From Bugula neritina (lineage: Eukaryota; Animalia; Bryozoa), in contig OZ037767.1 of the NCBI GenBank assembly GCA_964035545.1, positions 8,256,581-8,320,580 on the forward strand: a DNA stretch of 64,000 bases, in the 5' to 3' direction. Under the pieces are notes generated by a model. The model was not told the DNA's origin. It did no database searches and was given only the letters and a program-made list of their open reading frames with translations. Every line of letters begins with the position of its first letter. Positions within the stretch are counted from its first letter, which is position 1. Shown piece by piece: positions 1 through 64,000 of the stretch. Made by a program: the position numbers and the translations under genes.

Positions 1-80
1 CAGTGTAGTTAGGCGGTGTGTATACGTCTTGTTGTGTGAATGAGCTTTAATAATAGGAGCTTTGAGGTACTTTATATTGT
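1..80 (-). CDS. Host gene exon, runs off window (NIKYLKAPIIKAHSHNKTYTHRLTTL)
   Basis: CTTTGCAACAG acceptor, phase 1, frame open to the window edge. Confidence 0.65.
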
Positions 81-623
81 CTGTTGCAAAGTAGAAGATT
101 GAAAAAAGATTTTTCCAGCTGATTACATTCTGATCACCAAAACTGTTGTGCTCTCATACTTTTCATTTTAAAGTACAAAACTGGACTTAAATAAAAACAT
201 AGCAGATATGTAAAATTTAGCTGTGAGAGCTATATAATATATAGCAATAGCAAAAAGTATAATTTATATAAGAACATAGCAAATTATTTTAATGCTATTA
301 TATAAAGTTTGTTAATCAGCACAGCTACAACATAAGTATTTGAAAAAACAGCTTGAACATTAAATATTGTAAACAAAATACTATGTCGATGCAGCCTGCA
401 TAAAAACATCTGCAAGCTAGATAGGTGTCAGAATTTTGTTTCTCAAGTTTATTCTCACTGATCAATTGTAAATATAAAATAATATCATCTGATTTAACAG
501 TAATTGTTAATTAAATTGATGATTTTGCATGTAACATAGTGACTACATCAAGGTAACCATAATAGTTTCTTTAAATATAACATGATTTTATATGCTACTG
601 TAATATATTGAGACAATAAATAC

Positions 624-812
624 CTGAACAGTCTGGAAATGTTGTGTCTTTACATTGACATTCAAAGCATGAGCTACACCCATCCTGTTCCTTACAGTGA
701 CAGTCATCTCTACAGACACAAGTATCTCCACAGGTGAACCCTTTACAGCCAGAAAGACAAACCACCTCCTCATACCAAACTAGACTTACTTGACTCAGAT
801 CTGCAGAGTAAT
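624..812 (-). CDS. Host gene exon, EGF-like repeat (CLSGCKGFTCGDTCVCRDDCHCKEQDGCSSCFECQCKDTTFPDC)
   Basis: Within ORF 595-846; TTTTTCAG acceptor, CAG|GTATTT donor, phase 1-1; Cys spacing resembles MEGF/SCARF-type repeats. Confidence 0.85.
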
Positions 813-1553
813 CTGAAAAAAATATTATTGCATTATTCAAGTACATTACATCAAAATATTATTAAAAATTTATTAATTTGACATCAAACAATATATTTGC
901 TTTATTAGTGTGAACCATCAGCAAAACACATTTAAGATAAGGTAATTTAATTGAAACTATAAAAAGCATATGCCACATGCATATGTCTTGCATATAGCGA
1001 AACACGCGACATATCTGCTAACCAAAATAACTTTTGCTGAAGCTTGCTTCAAGAGAACAGCCAGAAACACTACGAGCAGACAGTAATCCGACAGTAATAC
1101 TTTAAAGACTAATGTATTGACAAAAACAAGCTGCATATACTAATTTCCAGCAAATACGGATATATAACACACCTGCTCGGAACTAGATAAACGGACTCTA
1201 AAAATGGTATGTTGAAATAAAATGTGCTGGGCTACTATCAAGTCTAAAAGTTGGCACTAGAGGTCAACAAGTTTAACATTTTCAACAACTGTCTTACTCT
1301 ATACTAAAAAAGTACTTTTAAAAATCAATAGCAAATCCTATAATAAGATAGTAGAAGGAACAGCTGTAGTCTAGAGCATTTGCCTAGCAAGCATGAAGCC
1401 ATGGATTTTGTTTTGAATATCAAGACTATATTAGTTCAAATAAGCTAGTATCCCCAAATCTTTTTTTCAAGCACATTACTTTGAGGCAGCTTTAGCAAAA
1501 GCGACTTTGATCAGTTTTAAATTGCAATAAAAACAATTGCAGTGTGATTATAC

Positions 1554-1681
1554 CTGTTGGTGATAAGACAACATATTTCGCTTCGGTGCTTGGCTCACAA
1601 TTTCTAACCACATAGAAAGTAAGATAAAAAAATTCATCAAAAATTTCTAGTTCTCTAGGTAATTTTTTAGCGCAGCCACAT
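1554..1681 (-). CDS. Host gene exon (CGCAKKLPRELEIFDEFFYLTFYVVRNCEPSTEAKYVVLSPT)
   Basis: TTTTTAG acceptor, CAG|GTATAA donor, phase 2 to phase 1, open frame. Confidence 0.8.
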
Positions 1682-1794
1682 CTAAAAATTACAATAGTAA
1701 ATTTGCTTGAACTTTTTAGCTGTGTTTGTTGTTTTAATTAATTTATATCAATAATTTATATAATATAAAACATGGTATTGTAAATTTTACTTAC

Positions 1795-1913
1795 ATATGT
1801 CCCAATGAATGTACATAAAGCACTGAGAATTTATTAGTTGGCAATTTAAAAAATAAAAATTCATTAAAAGATTGGTCAAAGTCAGTAAATGTTTCTTCTG
1901 GTAACTCATTAAT
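1795..1913 (-). CDS. Host gene exon (INELPEETFTDFDQSFNEFLFFKLPTNKFSVLYVHSLGH)
   Basis: TTTTCAG acceptor, GTAAGT donor, phase 0 to phase 2, compatible with both neighbours. Confidence 0.8.
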
Positions 1914-2147
1914 CTGAAAAATAAAATTGAAAAAGTGTATAACTTGCAGCGTATAAATGCATTAATAAATGTATTTTAGTAAAAAGTATAGTGAGGTACT
2001 AAATTTGCAAGCGCAGCAGCTTAATTCAATACAAAAAACTAACGTCTTCCCTTTTGAAATAGTTTATGTGATTATAAGCTAAAGCATTTCTCATATTATA
2101 ACATATAAACCAATTAACAAATCGTCAACAAAACATACTCCCCGCAT

Positions 2148-2333
2148 GCACATATCAGTACATATATTATTAGTACACATATTAGTACAGTACACATATC
2201 AGTACATATATTAGTACACACATTATAGTACATATATTAGTACATATATTAGTACATATATTAGTACACATATCAGTAGATATATTAATACGCATATTAA
2301 TATGCATGTTAGTACACATATTAGTACACATAT
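2148..2333. repeat. ~12-bp minisatellite (TAGTACACATAT), left part; split by elements A+B
   Basis: Degenerate tandem units; the same array resumes at 18206. Confidence 0.9.
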
Positions 2334-2742
2334 TGTAGTTAATTTTGCCAGTTCACTATTATTATGTGTGGGTCGACTTAAACAAAGCCACTACACCAGG
2401 TTGTTTACGCTAAGATAACTTTATTATTTACACGAATACAAGACGGTTATTTACTGCTAGCATGAATAGAAAACGATTACATAATTAGTGAGCTTTAATA
2501 CACAACTACTCTAAATGAAGTCCCAAGCTGCTCTGCCGGCTAGCTACTCAGCGCACTGCAACTACGAGTAGCTAGCCCCACCTGCTATCAATTAGTGTGA
2601 CTGTCCTGATTGGTGGTTACTAGTGGTGCCACTGCTGTCCATAGCTACAATCCGACAGGGTAGAACTCACAATATAATAAACAATATAGAGTGAACCTTT
2701 TCGATTAATACAATAATAATTGCACTACTAAAATCCATCACA
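2334..2742 (-). repeat. Element A 3' LTR
   Basis: Direct repeat of 9551-9959, adjacent to the PPT. Confidence 0.95.
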
Positions 2743-2996
2743 CTCTCCTCACCTATCGAAAAGTACTCTCTATACTTAATATTTACATGGCAGTAACACA
2801 CAAATAATGATTAAAATAACATAGGTTTTTACAAAACTAGAGGTACACACTTGAACAAGAGAAAAATATATACATGGTAAATAATATAAGTATAATAAAA
2901 CGAGTGTTCACGCCGTAGTCCATAACACCTATTTACATTACTTGACTAGCCAGAATGGGGGGGGGGGGGGTACGTGTGTAGGTGGCCGCGCTTCTA

Positions 2997-4206
2997 TCAC
3001 TTCTTCGCCAGCCGTTTCTCTAGTCGGGTCTGCAACTTAGCCAGCTCGGTGGCCGCTCGCTTCTGTTCCTTACTGAGGCGGGCCATACGCCGTTGCACTT
3101 TCCTAATGTCAGTTAGTAGGGACTGGTCAGGGTCGCTGTCATCTCGGGGTGTGTTGCTAGCACCCCTCCTCTTCTTGTGGGTGTGTCGGGGCACATAGGA
3201 GATCATCGTCGTTGGGGGTTGTGAGTCCTTAGTTACAGCGCGTCCAGTACGGGTTACTATGACGCGTAGAGGTCGAGTGGTTACGTCTGGAGGGTAGGTT
3301 GTCGTTGTCTCAGAGGGTTGGGGGTCTGCATCAGAGTCACTCTCTACTGTAGGTCGGGTAGCGGGGAAGTGGTCTAGGAGAGTCTGTCGTCGGTCTGGGT
3401 CGGTCACGTGAGGTAGTATCAGATCCCTGAACTCAGTGTAGGAGTCCGCGTCAACTTCATATAAGTGTCCAATGTAGCAGTCTCGAGTCCGTTGATGCCG
3501 TAGTATAGTGTCCCTGCAGAAGTGGTGGACTCCGCAGGGACAGAAAGTCACAGTAAAATGTTGGGGGACATGTATTTTAAGTCTCTTGGTAGTGGATAGT
3601 GTTCGTCTACACTCAGTACATTGTCTATTATCGTCTGACCCTACTAGTGCTTGAATCAGCGTACGAGTCCGTCGAGTCGTCCAGTTAGTCCGTTTGAGTG
3701 AGGCTTGTGGCAGTGCTAAAATATTGTCATTGGCTACAGTCAAGTCAGTTATGTTCATCTGCATCGCAGTGTGTCGGTCGGTGTTTGTCGGGGAGTCCGT
3801 AAGTGTCGATAAGTGTATGTCGGACAGCATGTCTACCCCTGCTTCTGACATGCTGTCCCAGTTAGTCGTAGGTGTGTCAAGTAATGCCTGTATCTCGTCA
3901 GATACAGGCTCAGTCTCACCTGCAATAGAGTATTTAAATTCATGTATTATTTGAATTACACCCTATGCGTGGGACTCCCGTTCCAAACGATATTGATAAT
4001 CGAGTCTCACAGTCTGTCACTCACTGATCGTATAATCAGCTGAGTCGACCGTCCCACTCTAACTATCAAATATTGTCTGAGGTCAGGAAATTCAACTTTA
4101 TCATTATGACAAAGTGAGACTGCTGTCGCTACCAGAGTAAACTCTAATTAATTATTATAGAATTTCTAGTAGACTTACCCCCCAAAACAGTTGCTGCATT
4201 AGACAT
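2997..4206 (-). CDS. Element A ORF3: zinc-finger + coiled-coil accessory protein; predicted exons 4179-4206 and 2997-3919 (316 aa)
   Basis: 284-aa ORF 2997-3851 with CTEC-x12-H-x3-H and CPC-x12-H-x5-C. Frame stays open to the TTGCAG acceptor at 3920; GTAAGT donor at 4178 follows ATG TCT AAT...GGG G. Confidence 0.8.
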
Positions 4207-4447
4207 AATGATGCTGCTGTTTTCTTAGGGCTCGTAGATAGCCAAATTGTTTACTGCAAAAGACGTGCTGCCTGTTTGCTAGCTGTAATTGAAAAGGGCG
4301 CTCACAGCTAGAGTGCTTATGTAACACCCTATACGCTGTTGAGTTGGCTACGCTCTGCTGACCCCCGGCTGACCTATTCAATCCGCCACTGGGTCGCCTG
4401 TTATCAATTACCTCGCTCCCCCAGACTTGTTTGTGAATGTCGCCATG

Positions 4448-7400
4448 CTACAGAATACTGTGCATGTCGACCAAGTCACACAAGAAGTCTTTTAAATAAG
4501 ATGGTGGCGCCCTGGTACGTTGGCTACGGTCCAACGGTACCGGGGAGTTTGCTGCGACTGGTGACTCTTCCACCACGGGTGGTGTCGCCAGTACGGGGGG
4601 GTCCACCAGTACGGGTGGCCCTCCCCCAGCTGCCTCTCCCTCATTATTTTGAGGAATTTCCATCTCATCCGGAACGATGGGCCTGTCGACCGGCTCCACA
4701 GGTGGTGGGGCTGGCTCTGACAGGTCTTCAGGTGTGTCGGCCTCCTCTTCCTGGGGTGGAGGAGGCTGGGGCTGGTCGGCTGACGCATCAGCCGCCCCGT
4801 CCTGGTCTGGCAGTATCTCCTCGATCTCTCGATACGCCATGGGTCGCCCCCTCGTAGGAGGGCGCCTAGCTGGCTCTAAGAGAGGAGGTGCTTGACCTGC
4901 CGCATCAGGACTTGCCCAGTGAGGTTTTAGCCGTGCCTCGTTCTGGATCGACACTTGTCCAGACCGTTCCACTTTGTAGGTATGATTTGGCATTACCTCA
5001 ATTACGCAGTAGGGACCTACGAACTTCGGCTGCAACTTGGCTGCCTGTCCGCGCCTGCGGCGATGACTGGTCATCCAGACCCAGTCCCCCACCTTGTATA
5101 AAGGTGGGTCGTCAGAGTCACCACTTCTGACCTGCCACTGCTGCTCACGTAGCACCTCGTGAGCCGTCCCCATGCGTTTTACGAGCTTGTCCACGTAGTC
5201 TTGGACATTGCTCTCAGGAGTCGGAACATGATAGGTTACATGCTCAGGAACCCTGGTTTCTCTCCCCAGCATGAGAAAATTAGGGGTTTCCAGTGTACTG
5301 GAGTGAGGGGTACTACGGTACGCGCGCATGATCTGCGGCAACACCAAGTCCCACTCTTCCTGGCTCCTACCGATAAGCAGGCTTCTCAGAGAGTCCCCTA
5401 GCATTCGGTTGTTCCGCTCCACAACCCCGTTCCCTTGCGGGTGATACGGGGTCGTCCGACTCTGGTTTAGCCCCCACACTTTACAGATATCGCTCATGAG
5501 TTGCGACTGAAACTGGGAGCCTTGGTCAGAGTGTATCTGCTCCGGCAAGCCAAAATAGCAGAACACCTGCTGATCCAAGGCTCTGGCCACCGAGGGGGCC
5601 GACGCATCTGGAATAGCCAGTGCATCAGCCCACCGTGTGAAATGGTCAGTTAATACCAGTATCCAGTTATTACCTCTCGCTGTTGTGGGCATGGGGCCTA
5701 CCAGATCGACAGCAACCACCTGCCACGAACGACCGGCATGGAGGCGACACCTCCCTGCGGTCTCAGTGGGGCGGCCATGCTTGCTAGCTTGGCACACCTT
5801 GCACTTCCGCACCCGGAGTCGGACATCCCGGGTCATACCGGGCCAAAACCACTGGAGTTGAAGACACCTAGTCACCCGGCTAGCTCCTGCGTGAGCTTGC
5901 TTATGGGTGTCCCAGATCAACTCCCGCCTCAGAGCTGACGGGCAGACTACCCTCTCTCGCTCACTGCGATTGGTGCCGGCTGCCAACGTAATCGTTAGCA
6001 GCCCATCGCTGTTGAACCTGAGGGAGTCCCAGCGGTCACAGAAGTACTTAAACTCAGTACTCTTCACTCGCTGTTCGGCCTCACTCGGCCGCCGTCCCTC
6101 CTTCTTGGCCCGGACTAGGTCAGCTACCACTCCTGGTAGCGTGGACTGGAGCCGACATAGCTCCCTGACGTTCCGAAGCAACGTGGGGTTTGGGTGAAGG
6201 TTGTTAACAGCTTTGTTAGGAGATTCAGACAGGAGTTGCCCTTCTTCCCAGCTGTACACACCCGCTTTCCCCAACTGCGCTTCAACGTCTGAGCGAGGGG
6301 GTCCACCGTCCCTGCGCTCAATATTCTGGCATTGCTTACACCCATCTGCCTGGCGGCGACTGAGTCCATCTGCATTACCGTGTTTCTTACCGGGTCGATG
6401 CTCGATCCGATAGGAAAACTCTGCCAGGATCTCTAGCCAGCGCGCTACTTGGCTTGATGGTTTTGCCCGTCGACACAGCCATATCAGGGATGCATGATCC
6501 GTCCGAAGCCGGAATGTGCGCCCATATAGATATGGTCTAAAGTGTTTGACCGCCTTGACTACTGCCAGGAGTTCCCTCCTGGTTGTACAGTAGTTCTTCT
6601 CAGGCGCCGACAGGGCCTTGCTATAGTAAGCCACCACATTATGGTTACTGGCATCAGTATCCAAAATGTACTCCTTCGCAGGGTCAGGATACGCCAAGAT
6701 GGGTGCTTCCACCAGGCGATTCTTCAGGTGGTCAAATGCCTTCTGCTCGGCCTGCGTCCACTGCCATCGCACCCCCTTTGCGGTCAGCCGATTTAACGGC
6801 TGTGCAATTCCGGCGAAGTCTGGTATGTACTGACGATAGTACTCTATCACTCCCAGGAATGCCCGCAATTCAGGGAGGTCGACAGGGACGGCCCAGTCCC
6901 TCACAGTCCGTACCTTCTCGAGGTCGGTGGCAACCCCGTCTCGACCAACTACATGGCCCAGGTACTTAACCTCGCGTTGCAGTAATGCACACTTCAAGGG
7001 CTTGAGCTTCAGGCCCGCATCTCGGAGTCTGTCGAACACCTCCCTGAGTCGACTGACATGTGTGTCGAAGTCGGGGGAGATGATGATGACATCATCGAGA
7101 TAGATGAGCAAGGTCTTCCAGTGCAGTCCACTCAGGACCTGCTCCATGAGTCGCTGGAAGGTGGCTGGTGCGGACGTAAGTCCGAATGGCAACACCTTCC
7201 ATTTCCAGAGCCCATCCCACGTTATAAACGCGGCCTTGTCCTGTGCTTCAGGACTCAGGGGCACCTGCCAATACCCGCTTAGCAAGTCCAATGTGCTGAA
7301 GAACTTGCTACCAGCTAAGGCATCGAGCGACTCATCGATCCTCGGGAGAGGGTAAGCGTCCTGGATGGTCACGCTGTTCAGCCTGCGATAGTCAACGCAA

Positions 7401-8671
7401 AACCTCCAGCTACCATTCTTTTTCCGAACCAGAACAACTGGAGATCTCCAGGCCCCATGGCCTGGCTCGATCAGGTCCCGGTTCAGAAGGTCTTGCACCT
7501 GACGGCTCACTTCTCTTTCCTTCTCTTTCCGGGCGTCGTCCGCTGTTTCCAGCGCGGGCCCTACATCCTCCTCTTGCACGAAGTGGAACTTCCCTACTAG
7601 ATACCCAGCCGATAATTCTACCGGCTCCGTGAAAGGGTTTACGCACTGGACCAGGAACTCCCTCCGCTCATCCAGTCTATTCAGACTGTTAGCGAGCTGG
7701 ACGCCCCCCAGTGCACCTTCCACCACTCCGAGCTCGGAGAATTCCTTACAGTTCACCCTGCAGCGAACTGTAGCCCGAGAGCGCCCAGGTACAGTACAGC
7801 GCTGTACCACCTGCACTCCCCCCACCAAGGGTCGGCCAAATCAGACGACACAGGCCAGCTCACGCCCCGCCATCACTACTGCCGACTTGCTAAAGTCTAT
7901 GTAGCACCTGTGTCGTTTCAGAAATGGCATGCCCAAGATGGCATCCTCCTTGAGTTGACTGACGATGAAGGTCTCACTGATTGTCCGATCACGGACTCTA
8001 CCAGTCAACTGGATTACCCCATAGAAAGGAATACACGACCCGTCCGCCAACGTGCCGTGCTCCCCTTCACATGGTTCTAGGCTAGCCCTGTCCCTGGCAC
8101 TGAGAGTGTCGAATAGACGTCGACTCAGTAGATATGTGGTGCACCCAGTATCCAACAGGAATGTGACAGCTTTGCCAGCAAGTTTGCCGGGGAGGAAATA
8201 GCTGCTTCCATATGGCTGAGCGCTCACTGAGCGATTTGTCTCTTGAGGCGACACCTCATGTGCATGGAGTTGGAGATGCACCTGTGCTTTTCGGTTGCGA
8301 GGGGGTTGTCGACGTTGCATGGGCGGGCAGGGTACGTCTCGGTCTCGCTCACACACGGGCGGCCGAGTGAATTCTCGGACTGATGCTCGTGTGGGCAACC
8401 GAGGAAAATCCCTGTTGTGCTCCCATTCGTCGTTCACTCCCTCATCAAGCAAACCTTCAAAGCGGTTTTTGAGTGCCCAAGCCGGAGGTATTGGTGGGCC
8501 TTGCGGCCGACTCACTCTCCTTGGGGCTTGCCACTCTGGCGAAGGCGGCCTCCTCACCCGGTGGGGTGTGGGCCTTGGCTTCTGCCTTGGGGGGTTAAAC
8601 TGGGGCCCACGGTAGGCGGAAGTTACCGTGGGCCGTCGCTGTTTAACCGCCTCCCACTGCCGCGGGGGCAA
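4448..8671 (-). pseudogene. pol: Element A pol (PR-RT-RNaseH-IN); frameshift near 7841 and two in-frame internal deletions relative to D
   Basis: LLDTG protease, LPFGL and YLDD RT, TDAS and TDH RNase H, HHCC plus DDE integrase, GPY motif. Confidence 0.95.
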
Positions 8672-9495
8672 TTTCGTATGAGGTGCCCACCACTACCACA
8701 GCCCCAGCATACGGGGCCGCGCCTGTCGTCGACAGCTACCGATGACCTCCTGGGTCTCTCGGCTGTCGCCTGCTGGCGCAGTTGCCTGATCTCGGCTAGC
8801 AGTTCTCGAATCAAGCTCGTGGTCAAGCTAGTAGATTCGTCTGCTGCTGCCGCTGCGCCTTGAACAGCTGTCTTCACCGGCGATGTCGACACGTCGTCTG
8901 CCCCGACCTGCTGCACTGTCGCACCAGGTCGACTTGCACTGTCGGCTTGGAAATAGGCATTCCCAAGCCTTAGAGCTCTCTCCATAGTCTCAACTTCGGC
9001 CACCAGCAGATGCTGTTTTAGACCGAGGTTGTTAATAGACTGGAGGAATGCATCCAGTGCTAGGCTCTGTCGACTGTCGGCAGGCAAGTCGCTGTAAGCA
9101 ACTTGTGCCAGTCGTTTGACTGCGGTAGCATGCTCTCGTAGATTGGTCTTAGGATTTCTTCTAAGACTCTGCAGTTGCACACGAGCATCTCGAGCGGTTA
9201 ATCCAAACCGAGCTCAGAGTGCTTCAAATATGTCACCGACATTCTGGCTTATCCCATAGGGTTTAGCCGGCCCTGTCAGACACAACCGCAGCTGGATCAG
9301 AGTAACCCTATTCGGCCATCCGCAGATGTCCGCCACATCACTAAACTCAGTGATGAATTGCTCCACATCTTCTTCCCCTGAGAAGATGGGAGCCCGCAAG
9401 TGGTACCTGTCCATAGGCAGCGCTGGGCCGCCTATGTAATCCTCCTCTACTGCTGCTGGCTCCTGTCTGGGCGCGTCGACGACTTCGTCGGCCAT
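8623..9495 (-). pseudogene. gag: Element A gag (premature stop at 9214; CCHC knuckle CWGCGSGGHLIRNC)
   Basis: ORFs 9214-9510 and 8623-9180 are collinear with D gag. Confidence 0.9.
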
Positions 9496-9531
9496 CTTAC
9501 TCTCTGGCAAGGAGCATTTGTATTAAGTGGG

Positions 9532-9549
9532 ATCCCACCGCTGCCACCA
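9532..9549 (-). promoter_or_regulatory. Primer binding site, tRNA-Leu (TGGTGGCAGCGGTGGGAT); same or 1-nt variant PBS in B 10373-10390, C 26454-26471, D 28938-28955, E 45330-45347
   Basis: Complementary to the 3' end of metazoan tRNA-Leu(AAG/TAG) plus CCA; 1 nt from the LTR. Confidence 0.9.
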
Positions 9550-9550
9550 C

Positions 9551-9959
9551 TGTAGTGAATTTTGCCAGTTCACTATTATTATGTGTGGGTCGACTTAAAC
9601 AAAGCCACTACACCAGGTTGTTTACGCTAAGATAACTTTATTATTTACACGAATACAAGACGGTTATTTATTGCTAGCATGAATAGAAAACGATTACATA
9701 ATTAGTGAGCTTTAATACACAACTACTCTAAATGAAGTCCCAAGCTGCTCTGCCGGCTAGCTACTCAGCGCACTGCAACTACGAGTAGCTAGCCCCACAT
9801 GCTATCAATTAGTGTGACTGTCCTGATTGGTGGTTACTAGTGGTGCCACTGCTGTCCATAGCTACAATCCGACAGGGTAGAACTCACAATATAATAAACA
9901 ATATAGAGTGAACCTTTTCGATTATTACAATAATGATTGCACTACTAAAATCCATCACA
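9551..9959 (-). repeat. Element A 5' LTR
   Basis: Direct repeat of 2334-2742, adjacent to the PBS. Confidence 0.95.
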
Positions 9960-9963
9960 ATAT

Positions 9964-10371
9964 TGTAATGTGATTACGTAGTATAATAATGGGGTCGTCC
10001 CCTCTTGTATGGAATACTTTTAACTATGTTCTACTATCCAATCAGAGGGACCGGAAGACAAGGTTCCGGTCAAGTGACTGTGCGCGGGTTAGCTAGCAGA
10101 AACCATGTGTTGTTGAGAGCAGGGACTCGTAGTAGTAACGGAGAGTGATTGGCAATTATTGGATGAAGCCAAGCAGAACAATTTAATTTAGTTAGTTAGC
10201 GTATACTTGCCGTGATGTAAAGTAACCTTGTACTAATGCTTATAAAGATTTTTACGCCATTCATTACAGTTTTATAATAAAGTCTTACACACGAAAACAT
10301 CAGTGAATTGCTTGTGACTAGATGCAGATTGCTCACTAGAAGCCCACACAAACATTGTGCTTCGCACAACA
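9964..10371 (+). repeat. Element B 5' LTR (408 bp)
   Basis: TG..CA, followed by the PBS; last 108 bp identical to the 3' LTR. Confidence 0.9.
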
Positions 10372-10423
10372 GTGGTGGCAGCAGTGGGATCTTTCTAGCT
10401 GAGACAATGAAGAGACGGAGAAT

Positions 10424-11133
10424 ATGACAGAGCACACAACGAAGCACCCGGGAGGTAAGCCACCTAGTTTCTTGCATATGGAGGAGGTGTATAGAAGTAA
10501 ACTGACCGCTCCTACCCTCACGGGTGTAGAAGATGTAGAGCAATTCATTGAAGAATTCCACGATGTAGCAAATGTCGCTCAATGGCCGCCACAAGTAGCC
10601 CTCGTCAAGCTGCGGGAAGTATTGACGGAGCGCTAGACCGTTTGGACAAGGACGGAGCGTGGCGGAAATATTCACTACACTACGGAGCCGTTTTGGCACC
10701 TCCGCTCTGGAAGCCAGTGCTACAAGTGCTACAAGTGCTACAAGTGCTACAAGTGCTACGCCAGGCGGAAGGCACTTCGCTCCGCGACCACGTTGCCTTA
10801 ATGACGAGGCTGGCACGGAGCGCGTACAGCGACCTGCCAGAAGCACACAGACGGAACTTTACTCTCATTGACTTTATGCAATCCGTAAAAGATGTGGGTC
10901 TTTGCCACCAACTACAGGCAAAGGGAGTGACCACCCTAGAAAGTGCCCTGCAAGTCGGAGAAGACTGCCTCCGGGCAGAACGGTTACATACAGGGAAACC
11001 AGAAAGCACACAAGTCACGGCGGAGAGGGCCCAATCACTCGTAGGGAAGATGGGCCAGCTGAGTACCAGGCTGAAACAGATGGCAAAGACCCAGGAAGAA
11101 AGAACCCAGGAAGAGAGAACAACGCCAGGTTAG
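10424..11133 (+). pseudogene. gag: Element B gag (stop and frameshift, 9-bp tandem expansion at ~10715-10759)
   Basis: APTLTGVEDVEQFIEEF homologous to E, C and D gag. Confidence 0.85.
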
Positions 11134-11182
11134 GCAGAAACCACGACGGACCACCCGCCCTACTGGGCGACAGGAGCCGTTT

Positions 11183-14100
11183 GTGCTACCACTCACCAAC
11201 CGCTTTAGCCAGCTACCGGAGACGGAGCTGGCCGGCGAGGTCTCTCGGGACATCGGAAGGGAACTAAACACCCCTCCGCCGAAGAAGCGGCGCCCGCCTA
11301 CCACCAAACGGACACCACGCCGTTTGACCGAGGCTACGCATGCTGGGGAAGTAAGGTTGCAGCCGCATGGGGAGAGCTACTTCCTGCCCGGGAAGGTAGC
11401 TGGCAAGGCTGTTACATTCTTGCTGGACTCCGGTTGCAACACGAATCTCCTCAGCCGACGAGTCTTCGATGCCCTCCCTGCTCAGGTGAGGAAGGGGTTA
11501 GCTCCCTACACCGGGGAACCTGGCACCCTCGCAGACGGGTCGTGTATCCCTTTCTACGGTGTTGTAGAGCTGCCTGGTCGCGTCCGCGACCAGGCCGTCC
11601 AAGAGACATTTATCCTCAGTCAGCTGGAAGAGGATGCTATCCTGGGGACGCCGTTCTTGAAACGACACCAGTGCCACATGGACTTCCATAAGTCCGCCAT
11701 ACTAATGGCAGGCCGGGAGCTCTCTTGTGTCGACAAGTTTGATCGCCCCCTGGTCGGGGGCGTGCAGGTGGTCCGTAACTGTACGGTACCCGGCCGCTCC
11801 CGGGCGACCACTCACTGCAGAGTGAATGACCGCCAGCTCTCTGGATTAGGGGTTGTCGAAGGAACGCACCCGAGAATCCAACTCGCCAGCAGATTAAATT
11901 GGCTGACTGACCGGGGGAGATCTTGTTGCAGTGCGTCAACCCCTTTTCAGAGTCGGTGACACTACCGTCTGGATCCCTATTGGGCCGTTTCCACACGGTC
12001 CAAGAGGGAGACATAGGACCGTCGCTGGGCGAAGTGACGGAGGGTCGCCAAGAGCGCCCGTCTGTATGGCGGGGGACCGTCCCGGAACACGTCCAAGAAC
12101 TATATGAGTCAGCCTGCGAAGGCTGTGCGGGCAACAAGGAGCGCCAGGCTATGGCCCAGTTGCTGCGCCAGTATGGGGACGTGTTCAGCAGCGGAGACCA
12201 GGACATGGGCTTAACCAAAGCCGTCTGTCACGAGATACCGCTAGCTGCCGGGACTTTGCCTATCCGCCAACCCACCCGGAGACTGGGACCAGTGAAAGAA
12301 AAAGGAGGTCAGCCGACAAGTCCGAGATCTTTGGGACCGCGGCATCATAGAGCCTGCACATAGTGCGTTGAGCTCGCCGGTCGTCCTGGTCCGGAAGAAA
12401 AACAGCAGTTGGCGGTTCTGTGTGGATTACCGCAAACTTAACAGCGTGACCATACAGGACGCCTACCCTCTACCTCGGATCGATGAATCCCTGGACGCCT
12501 TAGCCGGCAGCAAGTACTTCAGTACTTTAGACTTGCTGAGCGGTTACTGGCAAGTCCCCCTCAGTCCCGACGCCCAGGAAAAAGCGGCGTTCATCACCAG
12601 AGACGGGCTGTGGAAGTGGAAGGTACTGCCCTTTGGGTTAACCTCTGCTCCTGCTACCTTCCAGCGGCTCATGGAACAGGTCCTCAGCGGCCTCCACTGG
12701 AAGACGCTGCTCGTCTACCTCGAGGACGTCATCGTGATCTCCCCAGACTTCGCGACCCACGTCAGTCGTCTGAGGGAGGTCTTCGAACGACTCCGAGGTG
12801 CTGGTCTCAAGCTCAAACCTTCCAAATGCGCTCTCTTGCATCCGGAGGTGAAGTACCTAGGGCACGTAGTCGGCCGTGAGGGCTTGGCGACGGACCCTGA
12901 CAAGGTGCGGGCTGTGGCCGACTGGGTCACCCCCCAGGATTTGACCGGACTCCGGGCTTTCCTGGGGCTGGTAGGGTATTATAGACAATACATACCAGAC
13001 TTTGCGGGAGTTGCACAGCCGTTAAATCGGCTCACCGCAAAAGGGGTGGCCTGGCAGTGGACAGCCGTCGAACAGAGGGCATTCGACAGTCTCAAGCGCC
13101 GCTTGCTAGAGGCTCCAATTCTGGCCTACCCAGACCCCGCTCTGGAGTATATCCTTGACACAGACGCCAGTGACCAGAATGTTGGCGCTGTGCTGTCACA
13201 GGTACAAGAGGGCCGGGAAGTAGTCATAGCTTATTACAGCAAATCACTCTCACCTCCAGAGCGCAATTACTGCACCACTCGCAAGGAGTTGCTGGTAGTA
13301 ATCAAGTCAGTGAAACACTTCCGGCCTTATCTCTACGGTAGGCCGTTCCGCTTGCGGACGGACCACGCCTCCTTGATCTGGCTGTGTAAGAGAGCTGAGC
13401 CGTCCAGTCAAGTCGCCCGATGGCTCGAAGTCCTGGCCGAGTTTTCATACCGGATCAAACATCGACCCGGTAGGAAACACGGCAATGCAGACGGGCTGAG
13501 CCGGCGGCCGGACGAGGGGTGTAAACAGTGTCATCATTTTGAGAGAAGGGATGGGGGTCCCCCAAGATCTGAGTTGGTGACACTGGAACACTTTGAGGTG
13601 AGCTACGACTGGGACCAAGGTCGACTCCGACCGAGGGATCCTAATCCACCGGAGGCTGTCAACCATCTCCGCGCCAACCCTGTCTTGGCTCGCAATGTTA
13701 GAGAGCTGCAGAAACTCCAGGAGGACCTCCCTGGGGTAGTAGCTGACATATATCGAGCTAAACGGGAAGGGCGACGACCCAGTGAAGAACAGCTACGGCA
13801 AGGGTGCGCCGAATTACGGCTGTACTGCCAACGCTGGGACTCTCTGCGGATCGGGCCAGACGGTCTACTGACCATCACCTTTGCCACCGACCAGAGTAAC
13901 CATGGTCGAGAAAGGGTGATCTGCCCAGCCGCCATCCGCCGAGAGCTAGTATGGGACACCCACCGACAGGCTCACGCCGGAGCTCAGAGGGTGCTTATCA
14001 AGCTAAGGCTCCGGTGGCATTGGCCCAACATGGAGCGTGACGTCCGCCTAAGGATCAAGCAATGCACAGGATAGTTAAGGGCAACCTTTTAGCTGCAACT

Positions 14101-16411
14101 GCCTTGCTGAGGTTTGCATTGTAATCATATAAGAATTCAGTACCAGTAAAATAAAATCTCAACTAATTGTGCTAGAGTCAAAATTTAAAAACTATGTTAT
14201 AGATCTTCTTTTTCTCCAGTGTAAGTTTTTTGGAAATTTCAATTTTCATTTTTTTTGTGAAGTTATAGACAAAAAACTGCCCAATTTTGGCCAATTTTGC
14301 CTGAAAAGCTGACTTTTCAGTACCAGTAAAATATCTCAGCAGCAAAGCATGATATCTGAATAAAAATTGCACTGCTGGAATCCTGAGATATTTCTCCAGT
14401 GTTATTTTTTTTCTTTTTCCAATAACTCTGCTAGATTGCTCATAAATTGGTGATTTATACACTGAAAATGCCATATTTTCTCATAAGAAACTAGCAGCGC
14501 GCAGAACTTCACGCTTCACTGAGCACGTAGGGATGAGAAGATATTGGCGTCTATATAATAATTACAGACTAGCTAGCTGGCAGGCTATAATAAATAGCTC
14601 GCTTTGTACTTTGTTTATGTAGCACCCATAATGGAATGTTGATATATTACGCAGCCCTAATGAAGATTGGTGCTTATTGGTTGTAGTTTAATCTTAGGCT
14701 AAACAATTACAAGTAGGCAACACGCATGCCACCCGCAGCGCAATATTATTCAAGAACCTGAACTACATTTTGAATGAAATTTATGATATTCTTAGTGAGG
14801 ATGCCCTTAACTATCCTGTGTGCGAAGTCTGCCAGGCCAGCAAGCATGGCCGTCTCCCTAGGGAGGCGGGACGGCGTAGGCTCTATGCTGGCAGGCCTTG
14901 GCAGGTGGTGGCTGTTGACTTGGTCGGACCCATGCCTCTCACCCCCAGAGGAAACAGTTGGATTCTAGTGCTGACTGACCACTTCACTAGGTGGGCAGAC
15001 GCACTGGCTATTCCAGACGCGTCTGCCCCGACAGTGGCCAGCACACTAGACCAGCGTGTATTCTGCTACTTTGGGTTGCCCGAGCAACTACACTCGGACC
15101 AGGGGTCGCAATTTTAGTCCCAACTGATGAGCGACCTCTGCCGCCTCTGGGGTGTAAACCAAAGTAGGACCACTCCATACCACCCTCAAGGTAACGGAGT
15201 GGTCGAACGCAACAACCGGATGCTGGGCGACGCACTCCGCAGTCTATTACTCGGCCGAGGCCAGGAGGAATGGGATCTCGTGTTGCCACAGGTTATGAGG
15301 GCTTATCGCAGCACGCCCCATACCAGCACCGGCGAGACCCCCAACTTCTTCACCCTCGGTCGTGAGACACGGGTGCCCGACCACCTCGCCTATCATACTC
15401 CGGAACCAGAATACTCTGTCCATGAGTACGCTGGGGAAATGATAGAGCGTCTGAGAGTCGCACACGAAATACTGCGAGATAAGCAGTGGCAGGTGCGACA
15501 GGAAGACGCTGATGAACCACCCCTCTACCAGACCGGGGACTGGGTCTGGATGATCAACTACCATAGGCGTCGAGGACAGGCGGCTAAATTACAGCCTAAG
15601 TTTGTAGGACCCTACGTAGTAGTTGAGGTGATGCCCAATCACACTTACAAGTTGGAGCGGTCTGGACAGGTATCTGTCCAGAATGAACCCCGCTTGAAAC
15701 CCTATTGGGCTAGCCCAGGTGCGGCCGGGGGTGCCCCCCCCATTGTTAAAGCCCAGGAGGCAGACAACAATGCGGGGGCGGCGGCGGCGGCATAAACCCA
15801 ATGATGAGTGGGTTATGCCACGGACAGAAGACTTGGCAAGGCAGGAGAGGCCACCTCCCCCAACGGGGCCACACCCTCTGCCTCCAGAGCAAAGCCGTTC
15901 GACCCCAGAGCTACCACCACCACTTCCGGATATAAGTATACTTTCGGAAGTGCAAAACCCCCACACGGGAGGGGCTCCGTCCGGAGAGAACAGAGGGGAA
16001 GAAGGAATAACAGCTGACGGGAGGCAGGAAACACCACCAGTGGAGAATAACAACCCACTGGTGAGTACACCACCTCCCTCACCAGCTACACCACCTTCCC
16101 CGGCGTCTACCACTAGTACATCTCCCCTCCTTGAAAGGGGACAACGTACTAGAAGACCCCCAGCTTATCTTCAAGACTTCGTATGCGACCGCATTACAAG
16201 CGGCAGGTATGAAAGTCCAGCTGGGCGCCGTACGGAAAGACTGGCAGCAAAGCGTGGGAGTTATGAACACCACGTAAAAACCAAGTTTTGCGAAAACGGA
16301 ATAGCGAGTGGAATTACCACTCTCCGGGCATACATTTTCGGTCTCGCACAACAAACACGCTGCCCAGCCTTTTCCTACGCCGACGCGGTCAAGAGTAGAC
16401 GTACTTTCTAA
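11183..16411 (+). pseudogene. pol: Element B pol (frameshifts, YLED in RT, DNA transposon inside integrase)
   Basis: LLDSG, RT, RNase H and IN motifs across ORFs 11183-16411. Confidence 0.95.
14065..14820. mobile_element. Non-autonomous CACTA/EnSpm-like DNA transposon (756 bp)
   Basis: TIR CACAGGATAGTTAAGGGCA, 2-bp TSD TG; removal restores integrase KQCEVC. Confidence 0.9.
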
Positions 16412-16496
16412 TCCATCTGCATCCAAGCTTGAACGTCGAGTATGAGTATAAATACCGAGTTCCCAGGTAAGCTTGCTTAGATCTAACACTCCACTA

Positions 16497-17591
16497 ATGG
16501 AAGTAGATCTCACCTCAGTCAACTCTGATTTAATCGATCTGATTGAATCACAGTTACTGGAGACAGAGTCACACGTGAATGACGACGAGAACATAGTAAT
16601 GGCGGATGATCTACTAGATCTGGAGCTTGATAATATGTCTCTCAGTCAGTTTACACGTTCTGACACAGTCTCTCGAGTGCCGTATAAAAAGATGCATGAC
16701 TCTCAGACTAATAACAGTCGATTGTCATCAGAATTATGCTGTAAAGATCAAACTCGATCTAACAATAATTCTGCTCTTTTAGACGCCACTCGCTCTCCTG
16801 ACTACGGAGATATGCCACCATTAGAAATGGCCTGGAATAGTGAGACACCTCCTACCTCCCTACCAGACGTGCTACTTCAGCAACATAGCTGGGTCGCACC
16901 AGAGACAGAAAAGCTGATTCAACTACACCGCGGCCATGACGAATGCACCACCTGCAGGCTGTGTCAGCAGTACTTCTCCACCCATCGCCGTTTGCGCGTC
17001 CACGTACCGCAGCACTTCCTAACTACTCTCTGTCCCTGTGGTGAATATAGTTACCACAGGGACTACATTCTCAGACATCAGCGTACTATGGACTGCCATG
17101 TGGGACACTTGTACGATGTGGACAAATACAACTTCCCCACCTTTCTCAATCTGATCAAACCTTTCATTAAGGATCTCCCCCGCTTTGAACGGCTCAAACA
17201 CGGATTCCCCTCACCTCGCATCATCACTCATGGACCGTGTCCAAGACCTCCCAGACATAAGAAACCTACCAAGCCATCTCACTCTCCTCCCGCACAGACC
17301 ATACCTCGTCCCTCCACCCTACCTCAAGTTCTACTTCACCGAGTTGAGATACCCCAAAAACGACGTTCCCCTTCCCCACTCCTATGCAGCCTTCTTCTAA
17401 ACGGCGATGGAGACCCTCCTCCCCGAAACGGCAGCCTCCTACAGCCCGCAACATAAAAGAAGTCGAGCTCCGTATGTATGAATTAGAAGCTGAGATTCAA
17501 CGGCTGACCCCCCAGAGTTGCTGCAGCCACTTCCGAAATGAAGACCCTTAAAGCTTCCGTGGCCCTCCTCAAACGGGGCGATCAAGACTGA
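16497..17591 (+). CDS. Element B ORF3 zinc-finger protein (frameshifts before and within the C-terminal coiled coil)
   Basis: ORF 16473-17456: acidic N-terminus, CRLC-x12-H-x3-H, CPC-x12-H-x5-C, Pro-rich region; heptad tail ELRMYELEAEIQRL in another frame. Confidence 0.8.
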
Positions 17592-17928
17592 TGGCAGCTG
17601 TATCCTCCCCCTCCACTTCTCTGACTATCCACACCTGCAGGTGGTGACGACCTCTCTCTCTATTCCTTCCCTCCTCTGACCGTCTCTAGTCGGTGTTGCA
17701 CGATCTCCGTACCTGTGATTACATTATTCTGTTTTACTATTATTATATTTTTCTTATGTCAATATAAATTGCTCAATAGTGTGTAAGCTCTTTTGGAGGT
17801 ATCCACCTTACGTGATGTTTAGATCTTATATTTTTTTGGATTCTTTTTTTACGTAATAAATTGTTTTATTATTATTATTTTTTTTGGTGCATATCAGGAA
17901 GGTATGCTTCCTGCTGGGGGGGGGGCGG

Positions 17929-18205
17929 TGTAATGGGGCGTGGTTTACGCCTCGCGCGTATCCCCCTGCCAATCAGTGTGTGATTGGCAACTATTGGATG
18001 AAGCCAAGCAGGACAATTTATTAGTTAGTTAGCGTATACTTGCTGTGATGTAAAGTAGTAATTGTGCTAATACTTATAGAGATTTTTACGTCATATTTTA
18101 CAGTTTTATAATAAAGTCTTACACACGAAAACATCAGTGAATTGCTTGTGACTAGATGCAGATTGCTCACTAGAAGCCCACACAAACATTGTGCTTCGCA
18201 CAACA
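17929..18205 (+). repeat. Element B 3' LTR (277 bp)
   Basis: Follows the PPT, TG..CA, followed by the TSD. Confidence 0.9.
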
Positions 18206-18266
18206 ATATTAATATGCATGTTAGTACACATATTAGTACACATATTAGTACACATATTAGTACACA
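18206..18266. repeat. Right part of the TAGTACACATAT minisatellite
   Basis: Same units as 2148-2333, starting directly after the B 3' LTR. Confidence 0.9.
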
Positions 18267-18645
18267 CTATACACCTCTAGTTTTTAGCTATTTTTTTACA
18301 GTTTATAGCTGCTATGTAGCTATATAGTTTCTTGCATTAAACTGATAAAATATTAACAATTTTAGCTATATATGCATGGTTTCTTTAATTTTGCTTTATT
18401 TTCGATGTTTCATCCTAATTTTTAAGTAAATTTAGGTGTGTAGGCATGATGCTTTTTTTAGGATTTGAATCAATTTTCAATTATTATATTTAGTATTGCT
18501 GCAATTGGAACATTTGATTGTTCGACATTGTAGAACTATTACTAATTTGAGCACAGCTTAATTTCAATTACTTTTAAAAATACTCGTTATATGTTTCAAC
18601 CGAGCATATTCATTACCTCTCAATAAAAGTAATTAGCTCACTCAC

Positions 18646-18782
18646 CAGTGCATATTTCAGTTCGCAGTTTTTATCTATGTAACTTGATTGGCAATTTGTA
18701 TGACATTCACCACCAAAAAATATGCAGTTTGTTTGAGTTTGACATGTGCATTTCATATCACAATTGTTGGATTGACAGCTCT
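18646..18782 (-). CDS. Host gene exon, EGF-like Cys-rich repeat (SCQSNNCDMKCTCQTQTNCIFFGGECHTNCQSSYIDKNCELKYAL)
   Basis: TTTTATAG acceptor, GTGAGT donor, open frame with 8 Cys, phase 1 to phase 0. Confidence 0.85.
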
Positions 18783-19145
18783 CTATAAAATATAAAATGT
18801 TAAGTTCTAAAGCCAGGTCTATATAAGCTACAAAAATGCTTTTAACATGTTTTTGGAAATTTCAAGTTATATAGATAACACAGTATTTGGATTTGGCAGT
18901 CTATTTACAACAGGATCAAAGCATTGCATTTTTGTGTACTCAGATTGTCAAAAAATAAGATCATATTGATCAGATCCAACTAGTTAAGGTCAAACTAAAA
19001 TCGACCCATGAAGAGGCAGTATAATTTTATGATTTACAATAAATTATTAAGGTGTGAATTCTGTAGAACCAATGATAATTAAATACGATCTCCCTGTAAT
19101 TATGAGATAGGAAGGTATAAGAGCTATCGGTTAATTAGAACGTAT

Positions 19146-19483
19146 TGTTATGATTTTCAGATTTAGGGTTGATATGCAATCCAGAGAGTCTATTTATTTG
19201 CTAGAGAACTTCACCAGGATAAGTCGAGTGAATACGAGTATATTTACACACAAGAATACATCACAAAAACTATACAAATGCATTCAGCAAACTGTACATC
19301 TATACCATTCAGCACTCTATCTTCGACTAACTAGCAGCGGGAAAACTAACTACTGCTACTAACTATCAGTGTCGCTAATTGGCTGTCCATTTTTCCGGGT
19401 CAATTACGTGACCCCATGCTGTAGTAGTGGGGGAAAATAACATTTCCCCATATTATGTACTGGTAGCTTCACGAGCCACCACA
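19146..19483 (-). repeat. Element C 3' LTR
   Basis: Direct repeat of 26473-26811. Confidence 0.93.
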
Positions 19484-19575
19484 CCGCCCCCACCAGCAGA
19501 AAGCCCTCTTTCTGATACACAAAAAAAACTTTACAATTAACTACGTACATTAGTAGACCAAAAAGAAAAAGACAT

Positions 19576-19679
<104 letters not shown>

Positions 19680-19867
19680 TGCACAATAACAGACATAGTC
19701 ATTATAACAGCATGTCACATACATTTGGCTAGCTATAGAGAGAGAATACCGGCTAGTTGTAGTATTGGACAAGAGGTCGAACTGTCGAGCTGTCAAGCAT
19801 TTACATGATAGTCTTGGGCCTCCAAGAGGGTGAGGCTTGCGGATCATTCCGGGCAGAAGAACCAGGG

Positions 19868-20942
19868 TCAGTGTTTGGCAAGCCGATGTTTGGCCTGGCG
19901 GGCACGTAGCTTCCTTTTAATCCGGCCAACCGAGCCCTTTAACTGATAAAGTCCCGTTGTAGTACTAAGCAGATCCAGTGCTAACTGGGTGAACTCAGCC
20001 TGCAGCCGGAGGAGACGCTCCTCTACAGTGGCCAGGCGAGCGGGGTCTGGGGACGGCGTCCGCCTTCGACGAGGGGGGAACCTGGAAATTGGGTCCGCCT
20101 TCTAGTCGGAGGTGAGGAGACTTCTTCTCCTTCAGGATAGACAAACTCTTCGGGGGTATACACAATCTGAGGGCGGTCGGAGACCAACGGGGATTGTTGC
20201 CTGGCATAGTATAATACATGTTGAAAACCCGAAGTCAGGACGGCCAACAGCATTGCCTTCTTTACTAAGGGTCGTATCAGAGTCAGGAATTCTGGGTAGA
20301 GTTTAGCATCTACCACGTAATTCTCTCCGAAGAAACAGCCCACCCCCCCGGTGTCTAGTGACGGGATAGGGGTAGACATCATTGTATCCGCAGGGACAGA
20401 ATGTGAGTAAGAGGTGGGCGTTGACATGTAGCTTCAGGGAGCGAAGAGAGGCACACTCTTCGTTACCAATCTGGCACCATGTCCTTCCTTTGGGTCCCTA
20501 GGCTGTTTCTATCTGCTCCTTCGTTTCCGGCGACACCCACCGCCAGCGGCGGCGCAGTGGCTCAGGCCGGTCACCATTGGTGTACTCCTTGTGATGCGGA
20601 ACGGGAGGTGCTCTATCCCATACCCTGGTTGTAACGGGTCGAGTGTAACCTGAAAGAGTTTTAACAGCGTTAGTATAATACACTGCAGTGTTGTCGGCTT
20701 AGACAGCCTGGCAACTTCTCGTTCAGTTAACACTCGTAGAGATTTGTGGTAGTGAATAGTTGGATAGAACACATATTACAATGAGATTGTAAAATTTATA
20801 TGTCAAACTGAGTTCCTACCACGGTAGTTCACTAACCTATCTCCAGCTGAATTGACTCAGGTGAGTCGGAGCTGAGTGATGCAATCTAGATTTCATATCA
20901 AGATATAGTTAACTCACCCCACAATCCGTTGTCGTAAGACAT
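19868..20942 (-). pseudogene. Element C ORF3 zinc-finger/coiled-coil protein; predicted exons 20918-20942 and 19868-20649; disrupted
   Basis: WVSPETKEQI, LKLHVNAH..FCPCG, YVVDAKLYPEFLTLIRP, heptad tail; GTGAGT donor, TACTAAC branch point, CTTTCAG acceptor. Confidence 0.78.
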
Positions 20943-20966
20943 ACTGAGTTTGTGAAATGGTTTGAA

Positions 20967-23900
20967 CTATTGACTAGGAACACGTCTGCTCTTGACTGCA
21001 TCAGCATAAGAAAAGATCGAGCAACGTGGTTGGGGTGCGTGACTAAGACTTTGCGCACCCGACGAATGAATTTTGTTTCTAAATCTGCCGATACAAAAGT
21101 TGATATTTCCGTGGTGTTGACAACTCCCACAATTGCTCGATACTTTTCCCGTATGGTTCCCCGCTAGACTTTCATACACGCCGCTTTTAATGCAGTCACA
21201 TACGAAGTCCTTTAAGTATGATGGGGGTTACCTCGTACGTTGTCCCCGCTCTAGGGGAGGTGACGCACTTGCCGGTGTACTAGTAGAGGCCTCTGGTGAC
21301 GTCTCCACTTCACCGTTAGTGGTCACTTCTTCCTGCTCTCCAGATAGAGCCCCTCCCTCCGTGGGGATTTGCACATCCGGAACCGGCTCGGTCTCTGGAA
21401 GTGTTGGAATCAGACTTGGCGTAGGCGGTGGCGGACGCGCTTCTGTAGGCAAAAGCGGTCACTCATCTCTCACCAAGTCTTCTTCCGGCGGAATGACCAT
21501 GTCATATTCAGGTCCATGCCGCCGTCGCCCACGCGTTGTCGTCTGCCTCCTGGGCTCCAACAACGGGGGGGGGGCTTCTCCCACTGCGTCGGGGCTAGCC
21601 CAATACGGCTTCAAGCGAGCCTCATTCTGGATAGACACCTGTCCTGAGCGCTCGATCTTGTAGGTGTGGTTGGGCATAGCCTCGACTATCACGTAGGGTC
21701 CCACGAACTTAGGCTGTAACTTAGCCGCCTGCCCGCGACGCCTACGGTAATTGACCATCCACACCCGATCTCCCGTCTGGTAGAGGGGTGGTTCCTCGGA
21801 ACCTTCGTGTCGCACCTTCCACTGCTGTTCTCGCAGTATTTCGTGTGCGACCTTCATCCGTTCCACTAGTTCGCTGGCATACTCGTGAACCTAGTTGTCT
21901 TGCTCTAGAACATGGTAGGTAAGATGGTCAGGGAACCGAGTCTCTCTTTCGAGCATCAAGAGGTTTGGGGTATCACCAGTATTGGTGTGTGGGGTGCTAC
22001 GGTATGCGCGCATGATTTGCGGCAATACCGTGTCCCATTCCTCCTGACTGCGTCCGAGGAGGAGACTCCGGAGCGCATCACCTAACATACGGTTATTGCG
22101 CTCCACCACCCCGTTACCTTGGGGATGGTAAGGGGTGGTCCTGCTCTGATTTACTCCCCAGAGGCGGCAAAGGTCGCTCATCAGTTGGGACTGAAACTGA
22201 GCGCCTTGATCAGAGTGTATCTGTTCGGGGAGACCGAAATAACAGAATACATGTTGGTCTAGTGCCCTGGCCACTGTCGGGGGGACGCATCTGGGATAGC
22301 CAGAGCATCTGCCCACCTCGTAAAGTGGTCGGCCAATACTAAGATCCAACTATTGCCTCTGGGGGTCAGGGGCATGGGTCCGACCAGGTCAACAGCTACT
22401 ACTTGCCACGGCCTTCCAGCATATAGCCTCCGCCGTCCCGCTTCACCAGGGAGACGGCCATGCTTACTGGCCTGGCAGATTTCACACTGTTTTACCCTGA
22501 GCCGGACATCTCGCCCCATTTTGGGCCAATACAACCGGAGTTGTAATTTAGAGATCACTCTCTTGACCCCTGCGTGGGCCTGTTTGTGAGCGTCCCAGAT
22601 TAACTCACGGCGTATGGCACTGGGGCAGACCACCCTCTTCCTCTTCGGGTGTCGGCCGTTGGCAGCTAGAGAAATGGTCAGCAGACCATCCTGCCCGATC
22701 CTCAGCAAGTTCCAACGCTGGTAGACCAGCCGGAACTCGACGCATCTCTGCCGTATGCGTTCCTCCCTGGGTCGTCGCCGTTCCTTTTTGGCTCGATATA
22801 TGTCTGCCACTACTCCAGGCAGCTCTTCCTGGAGCTTCTTCAGCTCCCGGACATTATCGGCCAATACAGGATTGGCGCGGAGCTTTTGCACAACCTCCGG
22901 GTACTTGTCAACCTCCTGCCTGAGTTGACCCTGGTCCCAGTCAAACTGTGCTCCGTGGTGAGCCAGTGTCTCCAATTCACATCGTGGGGGACCTCCGTCC
23001 CTCCTCTCGATGTTGAGACACTGTTTGCAACCTCCATCGGGTTGGCGGCTCAAACCATCCGCATTGCTGTGTCTCTTGCCCGGTCGATGTTCGATCCGGT
23101 ATGAGAACTCAGCTAGGATTTCGAGCCACTGGGCGACCTGACTGGAGGGTTCTGCTCTCTTGCACAACCAGATCAGCGAGGCATGGTCTGTACGCAACCG
23201 GAATTTCCTGCCGTATAGGTATGGTCTAAAGTGCTTCACTGACTTGATTACTGCCAACAGCTCCTTGCGGTTAGTGCAGTAATTTCGTTCAGTGGGGGAG
23301 AGAGACTTGCTGTAGTAGGCTACTACTACCTTTCAGCCTTCCTGCACTTGAGACAGCACAGCACCAACATTCTGGTCACTGGCGTCAGTGTCGAGGATGT
23401 ACTCCAGAGTAGGATCTGGGTAGGCCAAGATAGGTGCCGTCAGTAGGCAACCTTTGAGGCGGTTGAACGCTCCTTGTTTGACCGGGGTCCACTGCCACGT
23501 CACTCCCTTTGCGGTGAGCCGGTTTAACGGCTGTGCTATGCCCGCAAAGTCCGGTATGTATTGTCTGTAATACCCTACCAGCCCCAAAAAGCCCGAAGTC
23601 CGGTCAAGTCTTGGGGGGGTGACCCAGTCTTCTATCGCCCGTACCTTTTCGGGATCCGTTGCCACGCCGTTTCGATCGACAACGTGCCCCAGGTACTTGA
23701 CCTCCGGCTGCAATAGAGTGCACTTGGAAGGTTTGAGCTTCAGAATGGCACCTCGGAGTCTCTCGAAAACCTCCCGCAGACGACTGATATGTGTCTCGAA
23801 GTCTGGGGAGATCACGATGACATCATCGAGGTAGATCAGCAGTGTCTTCCAATGGAGCCCGCTGAGGACTTGCTCCATCAGCCTCTGGAAGGTGGCTGGG

Positions 23901-25546
23901 GCGGAAGTTAACCCAAAAGGCAGCACCTTCCACTTCCACAAACCGCCCCGTGTGATAAACGCCGCTTTCTCCTGGGCGTCAGGACTCAGAGGAACTTGCC
24001 AGTAACCGCTCAACAAGTCTAGCGTACTGAAGTACTTGCTGCCGGCTAGGGCGTCCAATGACTCGTCAATACGAGGTAGAGGGTAGGCGTCTTGTATGGT
24101 TACGCTAATGAGCTTGCGGTAATTCACACTGAACCGCCAACTGCTGTCTTTATTCCAGACCAGTACGACCGGCAAGCTCCACGCACTGTGGGCGGGCTCG
24201 ATGAGGCCGCGGTCCAGAAGATCCCGTACTTGTCGGCTAACCTCCTTCTTTTTTTTCGGCCCCAGCCTGCGTGTGGGTTGCCGAATAGGGATCGTCCCTG
24301 TAGTCAGCGGTATTTCGTGTCTGACAACTCCAGTCAGTCCCACGTCATTATCTCCGCTGCTGAACACATCACCGTAGTCGCGTAGCAACTTCGCCATAGC
24401 TTGGCGCTCCTTGTTGCTCGCGCAGCCACCACAGGCTGTCTCATATAACTCCCGGATGTGTGTTGGGACTGTCCCTCGCCCCTGATTAGGGCGTCGAGGG
24501 GGTGCCTCCGTCGCATCACCCAGCGACGGGCCCACGTCCTCCTCCTGGACAGAGTGGAACCGGCCCAGCATAGACCCAGCTGGGAGCTTGATGGGCTCGA
24601 TAAAGGGGTTGACGCACCGCACTAAGATCTCTCCTCGCTCAGTCAGCTGGTTTAAACTGCTGGCAAATTGGATCCTTTCGTGCGCACCTTCCACTACCCC
24701 GAGTCCAGAGATCCGGCTATTGTTCACTCTGCAGTGAACGGTAGCCCGGGAGCGGCCTGGCACGGTACAGTTTCGTACCACCTGCACGCCTCCCACCAAG
24801 AGGCGGCCGAACTTGTCAACGCAGGCGGGTTGTCGCCCGGACATCACCATCACCGATTTACTAAAATTGATGTGACATCCGTGCCGTTTTAGGAATGGCA
24901 TCCCGAGGATGGCGTCCTCCTTGAGCTGACTGACGATAAACGCCTCTTGGATCGTTTGATCACGGACGCGTCCCGTCAGCTCAATTATACCGCAGAAGGG
25001 AAGACACGACCCGTCAGCCAGGGTGCCATACTCCTCCTCGTACGGTTCCATCTTGCCCCTGACCCTAGCGCTGAGGGTGTCAAAAAGTTGGCGACTTATG
25101 AGGTTCGTGGTACAGCCTGAATCAATTAGGAAAGTGACAGCTTTGCCTTCCAATTTGCCGGGCAAGAAATAGCTGTTTCCATGGGGCTGCACCTGAACTC
25201 TCTCTTTGTGCCTTGCTCTCGCAGGGAGTACCTCCCTCGCTTTAGGTCGCGAAGGAGGTCGCTTGGGATGGTGGTAGATATGCCTCGGAGGTGCAGAGGC
25301 TAGGTTTCTGGCTACCTTCGCTGGCTCCCATCTAGATTCTTGGGTCGGTAGCTCGTCGAATCGATTGTGGAGGGGCATAGAGAAGGCAGCGGCGGGGCGG
25401 GGCCCCTTGCTGGTCCTTCGTGGCTGTTGCCACTCTCAGTTGTCAGCACGCGGTACCCGTCTGGGTGACCTACGTTTCTTTTTCCCTGGGGGTTTCATCG
25501 TCGGCCTGCAGGAGGCGGGAACATCTGCGGGCCGCGGTAGTTTAAA
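20967..25546 (-). pseudogene. pol: Element C pol (multiple frameshifts and stops)
   Basis: LIDSG, YLDD, TDAS and IN core across five ORFs. Confidence 0.95.
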
Positions 25547-26439
25547 CCCGAAGTTAGGAAGGGACAGTACATGCGGAAGTGTCCTTGATTTCCGCATTCC
25601 CAGCAAAAACTGACCGTTTCCCCCGGTGGCGGCGCCGGTGGCCGTACTGGCTCAGAGGCGGTACCTACTGGGGTTTGGGGTGTCAGTGTTGCTATCAGTT
25701 TGGCCAGCATGTCGGTCAGTTGAGTGACTTTCAATGCAGCCGTTAACTGGGCCACGGCAGCCGTTGCGGAGGGTTCCGCCTCTCGCTCCGCTGCCGTGTT
25801 CGCGCGGTCCACCTCCACTTGATGGGAGTTCCCGCGATTTTTATGCATCTGGTTTGCCAGGAGATAAGCTTCCCCCTCCGCCAGAGCATCTTCAACGGTG
25901 GTGACTCCCCTAGCTAGAAACTGGTGGTGGAGACCCAGATCGTTGACAGATTGTATAAAGACGTCAAGGGTATACTTCTCACGGTTAGTTTGGGGCAAAT
26001 CGCTGTACGCGATCTGTGCCAGCTTCATGATCGTGGCGGCATGTTCCTGTAGCGGGGTGTAAAGATCACGCTGCAGCATCTGTAGTCGGGCCCGGGCATC
26101 TGTATCAGAGATGCCGAAGCGGGCCCGCAGAGAAGCAAAGATACTATCGATGTCTGCGCCTAGGCCATAGGGCTTGGCTTTGTCCATCAATGACATTCTG
26201 AGCTTCAGCAGGGCTACGCTAGGGGGCCACTGGGCGACGTCCATTACGTCGCTAAATTCTTGGATGAATTGCTCCACCTCTTCTTCGCCCGTGAAGGTGG
26301 GCGCTTTTAACTGGTAGCGGTCCTCAGTCAGTTCTCGCGGAACCCTTCACTCTTCTACCACATGATTCACAGGCATAGCATCGTCTCTACGCTCACCTTC
26401 TGCTGCCGGTGGTTGCATTCCAGCGTTTTCAGTCTCCAT
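25495..26439 (-). pseudogene. gag: Element C gag (CCHC knuckle CWECGNQGHFRMYC)
   Basis: ORF 25495-26277 plus a disrupted N-terminus. Confidence 0.88.
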
Positions 26440-26472
26440 CTTGGATGTGCACTATCCCACTGCTGCCACCAC

Positions 26473-26811
26473 TGTTATGATTTTCAGATTTAGGGTTGAT
26501 ATGCTATCCAGAGAGTCTATTTATTTGCTAGAGAACTTCACCAGGATAAGTCGAGTGAATACGAGTATATTTACACACAAGAATACATCACAAAAATTAT
26601 ACAAATACATTCAGCAAACTGTACATCTATATCATTCAGCACTCTATCTTTGACTAACTAGCAGCGGGAAAACTAACTACTGCTACTAACTATCAGTGTC
26701 GCTAAATGGCTGTCCATTGTTCCGGGTCAATTACGTGACCCCATGCTGTAGTAGTGGGGGAAAATAACATTTCCCCATATTACGTTGCTAGTAGCTCCAC
26801 GAGCCACCACA
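26473..26811 (-). repeat. Element C 5' LTR
   Basis: Direct repeat of 19146-19483, adjacent to the PBS. Confidence 0.93.
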
Positions 26812-26815
26812 GTAT

Positions 26816-27180
26816 TGTGGTGGCTCGTGGAGCTACCATCATAACGAAAAGGGGAAAATGTTAATTCCCTTCTAAGTACAGCACGGGGTCACTAAGTATA
26901 CTATAAAGTTGACCCGAGACAGCAATCCGCCAATAGGAATCATGAACTATAATTAGTAGCTGTGACTTCCCGCGTAATAGTCAGTTAGGAATAGTCTGGC
27001 AAACTGTAAACACTGTGCTGAGTAGTTGTTGATGTATTTTGATAGATGTAGTTTTGGATTGTGTATCATTGTATAAAATATATTATTGTAACCTGAACCT
27101 AACTTGCGGAGTTGATTTAGCTTACATGTTATGAAGTAACTTGATTGCACAATAAACCCACAATACTAAAAAAGATAACA
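26816..27180 (+). mobile_element. Solo LTR related to the C family
   Basis: Starts TGTGGTGGCTCGTGGAGCTAC like the C LTR, has TATAAA and AATAAA, ends AACA; flanks GTAT/GCAT. Confidence 0.8.
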
Positions 27181-28528
27181 GCATTGTAGGTTTGCCTATT
27201 ATAGAGCTCAAACCTAGCTCTTTACAATTATTAGAAAAAGTATAGAGGACAACAGTATAACAACATAACTATACAATAATAAAATGTCAATTCAAGTTCG
27301 ACTGTTAGTGCAAATCATCACACTAATATAGCTTTTTTTTCATTGGTCGAGGCTTCTTGTTTCGTAGAGGGGTGTTGCTTCTCGTTCCAGGCTACCACTC
27401 TCATTACGGGAGAGGCTCGAAAATTCCTCATTGCACCATCCTTGCAGTTAGTCAGTGGCTAGTGCATACGCTTCAAAAAGCATAGAGGTAGCCTATTTTT
27501 ATGAAGCTGTCGTGTACTAAGGCTTGGGACGCAGGCTAAGTTGCTGGCCATAATGTAGTAAATATTAAACAGTATGCCACTTGCTAATTATAACAGTAAA
27601 ATAGTCAGGCTAAATATGCATAGTGGTTACCAATACCAGTGCGATCTATTATCAGAATGGTGACTTTAGGGCATTGTGTTCCATTTTGCTACTTTTGGAA
27701 AAGGAGTGGCCCACATTACTATATGTTTATAGTGAACAGTTATGTGACAAATTCATTCAATTTTAACAGCTTTTGCACCTTGGCTACATGTTTTCACAAA
27801 AGATTAATAATGGAAACTATAAATACATTAATAAATTAATTACTTAAACAAATTCTATTTAATTATCAACAACAACATGGTTTAATTGCAGTTTAAATTT
27901 GTTCCTGTTTTTATTCTGCACATCTTATTGGCACTCAACATGGTTGTAATTTATGAGCTGAATTCATACAAACTTTTGTAATTTCATGAAATAATTTAAA
28001 ACAATGAAAAAAGTTACAAAGACAAAAAATTATTTAAAGCATTCAATGAATTATTTAACCTTTTCGTGTGCACCAACATTTTGTACAAAAAAGCCTAAGA
28101 TTTTTATATTTTACATTTTCTAATAAATTGATCAACATTTATAATAGGTTTTTTAATCTATTGAAAAGTAACCTTGTCTAAAAAAGACAAAGTCAACTAA
28201 TTGAAAGTAAATTCTTAATTGCTGTTTTACTTACAAGGTTCTATTTATTTTCTTTTGTATACTATTTCTATTTTCAGCTTAAAAAGCTTTAGTTCAACCT
28301 TCATAATTATTTTTATTTTACTATCTCCACAATCAGAACTAACTTACTTATGGAATTTCTAAATAAAAATGTTACAATACTCTCAGAAATTGGTTTTTGT
28401 GTCCCCGTCCACATATATGGACGACATGCAACTATTAGAGCATTTCACTGTTGAATAAAAAGTATTTTTTCAACTTTGGAGTGTGCCTTTACAACTTTTA
28501 GTTTCAATGATAAGCTATATTATGTTAT

Positions 28529-28936
28529 TGTGGTAGATTTTAGTGGTGCAAGTATTATTGTATTAATCGAAAAGGTTCACTTCATATTGTTTATTATCTT
28601 GTGAGTTCGACACTGTCGGAGTGCAGCTATGGACAGCAGTGGCACCACTAGTAACCACCAATCAAGACAGTCACACTAATTGATAGCAGGTGGAGCTAGC
28701 TACTCGTAGTTGCAGTGCGCTGAGTAGCTAGCTGGCAGAGCAGCTTGGGACTTCATTTAGAACAGTTGTGTATTAAAGCTCACTAATTATGTAATCGTTT
28801 TCTATTCATGCTAGCAGTAAATAACCTTCTTGTATTTGTGTAAATAATAAAGTATCTTATCGTAAACAACCTGTCGCAGTGGCTTTGTTTAAGTAGACCC
28901 ACACATAATAATAGTGAACTGGCAAAATTCACTACA
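28529..28936 (+). repeat. Element D 5' LTR
   Basis: Direct repeat of 35691-36098. Confidence 0.95.
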
Positions 28937-28991
28937 CTGGTGGCAGCGGTGGGATTCCACTTAATACAAATGCCCCTAGCCAGGGAGTAAA

Positions 28992-29869
28992 ATGGCCGAC
29001 GAAGTCGTTGACGCGCCCAGACAGGAGCCAGCAGCAATAGAGGAGGATCACATAGGCGGCCCAGCGCTGCCTATGGACAGGTACCACTTGCGGGCTCCCA
29101 TCTTCTCTGGAGAAGAAGATGTGGAGCAATTCATCACTGAGTTCAGTGATGTGGCGGACATCTGCGGATGGCCGAACAGGGTTACTCTGATCCAGCTGCG
29201 GTTGTGTCTGACAGGGCCGGCTAAACCCTATGGGATAAGCCAGAATGTCGGTGACATATTTGAAACAATACGAGCTAGGTTTGGATTAACCGCTCGAGAT
29301 GCTCGCGTGCAACTGCAGAGTCTTAGGAGAAATCCTAAGACCAATCTGCGAGAGCACGCTACCGTAGTCGAACGACTGGCACAAGTTGCTTACAGCGACT
29401 TGCCTGCCGATGGTCGACAGAGCCTAGCACTGGATGCATTCCTCCAGTCTATTAACAACCTCGGTCTTAAACAGCATCTGCTGGTGGCCGAAGTTGAGAC
29501 TATGGAGAGAGCTCTAAGGCTTGGGAATGCCTATTTCCAAGCCGACAGTGCAAGTCGACCTGGTGCGACAGTACAGCAAGTCGGGGCAGATGACGTGTCG
29601 ACGTGTCGACGTCGCCAACGAAGACAGCTGTACAGGTCGCAGCGGCAGCAGCAGACGAATCTAGCTTAACCACGAGCTTGATTCGAGAACTGCTCGCCGA
29701 GATCAGGCAATTGCGCCAGCAGGCGACAGCCGAGAGACCCAAGAGGTCGTCGGTAGCTGTCGACGACAGGCGCGGCCCCGTATGCTGGGGCTGTGGTAGT
29801 GGTGGGCACTTCCTACGAAGTTGCCCCCGCGGCAGTGGGAGGCGGTTAAACAGCGACGGCCCACGGTAA
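28992..29869 (+). pseudogene. gag: Element D gag (frameshift from an 8-bp duplication GTGTCGAC at ~29595)
   Basis: ORFs 28992-29669 and 29603-29869; CCHC knuckle. Confidence 0.92.
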
Positions 29870-32800
29870 CTTCCGCCTACCGTGGGCCCCAGTTTAACCC
29901 CCCAAGGCAAAGGCTACGGCCCCCACCCCATCGGGTGAGGAGGCCGCCTTCGCCAGAGTGGCAAGCCCCAAGGAGAGTGAGTCGGCCGCAAGGCCCACCA
30001 ATACCTCCGGCTTGGGCACTCAAAAACCGCTTTGAAGGTTTGCTTGATGAGGGAGTGAACGACGAATGGGAGCACAACAGGGATTTTCCTCGGTTGCCCA
30101 CACGAGCATCAGTCCGAGAATTCACTCGGCCGCCCGTGTGTGAGCGAGACCGAGACGTACCCTGCCCGCCCATGCAACGTCGACGACCCCCTCGCAACCG
30201 AAAAGCACAGGTGCATCCCCAATTCCATGCACATGAGGTGTCGCCTCAAGAGACAAACCGCTCAGTGAGCGCCCAGCCATATGGAAGCAGCTATTTCCTC
30301 CCCGGCAAAATTGCTGGTAAAGCTGCCACATTCTTGTTGGATACTGGGTGTACCACAAATCTACTGAGTCGACGTCTCTTCGACACTCTCAGTGCCAAGG
30401 ACAGGGCTAGCCTAGAACCATATGAGGGGGAACACGGCACGTTGGCGGACGGGTCGTGTATTCCTTTCTATGGGGTAATCCAGTTGACTGGTAGAGTCCG
30501 TGATCAGATGATCAGTGAGACCTTCATCGTCAGTCAACTCAAGGAGGATGCCGTCTTGGGCATGCCATTTCTGAAACGACACAGGTGCTACATAGACTTT
30601 AGCAAGTCGGCAGTAGTGATGGCGGGGTGTGAGCTGGCCTGTGTCGACCGATTTGGCAGACCCTTGGTGGGGGGAGTGCAGGTGGTACAGCGCTGTACTG
30701 TACCTGGGCGCTCCCGGGCTACAGTTCGCTGCAGAGTGAACTGTAGGGACATCTCCGAGCTCGGAGTGGTGGAAGGTGCACTGGGGGGCGTCCAGCTCGC
30801 TAACAGTCTGAATAGACTGGATGAGCGGGGGGAGTTCCTGGTCCAGTGCACAAACCCTTTCACGGAGCCGGTAGAATTACCGGCTGGGTCTCTAGTAGAG
30901 AAGTTCCACTCCGTGCAAGAGGAGGATGTAGGGCCCGCGCTGGAAACAGCGGACGGTGCCCGGGGGGTACCCACTAGAGACGGCAGGGGGCCGGTGCCTG
31001 AACACGTAGCAGAGTTGTACGAGGAAGCCTGTGATGGCTGTGAGAGCAAGCGAGAACGCCTGGAGATGGCGCGGCTACTCTCTGAGTACAAGGACGTGTT
31101 CAGTTGCGGCGACCATGACATGGGTCTGACTGAGACTGTCCGTCATGAGATACCCCTGGCGGCGGGGACGGTGCCGATTCGGCAGTCGACCCGCCGGTTA
31201 GGTCCTGAGAAGGAGAGAGAAGTGAGCCATCAGGTGCAAGACCTTCTGAACCGGGACCTGATTGAGCCAGGCCATGGGGCCTGGAGTTCTCCAGTCGTCC
31301 TGGTTCGGAAAAAGGATTGTAGCTGGAGGTTTTGCGTTGACTATCGCAGGCTGAACAGCGTGACCATCCAGGACGCTTACCCTCTCCCGAGGATCGATGA
31401 GTCGCTCGATGCCTTAGCTGGTAGCAAGTTCTTCAGCACGTTGGACTTGCTAAGCGGGTATTGGCAGGTGCCCCTGAGTCCTGAAGCACAGGACAAGGCC
31501 GCGTTCATAACGCGGGATGGGCTCTGGAAATGGAAGGTGTTGCCATTCGGACTTACGCCCGCACCAGCCACCTTCCAGCGACTCATGGAGCAGGTCCTGA
31601 GTGGACTGCACTGGAAGACCTTGCTCATATATCTCGATGATGTCATCGTAATCTCCCCCGACTTCGACACACATGTCAGTCGACTCAGGGAGGTGTTCGA
31701 CAGACTCCGAGCTGCTAACCTGAAGCTAAAGCCCTCGAAGTGTGCATTACTGCCACGCGAGGTCAAGTACCTGGGCCATGTAGTTGGTCGAGACGGGGTC
31801 GCCACCGACCCCGAGAAGGTACGGGCCGTGAGGGACTGGGCCGTTCTTGTCGACCTCTCTGAATTGCGGGCATTCCTGGGGCTGGTAGGGTACTATCGTC
31901 AGTACATACCAGACTTCGCAGGAATTGCACAGCCGTTAAATCGGCTGACCGCGAAGGGGGTGCGATGGCAGTGGACGCAGGCTGAGCAGAAGGCATTTGA
32001 CCCCCTGAAGGATCGCCTGGTGGAAGCACCCATCTTGGCGTATCCTGACCCTGCGAAGGAGTACATTTTGGATACTGATGCCAGTAACCATAATGTGGGG
32101 GCTGTGCTATCGCAGGTCCAAGATGGTCGCGAGGTGGTGGTGGCTTACTATAGCAAGGCCCTGTCGGCGCCTGAGAAGAACTACTGTACAACCAGGAGGG
32201 AACTCTTGGCAGTAGTCAAGGCGGTCAAACACTTTAGACCATATCTATATGGGCGCACATTCCGGCTTCGGACGGATCATGCGTCCCTGATATGGCTGTG
32301 TCGACGGGCAGAACCATCCAGCCAAGTGGCACGCTGGCTAGAGATCCTGGCAGAGTTTTCTTATCGGATCGAGCATCGACCCGGTAAAAAACACGGTAAT
32401 GCAGATGGACTCAGCCGCCGCCAGGCAGATGGGTGTAAGCAATGCCAGAATATCGAGCGCAGGGACGGTGGACCCCCTCGCTCGGACGTCGAAGGGCAGT
32501 TGGGGAAAGCGGGTGTGTACAGCTGGGAAGAAGGGCAACTCCTGTCCGAATCACCCAACAAAGCTGTTAACAACCTTCACCCAAACCCCACGTTGCTTCG
32601 GAACGTCAGGGAGCTATGTCGGCTCCAGTCCACGCTACCAGGAGTGGTAGCTGACCTAGTCCGGGCCAAGAAGGAGGGACGGCGGCCGAGTGAGGCCGAA
32701 CAGCGAGTGAAGAGTACTGAGTTTAAGTACTTCTGTGACCGCTGGGACTCCCTCAGGTTCAACTGCGATGGGCTGCTAACGATCACGTTGGCAGTCGGCA

Positions 32801-34395
32801 CCAATCGCAGTGAACGAGAGAGGGTAGTCTGCCCGTCAGCTCTGAGGCGGGAGTTGATCTGGGACACCCATAAGCAAGCTCACGCAGGAGCTAGCCGGGT
32901 GATCAGGTGTCTTCAACTCCAGTGGTTTTGGCCCGGTATGACCCGGGATGTCCGACTCCGGGTGCGGAAGTGCGAGGTGTGCCAAGCTAGCAAGCATGGC
33001 CGCCCCACTGAGACCGCAGGGAGGCATCGCCTCCATGCCGGTCGTCCGTGGCAGGTGGTCGCTGTCGATCTGGTAGGCCCCATGCCCACTACAGCGAGAG
33101 GTAATAACTGGATACTGGTATTAACTGACCATTTCACGCGGTGGGCTGATGCACTGGCTATTCCAGATGTGTCCGCCCCCTCGGTGGCCAGAGCTTTGGA
33201 TCAGCAGGTGTTCTGCTATTTCGGCTTGCCGGAGCAGATACACTCTGACCAAGGCGCCCAGTTTCAGTCGCAACTTATGAGCGATCTCTGTAGAGTGTGG
33301 GGGGTAAACCAGAGTTGAACGACCCCGTATCACCCGCAAGGGAACGGGGTCGTAGAGCGGAACAACCGAATGCTAGGGGACTCTCTGAGAAGCCTGCTTA
33401 TCGGTAGGAGCCAGGAAGAGTGGGACTTGGTGTTGCCGCAGATCATGCGAGCGTACCGTGGTACCCCTCACTCCAGTACACTGGAGACCCCTAATTTTCT
33501 CATGCTGGGGAGAGAAACAAGGGTTCCTGAGCACGTAACCTATCATGCTCCGAATCCCGAGAGCAATGTCCACGACTACGTGGACAAGCTCGTAAAACGC
33601 ATGGGGACGGCTCACGAGGTGCTACGTGAGCAGCAGCGGCAGGTCAGAAGTGGTGACTCTGACGACCCACCTTTATACAAGGTGGGGGACTGGGTCTGGA
33701 TGACCAGTCATCGCCGCAAGCGCGGACAGGCAGCCAAGTTGCAGCCAAAGTTCGTAGGTCCCTACTGCGTAATTGAGGTAATGCCAAACCATACATACAA
33801 AGTGGAACGGTCTGGACAAGTGTCGGTCCAGAACGAGGCACGGCTCAAACCTCACTGGGCAAGTCCTGATGCGGCAGGTCAAGCACCTCCTCTCTTAGAG
33901 CCAGCTAGGCGCCCCCCTATGAGGGGGCGACCCATGGCATATCGAGAGATTGAGGAGATACTGCCAGACCAGGACGGGGCGGCTGATGCGTCGGCCGACC
34001 AGCCCCAACCTCCTCCACCCCAGGAAGAGGAGGTCGACACACCTGAAGACCTGTCAGAGCCGGCCCCACCACCTGTAGAGCCGGTCGACAGGCCCATCGT
34101 CCCGGATGAGATGGCAATTCCTCAAAATCATGAGGAAGAGGCAGCTGGGGGAGGACCACCCGTACTGGTGGACCCCCCCGTACTGGCGACACCACCCGTG
34201 GTGGAAGAGTCACCAGTCGTAGCAAATTCCCCAGTGCAGTTGGAGCGTAGGCAACGCACTAGGGCGCCTCCATCTTATTTAAAAGATTTCTTGTGTGATG
34301 CAGTGGAAAAACATCCATCAGCTAACATAAAAGAAATCTGGGGGGACGAGCAATTGAGAGTTGCATTTCCAAGATATAAGGAGACGCAATTGTGA
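29821..34395 (+). pseudogene. pol: Element D pol (single premature stop at 33316)
   Basis: 1165-aa and 341-aa ORFs in the same frame; all PR, RT, RH and IN motifs present. Confidence 0.96.
29845..29888 (+). promoter_or_regulatory. Putative -1 ribosomal frameshift signal (G_TTA_AAC, 6-nt spacer, 11-bp hairpin)
   Basis: GGCCCACGGTA/TACCGTGGGCC perfect stem; pol is in the -1 frame; equivalent signals in A and C. Confidence 0.8.
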
Positions 34396-35690
34396 GTTGC
34401 CTACCCCAGTGGTGTGACACAAAACACCACCGGGGGTAAGAAATGAGCGAAGTCAGCTCGCTAGTGAAAGGGGTATTATACAATCACTTTCACTGCGGAA
34501 AGCGTTCTTTTCTGATTCAACTGCCAACGTGCACGCATGTACTTGGCAGGCTGGCGCACTACGTAGTCTAAGTGGGCAGCAGACTAAAGTCAGGGCTGTC
34601 TTATGGTAAGTCTACTAGTATAATTCTATTATTTAAGTAGAATTCAAGCTGGTAGCCTAAATCAGTCTCGCTTTATCATAACGATAAAGTTGATTTCCCA
34701 AGTCAGGTGATTCACTGACGACTTGAGTGGGGCGGTCAACCACATGATTAATTATTAATCAGTGGTTAGTGATTGCGAGACTCAGTCGAGGTGTCGTACT
34801 GACAGGTGCAAACCCCTTCAACAGTTGTTGGCATTCTGTTGCAGGTGAGACTGGAATGGCGGGGCCAAATTCCTTCTCATGGCATAGCGCAGTCACATCA
34901 TTCATCTCAACTTTTGGCTAGATGCTGGCTGCTTGACTGGACTCTTGTAGCGACATGACAGCAGTGCTGATGGCTGTCATAACAGAAGTGCCAGAGACAA
35001 CTGGCACGTAGCTCCTTCCTCCCCTCCTCTGGCGATCACGTTCCGGTATAGGCAGAGTAGTTCTTCCCTCTTCTCTCCTGTGGCTACATCCTAATAAGAA
35101 GAAGAAGTAATATTAAAGAGTTCTGCATGAAGTTAAAAAGTAAAAATAGAAGTTAAGAAGAAGAAGTAATATTAAAGATTCCTGCATGAAGTTAAAAATA
35201 GAAGTTAAGAAGAAGAAGTCTTCACTTTCCTCCTTTTGGGAATTCGACGGCGACAAGGTAGACGTTGGTAGTGAAGAGACCAGTCAACCCCCCTCCATCT
35301 CCCCCCCTTTGGGGAGATTTCTTCGTACTCTCCAACCCCCCTTTCCTTCTCTCCCCCCTTTGGGAGAGACTCCTTTGCCACGCTTGATTCTTCTGGGGAC
35401 TTCTCGACCCCCATCGCTTGGCTTCGACTAGACGAGTGTGAAGCAGTACATCCCCTTCTCACTAAGTTCATGCTACCCTATATCATTTGGTGAGAGACCC
35501 CCCCACCTACCCTGTGACTGACCCGGATCGATCGTGTACAACATGGACATCGTTTTGAATACATATTTTGTGTTTCTCTCATTCCTGGTTGTTTTGATCT
35601 TTTTGTTTTATTTTACCTTTATTCCTTTTATTATTTTTTTGAAATTATGTGCATCAATCGTAGAGTGTACTTTTCGATAGGTGTGGCGAG

Positions 35691-36098
35691 TGTGGTAGAT
35701 TTTAGTGGTGCAAGTATTATTGTATTAATCGAAAAGGTTCACTTCATATTGTTTATTATCTTGTGAGTTCGACACTGTCGGAGTGTAGCTATGGACAGCA
35801 GTGGCACCACTAGTAACCACCAATCAAGACAGTCACACTAATTGATAGCAGGTGGAGCTAGCTACTCGTAGTTGCAGTGCGCTGAGTAGCTAGCCGGCAG
35901 AGCAGCTTGGGACTTCATTTAGAACAGTTGTGTATTAAAGCTCACTAATTATGTAATCGTTTTCTATTCATGCTAGCAGTAAATAACCTTCTTGTATTTG
36001 TGTAAATAATAAAGTATCTTATCGTAAACAACCTGTCGCAGTGGCTTTGTTTAAGTAGACTCACACATAATAATAGTGAACTGGCAAAATTCACTACA
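35691..36098 (+). repeat. Element D 3' LTR
   Basis: Direct repeat of 28529-28936. Confidence 0.95.
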
Positions 36099-36689
36099 TT
36101 ATGACGTATTTATAAAAAGTAGAAATGTCTATACACTCTCAAAATGACTAAATTTATTAATATAAAATAATTTGCTTGGCTTGTAAAGCGAATTTGCAAC
36201 TAGTTTTCTCAAAATCACAAACAAATTTTGAAAAGAGCTATAGAGCTTTAGTTATCAACATACAAGAGCACCTAACTAACCTTAAATAAATGTATGAGTT
36301 AAAGCCGAAAATTTAAGATTATTAGTTGAACGGTCACGAACCTCACTAGTTCAAATAAAATGTAAAGTGAGAAAATTGCATAAAAAAGCGCCATTGGTAG
36401 AACATCACTAACTTTACAGTCTTTTCAAACTATTCTAAAAAGAACTATAACAATAATCAAACTCAGAGAAGAAAAATCAAATATAAAAACTGAATGGTAC
36501 CAATATTTTCTTGTGAAATAACTTATCATTTGACATTACACATAATTCTTGTCTAAGCAACTTGGTGCAAATGATATACTGCTATCTCAACTCAGCTAGT
36601 GTACAAATTTTTTACAAGCTAAATAGAGGAAAAATAAACTATTTAAATTCTAATTCTTATAGCAAGATAATAAATTTTATCCACATATG

Positions 36690-37063
36690 TGTTGTAGTTT
36701 TTACTCTTGTGGGTTTCAGTGTATAATCAAGCTAGTGCATTGCATGTAATCCAATCAATCTCAGAATTGTAGTTTCAGATAATAAGAAATATATTTACAC
36801 AAATACATTAAGTACACAAATAAAACTCTACATCTACTCAGATATTCTACAGCAATTCAAAATAGTGTTTTTAGTTTGCCTGTTTACTAACAACTGTTTT
36901 ACTACGCGGGAAGTCACAGTCCTAATAATAATCGACGATTCCTATTGGAGGGTTTGTTGTCTTGGGTCATCTTCCTAAACACGCAATGACCCTATATTAC
37001 AGTTAGAAGGGAATTAGTGCTTTCCCCTTTTCAATTATGATAGTAGTCCATCGAGCCACCACA
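36690..37063 (-). mobile_element. Solo LTR related to 26816-27180
   Basis: TG..CA, TSD TATG, homologous to the other C-like solo LTR. Confidence 0.85.
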
Positions 37064-37075
37064 TATGTGTACAAT

Positions 37076-37831
37076 CACAGGATAGTTAAGGGCAACCTTT
37101 TAGCTGCAACTGCCTTGCTGAGGTTTGCATTGTAATCATATAAGAATTCAGTACCAGTAAAATAAAATCTCACCTAATTGTGCTAGAGTCAAAATTCAAA
37201 AACTATGTTGTAGATCTTCTTTTTCCCCAGTGTAAGTTTTTTGGAAATTTCAATTTTCATTTTTTTTGCAAAGTTATAGACAAAAAACTGCCCAATTTTG
37301 GCCAATTTTGCCAGAAAAGCTGACTTTTCAGTACCAGTAAAATATCTCAGCAGCAAAACATGATATCTGAATAAAAATTGCATTGCTGGAATCCTAAGAT
37401 ATTTCTCCAGTGCAACTTTTTTTCTTTTTCCAATAACTCTGCTAGATTGCTCACAAATTGGTGATTTATACACTGAAAATGTCATATTTTTTCATAAGAA
37501 ACTAGCAGCGCGCAGTGCTTCACGCTTCGATGAGCACGTAGGGATGAGAAGATATTGGCGCGTACATAATAATTACAGGCTTGCTAGCTGGCAGGCTATA
37601 ATGAATAGCTTGCTTGATGCTGTGTTTATGTAGCACCAATAATGGAATGTTGATAGATGACGCAGCCCTAATGAAGGTTGCTGCTTATTGGTTGTAGTTT
37701 AATCTTAGGCTAAACAATTGCAAGTAGGCAACACGCATGCCACCCGCAGAGCAATATTATTCAAGAACCTGAACTACATTTTGAGAAAAAATTATGATAT
37801 TCTTGCTGAGGATGCCCTTAACTATCCTGTG
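37076..37831. mobile_element. CACTA/EnSpm-like non-autonomous element (756 bp)
   Basis: Same TIR and body as 14065-14820; TSD AT. Confidence 0.9.
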
Positions 37832-38146
37832 ATGACACAACTCAATAAATGCATGGCATCCACATATGTGGACACTAATTTTTTTTGACATGCACTGAGT
37901 GAAAATTGAAAAACCTGTAAATTTATGTTTCGAGACATAAAATCAATTATATTTAGTAAAAAATTTAAAACTTAGCTGTTAGAAAAAGATAATTCATGCA
38001 TGAAAGAGTTAATGATTGTTTGTAACAGTATGAACTTGGTCTTAAATAATTTTTTTTTAAATAATTCAAATAGACCAATGATAGTAATTCTAAATTTTTG
38101 AATAACTTTATAATAATTAAATTAAATAACTTTGGATTTTATATAT

Positions 38147-38425
38147 TGTTATGTGCGACGCACAATAGTTATGTGGGCTTTCTAGTGAGTCCAATTAGCA
38201 TTTAGTCACCGATAACTCAATAGTAGTTTCGATTAGAATCTTTATTGTAATCATACAATACAATGCAAAAATATCTCTGTGTATCACTGAACTTGCTACT
38301 TTACATCACTTTAGTTACGCTCCAACTAACTACTAACTGTTCTGCATGACTTAATACAATCGTTATCTATAACTCTCTGTGATTGGCAGGGGGTGCGCGT
38401 GACGTGTAAACCACGCCCCATTATA
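38147..38425 (-). repeat. Element E 3' LTR
   Basis: Direct repeat of 45349-45625. Confidence 0.93.
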
Positions 38426-38813
38426 CCGCCCCCCCAAGCAGGAAGCATACCTTCCTGATATTTACCCAAACCAAAAAAATAAAACAAAAAAAAACAAAAA
38501 TATAAAACAACATCTGTGATAATATAAAATCTGAGCATCAAAAGTATCACGTATAAGATTGGCATATTTCCAGAAAAAAAAACTTACATATTTGTGAGTA
38601 AAACTACGTGGGAAATGACACTAATTAGACTCACGGTCTATCCACATATCGATATAAAGAAAAAAATATAAAATAGTATCCACGTACGGAGATCATATGG
38701 CATCGAGATCAGAGACGGCCGGGAGAGGGATGAGAGTGGAGAGAGAGTGTGTCACCACCTGCAAGTGTGAGGGGTCGGGAGAAGTGGGGAAGAAGAATAA
38801 TGTTACTAAGAGT

Positions 38814-39888
38814 TCAGTCTTGATCACCTCGCTTGAGTAAAGCCACAGAGGCTTTGAGAGTTTTGAGTTCCGAGGCGGCGGCAGCTACCCTAGGAGTTAG
38901 TCGTTGAACCTCGGCCTCCAGGTCATATATGCATAGCTCAACTTCTTTTAAGTTACGAGCGGTGGGAGCATGCCGTTTTGGAGAGGACGAATGCCAGCGG
39001 CGTTTAGTAGAAGGTAGTGCAGGAACGAGAGAGGGGGAGCGTCGTTTTCTAGGTACTTCGACTCTCTGAAGAAGGACTCTTGGTAGGGTAGTGGGTCAAG
39101 GTACAGTTTGTGCTGGAGGAGAGTGGGGTGGCTTTGCAGATTTCCTGTATCTGGGGGGTTTCGGGCACGGTCCATGGGTGATGAGGCGAGGGGATGGGAA
39201 CCCCTGTTTCAATCGCTCAAAACGGGGGAGATCTTTGATGAAGGGTTTTATTAAATTGAGGAAGGTGGGAAAGTTATACTGATCCACGTCATACAGGTGT
39301 CCCACGTGGCATTCCATGGTGCGTTGGTGTCTGAGGATGCAGTCCCTGTGGTAACTGAATTCACCACAAGGACAGAGGGTGGTTAGGAAATGTTGTGGTA
39401 CATGGACGCGCAAACGGTGATGTGTAGAGAAGTGCTGTTGACACAGCCTGCAGGTGGTGCAATCGTCATGGCCGCGGTGTATCTGGATCTGTTCTTTGGT
39501 TTCTTGTGCAACCCAACTATGTCGTTGGAGTAGTACATCTGGCAGGAAGGTGGGAGGTGTTTCGTCGTTCCAAGCTAGCTCTAGTGGTGGCATGTCTTCG
39601 TAGTTGGGAGAGCGAGTGGCGTCTAAAAGAGCAGAATTATTGTTAGATCGAAATTGATCTTTACAGCATAATTCTGATGACAATCGACTGTTACTAGTCT
39701 GAGAGTCATACATCTTTTTATACGGCACTCGAGAGACTGTGTCAGAACGTGTAAACTGACTGAGAGACATAGTATCAAGCTCCAAATCTAGTAGATCGTC
39801 CGCCATTACTATGTCCTCGTCGTCATTCACGTGTGACTCTGTCTCCAGTAACTGTGTAAGAGTTGACTGAGGTGAGATCTATTTCCAT
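38814..39888 (-). pseudogene. Element E ORF3 zinc-finger/coiled-coil protein (disrupted)
   Basis: ORF 39096-39830 closely matches B ORF3; tail ELCIYDLEAEVQRLTPRVAAAASELKTLKASVALLK. Confidence 0.8.
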
Positions 39889-39929
39889 TAGTGGAGGTGT
39901 TAGATCTAGGAGGAACCCGGTATTTGTAC

Positions 39930-42900
39930 TCATACTTGACGTTCAAGCTTGGATGTGGGTGGATTAAAACCACGTCTACCCTTGACTGCGTCAGCGTAGG
40001 AAAAGGCTGGACAGCGTGTTTGTCGTGCGAGACCGGAACTGTGTGCCCGGGGAGTGGTAATTCCACTTGCTATTCCGTTTTCGCAAAACTTGGTTTTTTC
40101 CGTGGTGTTCATAACTCCCACGCTTTGCTGCCAGTCTTTCCGTACGGCGCCCAGCTAGACTCTCATGCCTGCCGCTTGTAACGTGGTCGCATACGAAGTC
40201 TTGGAGATAAGCTGGGGGTCATCTAGTACGTTGTCCCCTTTCAAGAGGGGAAGATGTACTAGTGGTAAACGCCGGGGACGGTAAAGGGTTTGTTGTAGGG
40301 TATGGAGTTGTGGCCGGGGAAGGTGGGGTAGCTGGTGAGGGAGGTGGTGTACTCACCAGTGGGTTGTTACACTCTACTGGTGGTGTTTCCTGCCTCCCGT
40401 CGGCTGTCATCCCCTCTTCCCGTTTTGCACTTCCGGAAGTATATTTAGTTCCCGAAGTGGTGGTGGTAGCCTTGGGGCCGGACGGCTTGGCGCTGGGGGC
40501 AGAGGGCGCGTCCCCGTTGGAAGGGGTGGCCTCTCTTGCCTTGCCAAGTCTTCTGTCCGCGGCATGACCCACTCATCATTGGGTTTATGCCGCCGCCGCC
40601 CGCGCATTGTTGTCTGCCTCCTGGGCTCTAACAATGGAGGGCACCCCCCGCCGCACCTGGGCTAGCCCAATAGGGTTTCAAGCGGGCTTCATTCTGGACA
40701 GATATCTGTCCAGACCGCTCCAGCTTGTAAGTATGATTGGGCATCGCCTCAACTACTACGTAGGGTCTCACAAACTTAGGCTGTAGTTTAGCCGCCTGTC
40801 CCCGGCGCCTACGGTAGTTGATCATCCATACCCAGTCCTCAGTCTGGTAGAGGGATGGCTCATCAGCGTCTTCCTGTCGCACCTGCCACTGCTTCTCCCG
40901 CAGTATTTCGTGTGCGACTCTCAGACGCTCTATCAATTCCCCAGCGTACTCGTGGACAGAGTAGTCTGGCTCCGGAGTATGATAGGTGAGGTGGTCGGGC
41001 ACGCGCGTCTCACGACCGAGTGTCAAGAGGTTGGGGGTCTCGCCAGTGCTAGTATGTGGCGTGCTGCGGTAGGCCCGCAAGACCTGTGGTAATACAAGAT
41101 CCCATCTCTCCTGGCCTCGGCCGAGTAGTAGACTGCGGAGTGCATCGCCCAGCATCCGGTTGTTGCGTTCGACCACTCCGTTGCCCTGAGGGTGGTATGG
41201 AGTGGTCCTACTTTGGTTTACTCCCCAGAGGCGACAGAGGTCGCTCATCAGTTGGGACTGGAATTGCGACCCCTGATCCGAGTGTAGTTGTTCGGGCAGC
41301 CCAAAGTAGCAGAACACACGCTGGTCTAGTACGCTGGCCACTGTCGGGGCAGACGCATCCGGGATGGCCAGAGCGTCGGCCCACCTAGTGAAGTGGTCGG
41401 TCAGCACTAGGATCAAACTGTTTCCTCTGGGGGTAATGGGCATGGGTCCGACCAAGTCAACAGCTACCACCTGCCGTGGCCTACCAGCATATAGCCTACG
41501 TCATCCCGCTTCTCCAGGGGGATGGCCATGCTTGCTGGCCTGGCAGATTTCGCATTGCTTGATTCTTAGTCGGACGTCACGTTCCATGTTGGGCCAATAC
41601 CACCGGAGCCTTAGCTTGGTAAGCACTCTCCGGACTCCGGCGTGAGCCTGCCGGTGAGTGTCCCATACTAGCTCCCGGCGTATGGCGGCTGGGCAGATCA
41701 CCCTTTCTTGTCCAGGGTGTCCCTGGTCGGCGGCCAAGGTGATGGTCAGCAGGCCATCTGGCCCAATCCGCAGAGAGTCTCAGCGTTGGCAGTATAGCCG
41801 TAATTCGGCGCACCCCTGCCGCAGCTGTTCTTCGCTGGGTCGTTGCCCCTCCCGTTTAGCTCGATATATGTCGGCTACCACCCCAGGGAGGCCCTCCTGG
41901 AGTTTCTGCAGCTCCCTGACATTACGAGCTAAGACAGGGTTGGCTCGGAGGTTGTTGACAGCCTCCGGTGGGTTGGGAACCCTTGGTTTGAGCTGACCTT
42001 GGTCCCAGTCGTAGCTTACTTCAGGGTGGTCCAGTGTCGCCAACTCGGATCTTGGGGAACCCCCGTCCCTTCTCTCGATGTTGCAACACTGTTTACACCC
42101 CTCGTCCGGCCGCCGACTCAGTCCGTCCGCATTGCCGTGTTTCCTACCGGGTTGATGTCCGATCCGGTATGAAAACTCGGCCAGGACTTCGAGCCATTGA
42201 GCGACTTGGCTGGACGGTTCAGCTCTCTTACACAGCCAAATCAAGGAGGCGTGGTCCCTCTGCAAGCGGAACGGCCTACCGTAAAGATAAGGCCGGAAGT
42301 GTTTCACTGACTTGATTACTGCCAATAACTCCTTGCGGGTAGTGCAGTAATTTTGCGCGGGGGGGGTGAGAGCGATTTACTATAGTAAGCTATGACTACT
42401 TCACGGCCCTCTTGCACTTGCGACAGCACAGTGCCAACGTTCTGGTCACTGGCGTCCGTGTCAAGAACGTATTCCAGAGCGGGGTCTGGGTAGGCCAGAA
42501 TCGGAGCCTTTAGTAAGCGGCTCTTGAGACTGTCGAACGCCCTTTGTTCGACGGATGTCCACTGCCAGGTCACCCCCTTTGCGGTGAGCCGATTTAACGG
42601 CTGATCGACCCCCGCAAAGTCTGGTATGTATTGTCTATAATACCCCACCAGCCCCAGGAAGGCCCGGAGTTCGGTCAAATCCTGGGGGATGACCCAGTCG
42701 GCTACAGCTCGCACCTTGTCGGGGTCCGTCGCCACGCCATTATGGCCGACCACGTGCCCCAGGTACTTCACCTCCGGCTGCAAGAGAGCGCATTTGGAAG
42801 GTTTGAGCTTGAGACCGGCACCTCGGAGTCGCTCGAAGACCTCCCGCAGACGACTGACATGGGTCGTGAAGTCTGGGGAGATCACGATGACATCATCGAG

Positions 42901-44641
42901 GTAGACGAGCAGCGTCTTCCAGTGGAGGCCGCTGAGAACCTGTTCCATGAGCCGCTGGAAGGTGGCAGGAGCGGAAGTTAATCCGAAGGGCAGTACCTTC
43001 CACTTCCACAGCTCATCTTTGGTGATGAACGCCGCTTTCTTCTGGGCGTCGCGACTGAGGGGGACTTGCCAGTAGCCGCTCAGCAAGTCTAATGTACCGA
43101 AGTACTTGCTGCCGACTAAGGCGTCCAAAGATTCGTCGATCCGAGGTAGAGGGTAGGCGTCCTGTATGGTTACGCTATAAGTTTGCGGTAATCCACACAG
43201 AACCGCCAACTGCCGTCTTTCTTTCGGACCAGAACGACCGGCGAGCTCCACGCACTATGTGCAGGCTCTATGAGGCCGCGGTCTAGAAGATCCCGGACCT
43301 GTCGGCTGACCTCCTTCTCCGGCCCCAGCCTCCTAGTGGGTTGGTGGATAGGGAGAGTCCCAGCAGCTAGCGGTATCTCGTGACGGACGGCTTTAGTCAG
43401 GCCCACGTCCTGGTCTCCGCTGCTGAACACGTCCCCATACTGGCGTAGCAACTGAGCCATAGCTTGGCGCTCCTTGTTGCCCACGCAGCCTTTGCAGGCT
43501 GACTGGTATAGTTCTTGGACGTGTTCCGGGACGATCCTCCGCCGTACAGATGGGCGCTCTTGGGGACCCTCCGTCGCCTGGCTCAGCGACGGCCCTACGT
43601 CTCCCTCTTGGACCGTGTGGAAGCGGCCCAGTATGGATCCAGACGGTAATGTTACCGACTCTGAAAAGGGGTTGATACACTGCACCAAGATCTCCTCTCG
43701 GTCAGTCAGCCGGTTCAAGCTGTTGGCGAGTTGGATTCTCTTGTGCGTTCCTTCAACGACCCCTAATCCAGAGAGTTGGCGGTCATTCACCCTGCAGTGA
43801 ATAGTCACCCGGGAGCGGCCGGGTACTGTACAGTTGCGCACCACTTGTACGCCCCCGACCAGGGGACGGCCGAACCTATCGACACAGGAAAGCTCCCGGC
43901 CGGCCATTAGTATGGCGGACTTATGGAAATCCATATGGCATTGGTGTCGCTTCAGGAACGGCGTCCCCAGGATGGCATCCTCTTCCAGCTGGCTGAGGAT
44001 GAAAGTTTCTTGGATGGCCAGGTCGCGAACGCGGCCTAGCAGATCTACAACACCGTAGAAGGAGATACGCGACCCGTCTGCGAGGGTGCCAGGTTCCCCG
44101 GTGTAGGGAGCTAGTTCCTTCCTCACCTGGAGAGGGAGGGCATCGAAGACTCATCGGCTGAGGAGATTCGTGTTGCAACCGGAGTCTAGCAAGAACGTGA
44201 CAGCCTTGCCGGCTACCTTCCCGGGTAAGAAGTAGCTCTCTTTATGCGGTTGCAACCTTACTTCCCCAGCATGCGCAGTCTCGGTCAAACGGCGTGCTGC
44301 CCGTTTGGTGGCCTGCTGGTGCCGCCTCTTCGGCAGAGAGGTGTTTAGTTCCCTTCCGATGTCTCGAGGGACCTCGCCGGCCAGCTCCATCACCGGTAGC
44401 TGGCTGAAGCGGTTGGTGATTGGTAGCCTGAACGGTTCCTGTCGCCCATTAGGGCAGCTGGTTCGTCGTGGTATCTGCCATTCACGGGGTACGTCCCGTG
44501 ATTGCTCTCTCTTCGGCCCGTGAGGCCTTCTTCTAGATTGGGAGTCTTTTGAGCGGGGAGGCCCTGGCTTGCCGCTTTTCTCACTCCGATTAGCCCTCTC
44601 TGAGATCTCCCCCTTTGGTCCTCAGTTGGGGGGCCCGGCAT
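39930..44641 (-). pseudogene. pol: Element E pol (fragmented)
   Basis: PR, RT (YLDD), RH and IN motifs across several ORFs. Confidence 0.95.
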
Positions 44642-45248
44642 CGGTAAAGGTCTTTGCCATCCGTTTCAATTTGACGCTCAGCCGGCCCATCTTATCCCCT
44701 AGCAACTGAGCGACCTCCGCAGTGACTCGTGTGCCTTCTGCTTTCTCCGTATATAGCCGCTCGGCCCGGAGATAGTCTTCCTCGACTTGCAGGGCACTTT
44801 CTAGGGTGGTCACTCCTTTCGCTTGTAGTTGGTGGTAGAGACCCACATATTTTAGGGACTGCATGAAGTCAATGAGAGTAAAGTTCTGCCGGTGTGTTTC
44901 TGGCAGGTTGCTGTACGCGCTTCGTGCCAGTCTCTTCACTAAGGCAACGTGGTCGCGGAGTGGTGTGTCTTCCGCTTGGCGTAGCACTTGCAGACGGGCC
45001 CTGGCTTCCAGGGCAGAGGTGCCAAAACGGCTCCGTAGTGCAGTGAATATCTCCGCCACGCTCCGTCCTTGTCCGAACGGTCTAGCGCGCTCCGTCAATA
45101 CCTCCCGCAGTTTGACGAGGGCTACTTGTGGCGGCCACTGAGCGACGTCTGCTACTCCATGGAATTCCTCGATGAATTGTTCTACATCTTCTACACCCGT
45201 GAAAGTGGGAGCGGTCAGTTTATCTCTATACACCTCCTCCATGTGCAA
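44622..45248 (-). CDS. gag: Element E gag (no CCHC knuckle visible)
   Basis: 208-aa ORF homologous to B, C and D gag. Confidence 0.85.
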   Translation of the reverse strand: MHMEEVYRDKLTAPTFTGVEDVEQFIEEFHGVADVAQWPPQVALVKLREVLTERARPFGQGRSVAEIFTALRSRFGTSALEARARLQVLRQAEDTPLRDHVALVKRLARSAYSNLPETHRQNFTLIDFMQSLKYVGLYHQLQAKGVTTLESALQVEEDYLRAERLYTEKAEGTRVTAEVAQLLGDKMGRLSVKLKRMAKTFTDAGPPN

Positions 45249-45348
45249 GAAATTGACTGGCTTACCTCCTGGGTCTTCTGTTGTATGTTCTGTTATGTTT
45301 CCCGTCTTTTCATTGTCTCAGCTAGAATAATCCCACCGCTGCCACCAC

Positions 45349-45625
45349 TGTTGTGCGACGCACAATAGTTATGTGGGCCTTCTAGTGAGTCCAATTAGCA
45401 TTTAGTCACCGATAACTCAATAGTAGTTTCGATTAGAATCTTTATTGTAATTATACAATACAATGCAAAAATATCTCTGTGTATCACTGAACTTGCTACT
45501 TTGCATCACTTTAGATACGCTCCAACTAACTACTAACTGTTCTGCATGACTTAATACAATCGTTATCTATAACTCTCTGTGATTGGCAGGGGGTGCGCGT
45601 GACGTGTAAACCACGTCCCATTACA
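45349..45625 (-). repeat. Element E 5' LTR
   Basis: Direct repeat of 38147-38425, adjacent to the PBS. Confidence 0.93.
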
Positions 45626-45842
45626 ATATATAATCAACCTATTAAACTGCACTTAGATAATTATTAGTAATAGCTAGCTGATTGAGTTACTTATTAAATT
45701 TGCAGTCAACAAATCTAATTATGTAATAACAAACACATCCATTGTTACAGTAATCATATTATCAATCTTTATGAATAATGTTTTGGGTAAATCACATAAT
45801 AATTTAATTTGCAAAATAATATATTGTTTTGACTGTAAGATA

Positions 45843-47604
45843 CACAGGATAGTTAAGGGCAACTTTGTAGCTGCAGTATACCAGTAAAATAAAATCTCAC
45901 CCAATCGTGGTAGAGTCAAAACTTAAAACTATGTTGTGGATCTTTTTTCTCCAGTGCAAATCTGTTGGAATTCTTAATTTTCTTGTTAAGTTATAAACAA
46001 AAAAAACACCCATTTTCGGCCAATTTTGCCTGAAAAGCTGACTTTTCAATACCAGTAAAATATCTCAGCAGGAAAACATAATATCTGAATAAAAAATGGG
46101 CTGTTGGAATTCTGACAAATGTGCAAGTTTTTTTGTTTTTCCAATAACTCTTCTAGATTGTATGTAAATTAGTGGTTTATACGCTGAAAATGCCATCTTT
46201 TTTCCCCAAGTAACTAGCAGCGTGCATCACTTCACATTTCAGTGAGCGCGTTATGTACGTAAGAATGATAAAATATTGGCAGTAGGGGTAACGAGGGCTG
46301 CATAATGGTCATGGGGGTAGAAAAAAGCCGGTCAAATTGTGAGAGAACTTATTGACTTAGAGTTGTGATTTTTTTATAATAAGAAGCTGATGACATAGTT
46401 ATTCAGCCATTGTAGTATCAACACTTTGCGGAGCATATATGTTTAAGAGCAGAGTCAAAAACTGTGTTTACCTACTTTTTTGTCTTTTAAGATGTCATTA
46501 AAGCTTCTGTTGTAAATTTATGCTACTCACTGATTATGTGGGTATTTAAAACTTAGGAGTAAATAGAAGATACTGTGTTATATAGGTTAGGGATACCTAT
46601 CAAAGATTTTAAACCTGTAAACCATGACATAAATTGTGACATCAGCACATAAGTTAAAAACACTATAGCATCTAAAAAAAATTTAAGACTGCATTTAGAA
46701 GTAATTCACCATGTTATGTTAAGGAATATTCAAATTGAATTCCTGGTACAGAATCTAGTTCAGGTATCAACATCTGCAAAAGCGGGGCATGGAGTAAATG
46801 AAGTAGGCGTTGTGTCTGAACGAAACGAATAAGACTACAATTGTTGTCCACTACTCAAGCCTAATAATGTGTCACTAATGCAACTTTTCATTTTTTATTT
46901 TTTATAAAATAAATATTTTAGGTCAGTGGTGCTAATCTGCATCTTACGTAGCTAAATATGTAAAGGCAACTATAAGATCACAATTGGTAATTTTGTAGCT
47001 AGTATTCCAAGGAAGACATAGGCTACTGGCTTTCAAAGCTTATTATCAACATTGTCAACATTGCATTTAATAGTTGAACTATGCAGAGAGCTATAATAGT
47101 AGACAGTAACTAGTAATAAGCTCGTTAGCGTCTTCTTACCTCTACGAGTTCAATGAAGGGTGAAGTGATTTGCGATGCTAATTACTTAGGAAAAAATATA
47201 GCATTTTTAGACTGTAAATCACCAATTTATAAAAAGTCTAAAAGGGTTATTGGAAAAATAAAAAAATTGTATTGGAAAAATATCTCAGGATTCCAACAGT
47301 GCAATTTTTATTCAGATATCATGTTTTGTTGCTGAGAAAATTTACTGGTACTGAAAAGTAAGTTTTTCAGGCAAAATTGGCCAAAAATGTGCAATTTTTT
47401 TGTCTAACTTTGCAAAAAAAATGAAAATTGAAAATTCTAAAAAGTTTGCACTGGGAAAAAAGAAGATCTACAACATAGTTTTTAAATTTTGACTTTAACA
47501 CAATTAGTGAGGTTTCATTTTACTGATACTAAGACCTTATATAATTACAATGCAAACCTCAGTGAGGCAGTTGCAGCTAAAAGGTTGCCCTTAACTATCT
47601 TGTG
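45843..47604. mobile_element. CACTA-like element with two inverted copies of the left arm (1762 bp)
   Basis: CACAG..GTG termini, TA on both sides, ~450-bp inverted arms. Confidence 0.8.
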
Positions 47605-47606
47605 TA

Positions 47607-48717
47607 GTAGGTACCCCATGGGTATTCTCCGCCGTCTCCATGGCGGGCTCGACATCCTCCTCCTGCACAGAGTGGAACTTCTCCACTAACAAACCAATTG
47701 GAAACTTCACCAGCTCAGTGAAAGGGTTCACACACTGTAGCAAGAACTCTCCACGCTCACCCAGCCAATTTGGGCTGTTCGCGAGCTGGCCACCTTTAAG
47801 TGCCCCTCCCACCATTCCTAAGTCGGAGAGTTTTCTACAGTTCACTCTGCAGCGAACTGTGGCCCCGAAGCTCCTAGGAATGGTGCAGTGCCATACCCCC
47901 TGCACTCCACCCACCAAGGGCCTGCCAAACCTATTCACACAAGCAAGCTCATGCCCGCCAACATCACCGCTGACTTGTTGAACTCAATGTGGCACTTGTG
48001 TCTCTTCAGGTATGGCATCCCTAAAATTGAATTCTCCTTCAGCTGACTGACGATGTAGGTCTCGCTGATCACTTAACCATGGACTCGACTTGTCAGCTCA
48101 ATCACCCCATGGAATGGAATACATGACTCGCCCGCCAACGTGTCGTGTTCCTGTTCATATGGCTTCAGGTTAGCCCTGTCTCCTGCATTGAGTGTGTCAA
48201 AAAGACACCAGCTCAAAAGATTAGTAGTACACCTAATATCCAGCAGTAATGTTGCAGCATTGCTGGTAATTTTACCGAGCAGGAAATAGCTGCTTCCATA
48301 TGGCTGGGCACTCACTGAGTAGCTCAAATCTGGAGGGGACACCTCATGTGAATGAAGTTGGGGATGCACCTGCGCTTTCTGATTGCCAGAGAGTTTCCGA
48401 GAACTCGTGGGCAGCCGAGTGACATCTCGGCTCTGCTCACACGTGGGCAGCCAAATAAACTCTCGGTCCAACTCTCATGTGGGCAGCCGAGAGAAATTTC
48501 GGTCCTGCTCCCATTCTTTGTACGCTCCCTCCTTCTGCAATCTCTCAAAGCAATTTTTGAGTGGCCAAGCCGGAGGTTTAGTCAAACCTTGCGGTCTGCT
48601 GACTCTTCTGAAGGTTTGCCACTCCGACGAAGGCAGCCTCCTTACCCTGTTGGGTTTGGGCTTTGGCCTTGGTCCCGGAAGATTAAAAAGTCAATGGAAT
48701 CTTCCGTGGGCCGTTGA
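47607..48717 (-). pseudogene. pol: Diverged Gypsy fragment (frameshift region to protease/linker), A/D-like
   Basis: SVSAQPYGSSYFLLGK and RFGRPLVGGVQ match A/D pol. Confidence 0.88.
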
Positions 48718-49126
48718 CTATATGACACAATTAGCACATGATGCCGGGCAAACCTGGAGCAGTACAAGGGTGAGCAGGGCACATTGGTAGAAGAGTCATG
48801 TATTCTTTTCAAGAGCATCATTGAGCTGGCTGATAGAGTCCGAGATCAAGTGGCTTATAAGACATTTATCGTCAGCTAGCTCAAGGAGGTCCCCATTTTA
48901 GAGATGATTTTCTTAACGCCGCACAAGTGCCATATTGACTTTAGCAAGCCGGCTGTGGTTATGGCCAGGCGGGAGCTTGTTTGTGTCAACAAGTTTGGCA
49001 TACCAGTAGTGGGGGTGCTCAGGTAATGCGGCGCTGCACGATTACTAGATGCTTTTGAGCTACAATTCACTGCTGAGTAAATTATAAGAACATTTTTGAG
49101 TTAGGAGTTGTGGAGAGAGCTTACAA

Positions 49127-49881
49127 CACAGGATAGTTAAGGACAAATTTTTAGCTGCAACTGCCTTGCTGAAGTTTGCATTGTAATCATATAAGAATTC
49201 AGTACTAGTATATTAAAATCTCACCTAATTATGCTAGAGTCAAGATTTAAAAACTATGTTATAGATCTTCTTTTTCCTCAGTGCAACTTTTTTGGAAATT
49301 TCAATTTTCTTTTTTTTTGCAAAGTTATAGACAGAAAACTGCACAATTTTGGCCAATTTTGCCTGAAAAGCTGACTTTTCAGTACCAGTAAAATATCTCG
49401 GCAGCAAAACATAATATCTGAATAAAAATTGCACTGTTGGAATCCTGAGATATTTCTCCAGTGCAATTTTTTTCTTTTTCCAATAGCTCTTTTAGATTGT
49501 TCATAAATTGGTGTTTTATACACTGAAAATGGTATATTTTTTCATAGTTAATTAGCAGCGCGAAGCACTTCACGCTTCAATGAGCACAAAGGGATGCGAA
49601 TATATTGGCGCGTACATACTAATTACAGGCTTGCTAGCTGGCAGGCTATAATGAATAGCTTGCTTTGTACTTTGTTTTTGTAGCACCCATAATGGAATGT
49701 TGATAGATAATGCAGCCCTAATGAAGGTTGCTTCTTATTGGTTGTAGTTTGATCTTAGGCTAAACAATTGCAAGTAGGCAACACGCATGCCACCCACAGA
49801 GCAATATTATTCAAGAACCTAAACTACATTTTGAGAGAAATTTATGATATTCTTAGTGAGGATGCCATTAACTATCCTGTG
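49127..49881. mobile_element. CACTA/EnSpm-like non-autonomous element (755 bp)
   Basis: Same family as 14065-14820; TSD AA. Confidence 0.9.
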
Positions 49882-51868
49882 AAGAAGATCCAACTTGCAA
49901 ACAGTTTCAATTAGCTGGTCCTGCAAATTAAACATCTTGGTGCAAAGCTTTCTCCAATACCAAAAATAATTACTGTACTACCAGGAAAGAACTCCTGGCA
50001 GTAATCAAAGGAGTCAAACACTTTTGGCCCTATCTGTATGGGAAGATGTTTTGGCTATGGACGGATCATGATTTATTGATATGGCTGTGTAAGAGAGCTA
50101 AGCCCTCTAGTCAGGTTGCACGATGGCTCAAAGTCTTGGCCGAGTGCTCCTACCAAATAGAAGAGGCATGTGAATGCAAACGGGCTAAGCTGGCGTCCTG
50201 AAGAATGGTGCAAACAGTGGCAGAATATTGAGTAGAAAGATGGGGCCCCTACGCTCCAGCATTGAGGCACAGTTTTTGATCGCCGGGCAGTTACGACTGG
50301 CTTTCCTATGGGTATCGTAAACGCTCTCTGAGCTAACACAGTCGTGGCTAAAATGTCCGCAAATTACACAAATCCCAAGAGACACTACCTGGTGTGGTGG
50401 CCGACATATACAAAGCGGAGAAATATGGGAGGCTACCGAGCGAGGAAGAGCAGTGGCAGAAGTGCACTAAATTTCAGCTATTTTTTCTCTACTGGGACTC
50501 ACTCTGAGTTGATATGGTGCACTCACAGGTAGGCTCATGCAAGAGTGTAAGGAGTAGTCAAAAAGTTACAACTTCAGTGGTACTGGCCAGGTATGGGGCG
50601 TGATGGGTGGCTCAAGGTGAGACAATGCAAAATCTGCCAGGACAGCAAACATAGCCGCCCCTGGAAGCAATGGGACAGAAATGGCTGTACACTGGGAGGC
50701 CTTTGCAGCTGGTACCTGTCGACTTAGTAGGCCCATGTCTTAGTTTCTCAGAGGGAACAACGGAATACTGGTGCTCAAGGATTATTAAGTATGCTGACGC
50801 CTTGGCTATCCCAAACACATCGGCTCCTACAGTGGCCCAGGCCCTGAACCAGCAAATGTTCTGTTACTTCGGCTTGACGGAGCAGATACAGACGGTGCCC
50901 AATTCCAGTATCAGCTTTTGAGTGACCTCTGTCGACTCTGGGAGATGACAGAGCAGTACCACCCCGTATCACCCACAAGGCAATAGAGTTGTTAAATGTG
51001 ACAACTGCGTACTGGGTGAAGCTTTCCAGAGTCTGCTCTTCGGCCAAAGTCAGAAAAAAAGAAATGCACTGCTGCGGCAGAATATGTGCGCATACCTCAG
51101 GACGCCTCACTTCAGCACTTCTAAAGCTCTCAACTTTCTGATGCTAGATCGAAAGACCTGAGTACCAGACCACTTGACCTATTATGTTCTGACCCCAGAA
51201 AGCTCAGTCTACAAGTGTGCGGGAGAGCTGATAGAGTGCATAAGAGTCGCACATGAAATCTTCAATAGAAGCAATAGCAGGTGCATAGCGAAGACTCCAA
51301 GGAGCCTCTACTCTGCCAGGTGAGGGCCTGTGTCTGAATTACCAGTCACCGTAAGTGCCGCAGACAGTTGGCTAAGTGACAGCCCAAGTTTGAGGGCCCC
51401 TACTGTGTGACTGAAGCGCCACCCAATCATACGTACAAGATAGAATGTGATAAAAAGGTCTCAATCAAAATTGAGGCTTGCTTGAAATTGCATTAAGCTA
51501 GTCAAGATACAGTGGGTTAAGCACCCAATTTACTAGAGTCTAGGAGGTAGCCAGCAGATATCGGCAAGTAAGGCAGGGCTCCAAGTACAAAATAGTTGCA
51601 CCGAAGCCGTATTGCAGAGTCAGAGAACCCGGACCTCCTCCACCGGCTGCAGAGAAACTGGTTCCCACTGACCAGATTTTCACACGACCATCACCTGAGC
51701 CATTACTCTCAGCAAACACGCTGACCAGCCTAGCTTTTTACATGCAACATTTCTCAGAACATGACGCTCGCAGTCAGTTGATAATTTACTTGCTTCCAAT
51801 TTTTCAAGCATGGCGTCAAGTGCTACTATTGAGGGTAGGTGACCTATAGAACAAGTATTCCTTCTAAT

Positions 51869-53294
51869 ATGGAAACTGATTTAGTTTTGGTACAGTCTGA
51901 CTTGATCAATCAGATTGAGTTGGATTTAGCCTAGGGCCACACGGCGCGTATTTTCGCATGCGAAAATTGAAATCACAAGTAGCAAAGGTGTCCACTGTAG
52001 CATCAGTGATGCATGATAAATAAAGCGTCCATTTTTAAATCGCACTCGCTTTCAATAAAACGCAATTTACTGGAATGTAGCACTAAAATAAAAAAATTGG
52101 GCTCGCTGAATAACTACCAGCCAATTATGTGACGACGACAGAAACGATTCGCACTTGCGTTGAAAATGCAGAGCGACAAGTGCGAACGTTTTCTCAACGC
52201 GCACAGTGGACACCTTTGCTACTTGTGATTTCAATTTTCGCATGCGAAAATACGCACCGTGTGGCCCTAGGCTTACTGGGCACTACGACAGTCGTTGATG
52301 ACAATGAGGATTTTGATATGACGGACGATCTTCTAGATTGAGATCTTGAGTCAATAACTTTCAGTCGGCCTGGGCAGCTGCCAATATTCCCTTCAGTACC
52401 ATACAAAGGGGTAGGTGATTTTCAGACAGACAAAGGTCTGGAATCACAAAAATTAAATGCTAAAGATCCTAGTATGAGATTTATTTCTAATTCTACTCTT
52501 GTAGATGTTACTTGGCTTACCACGACATGTGCTCCTCTCTCTCCAGAGATTGAATAGAATGATTATCTAAGCTCTCAGGTCCCACCTCCGATCTTCAAAG
52601 ATGACAGCTCCGACTGTCCACTAAGACTAGTGTCAATCAAACCACTCCTCCAGTTTGACTGAATTTAATCAGCTACTCACATTCAAATTAGTGATATGCT
52701 AAGTGAATCTGACAATGGGGTATGTGACCTGTGTCGGCAGGAGTTTACAACAAATAAAAAGCTAGCTCAAGGTCTAGGTCCCACAGCACTTCATAACAGC
52801 TTTCAGCCCCTGTAGAGAATTTAGCTATAACAAAGACTGTTCTATGGCACCAAAGAACCATGAAGTGCAACATTGGGCACTTTTTTCAGGTGGATGCCCC
52901 CTCCCTTCCCAAATTCTTCAACATCATCCACCATGTGATGCAAGATAGAAGCTAACTTGCTCGACTCCTCATAGGCTTCCCTCTCTTCGCCTGACATTGG
53001 CTGCACAAGTCTGAAGACCGGACACCCGTCTCTACAAGCTGTCATCAGTCGTGTGGATGCCGACAGTGACGTGGTTCGTTTCACATCTAACCAGTCTTTT
53101 CCAAGATCAAGTAACAAAAAGATGCTATTAGGTCTCTTCCTTTCCAGCCCCTGGAGCAGCATGTCTGGAAGCTGGAACATTCACTAAATCAAATCACACC
53201 ACAGCTACTAGCAGCCACTAGTGAGCTCTTCGGTCTTGAAGATGCCCTGATGCGGCAAAAAAGGAAAGGCCAGCAGTTCAAGTAAATCCAGTGA
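51869..53294 (+). pseudogene. Element F ORF3 remnant
   Basis: METDLVLVQSDLINQIE..DDNEDFDMTDDLLD; CDLCRQEF..VPQHF..PC..HQRTMKCNIGH at ~52720-52890. Confidence 0.75.
51929..52272. mobile_element. PIF/Harbinger-like MITE
   Basis: ~70-bp TIR starting GCCTAGGGCCACACGG, 3-bp TSD TTA; removal restores the ORF3 frame. Confidence 0.88.
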
Positions 53295-53380
53295 TAACAA
53301 TGTTTTATTTTTCTCAGTCAAAGTAGTTAGCCTCTTTACTTCATTTTCTGTGTGATAAAAGTGTTGTTTAGAATCCCTAT

Positions 53381-53670
53381 GCTCCTGTAGCATAACTGGT
53401 TAGCGTGCCTGCTTGCAAGCCGGAGGTCTGTGGTTCAAATCCCTGTGGGGGCAATTATTTTACAAGCGATTTTGGCGTTGTCTTGTCGAAGTACTCTCAA
53501 GGAGTTGAGTGGTGAGTGAAGCCTATAATTCACAGAGTCCTTGGGGGCCAGTGCAGTTCTGGAGAGAACCAGGTGGGATGCTGCTTAGAATTTTGATGCC
53601 TGTGTAGCATAATTAATTAGCATGCCTGCTTGCAAGCAGGAGGTTTGTGGTTCGAATCCCAGTGGGGCAA
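53381..53670 (+). repeat. Two tRNA-derived (SINE-head-like) units, 53381-53452 and 53598-53670
   Basis: A box TAGCATAACTGG and B box GGTTC(A/G)AATCCC; imperfect cloverleaf. Confidence 0.7.
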
Positions 53671-56251
53671 TTGTTTTGCAAAAATAGTTTTTTTTACTTT
53701 CGCTCTTGTATACTGGATGCATATGATGTTCTAATTTATTCCATTGTACCTTCTGGGGTCTGTGTTAATCAAAATCTTAAAGAAAGCTTTATATTATGGT
53801 TGGTGTGCAGCCACGTAGCTTGAAATTTTCTTATAAATTAATAGCCTACTATATTTTTTTGTCTATGTTCTGGTACCTTTTGAGTACATTGTATAAGAAA
53901 GCTATACTTTCTCATGGTGGAGGTGTGATGGCTGTAGAACATGTCGTGCTACCCCCTCCTCTATGTCATACTTTGAACCTCATCTATACATTATCCTTTA
54001 GTCAGATTGTATTATGAACAAATTGTAATAACTAATATGGCATTTCTTCGTGCCTGAGTGCGGCAGTCTGTAGATGCCGCACGTTTCACAGCCAGCCGCG
54101 GCCCGTAACCGAAACCCGTGGGGGTCAATCAACATCAAGCTCGCCTTTATAAGCAGCTTATTTTCAGTGACACTTGCCTGGTGAGACTACTAATGTGATT
54201 ACTAGTATATAGCTTTTACTAATTTTATTGGCTTATCTCGATGTAAATGTAATTGTAAAGTATTGTAAATATAGTTCTTTTTTCAATTACAATTACAATT
54301 CCAGTTCTCACTCTTAAATGCACACAGAGTATGTTCTAGCTTTGCAACACTAGCATAACTCACAATTTAGTGGCTTGCTGCATAAAGCAACAACAGTATC
54401 ACTATTTCTATTTGCATTTAATTTACTAGTCTTACATTTATAGCAAAAGTAATATGTATTTTGTTTAAAATAATTATTGCAAGCATTATTGTAATGTTAT
54501 ATTTTTCTATGTTTGATGTAAGTCTGTGTATAGTCCAATTAGCACATGACAGATAGTTACATTAGTCAGAAAGCTAATACAATGGTTACATGAGTGTTTA
54601 CTGTCAGCCTATTTGGTGTGTACTGACGCGGGCAAATCTCTTGCCTCATGATTACAGGTTAGTCTTCATTTTGATTGGAGGATTTGGGGAACAGTCACAT
54701 CACTAGCCACGTAGTTGCCATAAGACAGACAGGCAATTTAGGAACGTTATGATTAGTAGCTATTCGCAATATAACTATATATATATATATATTAACACAG
54801 AGAGGGAAACCGAGTTCCCCCCTCAAAGGTCCATGAGCCACTATAGTAATTATTTCAAAACTTAAACATTATAGCTTTGTATTTGCATGACCGAGTGAGT
54901 TTTAAAGCTTTTTTAGCTTGAAATGTATTGAAAATGCTTCTACCAACCATACCAATAAACAAAACTACAAAATAACCAAAGTGGAAACATTTTCTTTTTA
55001 TACATAGCTTATATAAACTTGAGGCACAGAAAGCAGCCTAATGATGTCTCGATGGTGAAGGTCAAAATCGCCATTAACGTCACTTTAAACTTTAACCTTC
55101 TGACCATTACTAGCAGCTAATTAAAATATTAATTTTATTATTATAATAATAATTTCACATATTATGTGAGATTATGCATTGAGTGTATTTAGTACTAGCA
55201 GCCAATTATGCACTAGCAACTACTAATAATATGTGATCACAAACTCCGCAAGGAATGATAATATATCTGGTCAGAATCCAACAAAATTTTGAACAGATTT
55301 TGATTTTTATATGAATAGCTAAAAAATATTTTCACTCATTTGTGTGCATGTACTTATCTTTAGAAAAAGTGAACATATTTCCTATGAAAATTGCAGCTAA
55401 AAATTATTTATGCATTTTACAGTATCGATTTGTTGAATTAATATGTTTGTTACTTTATTAAAGGTTGGTGTAATGGTTAGCCGAATTGGGAACCTCTCTG
55501 TCCCCTACTAAACATAGATTATAGTTTATGGGCAGTCATAATGTTTCTGTAATAAAATGTCGCTATTGGCTAACGCAAATGACAAGATAAAATGTACAAA
55601 ACGGCATTCTTGGGTTCAACACTAGATCTGCTAACTAGACTTGCCAGGTAATTAAAGCATCTTCTTACAGTTTCCACCTTAGTCATCCCGTTACTCATGC
55701 AGCAGGCAATGTGGGCTGATGAATAACACAATATAATACCTGCCAAATAACACTGACAATAACAGTGGAGAGGTCAACTAATCAGGGCCGACCCCACACT
55801 TATAAACAACACCTTCTGCGCCCACAGGCAGAGAGAAAACTATGCTAGTAACTAATCAGTAACTAATGTAACGTTTAACTCTTAATCATTTTATCGACTG
55901 ATGTACATTCTTTTCTGCTTATTTCTTTTTTCTTACATATATTTTCTCACATTCCTGATCACTCATTCGGTCTATTACATAACCTCAATACGTGATGCAG
56001 TAATTGGTAACATACAAGCATACCCACAAATAGTAGTTCTGAAAACTATAACACTGGTACTCAAATGTGTTGAGAGAAATATGGTTTTTAATTAAGTTAG
56101 ATAGAGCACATCTATAAATTAATAAATATCCTAAGTATGAGTATGCGTTGACCATTTTGACCATACCTCTGGCTTTAATAAATAATATGTTTTATGCGAA
56201 AAAGCAAAAACAAAAAATCAGATTATCATTTAATAAATTTTATTTAAATAC

Positions 56252-56333
56252 CTTCTCTGTTGTATGTGTTTTCAACAGCTAATCCATGTCCAATACAGAT
56301 CATAAAAACAGCAAGGTTAATTTTTTTCAACAT
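56252..56333 (-). CDS. Host gene coding exon 1 (signal peptide MLKKINLAVFMICIGHGLAVENTYNRE) of a secreted/cell-surface EGF-like protein
   Basis: ATG at 56333, basic N-terminus plus hydrophobic stretch; GAAG|GTATTT phase-1 donor matches the phase of the exon at 18782. Probable 5'UTR intron 56349-56439 (CAG|GTAAAT...TTTTCTTGTAG). Linkage across 37 kb is inferred and intervening exons may have been missed. Confidence 0.65.
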
Positions 56334-56659
56334 TGCTGCCTTAACTGCCTACAAGAAAAAAGCATCAAGAATTATTGTTAAAACTCGATTAAGCAGCTAT
56401 CGCTTTAACAATCATTTACTGTGAGGATCAGCTATTTACCTGCTTGAAGAATGCTATAATACGTAATATTTTTGAAAATAGTTTTAGCAGTGTAGAAAAA
56501 AAGTGAAACTCAACTTCTTAGTCGCAATTTTCAAGTTTAAATTTTTGGCGTTGTGCTAGCCTAAACTCATGACACAACGCTAGCAATGTTTTAATTGTCT
56601 TGAATCCCTCATACTTTCAAAACCAACCTCTGCTTGATCTAGGAATTTTCTGTTGATAG

Positions 56660-57134
56660 TGTTATATCTGGATTTACAAGTATTATAAATATGTGTAGTT
56701 GTCATCTCTTGTTGTTGCATGTGTGTGGGGTGCACAACTCTAAGTTTGACATTAATATTACTTATAGCGTGGGTGTGGCTTGTGTGAGTGTTATAGCTAT
56801 ATAACCTAGTGCAAATGGGAGAATGGGGGGACTTGAGACTGGTTGAAGAACGATTGAGAATATTTATATAGAATGTATGCAACATAATTAGAATGCGTTA
56901 GAGTAAGTTTGTGAGTGCTAGCTCAGGACCATAGACCGAGGAGCACCACCAGCCAACTACTCTAACCCGGAGTCTCAACTTCACCCCTACCAGACGGACA
57001 GGAGCTGGAGTTACCTCGCAGCCAAGCTATTAACCCGCAACTGCACACTGACCCCGAGCTCACCCCAAGGCCATATCATATATATTATTCGGTGAGTTTA
57101 CAATACTCAAAAATCAGTAAAACCCACCATAACA
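56660..57134 (+). repeat. Element G 5' LTR
   Basis: Direct repeat of 61727-62201. Confidence 0.96.
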
Positions 57135-57462
57135 TTTGGTGGAGGTGCCATTCGCTCTCGTGCACCGCTCCAGTTTCTCAGTCTATCTGTGTGTTTTATT
57201 AGTTGAGACTGCCATAGAAGTCCCGTACAGTTAGTTTTTTTTCCAATTTGTTTTTTTTCATGTGGCTTGTTTTTATCTTACTGTTGATTTGTGCACAAAT
57301 TGACACGGGGACGTGTCTGCTTTAAATATGGGGTGGAAGTATTATGTTATATATTGTGCAAACAAAAACAATTAATTAGTAAATTACCCAGAGGCTTATA
57401 ATATATAAACAAATTTAATACCTAATTATATAAATAGCCTATATATAACTTTGTGTCACACA

Positions 57463-58779
57463 ATGGCCACATGTAGTGACTGGTGCCACTTATTTAGATG
57501 CCCCAAAAGTTGGGCTTTTGTTCATCAATTTGGTGACATATCTGACAATTGGTATCGAACCAAAGCTGATTTTAGCTATCGAGCAAAAGCTCTTAACCTC
57601 ACAGATGAGCAAAGTGTTAAATTCTTAGGCCTTTGTCTCTACGGTAATGCGAAGAAGAGCTACAATAATTTGTTGCGAGCCACCAATTTCCAAATCTCAT
57701 TTGACACCCTGATTAATGTTCTTGACAAAAAGTTTAATAAGAACCACTCTACAAAGATGAAAAAATTCTTAGACCTCCATATTAGGGCCCATGAGTCTAC
57801 AGAAGACTTTTTATGTAGAGTTATCGATGAGGGCAATAATCTATATATGCTAGATAGTGGCTCAAAACTTACTATTATAGGTGAGACTTTTGCTACTGGT
57901 GTAGGTAACCGCGAGCTAAGTTACATTTTGCTGCCACAACTGGCTGGTAGGTTTAAAAATCCACCAACCATAGAGGAGTTGTTCACACTCTGCTATAAGC
58001 ACAGTGTGGACAGTCCGAGTAGGAAACCTACCAAATGCCATATCTGCGCCAGTATTATTACTAAAGTAGGTTCAGAGTGCAGACCGGCAGATGAAGAATC
58101 AAACACCCAGACCCCCGAGTCTAGATTCGCCACCCCACAACCTGCCGGAAGCACCCAGCACTGCAACCCAGCATCGGAAATACCTGCAACCTCAGACGGT
58201 ACCACTGAGGCAGAAGGTATGAACCCCAGCTGTCCATCGGCATCGCCATGTTCAGCTACTGGAGAGCAAGTCCGACCTACTAGCAAAGTCTCACCAGAAG
58301 AGAAGATAGCTGCAAGCCTTCATCAGGATGTAATGACTGCCACACCCAGCCTTCACTCAAGCCCAAAAGCCTCTGATAAGGTATTTAATGTGTGCAGTCA
58401 CCCTGTGACAGCAGCCATATATCTTCTTATATACATGCTTTTCTCTACTCTACAACACCTGGTGTACACCATCACAAGCATTTATTTTGGCGTCACTTTT
58501 ATCTTCAAACTGGGTAAAGACATCTACTCAAGTGGCAGGGTTAAATGTCAAACCCAGGGGCATAACGGTGTGCTAATACTCGGAAATTATAAAATAATTT
58601 TTCCTAAGTTGAGTAAGCCAAAATTTGGCCCACACACCAAATACATTTATAGGTTAGCCAACAAGCTTTTGAGATACTTCTCAAAAGCTATTGTCAGACT
58701 TGACCCTCTCCCCCCTGGCAGTCTGCACAATAACAATATTCTAGCCAAATATAAGCCCTCAGTACCTAGTATGATCTAG
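57463..58779 (+). CDS. gag: Gag-like protein with a capsid-like N-half, degenerate knuckle, S/P/T-rich linker and hydrophobic TM-like segment
   Basis: Intact 438-aa ORF; LCLYGNAKKSY..FDTLINVLDKKF..ESTEDFLCRV matches the retrotransposon capsid pattern. Confidence 0.75.
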   Translation: MATCSDWCHLFRCPKSWAFVHQFGDISDNWYRTKADFSYRAKALNLTDEQSVKFLGLCLYGNAKKSYNNLLRATNFQISFDTLINVLDKKFNKNHSTKMKKFLDLHIRAHESTEDFLCRVIDEGNNLYMLDSGSKLTIIGETFATGVGNRELSYILLPQLAGRFKNPPTIEELFTLCYKHSVDSPSRKPTKCHICASIITKVGSECRPADEESNTQTPESRFATPQPAGSTQHCNPASEIPATSDGTTEAEGMNPSCPSASPCSATGEQVRPTSKVSPEEKIAASLHQDVMTATPSLHSSPKASDKVFNVCSHPVTAAIYLLIYMLFSTLQHLVYTITSIYFGVTFIFKLGKDIYSSGRVKCQTQGHNGVLILGNYKIIFPKLSKPKFGPHTKYIYRLANKLLRYFSKAIVRLDPLPPGSLHNNNILAKYKPSVPSMI

Positions 58780-61726
58780 ATAATTATTTATATGATTCAA
58801 TTATTAGCCCATTATGTAGCCAGCCTAAGAGTCCTATAGATCTCCATATTAGTTCTCATAGTCCCAGCCCATCCGGCTGTTGGACATGTACAGGCCACTA
58901 ATGCCCAACCCGATATACTATTTACTCCGTAGTCCCAGCCTATCAAGCTGTTGGACGCTTACAGACCATCATTCAATGTATGTGCACATATACTAACAAT
59001 TTTAGGAAATTACAGGGCTCGTCCAGAATGACGTTAAGCTTCAATCGAAAAACTAGGGCTACACAGTATACTGTCATAATACATAGGCTACTTCAACAAA
59101 TAGGCTACATACGATATTTATATAAAGCGCTTTTAAACACAAACTGTCCCGAACAACAAACGAATCAAAAAACAATTGTATAATTTATATCGCCATGATG
59201 ACACGTCAGTAGGGCAACACGTACGTAGAATCACTACAGAAAATGGGACACCGACACAGATCGAATATATAAAATTTCATAATGGTATACCGACAGCATG
59301 CATAAATTCGTACGGAAATACAACAAATTTACAGGCCTTGCAAAAAACAAAAATTACTACTGGACGTCCATAGAGCTCTATACTTTGACATTGACTAGAC
59401 TAAATTTCATAGACGTATGAAATAGACTGAGTGCACATTACTCTGGTGCATTTTGCTATCCTGCATGCTAGCTAATTAATACTAACCACTTTCTATATGT
59501 TGGTGATGGGTATATGTATATAATTTTATGTTGTGAATTTTCTATTAATGAAGCGCTGCTGCTGCTGCCTGGTCACGACACACATTTAAGCACAACTTGT
59601 GCTGGCGCCTCATGTATGACAGTATATGACTTCATTTAGTATGATGCGACAGTAATCCAGTATGAGCGTACTTATTTGAAAACGTAAATAAAAATAGCTA
59701 TAAAAATATTATACTGTAGTTATGTGTACCAAACTCACATAAGAGTTACCAGGGATCAATGTTGTTTGCAATTACTTCTTCAAAAGGAAAATAAAATATA
59801 AGCTCTATTATTAGTAGGATACATGTGGAGACAAGTACGGTGGGGGCTGGCATTGCTACATGTGACTGCAGCGCATGGGGCGTGTTAGCTGCTACCCGTA
59901 CAGCCTCATTCACTCCCATGTATTGTCTCGATTATGGCCCCAGTTAGCTCTAATTAAACTCCTCTATACCTAAGTGCAATACTATTTAGTCAAATTACTA
60001 ATCGAATTAATATATAATACGTCTTATCGCCATATAAGATTTTCTCTTGAAGTAATCATCTATTAAGCTCATTACCAACCATGCGGGCCTATATACCTTG
60101 ACAAACTCAAGCTGGTAGTTAGTCATCGTCTGTGACTACTGCACCATACCATTATTACTCTCTAACTGATGTGTATTATCAATGAACTGGAAAAGTTCAA
60201 TACGTATGACAACCATAGTCTTGTGAATCTACAGGTTCATAGTGTTTATTAATTGATATCATCTTGCTGCTGGAGCAGTAATCAGAGGTTAATTTTCATT
60301 CTCTAGGAAAATGTTGACATAGTTGAGTTCTGAAGGTTGGAAGCAATTAGTGATAATCTAAGGGGAAGTAGTTTTGTTAATTAACCTGATAGCTGGCTCT
60401 AAGTGAATCAAACTAGACAGTTTAGGAAATAGTAGACCAAACATAAACTTTAATGAGCTGTAAGCCTTACCCAGCAAGACAGCTTGAAATTATTGCTTGA
60501 GATATTATATTACACAACTCTGTATGATGAAGGTGTTTCCATTCTCTTTTGGGTCCTGGATTTTACTTTGTAGACATTTCTATTATTGTGATAAAGATAC
60601 TCGGGCCTATTGCCTATATCAATTGTCATTCTCCCCATATTTATATACATCTTAGTTTGCAGCAGGCTCATGCAGCCATCATATTATATTAATTATGTTA
60701 GCCTTATCCTTATAAAGAAATATACTAGCCCCAGTAAATACACTTATCTACGTAGACCTCTAATCCTTAATCACATATTACATTGGTATAGACTGGTACC
60801 ACCATACTCCAATCTCCGTTCTAGCCTTTTCCTACGTCATATAATGTGCTTGATATGCCTTTAATTGCAAGTAGTGTAGAATAAAAGCTGATACATATAG
60901 GTACCCAAACAGCTTTACGTACTGCCTCCCTTACAAGAATAGTTGATTAAAGAATAGGTCATTAATCAAAATGGTTGGTCTGGCAACTTCTGTCAGATCA
61001 AAAGGTTATTATATTTAATGTGGAAGTAAGCTTATAATTAAATTGCATATATGTCTCATAATATCTCATTAATCTAGAATAATAGTAATTGATACTTTCC
61101 TTGAAGATAGGGCTACACAGCCACAACTCATTTACAAATACCCTGCATAATTTTTAATTTTAAGATTTAATTTATAATGCTTAGTTAACTATAAAATTCA
61201 GATTTAAGTCGTGCTAACTCATTTAGTTTAAAAAATAGAAATTGATGCAATCACTGCAAAAAAAAAAAAAAATAAATAAACGCTGACTGATGAAGCTACT
61301 TTCTACCTAGGTCTTGGCTTGTTCAAGTTTTATCGTTAAGATCTTGCATGCTACATGCACTAACATATTATGGTTATATTTACTGAATAAACGTTTTTAA
61401 TTTTTTCAAGTGTAGGTATAGTACAGACTAATATTTAATATACTAATTTCTTCCAATAGAACATAAAGTGATCCACAAAGTGATTAAAAAAAAAAAAAAT
61501 ATATATATAATATACATACATACATATACATACATACATATATGGCATACATGCATCTATAGCATTTTATCTGATAGGCTCTATTTTATAAAAAGTAACA
61601 AAAGGAAATTTGCAACTTTCAATAGACAGGAGTTGAACTTGTTCTTGCCGTGCTCTTCTCTTGTATGTTCTCTTGTTATGTTAAGTATTTACAGGTGGAA
61701 CTGTAAATTTTTATTGTGACGGAGAA

Positions 61727-62201
61727 TGTTATATCTGGATTTACAAGTATTATAAATATGTGTAGTTGTCATCTCTTGTTGTTGCATGTGTGTGGGGTGC
61801 ACAACTCTAAGTTTGACATTAATATTACTTATAGCGTGGGTGTGGCTTGTGTGAGTGTTATAGCTATATAACCTAGTGCAAATGGAAGAATGGGGGGACT
61901 TGAGACTGGTTGAAGAACGATTGAGAATATTTATATAGAATGTATGCAACATAATTAGAATGCGTTAGAGTAAGTTTGTGAGTGCTAGCTCAGGACCATA
62001 GACCGAGGAGCACCACCAGCCAACTACTCTAACCCGGAGTCTCAACTTCACCCCTACCAGACGGACAGGAGCTGGAGTTACCTCGCAGCCAAGCTATTAA
62101 CCCGCAACTGCACACTGACCCCGAGCTCACCCCAAGGCCATATCATATATATTATTCGGTGAGTTTACAATACTCAAAAATCAGTAAAACCCACCATAAC
62201 A
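61727..62201 (+). repeat. Element G 3' LTR
   Basis: Direct repeat of 56660-57134. Confidence 0.96.
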
Positions 62202-62905
62202 ATAGGCCTAGTGGAGTGACTGTAGATAACTCCAAAAATAAAAACAAGGAAAACTGTTATTCGTTTTGTTTAGCCAAAATGAAAATAAAGACAAGTTTGT
62301 TTAGTTGCAATATTATTCATAATATTTTTTAAAGATAGAAAATTTTAATAAATGATTTTTTTTTGTCACTCCAACGTTTCTATTTGTTTAAGATTAATTG
62401 CCGGATCACCTGTTTTGAAGTTTTTGTTTTTACGAAGAGTTTTGCTAAAAGTTTGTTAGTTTTGTGACTTTTTATTTCTGAGATATAGTTTCTTGTGTGT
62501 GTTTAAATGAAAATATATTATAATAATTACTTTACTCTAATAATTAAAAGCTCGACAAGTGAATTGCACCAGATAAATAAGTATTAAAAGTTGAAACATA
62601 ATTAAAGATAAGTGACTTTTCAATAGGATAGAATCTTCCGCTCTTATGACAACAAACATTTACTTATAAATAACCATACTATTATTTGTTTTCTCTTTGT
62701 ACAAATACTTTATTATGTTACCTACAATACTTTTCCTGTTTATCATATGAGAGTTATAAAATAGTGAGTGAATCGAATACAAGGAAGAATAAACTAGCAT
62801 GAACGCAACTACTTAGTTAAACAGCACCACTTTGTAACAACGTGGGGCTCACACATCAGGGTCCTTATATACCTGTGAAGCTGTTGTAAGGTGCTAATGA
62901 TCAGG

Positions 62906-63334
62906 TGTAGTAGTTTTGTGGTAGAATGCAGTTTAAGTAGAGAGCATAACTCCAGTATAGTAAAAACAAGATGTGGTAGTGATCTCAAGTAGATAAATCT
63001 TTATTGCAGAGTAAATAGCTAGGTAAAAAGGTAGTCTTGATGTGGCGAACTCTAGTAGTAGACTGATTCTACGCAGCATGCTCGCCTCCTTTTATACAAG
63101 AAAACGGTCTTTATTCTCATCCTGTCTAATTGTCAGAGCCCGACAATCGGCACCTTCTGACAATTGAACTCCAACATCGGTACTTTGGTCCGATGTCGAA
63201 GCTCGACAGTCGGTACTTGTGCCAAAAATCGGACAGGATCAAATTACATAATCGTGTTACATTAATGTTAAAAATAAAAATAAAATATGATGCATGAAAG
63301 ACAACTCTAATGTAATATATATATTTCCACTACA
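62906..63334 (-). mobile_element. Solo LTR (429 bp)
   Basis: TGTAGT..ACTACA termini, TSD CAGG, TATAAAA and AATAAA on the minus strand. Confidence 0.85.
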
Positions 63335-64000
63335 CAGGTGATCATTAGCCAATCCAAATGCGTTGATCATACATCACTACAATAGGAGATAGCGTAGCGT
63401 GGTGCATCATAGTGAATACAACTAATTACTACGTAAATATAACAGAGTGTAGTATGGGAGTTGTGTCACTTCTGATGGAACCACAAATTTTTACATCTCC
63501 CCCTCCATTGGAAGGTACAGCTGCTGATAGTCTAAAATGTCTGCCAGACCAAAGACAAGACATGACAGCAAAGAGTCAAAACAGGTTTACAAAAAGCAAA
63601 GCAATAAATGTGTAACAGCCACCACCGTGGCACAAAGGCTCTAAATTGTATCATGCATAAAATGTTATTTTTAAATTTGTATACACTGTTATTATTAATT
63701 TTTGCCCATGAAACCTGCATAATATAATATTGGACATATAATTTTTAGAATAGACTTTCCCATAACCAAATAAACAGGAGTATAATACAATTTATAATAT
63801 GATACATGCAATGTACGCTACTCACACAACCACCAGTCAAGGCAGATCATCGGGTCTAAGACGATCTTGCTGTACAATTAAACAATATGCAAAGTAGCTG
63901 GTAGTCAGCCTACTATTAAAAAATTTTTGGAGTCGGGTCAATTTTGCGACTGTCCGGCGTTCTTTACATAGTCTAGCAAATCGCCGTTGTACTCTATCTA

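Follow-up and report, generated by a model that had tools for sequence, protein, structure and literature searches.

A conserved non-env third open-reading frame of Gypsy elements with a predicted double zinc-finger core, a candidate regulator of its own element

Gypsy elements in the 64-kb window

The window, by which we mean the whole 64-kb stretch of DNA that was analysed, consists of clustered Gypsy LTR elements set in AT-rich DNA, here called A to G. Their class is Ty3/Gypsy, as LTRs, PBS, PPT and TSDs are present and gag is followed by domains in the order protease, RT, RNase H and integrase. The LTR pairs of A, C, D, E and G share 96.5-99.8% identity and that of B 93% over 228 nt; for F an LTR was looked for and none was found. 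All TSDs are 4 bp long and AT-rich (ATAT, GTAT, TTAT, ATAT and ATAG). Element A and its sister D are laid out as follows.

2334-9959, minus strand: Gypsy element A, LTRs at 2334-2742 and 9551-9959 (98.8% identical), TSD ATAT
2743-2757, minus strand: polypurine tract of A
4448-7840, minus strand: pol of A, with RT, RNase H and an integrase with SH3-like C-terminus
9495-9549, minus strand: leader of A, with PBS at 9532-9549, splice donor after 9501 and gag ATG at 9495
28529-36098: element D, sister of A
34396-35660, plus strand: 3' region of D, which keeps donor-like and acceptor-like sites and is without the micro-exon ATG and the zinc-finger exon

Gag, protease, RT, RNase H and integrase follow the Gypsy order in A, with a 14-residue gap in RNase H compared with a relative; premature stops interrupt its gag and pol, and its third open-reading frame (hereafter ORF3) is intact. 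We take its PBS (9532-9549) to be of tRNA-Leu type. D shares 94-95% identity with A in LTR, gag and pol and 63% in the first 560 nt of the spacer. As the LTRs of D are 99.3% identical to each other, D appears to have transposed recently without ORF3, or with help in trans. The diverged 3' region of D holds non-coding purine-rich repeats where A has ORF3, and its leader donor differs from that of A by one base.

The remaining features of the window are set down here as observations in their own right. Element G (56660-62201) is young, with 475-nt LTRs that are 99.8% identical, TSD ATAG and no pol seen; its single 456-codon open-reading frame (57409-58779, plus strand) has a gag-like start, a hydrophobic stretch near the end and no Pfam match. 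The same 12-bp AT-rich minisatellite lies at the ends of A (2161-2333) and B (18206-18286), and a repeat of ~760 nt occurs five times, whole or partial (14060-14820, 37070-37835, 45879-46280, 47131-47609 and 49122-49885), one copy inside the pol of B. The pol frame of B, C and E extends 70-85 codons beyond the integrase tail and ends earlier in A and D, and a short S-Y-A-D-A-V-K motif stands in the pol tails just before ORF3 (B ~16370-16390, C ~21015-20990, E ~40000-39980). An alternative-frame open-reading frame in the pol tail was dropped as a shadow of conserved DNA, its frame being different in B, C and E.

A third open-reading frame behind pol

A preliminary description of this DNA had reported five homologous copies of an open-reading frame between pol and the 3' end, borne by at least three LTR families. 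Tblastn and profile searches of all six frames recovered the five (A, B, C, E and F) where it had placed them, with the ends at 17591, 19868 and 38814 and the start of F at 51869 recomputed, and the LTR families are A/D, B/E and C, F being without a found LTR. The same searches of the window gave no ORF3 match in D or G. Only the copy in A is intact, in a frame open for 321 codons (2997-3962); stops or frameshifts disrupt those of B, C, E and F. A weak tblastn match to the A-family coiled coil (E 0.033) at 63906-63995 on the minus strand is perhaps a sixth copy running off the window.

2997-3919, minus strand: ORF3 main exon of A, beginning at a YAG acceptor in phase 1; first in-frame ATG at 3851
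3810-3836, minus strand: acidic, Leu-rich motif of A in the disordered N-terminal part, a candidate activation domain that also fits an NES pattern
3354-3713, minus strand: double zinc-finger core of A, with Trp-led helix, finger 1, finger 2, Y-x-V-D strand and two helices
3558-3620, minus strand: finger 1 of A, classical C2H2 (C-x2-C-x12-H-x3-H)
3477-3542, minus strand: finger 2 of A, atypical (C-x-C-x12-H-x5-C)
3165-3179, minus strand: basic patch of A, NLS-like
3000-3119, minus strand: C-terminal heptad helix of A, a predicted coiled coil
16442-17591, plus strand: ORF3 of B, micro-exon 16442-16466, main part from 16497, frameshift before the coiled coil
19868-20942, minus strand: ORF3 of C, micro-exon 20918-20942, main exon from 20649, one stop and frameshifts
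38814-39933, minus strand: ORF3 of E, ATG overlapping the pol-tail stop (ATGA), no donor, one frameshift and one stop
51869-53294, plus strand: ORF3 of F, heavily broken

The motifs ascribed to the shared core (W-x3-T-x3-I, C-x2-C-x12-H-x3-H, C-P-C-x12-H-x5-C and G-x2-Y-x-V-D) are all present, as is the altered second Cys in copy C, and behind the core we find the Pro/Thr linker, basic patch and heptad helix that had been noted there, the helix with a pLDDT of 91-98. The metal ligands had also been described as kept; in distant members of the family the fourth ligand of finger 2 is not fixed (C or H, with variable spacing).

ORF3 occupies the position that env has in retroviruses. An env identity was rejected, as it has neither signal peptide nor TM anchor. 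Peak 19-residue hydropathy is 0.65-0.89 in A, B and E, too low for a TM helix, and reaches at least 1.6 in 1 of 101 close homologues. No Pfam match of ORF3 to a viral fusion glycoprotein was found, nor any match of the core model to viral structures at E <=0.001. The earlier verdict of not env holds, as does the lack of a TM helix given for it; contrary to the stated lack of a furin site, E does contain an R-K-R-R tetrapeptide, a furin-like site that is moot since there is no signal peptide or TM helix.

Predicted micro-exon and intron

4179-4206, minus strand: predicted micro-exon of A's ORF3, with ATG, 9 codons plus 1 nt and a GTAAGT donor
3920-4178, minus strand: predicted intron of A, 259 nt, GT..AG, called from sequence signals

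Where the pol frame ends, or shortly beyond, A, B and C each carry an ATG followed by 8-9 codons and a phase-1 GT(A/G)AG donor; D, E and F have no such phase-1 ATG micro-exon. The micro-exon ATG of A overlaps the stop closing the pol-frame tail, as does the ORF3 ATG of E. Shuffled spacers yield such a micro-exon with a chance of 0.17 (A), 0.067 (B) and 0.096 (C). The predicted intron of C is 268 nt long and that of B would be 52 nt. The positions 3919 (A) and 20649 (C), previously read as starts of the open-reading frames, correspond to YAG splice-acceptor signals in phase 1 and not to start codons. The homologue P0012 has the first 8 residues of A's micro-exon peptide followed by the main-exon peptide, with the residue number exactly as predicted; this protein may stem from a transcript, an intron-less copy or a deletion at the short homology common to both junctions. 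The acceptor peptide context recurs in four A-family and two C-family homologues. In the B family, P0107 and P0166 run in frame straight across the supposed intron, and splicing is less clear there owing to these two proteins, the 52-nt intron and the missing donor of E. Further splice donors are present, one in A's leader and others among the opening gag codons of B, C and E, those of B and C being in phase 1, so both single and double splicing are possible. Leader or gag donors stand at 9501, 10454 and 26397. Taken from these signals, a spliced message is the likely source of the ORF3 product.

Fold and spread of the core

AlphaFold2, run on a diverse core alignment, predicts one compact double zinc-finger unit (pLDDT 92.4, pTM 0.84) consisting of a Trp-led helix, finger 1, finger 2, a strand and two helices, with the zinc geometry deduced from residue conservation; an earlier fold from close homologues was poor (pLDDT 58). 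Foldseek with this core gave nothing at E <=0.001 in PDB or viral structures, and unnamed clusters came first in an Atlas search. A wide structural search was topped by Kaiso (Z 3.5, rmsd 2.8, 57 aligned) and SALL4 (Z 3.2, rmsd 2.6, 51 aligned), both among top rows of two-finger DNA-bound proteins that cover model residues 31-91 only and are weak, under the noise level of the tool; no row stood at Z >=5, and neither a function nor a new fold follows from this search.

By sequence, finger 1 finds only C2H2 transcription-factor fingers in PDB. No Pfam family spans the core, the sole matches being C2H2 families to finger 1: zf-C2H2_4 matches 13 of 38 members at E <=0.1, and the window copies reach 14 bits where the cut-off is 27. 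Classical tandem C2H2 fingers are joined by a TGEKP-type linker, whereas finger 2, with its C-x-C pair and variable last ligand, starts 4-5 residues after finger 1 with no canonical linker between them. The bZIP proteins have a basic helix continuous with the zipper; a bZIP identity for the C-terminal part was rejected, as a Pro-containing, low-confidence spacer separates basic patch and coil. The suggestion that the domain belongs to no described family is borne out in Pfam, PDB and the open literature searched, where it is undescribed; an annotation in Repbase, Dfam, GyDB or supplementary files could lower its novelty.

Direct searches returned 29 relatives of A and 72 of B. A profile search of the kind that the preliminary description had proposed revealed a family with no Pfam counterpart, matching 320 clusters of 50%-identity representatives at E <=0.001 (148 at 1e-10), the best 150 of which were examined. 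For the DNA context of relatives, contigs were scanned: the ORF3 profile gave 0 of 195 candidates in metagenome contigs and 0 of 127 in viral contigs; an integrase search gave 0 of 6 in viral contigs and three distant metagenome loci (27-44% identity), none with an ORF3 match. In a 38-sequence core alignment (two window copies plus 36 profile matches picked for diversity), C41, C44, H57 and C67 are invariant and W20, H61, C69, G70, H82, V96 and D97 are kept in at least 90%.

The layout was counted on the 73 of 143 new representatives with an intact finger pattern, of which 40 and 39 had long enough ends. The N-terminus is net acidic in 34/40 and the core net basic in 68/73. Finger 1 has the 12-residue spacing in 55/73, and basic residues are frequent in its helix: R/K stands at +2 in 61/73, R at +3 in 50/73 and R/K at +5 in 54/73. 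An NLS-like patch is found in 15/39 (6.4 in shuffled sequences, with 0/200 shuffles as high) and a heptad repeat in 15/39 (0.39 shuffled). Zinc-finger core, basic patch and coiled coil, first noted in the window, are conserved across distant members. An acidic-hydrophobic pattern, designed after seeing the sequences, is mildly enriched (14/40 vs. 7.5 shuffled), and a strict NES pattern, present in A and B, is not (6/40 vs. 5.1 shuffled).

Selection and exchange between lineages

Purifying selection on the protein had been proposed from the retained metal ligands, and the substitution counts (Nei-Gojobori, in-frame stretches of B and E, one pair of copies) bear this out: dN/dS between B and E is 0.04 (95% CI 0.02-0.09) over the 120-codon core, with 51 of 65 differences at third positions, 0.29 in the N-terminus, 0.19 in the linker and 0.08 in basic patch and coil. 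Pieces of pol give 0.16-0.19 for the same pair, and shifted-frame controls on the core 2.7-2.8. A vs. B yields 0.15 (CI 0.12-0.47), near saturation. On this sequence evidence, ORF3 is a real non-env gene under purifying selection.

For the B/E pair, dS amounts to 1.25 over the core, as compared with 0.19 for the N-terminus and 0.27-0.34 for pol. As the core value is far above those of pol and the N-terminus, the 3' part of ORF3 was probably exchanged by recombination, and ORF3 alleles have probably been swapped between lineages. The N-terminus of the B/E ORF3 (~16560-16860), with its dS of 0.19, is near-identical across B-family homologues, which may reflect a recombination breakpoint or a constraint on DNA or RNA.

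Integrase-fused and gene-model relatives

In several relatives the core shares a frame with pol domains. P0255 (1460 aa) and P0256/P0266 (1855/1941 aa) join RNase H or RT, integrase, core and coil in one frame, with an acidic region between integrase and core, and the pol of P0256 is 56% identical to that of A over 924 aa. Ahead of the core, P0232 has a pol-like tail and P0225/P0246 have a protease. For P0237, which is closely related to P0255, the call begins at a Met of its own, and the ORF3 of the window elements is not fused to integrase.

Of 30 clusters looked up, four had named relatives, all of them bryozoan gene models (Bugula neritina, Watersipora subatra). One bryozoan gene model, XP_067940964.1, has two cores, and two Bugula gene models are adjacent; XP_067944745.1, KAF6040922.1 and KAF6040923.1 are further gene models of the family. 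Watersipora and Bugula gene models (P0205, P0252 and P0265) have a common extra N-terminal domain without a name before the zinc core, and are candidates for a domesticated gene family. An unrooted tree was built over 109 columns from 74 core segments, those left of 105 once near-duplicates had been taken out; 62 of the 74 rows are without known context, and the bootstrap had not fully settled. The named gene models were monophyletic in 0 of its 200 bootstrap trees, and 2-3 changes are needed. Repeated domestication, or TE copies annotated as genes, would fit this tree.

What the ORF3 product may do

It is very likely that ORF3 is a real accessory gene for a nuclear binder of nucleic acid or chromatin. 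Our preferred reading, with a rough probability of 0.4, is that its product would be a nuclear, dimeric, DNA-binding trans-activator of its own element. A spliced sub-genomic message would join the micro-exon at the pol stop (or the first gag codons) to the main exon, the basic patch would direct nuclear import, pairing of the coiled coils would enable two cores to recognise together a short bipartite target, in the LTR or in chromatin close by, and the acidic N-terminus would recruit host co-activators, so that transcription of the own element would be raised. As this action would be in trans, copies such as D could drop ORF3. An acidic disordered arm, a basic zinc core, an NLS-like patch and a coil form the plan of a dimeric transcription factor, which favours trans-activation. 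The strong selection on the core, the likeness of finger 1 to C2H2 transcription-factor fingers and the weak two-finger DNA-bound structural rows point the same way, as do the basic finger-1 helix and core, the acidic N-terminus, the NLS-like patch, the heptad, the micro-exon in A, B and C, the joined P0012 and the tandem cores in some bryozoan models, an arrangement known from zinc-finger factors. Against trans-activation, position +6 of finger 1, a usual base contact, is V/I/L in 54/73, the canonical inter-finger linker is missing, and the LTRs of A, B/E and C have no common 7-mer or 8-mer; they do have 20 common 6-mers (10.3 expected), mostly AT-rich. E without a donor, the two B-family read-through proteins, the recent, ORF3-less D, the position of the structural matches under the noise level and the mildness of the acidic-hydrophobic enrichment also speak against it, and the only tested precedent, CERV, serves RNA export and is described as dispensable for transcription (PMC10309623).

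An exporter resembling Rev, Rex or CERV, in which the spliced product would bind unspliced genomic RNA through its basic zinc core, oligomerise through the coil and export it by a Leu-rich NES, seems unlikely. The Leu-rich N-termini of A and B fit the usual NES spacing, but over the family the pattern is flat (6/40 against 5.1), the 3' regions of A, B and C have no stable RNA structure in corresponding positions, and finger 1 has H-x3-H and not the H-x5-H spacing of dsRNA-binding fingers. On the other side, the splice sites of the genomic RNA itself would create an export problem, and the gag-codon donors in phase with the main exon resemble the N-terminus that CERV shares with Gag; CERV is also spliced, with a leucine zipper, an NLS, a candidate NES and a Cys finger (PMC10309623). 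The integrase fusions, which suit trans-activation less well, lend themselves better to an integration tether, a domain that would read chromatin or DNA for integrase, fused in some lineages and acting in trans in those of the window. P0255 and P0256/P0266, the pol-like tail of P0232, the 56% identity of P0256 pol to that of A over 924 aa and the uniform 4-bp, AT-rich TSDs all suit this; yet ORF3 in the window has its own ATG, out of frame with pol in A and E and preceded by a stop in C, the fused forms retain acidic region and coil, P0237 is called from its own Met and D has the same type of TSD without ORF3, and we consider a tether rather improbable.

Two further readings shift attention to the host. 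The product might be an anti-silencing factor or adaptor that binds a host silencing factor or masks the chromatin of the element, with no direct activation, and a compact, non-canonical finger pair with hydrophobic +6 would suit recognition of a protein or structure; the high core dS of B/E (1.25 vs. 0.27-0.34 in pol), with alleles probably swapped, and the block difference between A and D agree with this, but selection on the core is strongly purifying and not positive, and the basic residues of the helix show the conservation typical of nucleic-acid binders, which leaves such a role improbable. That ORF3 is a captured host gene fragment, a passenger of no help to the element, could be read from the presence of the core in bryozoan gene models, from the Watersipora and Bugula pair with the extra N-terminal domain and from its absence in D. 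We regard this as very improbable, since element-borne copies are under selection with dN/dS far below 1 and the named models never formed one group in 200 bootstrap trees, which repeated domestication fits better.

Comparison with known systems

LTR retrotransposons are usually taken as simple gag-pol(-env) elements dependent on host factors, and CERV is the sole tested regulator in the literature searched. We entertain tentatively, as possible but short of probable, that a Gypsy clade of marine invertebrates is 'complex', having its own two-zinc transcription factor made by multiple splicing through a micro-exon at the pol stop, passing between fused and free states, swapped or dropped between elements and repeatedly domesticated in bryozoans. 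If true, env-less Gypsy elements would have evolved anew the regulatory scheme known from complex retroviruses, with an exon plan like that of Tax/Rex. The family brings in a two-zinc domain so far uncatalogued and hints that hosts can obtain zinc-finger genes from retrotransposons, and the intact copy in A together with the natural pair of A (with ORF3) and D (without) makes these ideas directly testable.

Kaiso, SALL4 and ZBTB fingers resemble finger 1 by sequence and overlay weakly on fingers 1 and 2, but they differ from the core in its C-x-C knuckle, variable last ligand, lack of a linker, hydrophobic +6 and the flanking helices that pack the pair. Chromovirus integrases carry a C-terminal chromodomain, and in P0255 and P0256 the core likewise lies C-terminal of integrase in the same frame; its fold is different, and in the elements of the window it is a separate open-reading frame. 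Tas/Bel1, Tax, Tat, Rev and Rex are encoded at a 3' location by multiply spliced messages with a tiny first coding exon and act in nuclear self-regulation. ORF3 matches them in its 3' location and candidate tiny first coding exon, and departs from them in that the host element is an env-less Gypsy and that the viral structure library holds no sequence or fold match.

Plant LTR retrotransposons have conserved open-reading frames between pol and the 3' LTR, some of them nuclear, for which a regulatory role has been proposed (PMC7264820); there, those in sense orientation resemble env and have TM segments, those found in the nucleus run antisense, and the text covered does not contain the word 'zinc' (PMC7264820). 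A term search of PMC8556966 found no mention of extra open-reading frames in the text covered. The LTR retrotransposons of bdelloids have family-specific non-env ORF3s, described as typically made from spliced messages and gained or lost between families, in the env slot and with a presence that varies between elements, as here (PMC5408684). Those ORF3s are GDSL esterases, DEDDy exonucleases and TM or coiled-coil proteins, and neither 'zinc' nor 'finger' appears anywhere in the main text of that paper (PMC5408684).

A close counterpart is CERV of Cer1, a Ty3/Gypsy element of C. elegans, a non-env regulatory protein from a spliced mRNA that has a leucine zipper, an NLS, a candidate NES and a zinc-binding loop (PMC10309623), much as predicted for ORF3. 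As described there, it is a nuclear protein of 517 aa that has exons in common with gag, a C4 loop and a G-protein-like domain and that exports RNA (PMC10309623). ORF3 lies behind pol and encodes a C2H2 and C-x-C finger pair, which sets it apart from that description, and no search with ORF3 returned a CERV-like match. The kind of gene, as non-env third open-reading frames and CERV, is already known, whilst the literature searched describes neither this domain nor its spread, nor that it exists both fused and free; new here are the likely intron, the integrase-fused relatives, the relatives among bryozoan gene models and the ORF3-less sister element D.

Follow-up and report, generated by a model that had tools for sequence, protein, structure and literature searches.

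One inherited spliceosomal GT-AG intron probably (we estimate about 0.7) splits ORF3, a putative zinc-finger accessory gene of LTR retrotransposons, setting a start-codon mini-exon apart from the ORF3 body; in copy C it would be the segment at positions 20650-20917, and copies A, D, B and H carry the corresponding segments. The 64,000 nt of DNA analysed (the window) are a nest of Ty3/gypsy elements, with copies A, B, C, D, E and H. An earlier note on this DNA had proposed a sense-strand spliceosomal intron with the same architecture in two distinct families. The sense-strand reading is supported by position, phase, recurrence and a related protein, P0013, in which the two exons are joined. The families are indeed distinct and their introns cannot be aligned, but their ORF3s are homologous and the splice sites are aligned; the combination of ORF3 homology with an aligned mini-exon, donor and acceptor therefore argues for a single inherited intron rather than convergent architecture. 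New relative to that note, the mini-exon architecture reaches four families (A, C, B and H).

The elements belong to the Ty3/gypsy class by their LTR, PBS, gag and PR-RT-RH-IN order. LTR pairs are 93-99.8% identical across the copies, and the PBS TGGTGGCAGCRGTGGGAT is common to five of five copies. The pol region matches the Pfam families RVT_1, RT_RNaseH, Integrase_H2C2 and rve, with aspartyl protease matches near the Pfam cut-offs, and gag shows a weak resemblance to a CCHC knuckle (zf-CCHC, 16.5 bits, below the cut-off of 20.8). ORF3 follows the integrase and is homologous in families A, B/E, C and H (A against B, E=3e-35; the C frame against B, E=5e-8 and 5e-7). Retention of the intron over a long divergence is borne out by families whose integrase regions are only 41-54% identical (A against H).

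Table 1. Coordinates in the window of ORF3-associated features and candidate splice sites, by copy
Copy	Feature	Position	Strand	Description
C	mini-exon	20942..20918	-	25 nt; ATG + 7 codons + 1 nt; MSYDNGLW; phase 1
C	candidate intron	20650..20917	-	268 nt; GTGAGT at 20917; TACTAAC 20675-20669; N17-AG; acceptor CTTTCAG ends at 20650; 39% GC
C	ORF3 body	19871..20649	-	broken: one in-frame TAG and a frameshift
C	putative acceptor-like CTTTTC...GCAG block	20996..21015	-	upstream of mini-exon
C	putative donor-like AAG/GTGAGC, candidate major 5' splice site	26390..26400	-	43 nt into gag
A	mini-exon	4179..4206	-	28 nt; MSNAATVLG + 1 nt; phase 1
A	candidate intron	3920..4178	-	259 nt; GTAAGT...TTGCAG (ends 3920); 37% GC
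A	ORF3 exon 2	2997..3919	-	intact; P0001, 306 aa
A	acceptor-like block	4254-4262		
A	gag-start donor-like site	9492-9503		
D	homologous candidate intron	34606..34844	+	239 nt; GTAAGT...TACTGAC...TTGCAG
D	gag-start donor-like site	28984-28995		
B	mini-exon	16442..16466	+	25 nt; MSINTEFP; phase 1
B	interval	16467..16782	+	316 nt; GTAAGC; ATCTAAC (16757-16763)-N17-AG; in-phase acceptor TTTTAG
B	ORF3 body	16783..17456	+	downstream of acceptor
B	counterpart of acceptor-like block	16369-16388		GG where the others have AG
B	gag-start donor-like site	10451-10461		
E	ORF3 region	39096..39933	-	ATG at 39933; ATCTAAC 39648-39642 and acceptor AG 39624-39623 kept
E	acceptor-like block	39986-40005		
E	gag-start donor-like site	45259-45269		
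H	pol, RNase H-integrase part	49938-51568		
H	mini-exon	51810..51834	+	25 nt; MASSATIE; phase 1
H	interval	51835..52504	+	670 nt; GTAGGT; TTCTAAT; in-phase TTGTAG
H	insertion with inverted ends	51930-52271		342 nt, inside the interval
H	ORF3 body, decayed	52505..52982	+	by tblastn; stop in frame
H	acceptor-like block	51763-51773		

Splice anatomy was checked by script in five copies (Table 1). The donor stands directly after the mini-exon and reads GTAAGT in A and D, GTGAGT in C, GTAAGC in B and GTAGGT in H, with none in E. Branch-point-like CTAAC or CTAAT occurs in C, B, E and H, no clear match being present in the copy A intron, and a pyrimidine-rich YAG acceptor joins the ORF3 body in frame. 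In C and B the CTAAC stands a constant 19 nt before the acceptor (CTAAC-N17-AG), and the 3' splice regions of these two copies also agree in all six bases from +5 to +10 past the AG. Mini-exons measure 25 nt (C, B, H) or 28 nt (A) and always end in phase 1, with unrelated peptides. This layout occupies one aligned column in four families, with a donor at that column in five of the six copies. The introns have a GC content of 37-41%, against 44-56% in the flanks. All splice sites, exon ends and intron lengths previously given for C, A and D were reproduced, including the perfect TACTAAC of C, the 28-nt Met-Ser exon, GTAAGT, 259-nt intron and in-frame TTGCAG join of A, and both splice sites of D (GTAAGT at 34606, TTGCAG ending at 34844). 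Conservation among further family copies also holds, since sites recur at aligned positions in B and H.

Copy C is a dead copy, its ORF3 carrying a stop and a frameshift. An A stands at -3 of its mini-exon ATG; unspliced, the mini-exon frame ends after 14 codons, while the joined frame runs for 48 codons to the TAG, with the frameshift further on. The join of this copy to a zinc-finger ORF is thus in frame, as had been described, but extends over 48 codons only, and the zinc-finger identity comes from homology alone; by tblastn, the intact relative P0033 spans 20719-19871. Copy D has lost the mini-exon ATG, and its ORF3 body is gone after 9 nt of exon 2. Its intron aligns with that of A (score 102, shuffles 18). 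The introns of A and C, said before to look unalike, score 19 against 18.6 +/- 2.4 for shuffles, and the match of the C intron to the B coding interval is marginal (24 against 18.7 +/- 2.2, a score reached by 13 of 300 shuffles).

Of the GT-AG pairs upstream of ORF3, only 2 of 712 in A and 2 of 640 in C pair GTRAG with YAG and also give an in-frame join opened by an ATG; position and phase go beyond chance. The bare motif GTRAGT..TACTAAC..YAG occurs in the window at chance level (1 observed, mean 1.39 in 200 shuffles), and motif-only significance was rejected as evidence for the intron. RNA structure was likewise rejected as specific evidence. Folding z-scores are -5.4 and -4.9 for the A intron, -6.1 for D, -2.8 to -3.0 for C and -4.2 for B, but background windows fold too (33 across element A average -2.5, one reaching -5.1), and the A/D fold, with 10 of 62 pairs compensatory, was derived from those same two sequences.

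Comparative evidence from outside the window is at the protein level throughout. Among 31 A-type hits, one of the four proteins that reach the junction has the joined form. This is the metagenome-derived P0013, which reads MSNAATVL-ES-ETEAVS... against MSNAATVL-GG-ETEPVS... for the conceptual product of A. Its first eight residues equal those of the A mini-exon and exon 2 follows at the predicted spacing; a frameshift is present towards its C-terminus. Since P0013 reads straight through the predicted junction, it would represent a cDNA or a processed intron-less copy, and its colinearity suggests that the segment is spliced out. No joined form was seen among 3 C-type and 47 B/E-type hits. All eight A-type sequences that read through the acceptor (A, P0007, P0010, P0024, P0100, P0129, P0085 and P0086) have [AV]G/E at the boundary (marked here by a stroke), and similarity begins exactly there. 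The C-type relatives P0033 and P0034 (73-80% identity) read through the 3' end of the intron as ..YYTNAVETLSG/YTRPV and ..YCTNTVETFSD/YTRPA, and these residues, judged from translations rather than DNA, fit a kept TACTAAC and TTTCAG. An in-frame Met lies inside the intron in P0033. Searches of metagenome, viral and genome contigs confirmed no related DNA loci, and the two-motif intron pattern gave 0 matches in metagenome contigs.

It is conceivable that no splicing takes place and that ORF3 is translated from an internal ATG, the GT...AG pairs being kept by chance or for another cause. Most A-type relatives do have a conserved internal Met, 23 codons past the acceptor, the N-terminus-reaching B/E-type proteins all begin within the interval (see below), and the motif-only test is at chance. 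However, the internal Met is missing from P0024 and P0100, the stretch of 21 codons that separates it from the A-type acceptor elsewhere is conserved as protein (e.g. QALLDTPT), and C-type relatives have no Met past the acceptor until both zinc motifs are passed. Together with the joined form P0013 and the donor at the same column in five of six copies, this makes a complete absence of splicing very unlikely.

A different history would make the uninterrupted form of P0013 ancestral and the 240-320-nt segments later introner- or MITE-like insertions, tolerated because they are spliced. The A and C introns are unalignable, as such a history would allow, and a 342-nt element with inverted ends sits in the H interval. 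The segments nevertheless interrupt ORF3 at one aligned site and in one phase in four families, with integrase regions that differ by up to about 50%, B and C have the CTAAC-N17-AG and the +5 to +10 bases in common, and neither the A nor the C intron has another copy in the window at 88% identity or more. P0013, moreover, falls within the A-type group and carries the mini-exon residues of A. Later insertion appears highly improbable on these grounds, and we retain the reading of a single inherited intron.

Copies B, E and F had been described as lacking the intron. For B this does not hold, as it has a 25-nt first exon, GTAAGC, ATCTAAC and an in-phase TTTTAG. Nor does it hold for the copy at 49.9-53 kb, our H and possibly the F of the earlier note, which has the intron too. 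In E the donor is gone, with an 11-nt gap relative to B that represents an out-of-frame deletion, but nothing else is lost, since ATCTAAC and the acceptor AG are kept. The B interval is also open in the ORF3 frame from an ATG at 16497 (MEVDL...); as it keeps its splice signals as well, it appears to be an intron doubling as coding sequence. It shows coding conservation across 47 relatives, and the B/E interval is no less conserved than the coding core (0.80-0.87 against 0.65-0.74). Of the 47 B/E-type hits, 35 extend to the ORF3 N-terminus, and every one of these begins at ME.DL within the interval. A continuous B/E ORF3 starting at the mini-exon ATG was considered and dropped, as 0 of 47 relatives begin there. 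The B/E splice signals might be relics. Alternatively, because the B/E/H interval is conserved coding sequence with its own ATG, its retention or removal may yield long or short N-terminal isoforms.

Candidate splice sites were also found further upstream. A donor-like AG/GTRAG lies 40-95 nt past the PBS in A, C, B and E, with a weaker GTAAAA in D, in the five copies examined, and an acceptor-like CTTTTC..CAG block precedes the mini-exon, its CTTTT being invariant in six of six copies. One possible explanation is that the ORF3 acceptor is real but is chiefly paired with the gag-start donor, the mini-exon being skipped or forming an internal exon of a doubly spliced RNA. The gag-start donors of B and C lie in gag phase 1, matching the ORF3 acceptor, but such a match in two families is expected by chance with a probability of about 1 in 9. 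The CTTTTC..CAG block stands 46-54 nt before the mini-exon ATG in A and C and would give internal exons of 75 and 78 nt, and in Tor3a the env donor is near the gag start with the acceptor upstream of env (PMC4402516). P0013, on the other hand, has the mini-exon joined to exon 2, and use of the mini-exon ATG is indicated by a length and phase that stay fixed across four families although the encoded peptides are unrelated. We consider predominant pairing with the gag start unlikely; it is in any case compatible with the inherited intron if the message is doubly spliced.

The ORF3 product has a putative C2H2-type finger and another Cys/His motif, together with a basic cluster and a helix at the C-terminus. 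In the motif C-x2-C-x12-H-x3-H, residues C100, C103, H116 and H120 are invariant or nearly so in 57 sequences. The ORF3 profile matches fingers of Sal-like protein 3 (E=7.5e-6), and zf-C2H2_4 is matched weakly by 32 of the 57 members (best E 0.00079), whereas P0001 matches nothing. At 50% identity, relatives with E <= 0.001 fall into 202 clusters. Pfam offered no family for ORF3, a literature search for the family returned no paper, and Foldseek found nothing in the PDB at E <= 0.001. The VIA wide search yielded single-helix matches only, to residues 258-306, and the ESM Atlas generic zinc-finger neighbours only. Neither the AlphaFold2 model nor family scans gave a sign of envelope character. 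It is possible that the product is a nuclear, oligomeric regulator that binds nucleic acid.

In the C-type, and probably the A-type, elements splicing would join the only usable ATG to the ORF3 frame, while in unspliced RNA the mini-exon ATG would give merely an upstream ORF of 10-20 codons. The intron would outlast retrotransposition because reverse transcription would act mostly on unspliced RNA. A separate subgenomic species probably serves as the ORF3 message; it may arise by splicing from the gag-start donor to the CTTTTC..CAG block that precedes the mini-exon, or from an internal start. By analogy with complex retroviruses, regulated splicing may gate ORF3 expression, as the earlier note suggested. 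Strict gating is unlikely in the A-type and B/E/H families, since the A-type internal Met and the in-intron ATG of B/E/H could yield protein from unspliced RNA. A more elaborate scheme, which we regard as doubtful, is that a doubly spliced message (gag-start donor, 61-78-nt ATG exon, ORF3) encodes a nuclear zinc-finger/coiled-coil regulator, that the short intron, which only unspliced RNA would contain and which is predicted to fold strongly in A and D, is its RNA target in a Rev/RRE- or CERV-like loop, and that intron retention in B/E/H switches two N-terminal isoforms.

Sense-strand introns are expected to be erased whenever spliced RNA is reverse-transcribed, and lineages that keep one therefore show a separation of mRNA from replicating RNA. 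A retained sense-strand intron is in itself of a known kind (Cer1 CERV, EVADE, Ogre, env mRNAs); the variant described here is new. In HTLV tax/rex, the initiating ATG and the next few codons come from a small internal exon, which splicing attaches in frame to a regulatory ORF at the 3' end. There is no homology to the present case, which concerns a retrotransposon without env and in which the upstream splice is only a candidate. The intron of the legume element Ogre reportedly separates coding parts of gag-pol, does not belong to an accessory gene and lacks a start-codon mini-exon. Ogre is nevertheless similar in being a Ty3/gypsy element whose functional sense-strand intron outlasts retrotransposition, according to a review (PMC12786077).

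Splicing of accessory or subgenomic messages is well documented in Cer1 (PMC10309623), EVADE (PMC5580714) and Tor (PMC4402516). The shGAG intron of Arabidopsis Ty1/Copia elements such as EVADE resembles the present one in that an LTR retrotransposon has kept an intron of about 300 nt on the sense strand; it stays in the full-length RNA, and translation is from the spliced subgenomic RNA (PMC5580714). It differs in superfamily (Ty1/Copia against Ty3/gypsy) and in lying within gag-pol, where splicing coupled to early termination gives a gag-only message, rather than at the 5' end of a third gene (PMC5580714). The env genes of errantiviruses and Tor are likewise downstream of pol and expressed from a spliced or internally initiated message, but their introns span gag-pol, and a short intron in the downstream gene with an ATG mini-exon is not described in the extract of PMC4402516. 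Judged by AlphaFold2 and family scans, ORF3, unlike env, probably does not encode an envelope protein.

A further likeness is to CERV of Cer1, a Ty3/gypsy element of C. elegans, which has a five-exon message whose first exons overlap gag and homologues of which are, according to PMC10309623, absent outside nematodes. In that account, CERV, like ORF3, is a gypsy accessory gene in the env slot; its message is spliced, and the splice sites persist in the genomic RNA. Both products have a basic cluster (nuclear-localisation-like in CERV), a helix (leucine-zipper-like in CERV) and no relatives in curated families (PMC10309623). Compared by description, ORF3 is unlike CERV in its private ATG exon of 25-28 nt after pol, its one short candidate intron and its putative C2H2-type finger. 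With an intron position conserved in four families, a start exon of fixed length, one natural intron-less derivative and one family's coding intron, the ORF3 system may offer a compact model for the control of splicing, for intron retention and for how accessory genes of Rev-, Tax- or CERV-like kind arise outside retroviruses.

The segment between a start-codon mini-exon of 25-28 nt and the body of ORF3, an extra gene with zinc-finger features that follows integrase, appears to be a real intron, ancestral to four families of Ty3/gypsy elements (probability about 0.7). LTR pairs were located by comparing the window with itself, its GC-rich blocks (48-58% GC) being set in AT-rich DNA (30-37% GC). 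The copies are Ty3/gypsy elements of families A/D, C, B/E and H; copy A has the Pfam domains RVT_1, RNase H, Integrase_H2C2 and rve, with matches to two aspartyl-protease families close to the cut-offs and a gag CCHC knuckle match below it. All five full copies share the primer binding site (PBS) TGGTGGCAGCRGTGGGAT, a presumed complement of the 3' terminus of an animal-type tRNA-Leu(AAG). Copy C stands closer to B/E, with which its pol shares 72-84% nucleotide identity, the integrase regions of A and H share 41-54% protein identity, and stops or frameshifts occur somewhere in every copy.

Coordinates of the element copies and of their mini-exons and candidate introns (window positions)
Copy	Strand	LTRs	LTR identity	PBS	Mini-exon ATG, length	Donor	Segment and branch point	Acceptor
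A	minus	2334-2742 / 9551-9959	98.8%	9532-9549	4206, 28 nt	GTAAGT	259 nt	TTGCAG
B	plus	10145-10371 / 17980-18205	93%	10373-10390	16442, 25 nt	GTAAGC	ATCTAAC-N17	TTTTAG, ends 16782, in phase
C	minus	19146-19483 / 26473-26811	96.5%	26454-26471	20942, 25 nt	GTGAGT	268 nt; TACTAAC 20675-20669	CTTTCAG, ends 20650
D	plus	28529-28936 / 35691-36098	99.3%	28938-28955		GTAAGT, 34606		TTGCAG, ends 34844
E	minus	38152-38423 / 45352-45623	98.2%	45330-45347				
H	plus	5'-truncated; RNase H-integrase part of pol 49938-51568			51810, 25 nt	GTAGGT	TTCTAAT	TTGTAG, ends 52504, in phase

Over gag-pol, up to 4476/34298, A and D share 95-96% identity; from the integrase end to the LTR they are about 70% identical or unalignable, a drop suggesting that lineages recombined close to the ORF3 region. 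A repeat of about 760 bp, possibly a solo LTR or non-autonomous element, occurs in three copies 90-94% identical (14060-14820, within pol of B; 37070-37832; 49122-49882) and a fragment (46000-46120); one copy cuts off H on its 5' side. A further LTR pair (56660-57134 / 61727-62201; 475 bp, 99.8% identical) flanks about 4.6 kb with one ORF of 456 codons (57409-58779) and resembles an LTR element of recent origin that is probably non-autonomous. A tRNA-like sequence at 53381-53453 (plus strand; 30.4 bits against an Rfam gathering score of 29; GCA (Cys) anticodon loop), where ARAGORN makes no tRNA call, may be a tRNA pseudogene or SINE head. A long (TA)n microsatellite (19578-19808) lies between the ORF3 end and the 3' LTR of copy C.

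ORF3 is a single gene family across all four element families. The ORF3 products of A and B are 45% identical over 121 residues (E=3e-35), and that of H is a decayed copy. The frame of C entered by the proposed splice matches B (E=5e-8, a single TAG read as X) and a second frame carries the match onward (E=5e-7), so that the ORF3 of C is homologous but interrupted, once by a stop and once by a frameshift; the ORF that the earlier note has the C splice join in frame is a zinc-finger ORF by homology only. ORF3 is absent from D, where similarity to A stops 9 nt past the acceptor; unrelated sequence with two tandem repeat units (~35090-35215) and C-rich runs occupies 34845-35690 in place of the ORF3 body. 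Since the LTRs of D are 99.3% identical, this ORF3-less copy inserted recently, and ORF3 is therefore likely dispensable in cis.

Relatives of ORF3, all drawn from metagenome-derived collections, number 31 close to A, 3 to C and 47 to B/E, and the family comprises 202 clusters (50% identity, E <= 0.001). Residues C100, C103, H116, H120, C126, C128, H141 and C147 (numbering of P0001, the product of exon 2 of copy A, which is open over 306 codons) are invariant or nearly so in 57 members. Among solved structures, the ORF3 profile matches C2H2 fingers of Sal-like protein 3 (E=7.5e-6); a Pfam scan of ORF3 gave no family match, and 32 of the 57 members match zf-C2H2_4 weakly. AlphaFold2 predicts a confident core (blocks within 71-190 at pLDDT of at least 90), a disordered N-terminal part and, at 263-305, a long helix towards the C-terminus, and fold searches returned nothing informative. 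Literature searches listed no publication describing ORF3, which is weak evidence of absence.

Re-derivation by script confirmed all coordinates of the earlier note, including both sites of D. In an alignment of six copies the donors share one column; the sole exception is E, where an 11-nt gap has removed the donor. B, said in the earlier note to lack the intron, has the mini-exon, donor, branch point and in-phase acceptor. The spacing from CTAAC to AG is the same in B and C (19 nt counting AG), as are six bases at exon 2 positions +5 to +10. The mini-exon peptides are unrelated (MSNAATVLG in A, MSYDNGLW in C, MSINTEFP in B, MASSATIE in H), and in all four families the mini-exon has A at -3, phase 1 and a final G. 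Unspliced, each of these ATGs opens merely 10-20 codons. The candidate introns are AT-richer than their flanks (37-41% vs. 44-56% GC). Within the interval of H lies a MITE-like insertion of 342 nt (51930-52271), bounded on either side by long terminal inverted repeats (CCTAGGGCCACACGG...). The B mini-exon reads ATGAGTATAAATACC at 16442-16460 and contains a TATA-box-like TATAAATA, probably a coincidence; E has ACAAATA there.

A joined form exists in the relative P0013, whose N-terminus MSNAATVL equals the first eight residues of the A mini-exon peptide and continues as ES-ETEAVSAEIQALLDTP... where the conceptual product of A has GG-ETEPVSDEIQALLDTP..., with identical spacing and a split codon that fits xGT. 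As no gene caller splices, the P0013 contig has exon 1 adjoining exon 2; its source is cDNA or a processed intron-less copy, and either way the intron would have been removed exactly at the proposed sites. Of the GT-AG pairs upstream of ORF3, 2 of 712 in A and 2 of 640 in C have a GTRAG donor and a YAG acceptor and also join in frame behind an ATG, and P0013 singles out the proposed pair in A. In A-type sequences the conservation boundary coincides with the acceptor: all eight read-through sequences have (A/V)G-E there, sharing only pyrimidine-rich codons upstream and conserved protein downstream. C-type relatives (73-80% identity) read ...YYTNAVETLSG/YTRPV and ...YCTNTVETFSD/YTRPA across the acceptor, residues consistent with a retained TACTAAC and TTTCAG, and their first Met past the acceptor comes only beyond both zinc motifs. 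Owing to a TAA in the read-through, the mini-exon ATG is the sole possible opener of the C frame.

Several observations weigh against the intron. The bare motif combination occurs in the window at chance (1 seen, 1.39 expected). The joined form is one protein, P0013, whose copy bears a C-terminal frameshift, and was not seen among the 3 C-type or 47 B/E-type relatives. Most A-type relatives (P0024 and P0100 excepted) keep an internal Met 23 codons past the acceptor, and P0033 has an in-frame Met within the intron.

The ORF3 frame runs without a stop through the 316-nt interval of B from an ATG at 16497 (MEVDL...), and all B/E relatives reaching the ORF3 N-terminus (35 of 47) begin at this MEVDL-type ATG; a continuous B/E frame from the mini-exon ATG was rejected, 0 of 47 relatives beginning there. 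Residue conservation is 0.80-0.87 in the interval, 0.74 in the zinc-finger core and 0.65 past the acceptor. Being open and conserved, the interval is coding sequence that also bears a donor, branch point and in-phase acceptor. These sites may be relics; we infer that the B/E interval is an intron doubling as coding sequence: kept, it would add a long acidic N-terminus; spliced out, it would leave a short one beginning with the mini-exon.

A spliced full-length RNA would retain the PBS and seed intron-less copies, of which P0013 may be one. From the persistence of the intron over four families we infer one of two arrangements: the RNA used for replication largely escapes splicing, or ORF3 has a message of its own. 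Such a message could run from a gag-start donor to a candidate acceptor at CTTTT(C)..CAG. Donor-like GTRAG lies 40-95 nt past the PBS in A, C, B and E (a weaker GTAAAA in D), in phase 1 of gag in B and C. No block of the pol-ORF3 spacer is better conserved than CTTTT(C), which is invariant in all six copies, with an acceptor-like CAG 4-31 nt downstream in A, C, E and H; the next CAG of D is about 45 nt downstream, and B carries GG instead of AG. With these sites in use, the mini-exon would become internal, at an exon length of 75 nt in A, 78 nt in C and 61 nt in H. Strong predicted folding with compensatory changes is seen in the introns of A and D; we do not count it as evidence, the whole element being similarly biased (mean z -2.5, minimum -5.1, 33 windows).

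Retrovirus-like regulation of ORF3 is plausible as a hypothesis. Complex retroviruses make doubly spliced regulatory messages, which the candidate scheme of gag-start donor and internal mini-exon would resemble. Spliced messages of an accessory or subgenomic kind are well established in Cer1 CERV (PMC10309623), in Arabidopsis Ty1/Copia elements including EVADE (PMC5580714) and in Tor env (PMC4402516); Tor3a has a donor close to gag and an acceptor ahead of env that resemble our candidate upstream sites. Ogre is a further comparison element (via the review PMC12786077). Specific to the present elements are a private start-codon mini-exon after pol of fixed length and phase, a short candidate intron within an accessory gene, conserved in four families, one family whose candidate intron also codes, and a large ORF3 family that shows both zinc-finger and coiled-coil features and matches no curated family.

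Follow-up and report, generated by a model that had tools for sequence, protein, structure and literature searches.

A freshly inserted gag-only LTR element of Bugula neritina with a candidate membrane-associated Gag tail

Introduction

LTR elements that carry gag without pol have been described in plants and in animals. TR-GAGs are non-autonomous LTR elements of plants, and are described with one gag ORF, no enzymes and a length below 4 kb (Chaparro et al. 2015, PMC4350172; PMC13570524). In zebrafish, Bik-1 and Bik-2 (BHIKHARI) are gag-only and recently mobile, with a Gag that is membrane-associated via an N-terminal coiled coil (PMC12067270). Gagr of Drosophila is a domesticated Gypsy-derived Gag, described with a transmembrane segment toward its C-terminus (PMC8956099, PMC7231272). 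The sORF2/FAST-like proteins belong to MDG1-group elements with gag and pol; they are described as a separate ORF of 63-107 aa, with an ectodomain of about 30 residues and often myristoylated (PMC11952523). Why pol-less elements keep a selected gag is an open issue for TR-GAG-like and Bik-like families. Here we describe a gag-only LTR element of Bugula neritina and compare it with these systems.

Results

A freshly inserted LTR element with a single ORF

The window, i.e., the whole 64-kb stretch of B. neritina DNA that was analyzed, contains an LTR element of 5,542 bp at 56660-62201. Its features are as follows.

56656..56659, +, target-site duplication, left copy, ATAG (4 bp)
56660..57134, +, 5′ LTR, 475 bp, with the ends TGTTAT..ATAACA
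57137..57149, +, primer binding site (PBS)-like TGGTGGAGGTGCC, 2 nt 3′ of the 5′ LTR
57463..58779, +, single Gag-derived ORF, 438 aa, N-terminus MAT
57472..57501, +, N-terminal C-x4-H-x3-C motif, residues 4-13, invariant in nine of nine aligned proteins
57517..58020, +, predicted two-lobed Ty3/gypsy-type capsid domain, residues 19-186
58036..58080, +, CxxC (residues 192-195, invariant in nine of nine) and a third Cys, 206, not conserved in distant relatives
58087..58377, +, S/P/T-rich linker, residues 209-305, low pLDDT
58381..58506, +, uncharged, moderately hydrophobic stretch of 42 residues (307-348), predicted helical, candidate membrane segment
58507..58776, +, basic tail, residues 349-438, with three predicted short strands and then an amphipathic helix at 390-411 (58630-58695)
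58780..61726, +, non-coding internal region, 2,947 bp, common to other copies
61718..61726, +, polypurine tract (PPT)-like run GACGGAGAA, 9 nt, 8/9 purines, weak
61727..62201, +, 3′ LTR, 475 bp
62202..62205, +, target-site duplication, right copy, ATAG

The two LTRs were identical at 474 of 475 bases, with the single mismatch at 56819. ATAG flanked the element on both sides as a 4 bp duplication, the fifth base being mismatched between the flanks. The element is a freshly inserted copy of an LTR retrotransposon. The near-identical LTRs, the perfect target-site duplication and the single intact 438-aa ORF given in the preliminary description were all confirmed. The PBS was clear and is presumably tRNA-Ala-like, and the PPT was short. 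Directly after the gag stop, a 39-nt duplication (82%, 71-nt spacing) was seen at 58859-58968 and might act as a structural or packaging signal. The element also contains a TA/CA microsatellite (61500-61556), which gave a chance mir-297 match far below the family cut-off.

A multi-copy family without pol

The region 3′ of the ORF was described as about 2.9 kb without a long ORF, and this was borne out: among its 33 stop-to-stop frames of at least 35 codons, the longest had 93. Pfam detected no pol or env family in the 21 of these frames that were scanned. When nine window ORFs (four Pol, three Gag, and two other) were compared with the element by tblastn, the best E value was 0.12. A profile search for a Gag-Pol fusion among proteins of 805-2,295 aa scored none of 4,802 candidates, which is weak evidence.

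Copies of the element were seen as contigs of public sequencing runs. Parts of the stretch were contained in 17 runs from five studies, and four of them (X1-X4) were compared along the element. X1, X3, and X4 each covered 30/30 bins of the stretch. In X1, which may itself be the source of the window sequence, the summed depth, which is not a copy number, was about 58 in the flank, 890-1,805 in the ORF, 507-2,755 in the 3′ region, and 4,000-6,700 in the LTRs. Because the ORF and the 3′ region were both deep in X1, many copies share the non-coding 3′ part. With regard to a polymorphism of the insertion, X1 contigs matched both flanks exactly but ended 30 and 28 letters inside the LTRs, short of the 31 letters required. 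With regard to expression, the RNA run X2 covered 19/30 bins at low depth and had one 345-nt contig identical to 58134-58478, but DNA can occur in such runs. Diverged copies (80-85% identity) matched the hydrophobic segment and the tail and then continued with unlike, unread sequence, so a pol-bearing subfamily may exist among them.

The presence of many copies along the whole element indicates a gag-only family rather than a single decayed copy, and we regard such a mobile family as very probable. The element has TG..CA LTRs, a target duplication, a PBS and a PPT, no functional pol, and has multiplied as such, like a non-autonomous LTR retrotransposon. Its Ty3/gypsy placement is suggested by the predicted capsid fold, there being no pol for an RT phylogeny or a PR-RT-RH-IN order. 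The reading as a young gag-only LTR element is thus backed by the LTRs, the absence of pol, and the many copies. Intact pol in other copies, which would have spoken against that reading, did not appear: no Gag-Pol fusion was found in the weak profile search, and the 3′ ends of diverged copies are unread.

Search for a helper in the window and beyond

No second copy of the element was found in the 64-kb window, the rest of which is a nest of Gypsy elements. An autonomous partner with shared LTR ends and PBS, as envisaged in the preliminary description, did not emerge from the searched sets. There was none in the window or among longer proteins. A scan of JGI metagenomes by protein gave 128 pattern matches, none of them confirmed, and the scan by the LTR-PBS pattern gave no match. 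Viral contigs yielded seven matches and no confirmation. Window Gypsy elements with a readable primer site had a different site and different LTR ends, save for one shared 7-nt end.

The Gypsy nest comprises elements at 2334-9959, 19146-26811, 28529-36098, and 10145-45623, with LTR pairs 94-99% identical. Their common primer site, TGGTGGCAGC.GTGGGAT, is unlike that of the studied element and is presumably tRNA-Leu-like. Window Gypsy elements also carry an extra third ORF, 3′ of pol and in its orientation, at 2997-3962 (-), 16452-17456 (+), and 39096-39878 (-); the three ORFs are related, have paired Cys/His zinc-finger-like motifs, and do not resemble env. A repeat of about 760 bp (14060-14820, 37072-37831, and 49122-49885, with parts at 45879-46280 and 47131-47604) is 91-94% identical among copies, has inverted ends, CACAGGATAGT..ACTATCCTGTG, and has one copy inside a pol gene; it is probably a non-autonomous DNA transposon. 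Two 89-nt tRNA-like copies, 53362-53450 and 53579-53667, are 81% identical, and the first scored 30.4 bits with the Rfam tRNA model. ARAGORN called no tRNA at either, and they may be tRNA pseudogenes or the head of a SINE. An inverted repeat at 51928-52273, with 71-nt arms that are 99% complementary and 204 nt apart, is MITE-like.

The N-terminal half is predicted to be a capsid

Sequence searches gave little. Pfam found no family above cut-off in the ORF, and weak, sub-threshold PNMA and DUF7083 rows in the relatives. A PDB sequence search with the profile returned four unrelated rows with E of about 0.5, and the profile matched a window Gag with a probability of 0.2%. An Atlas feature search returned Gag, Ty3 capsid, and PNMA clusters at 0.88-0.90, to be taken as a lead only. 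The AlphaFold model, built from nine sequences, was helical; block pLDDT was 63-84 for residues 31-180, and most of the remainder stayed below 50. With this model, the Foldseek list was headed by the capsids of PNMA2 and Arc (probability 1.00; E from 1.1e-3 to 8e-3, thus never 0.001 or less). VIA gave Z 11.9 to PNMA2 (rmsd 5.0, 160 aligned) and 10.5 to MOAP1 (3.7, 91), and its rows 1-32 were all capsids. By prediction, the N-terminal half is therefore a Ty3/gypsy-type capsid, and the capsid-like N-half of the preliminary description is supported by the model and by the Foldseek and VIA matches.

A zinc knuckle lacking His had also been proposed. The sequence CHIC-x10-C is present at residues 192-206, and reads C-x2-C-x10-C without His, versus the canonical C-x2-C-x4-H-x4-C. 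Its identity as a knuckle is doubtful, however, as the third Cys varies and the model makes residues 193-204 a helix. In the nine-row alignment, C4, H9, C13, C177, C192, and C195 were invariant, and C206 was not. A degenerate knuckle therefore seems improbable, since only the CxxC is kept, together with the N-terminal Cys/His motif. Judged from conservation, the CxxC and the N-terminal Cys/His motif may share one metal. The capsid side has neither a CCHC knuckle nor a basic nucleocapsid, and RNA packaging by this Gag therefore has no direct support.

The C-terminal third is coding sequence under selection

Differences among copies were collected at 58340-58800. Forty of the 90 rows were scored, each singly, including double changes within a codon. 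Among the 40 differences shown, 21 were synonymous, versus 28-31% expected (p 0.001-0.003), and none gave a stop. The excess was found in the basic tail, with 15 of the 24 differences shown synonymous and about 30% expected (p 0.0006-0.002), whereas the hydrophobic segment was near neutral (5 of 15 shown, p 0.4-0.5); the tail and the segment did not differ significantly in synonymous share (p 0.11). Over the whole ORF, seven of ten difference rows were synonymous, and none of the 12 indel rows shown (of 149) fell in the ORF. In the C-terminal region, the two listed indels both lay beyond residue 415. One 80%-identical diverged copy had an unlisted gap and another swapped 163 letters for 164, so the frame may not be kept in all diverged copies. 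This substitution pattern shows purifying selection on the basic tail, and the tail noted in the preliminary description (16 K/R versus 2 D/E in residues 349-438) is therefore a selected part of the protein.

These counts bear on the view that the element arose by deletion from an ordinary Gypsy element, and that its hydrophobic tail is read by chance from T-rich DNA or from what was once pol. T makes up 37% of the DNA of the segment, a composition that often yields hydrophobic runs; in the diverged copies, too, the sequence beyond the ORF is unlike that of the element. However, the synonymous excess lies downstream of the segment and in the gag frame, therefore the C-terminal third is not read-through. 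Moreover, four other proteins share the same C-terminus, although the last few residues differ in most copies. No trace of pol was seen, the lack of a hit among the 4,802 longer candidates adding weakly to this, and the 3′ region is common to most X1 copies. We consider read-through hardly tenable, and the unconserved extension into a pol frame that the preliminary description had named as fatal to its proposal was not what we found.

A hydrophobic segment and a basic amphipathic tail

The preliminary description saw a hydrophobic, membrane-spanning-like stretch. The uncharged stretch stands: in each of four close copies, the 42 positions stay uncharged through 6-7 substitutions, a lack of charged changes that is not significant given 14% expected per change. 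The run itself is rare (15/3,000 protein shuffles and 0/40 stop-free non-coding stretches). As a span it is less secure, with borderline hydropathy and near-neutral residues. The peak 19-residue hydropathy was 1.57 in the window copy, a value reached by 958/3,000 protein shuffles and 12/40 non-coding stretches, and 1.96 in P0002, P0005, and P0006. The hydrophobic moment was low, 0.13-0.38 up to residue 345. The comparison of copies suggested in that description likewise came out divided: the tail is selected and the uncharged stretch is kept, but the hydrophobic residues carry no selection signal. In the tail, the amphipathic helix had a moment of 0.75, reached by 1/5,000 shuffles, in a window of residues picked after inspection.

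The C-terminal part was also modeled alone from five near-identical sequences. The model had a helix at 314-357, three short strands, and a helix at 390-411, with a mean pLDDT of 53. The helix at 314-357 was unbroken, with no hairpin, at pLDDT 62-69. This part alone gave no usable Atlas match, no Pfam family, and no fold match with E at or below 0.001. Its best Z was 4.5, to long helices, which at pLDDT 53 is silent on a new fold or a host-gene capture.

From these properties, we consider it rather likely that the protein is membrane-associated via a hydrophobic and basic C-terminal module; that it truly spans the bilayer is possible, but less likely than not. Alternatively, the module may be soluble, the long helix packing on itself or on the tail, and the basic tail serving as an RNA-binding part that replaces the nucleocapsid. 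The borderline hydropathy of the window copy would suit this, as would the finding that selection acts on the basic tail and not on the hydrophobic residues, the missing CCHC knuckle, and a tail predicted as strands plus a helix. A run of 42 uncharged residues is rare in shuffles, however; the low moment is unlike that of a coiled coil, and other copies are more hydrophobic than the window copy. A soluble module thus seems doubtful to us.

P(T/S)AP motifs bind ESCRT-I. PSAP was found in the linker of P0002, P0005, P0006, and the diverged P0010, and 557/20,000 linker shuffles have it as well. This raises the idea of Env-free export, in which capsids bud or pass between cells, ESCRT is recruited through PSAP, and the C-terminal module of Gag acts like a fused sORF2/FAST protein. 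The order of hydrophobic segment, basic patch, and amphipathic motif is that described for sORF2 (PMC11952523). In the element itself, the order of basic patch and amphipathic helix was present, and there was no separate short ORF and no myristoylation motif, the N-terminus being MAT. Against export stand the absence of a short ectodomain and of an N-terminal Gly, and a 300-residue N-terminal part before the segment. In addition, the young window copy has no intact PSAP, none of the five distant lineages has the motif, and the C-terminal part has no sequence or fold match. We hold export to be unlikely.

Relatives of the Gag

Close relatives formed one 90% cluster of five proteins, three of which are 435 aa. 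Ten distant matches were found among 1.84 billion representatives, and five of them were full-length, with 31-37% identity over the N-half. Three of the five full-length lineages had a hydrophobic segment after the linker (hydropathy 1.69-2.06, shuffle p 0.03-0.21), and two had none. The C-halves of the distant relatives aligned with that of the element no better than chance (47-465/500 shuffles reached the score). Given the two lineages without it and the unalignable C-halves, the segment is no family-wide requirement. A common origin of the distant segments was unsupported, since the tree needs two changes and 151/500 shuffles were as low.

P0011-P0014, whose C-halves are otherwise unalignable, all end in DEGY[CF]S[ED], which we take to resemble a beta-TrCP phosphodegron, and together with P0015 they form a single branch of the capsid tree (97/95). 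P0007, P0008, and P0010 are fragments with 59-74% identity, and each lies on a contig of 27,065 bp; they probably represent a single older copy, now broken, in which the beginning of the hydrophobic segment was already present.

Discussion

Our favored account, to which we give a probability of about 0.5, is that the element is a helper-dependent retrotransposon whose Gag docks on membrane by a hydrophobic and a basic amphipathic helix. An autonomous Gypsy element would reverse-transcribe and integrate its RNA in trans, and the element's Gag would co-assemble with the helper's Gag-Pol. The two helices might then hold the shells on an intracellular or the plasma membrane, by which the element RNA would gain a share of the helper enzymes. 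Under the positive-inside rule, a hairpin or a surface-embedded helix, which would leave the capsid and the basic tail both cytosolic, fits better than a single span.

A Gag kept for host benefit or for helper blocking was considered as well. Here, a tethered capsid would trap related Gag-Pol particles, or the Gag would have a Bik-1-like developmental role. The Gag of Bik-1 is membrane-associated and needed for zebrafish development (PMC12067270), and a membrane span has been described for Gagr, which is domesticated (PMC8956099). However, blocking its own helper would run counter to the continued spread of the element, and the selection seen across subfamilies is in keeping with a function in its own replication. 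We regard host benefit or helper blocking as very unlikely.

A bolder picture, which we think improbable, is an env-less and pol-less family whose Gag would be a membrane protein with a FAST/sORF2-like module, and with a late-domain motif in most copies. It would take helper-built particles to the cell surface and to neighboring cells, e.g., the germ line. Membrane tails would then have been acquired repeatedly within a small, undescribed clade of capsids that has a Cys/His site of its own.

We found no report of the combination of a gag-only mobile element with a membrane-type Gag tail: the literature searched, with Repbase outside its scope, gave no mobile gag-only element with a membrane-spanning Gag, and the family may already be catalogued. 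The Gag described here has no usual zinc knuckle and appears to have gained a selected, membrane-type C-terminal module while still mobile. If the membrane binding is real, the element would offer a one-gene system for how retrotransposon parasites reach helper enzymes or exit the cell without Env.

The element resembles TR-GAGs in its single gag ORF, the absence of enzymes, and signs of recent activity. It differs in its length (5,542 bp versus below 4 kb), in 2.9 kb of non-coding DNA, and in a Gag with a hydrophobic-basic module, and in none of the searches were the relatives found here plant TR-GAGs. With the Bik elements, it shares an animal host, many copies, recent mobility, gag only, a presumed need for a partner in trans, and a Gag that is membrane-associated in Bik and probably so here. 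The Bik elements, on the other hand, are an endogenous retrovirus analyzed alongside foamy viruses, whereas the capsid of the element is nearest to PNMA/Arc/Ty3 and its candidate membrane part is C-terminal and hydrophobic. The sORF2 proteins share the series of hydrophobic segment, basic patch, and amphipathic motif in an env-less LTR element. In contrast to them, the studied module, fused behind 306 residues, lacks an N-terminal Gly and is less hydrophobic. The two-lobed Ty3/gypsy capsid fold predicted for residues 19-186 is that of PNMA2, MOAP1, and Arc (PDB 8rb3, 7lgc, 7r24). They are host genes at 11-15% identity, and the studied Gag adds the Cys/His motif, the CxxC, and the C-terminal module.

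To the statement of the preliminary description that Gags are not normally integral membrane proteins, Gagr is a published exception among domesticated genes. Like the Gag studied here, Gagr is Gypsy-derived, and the transmembrane segment described for it lies toward the C-terminus, as does the candidate segment of the element. It is a host gene, while the Gag studied here belongs to a young mobile family and lies between intact LTRs. If membrane binding is true, it would mean that Gags can become membrane-anchored in elements that are still active, ahead of domestication.
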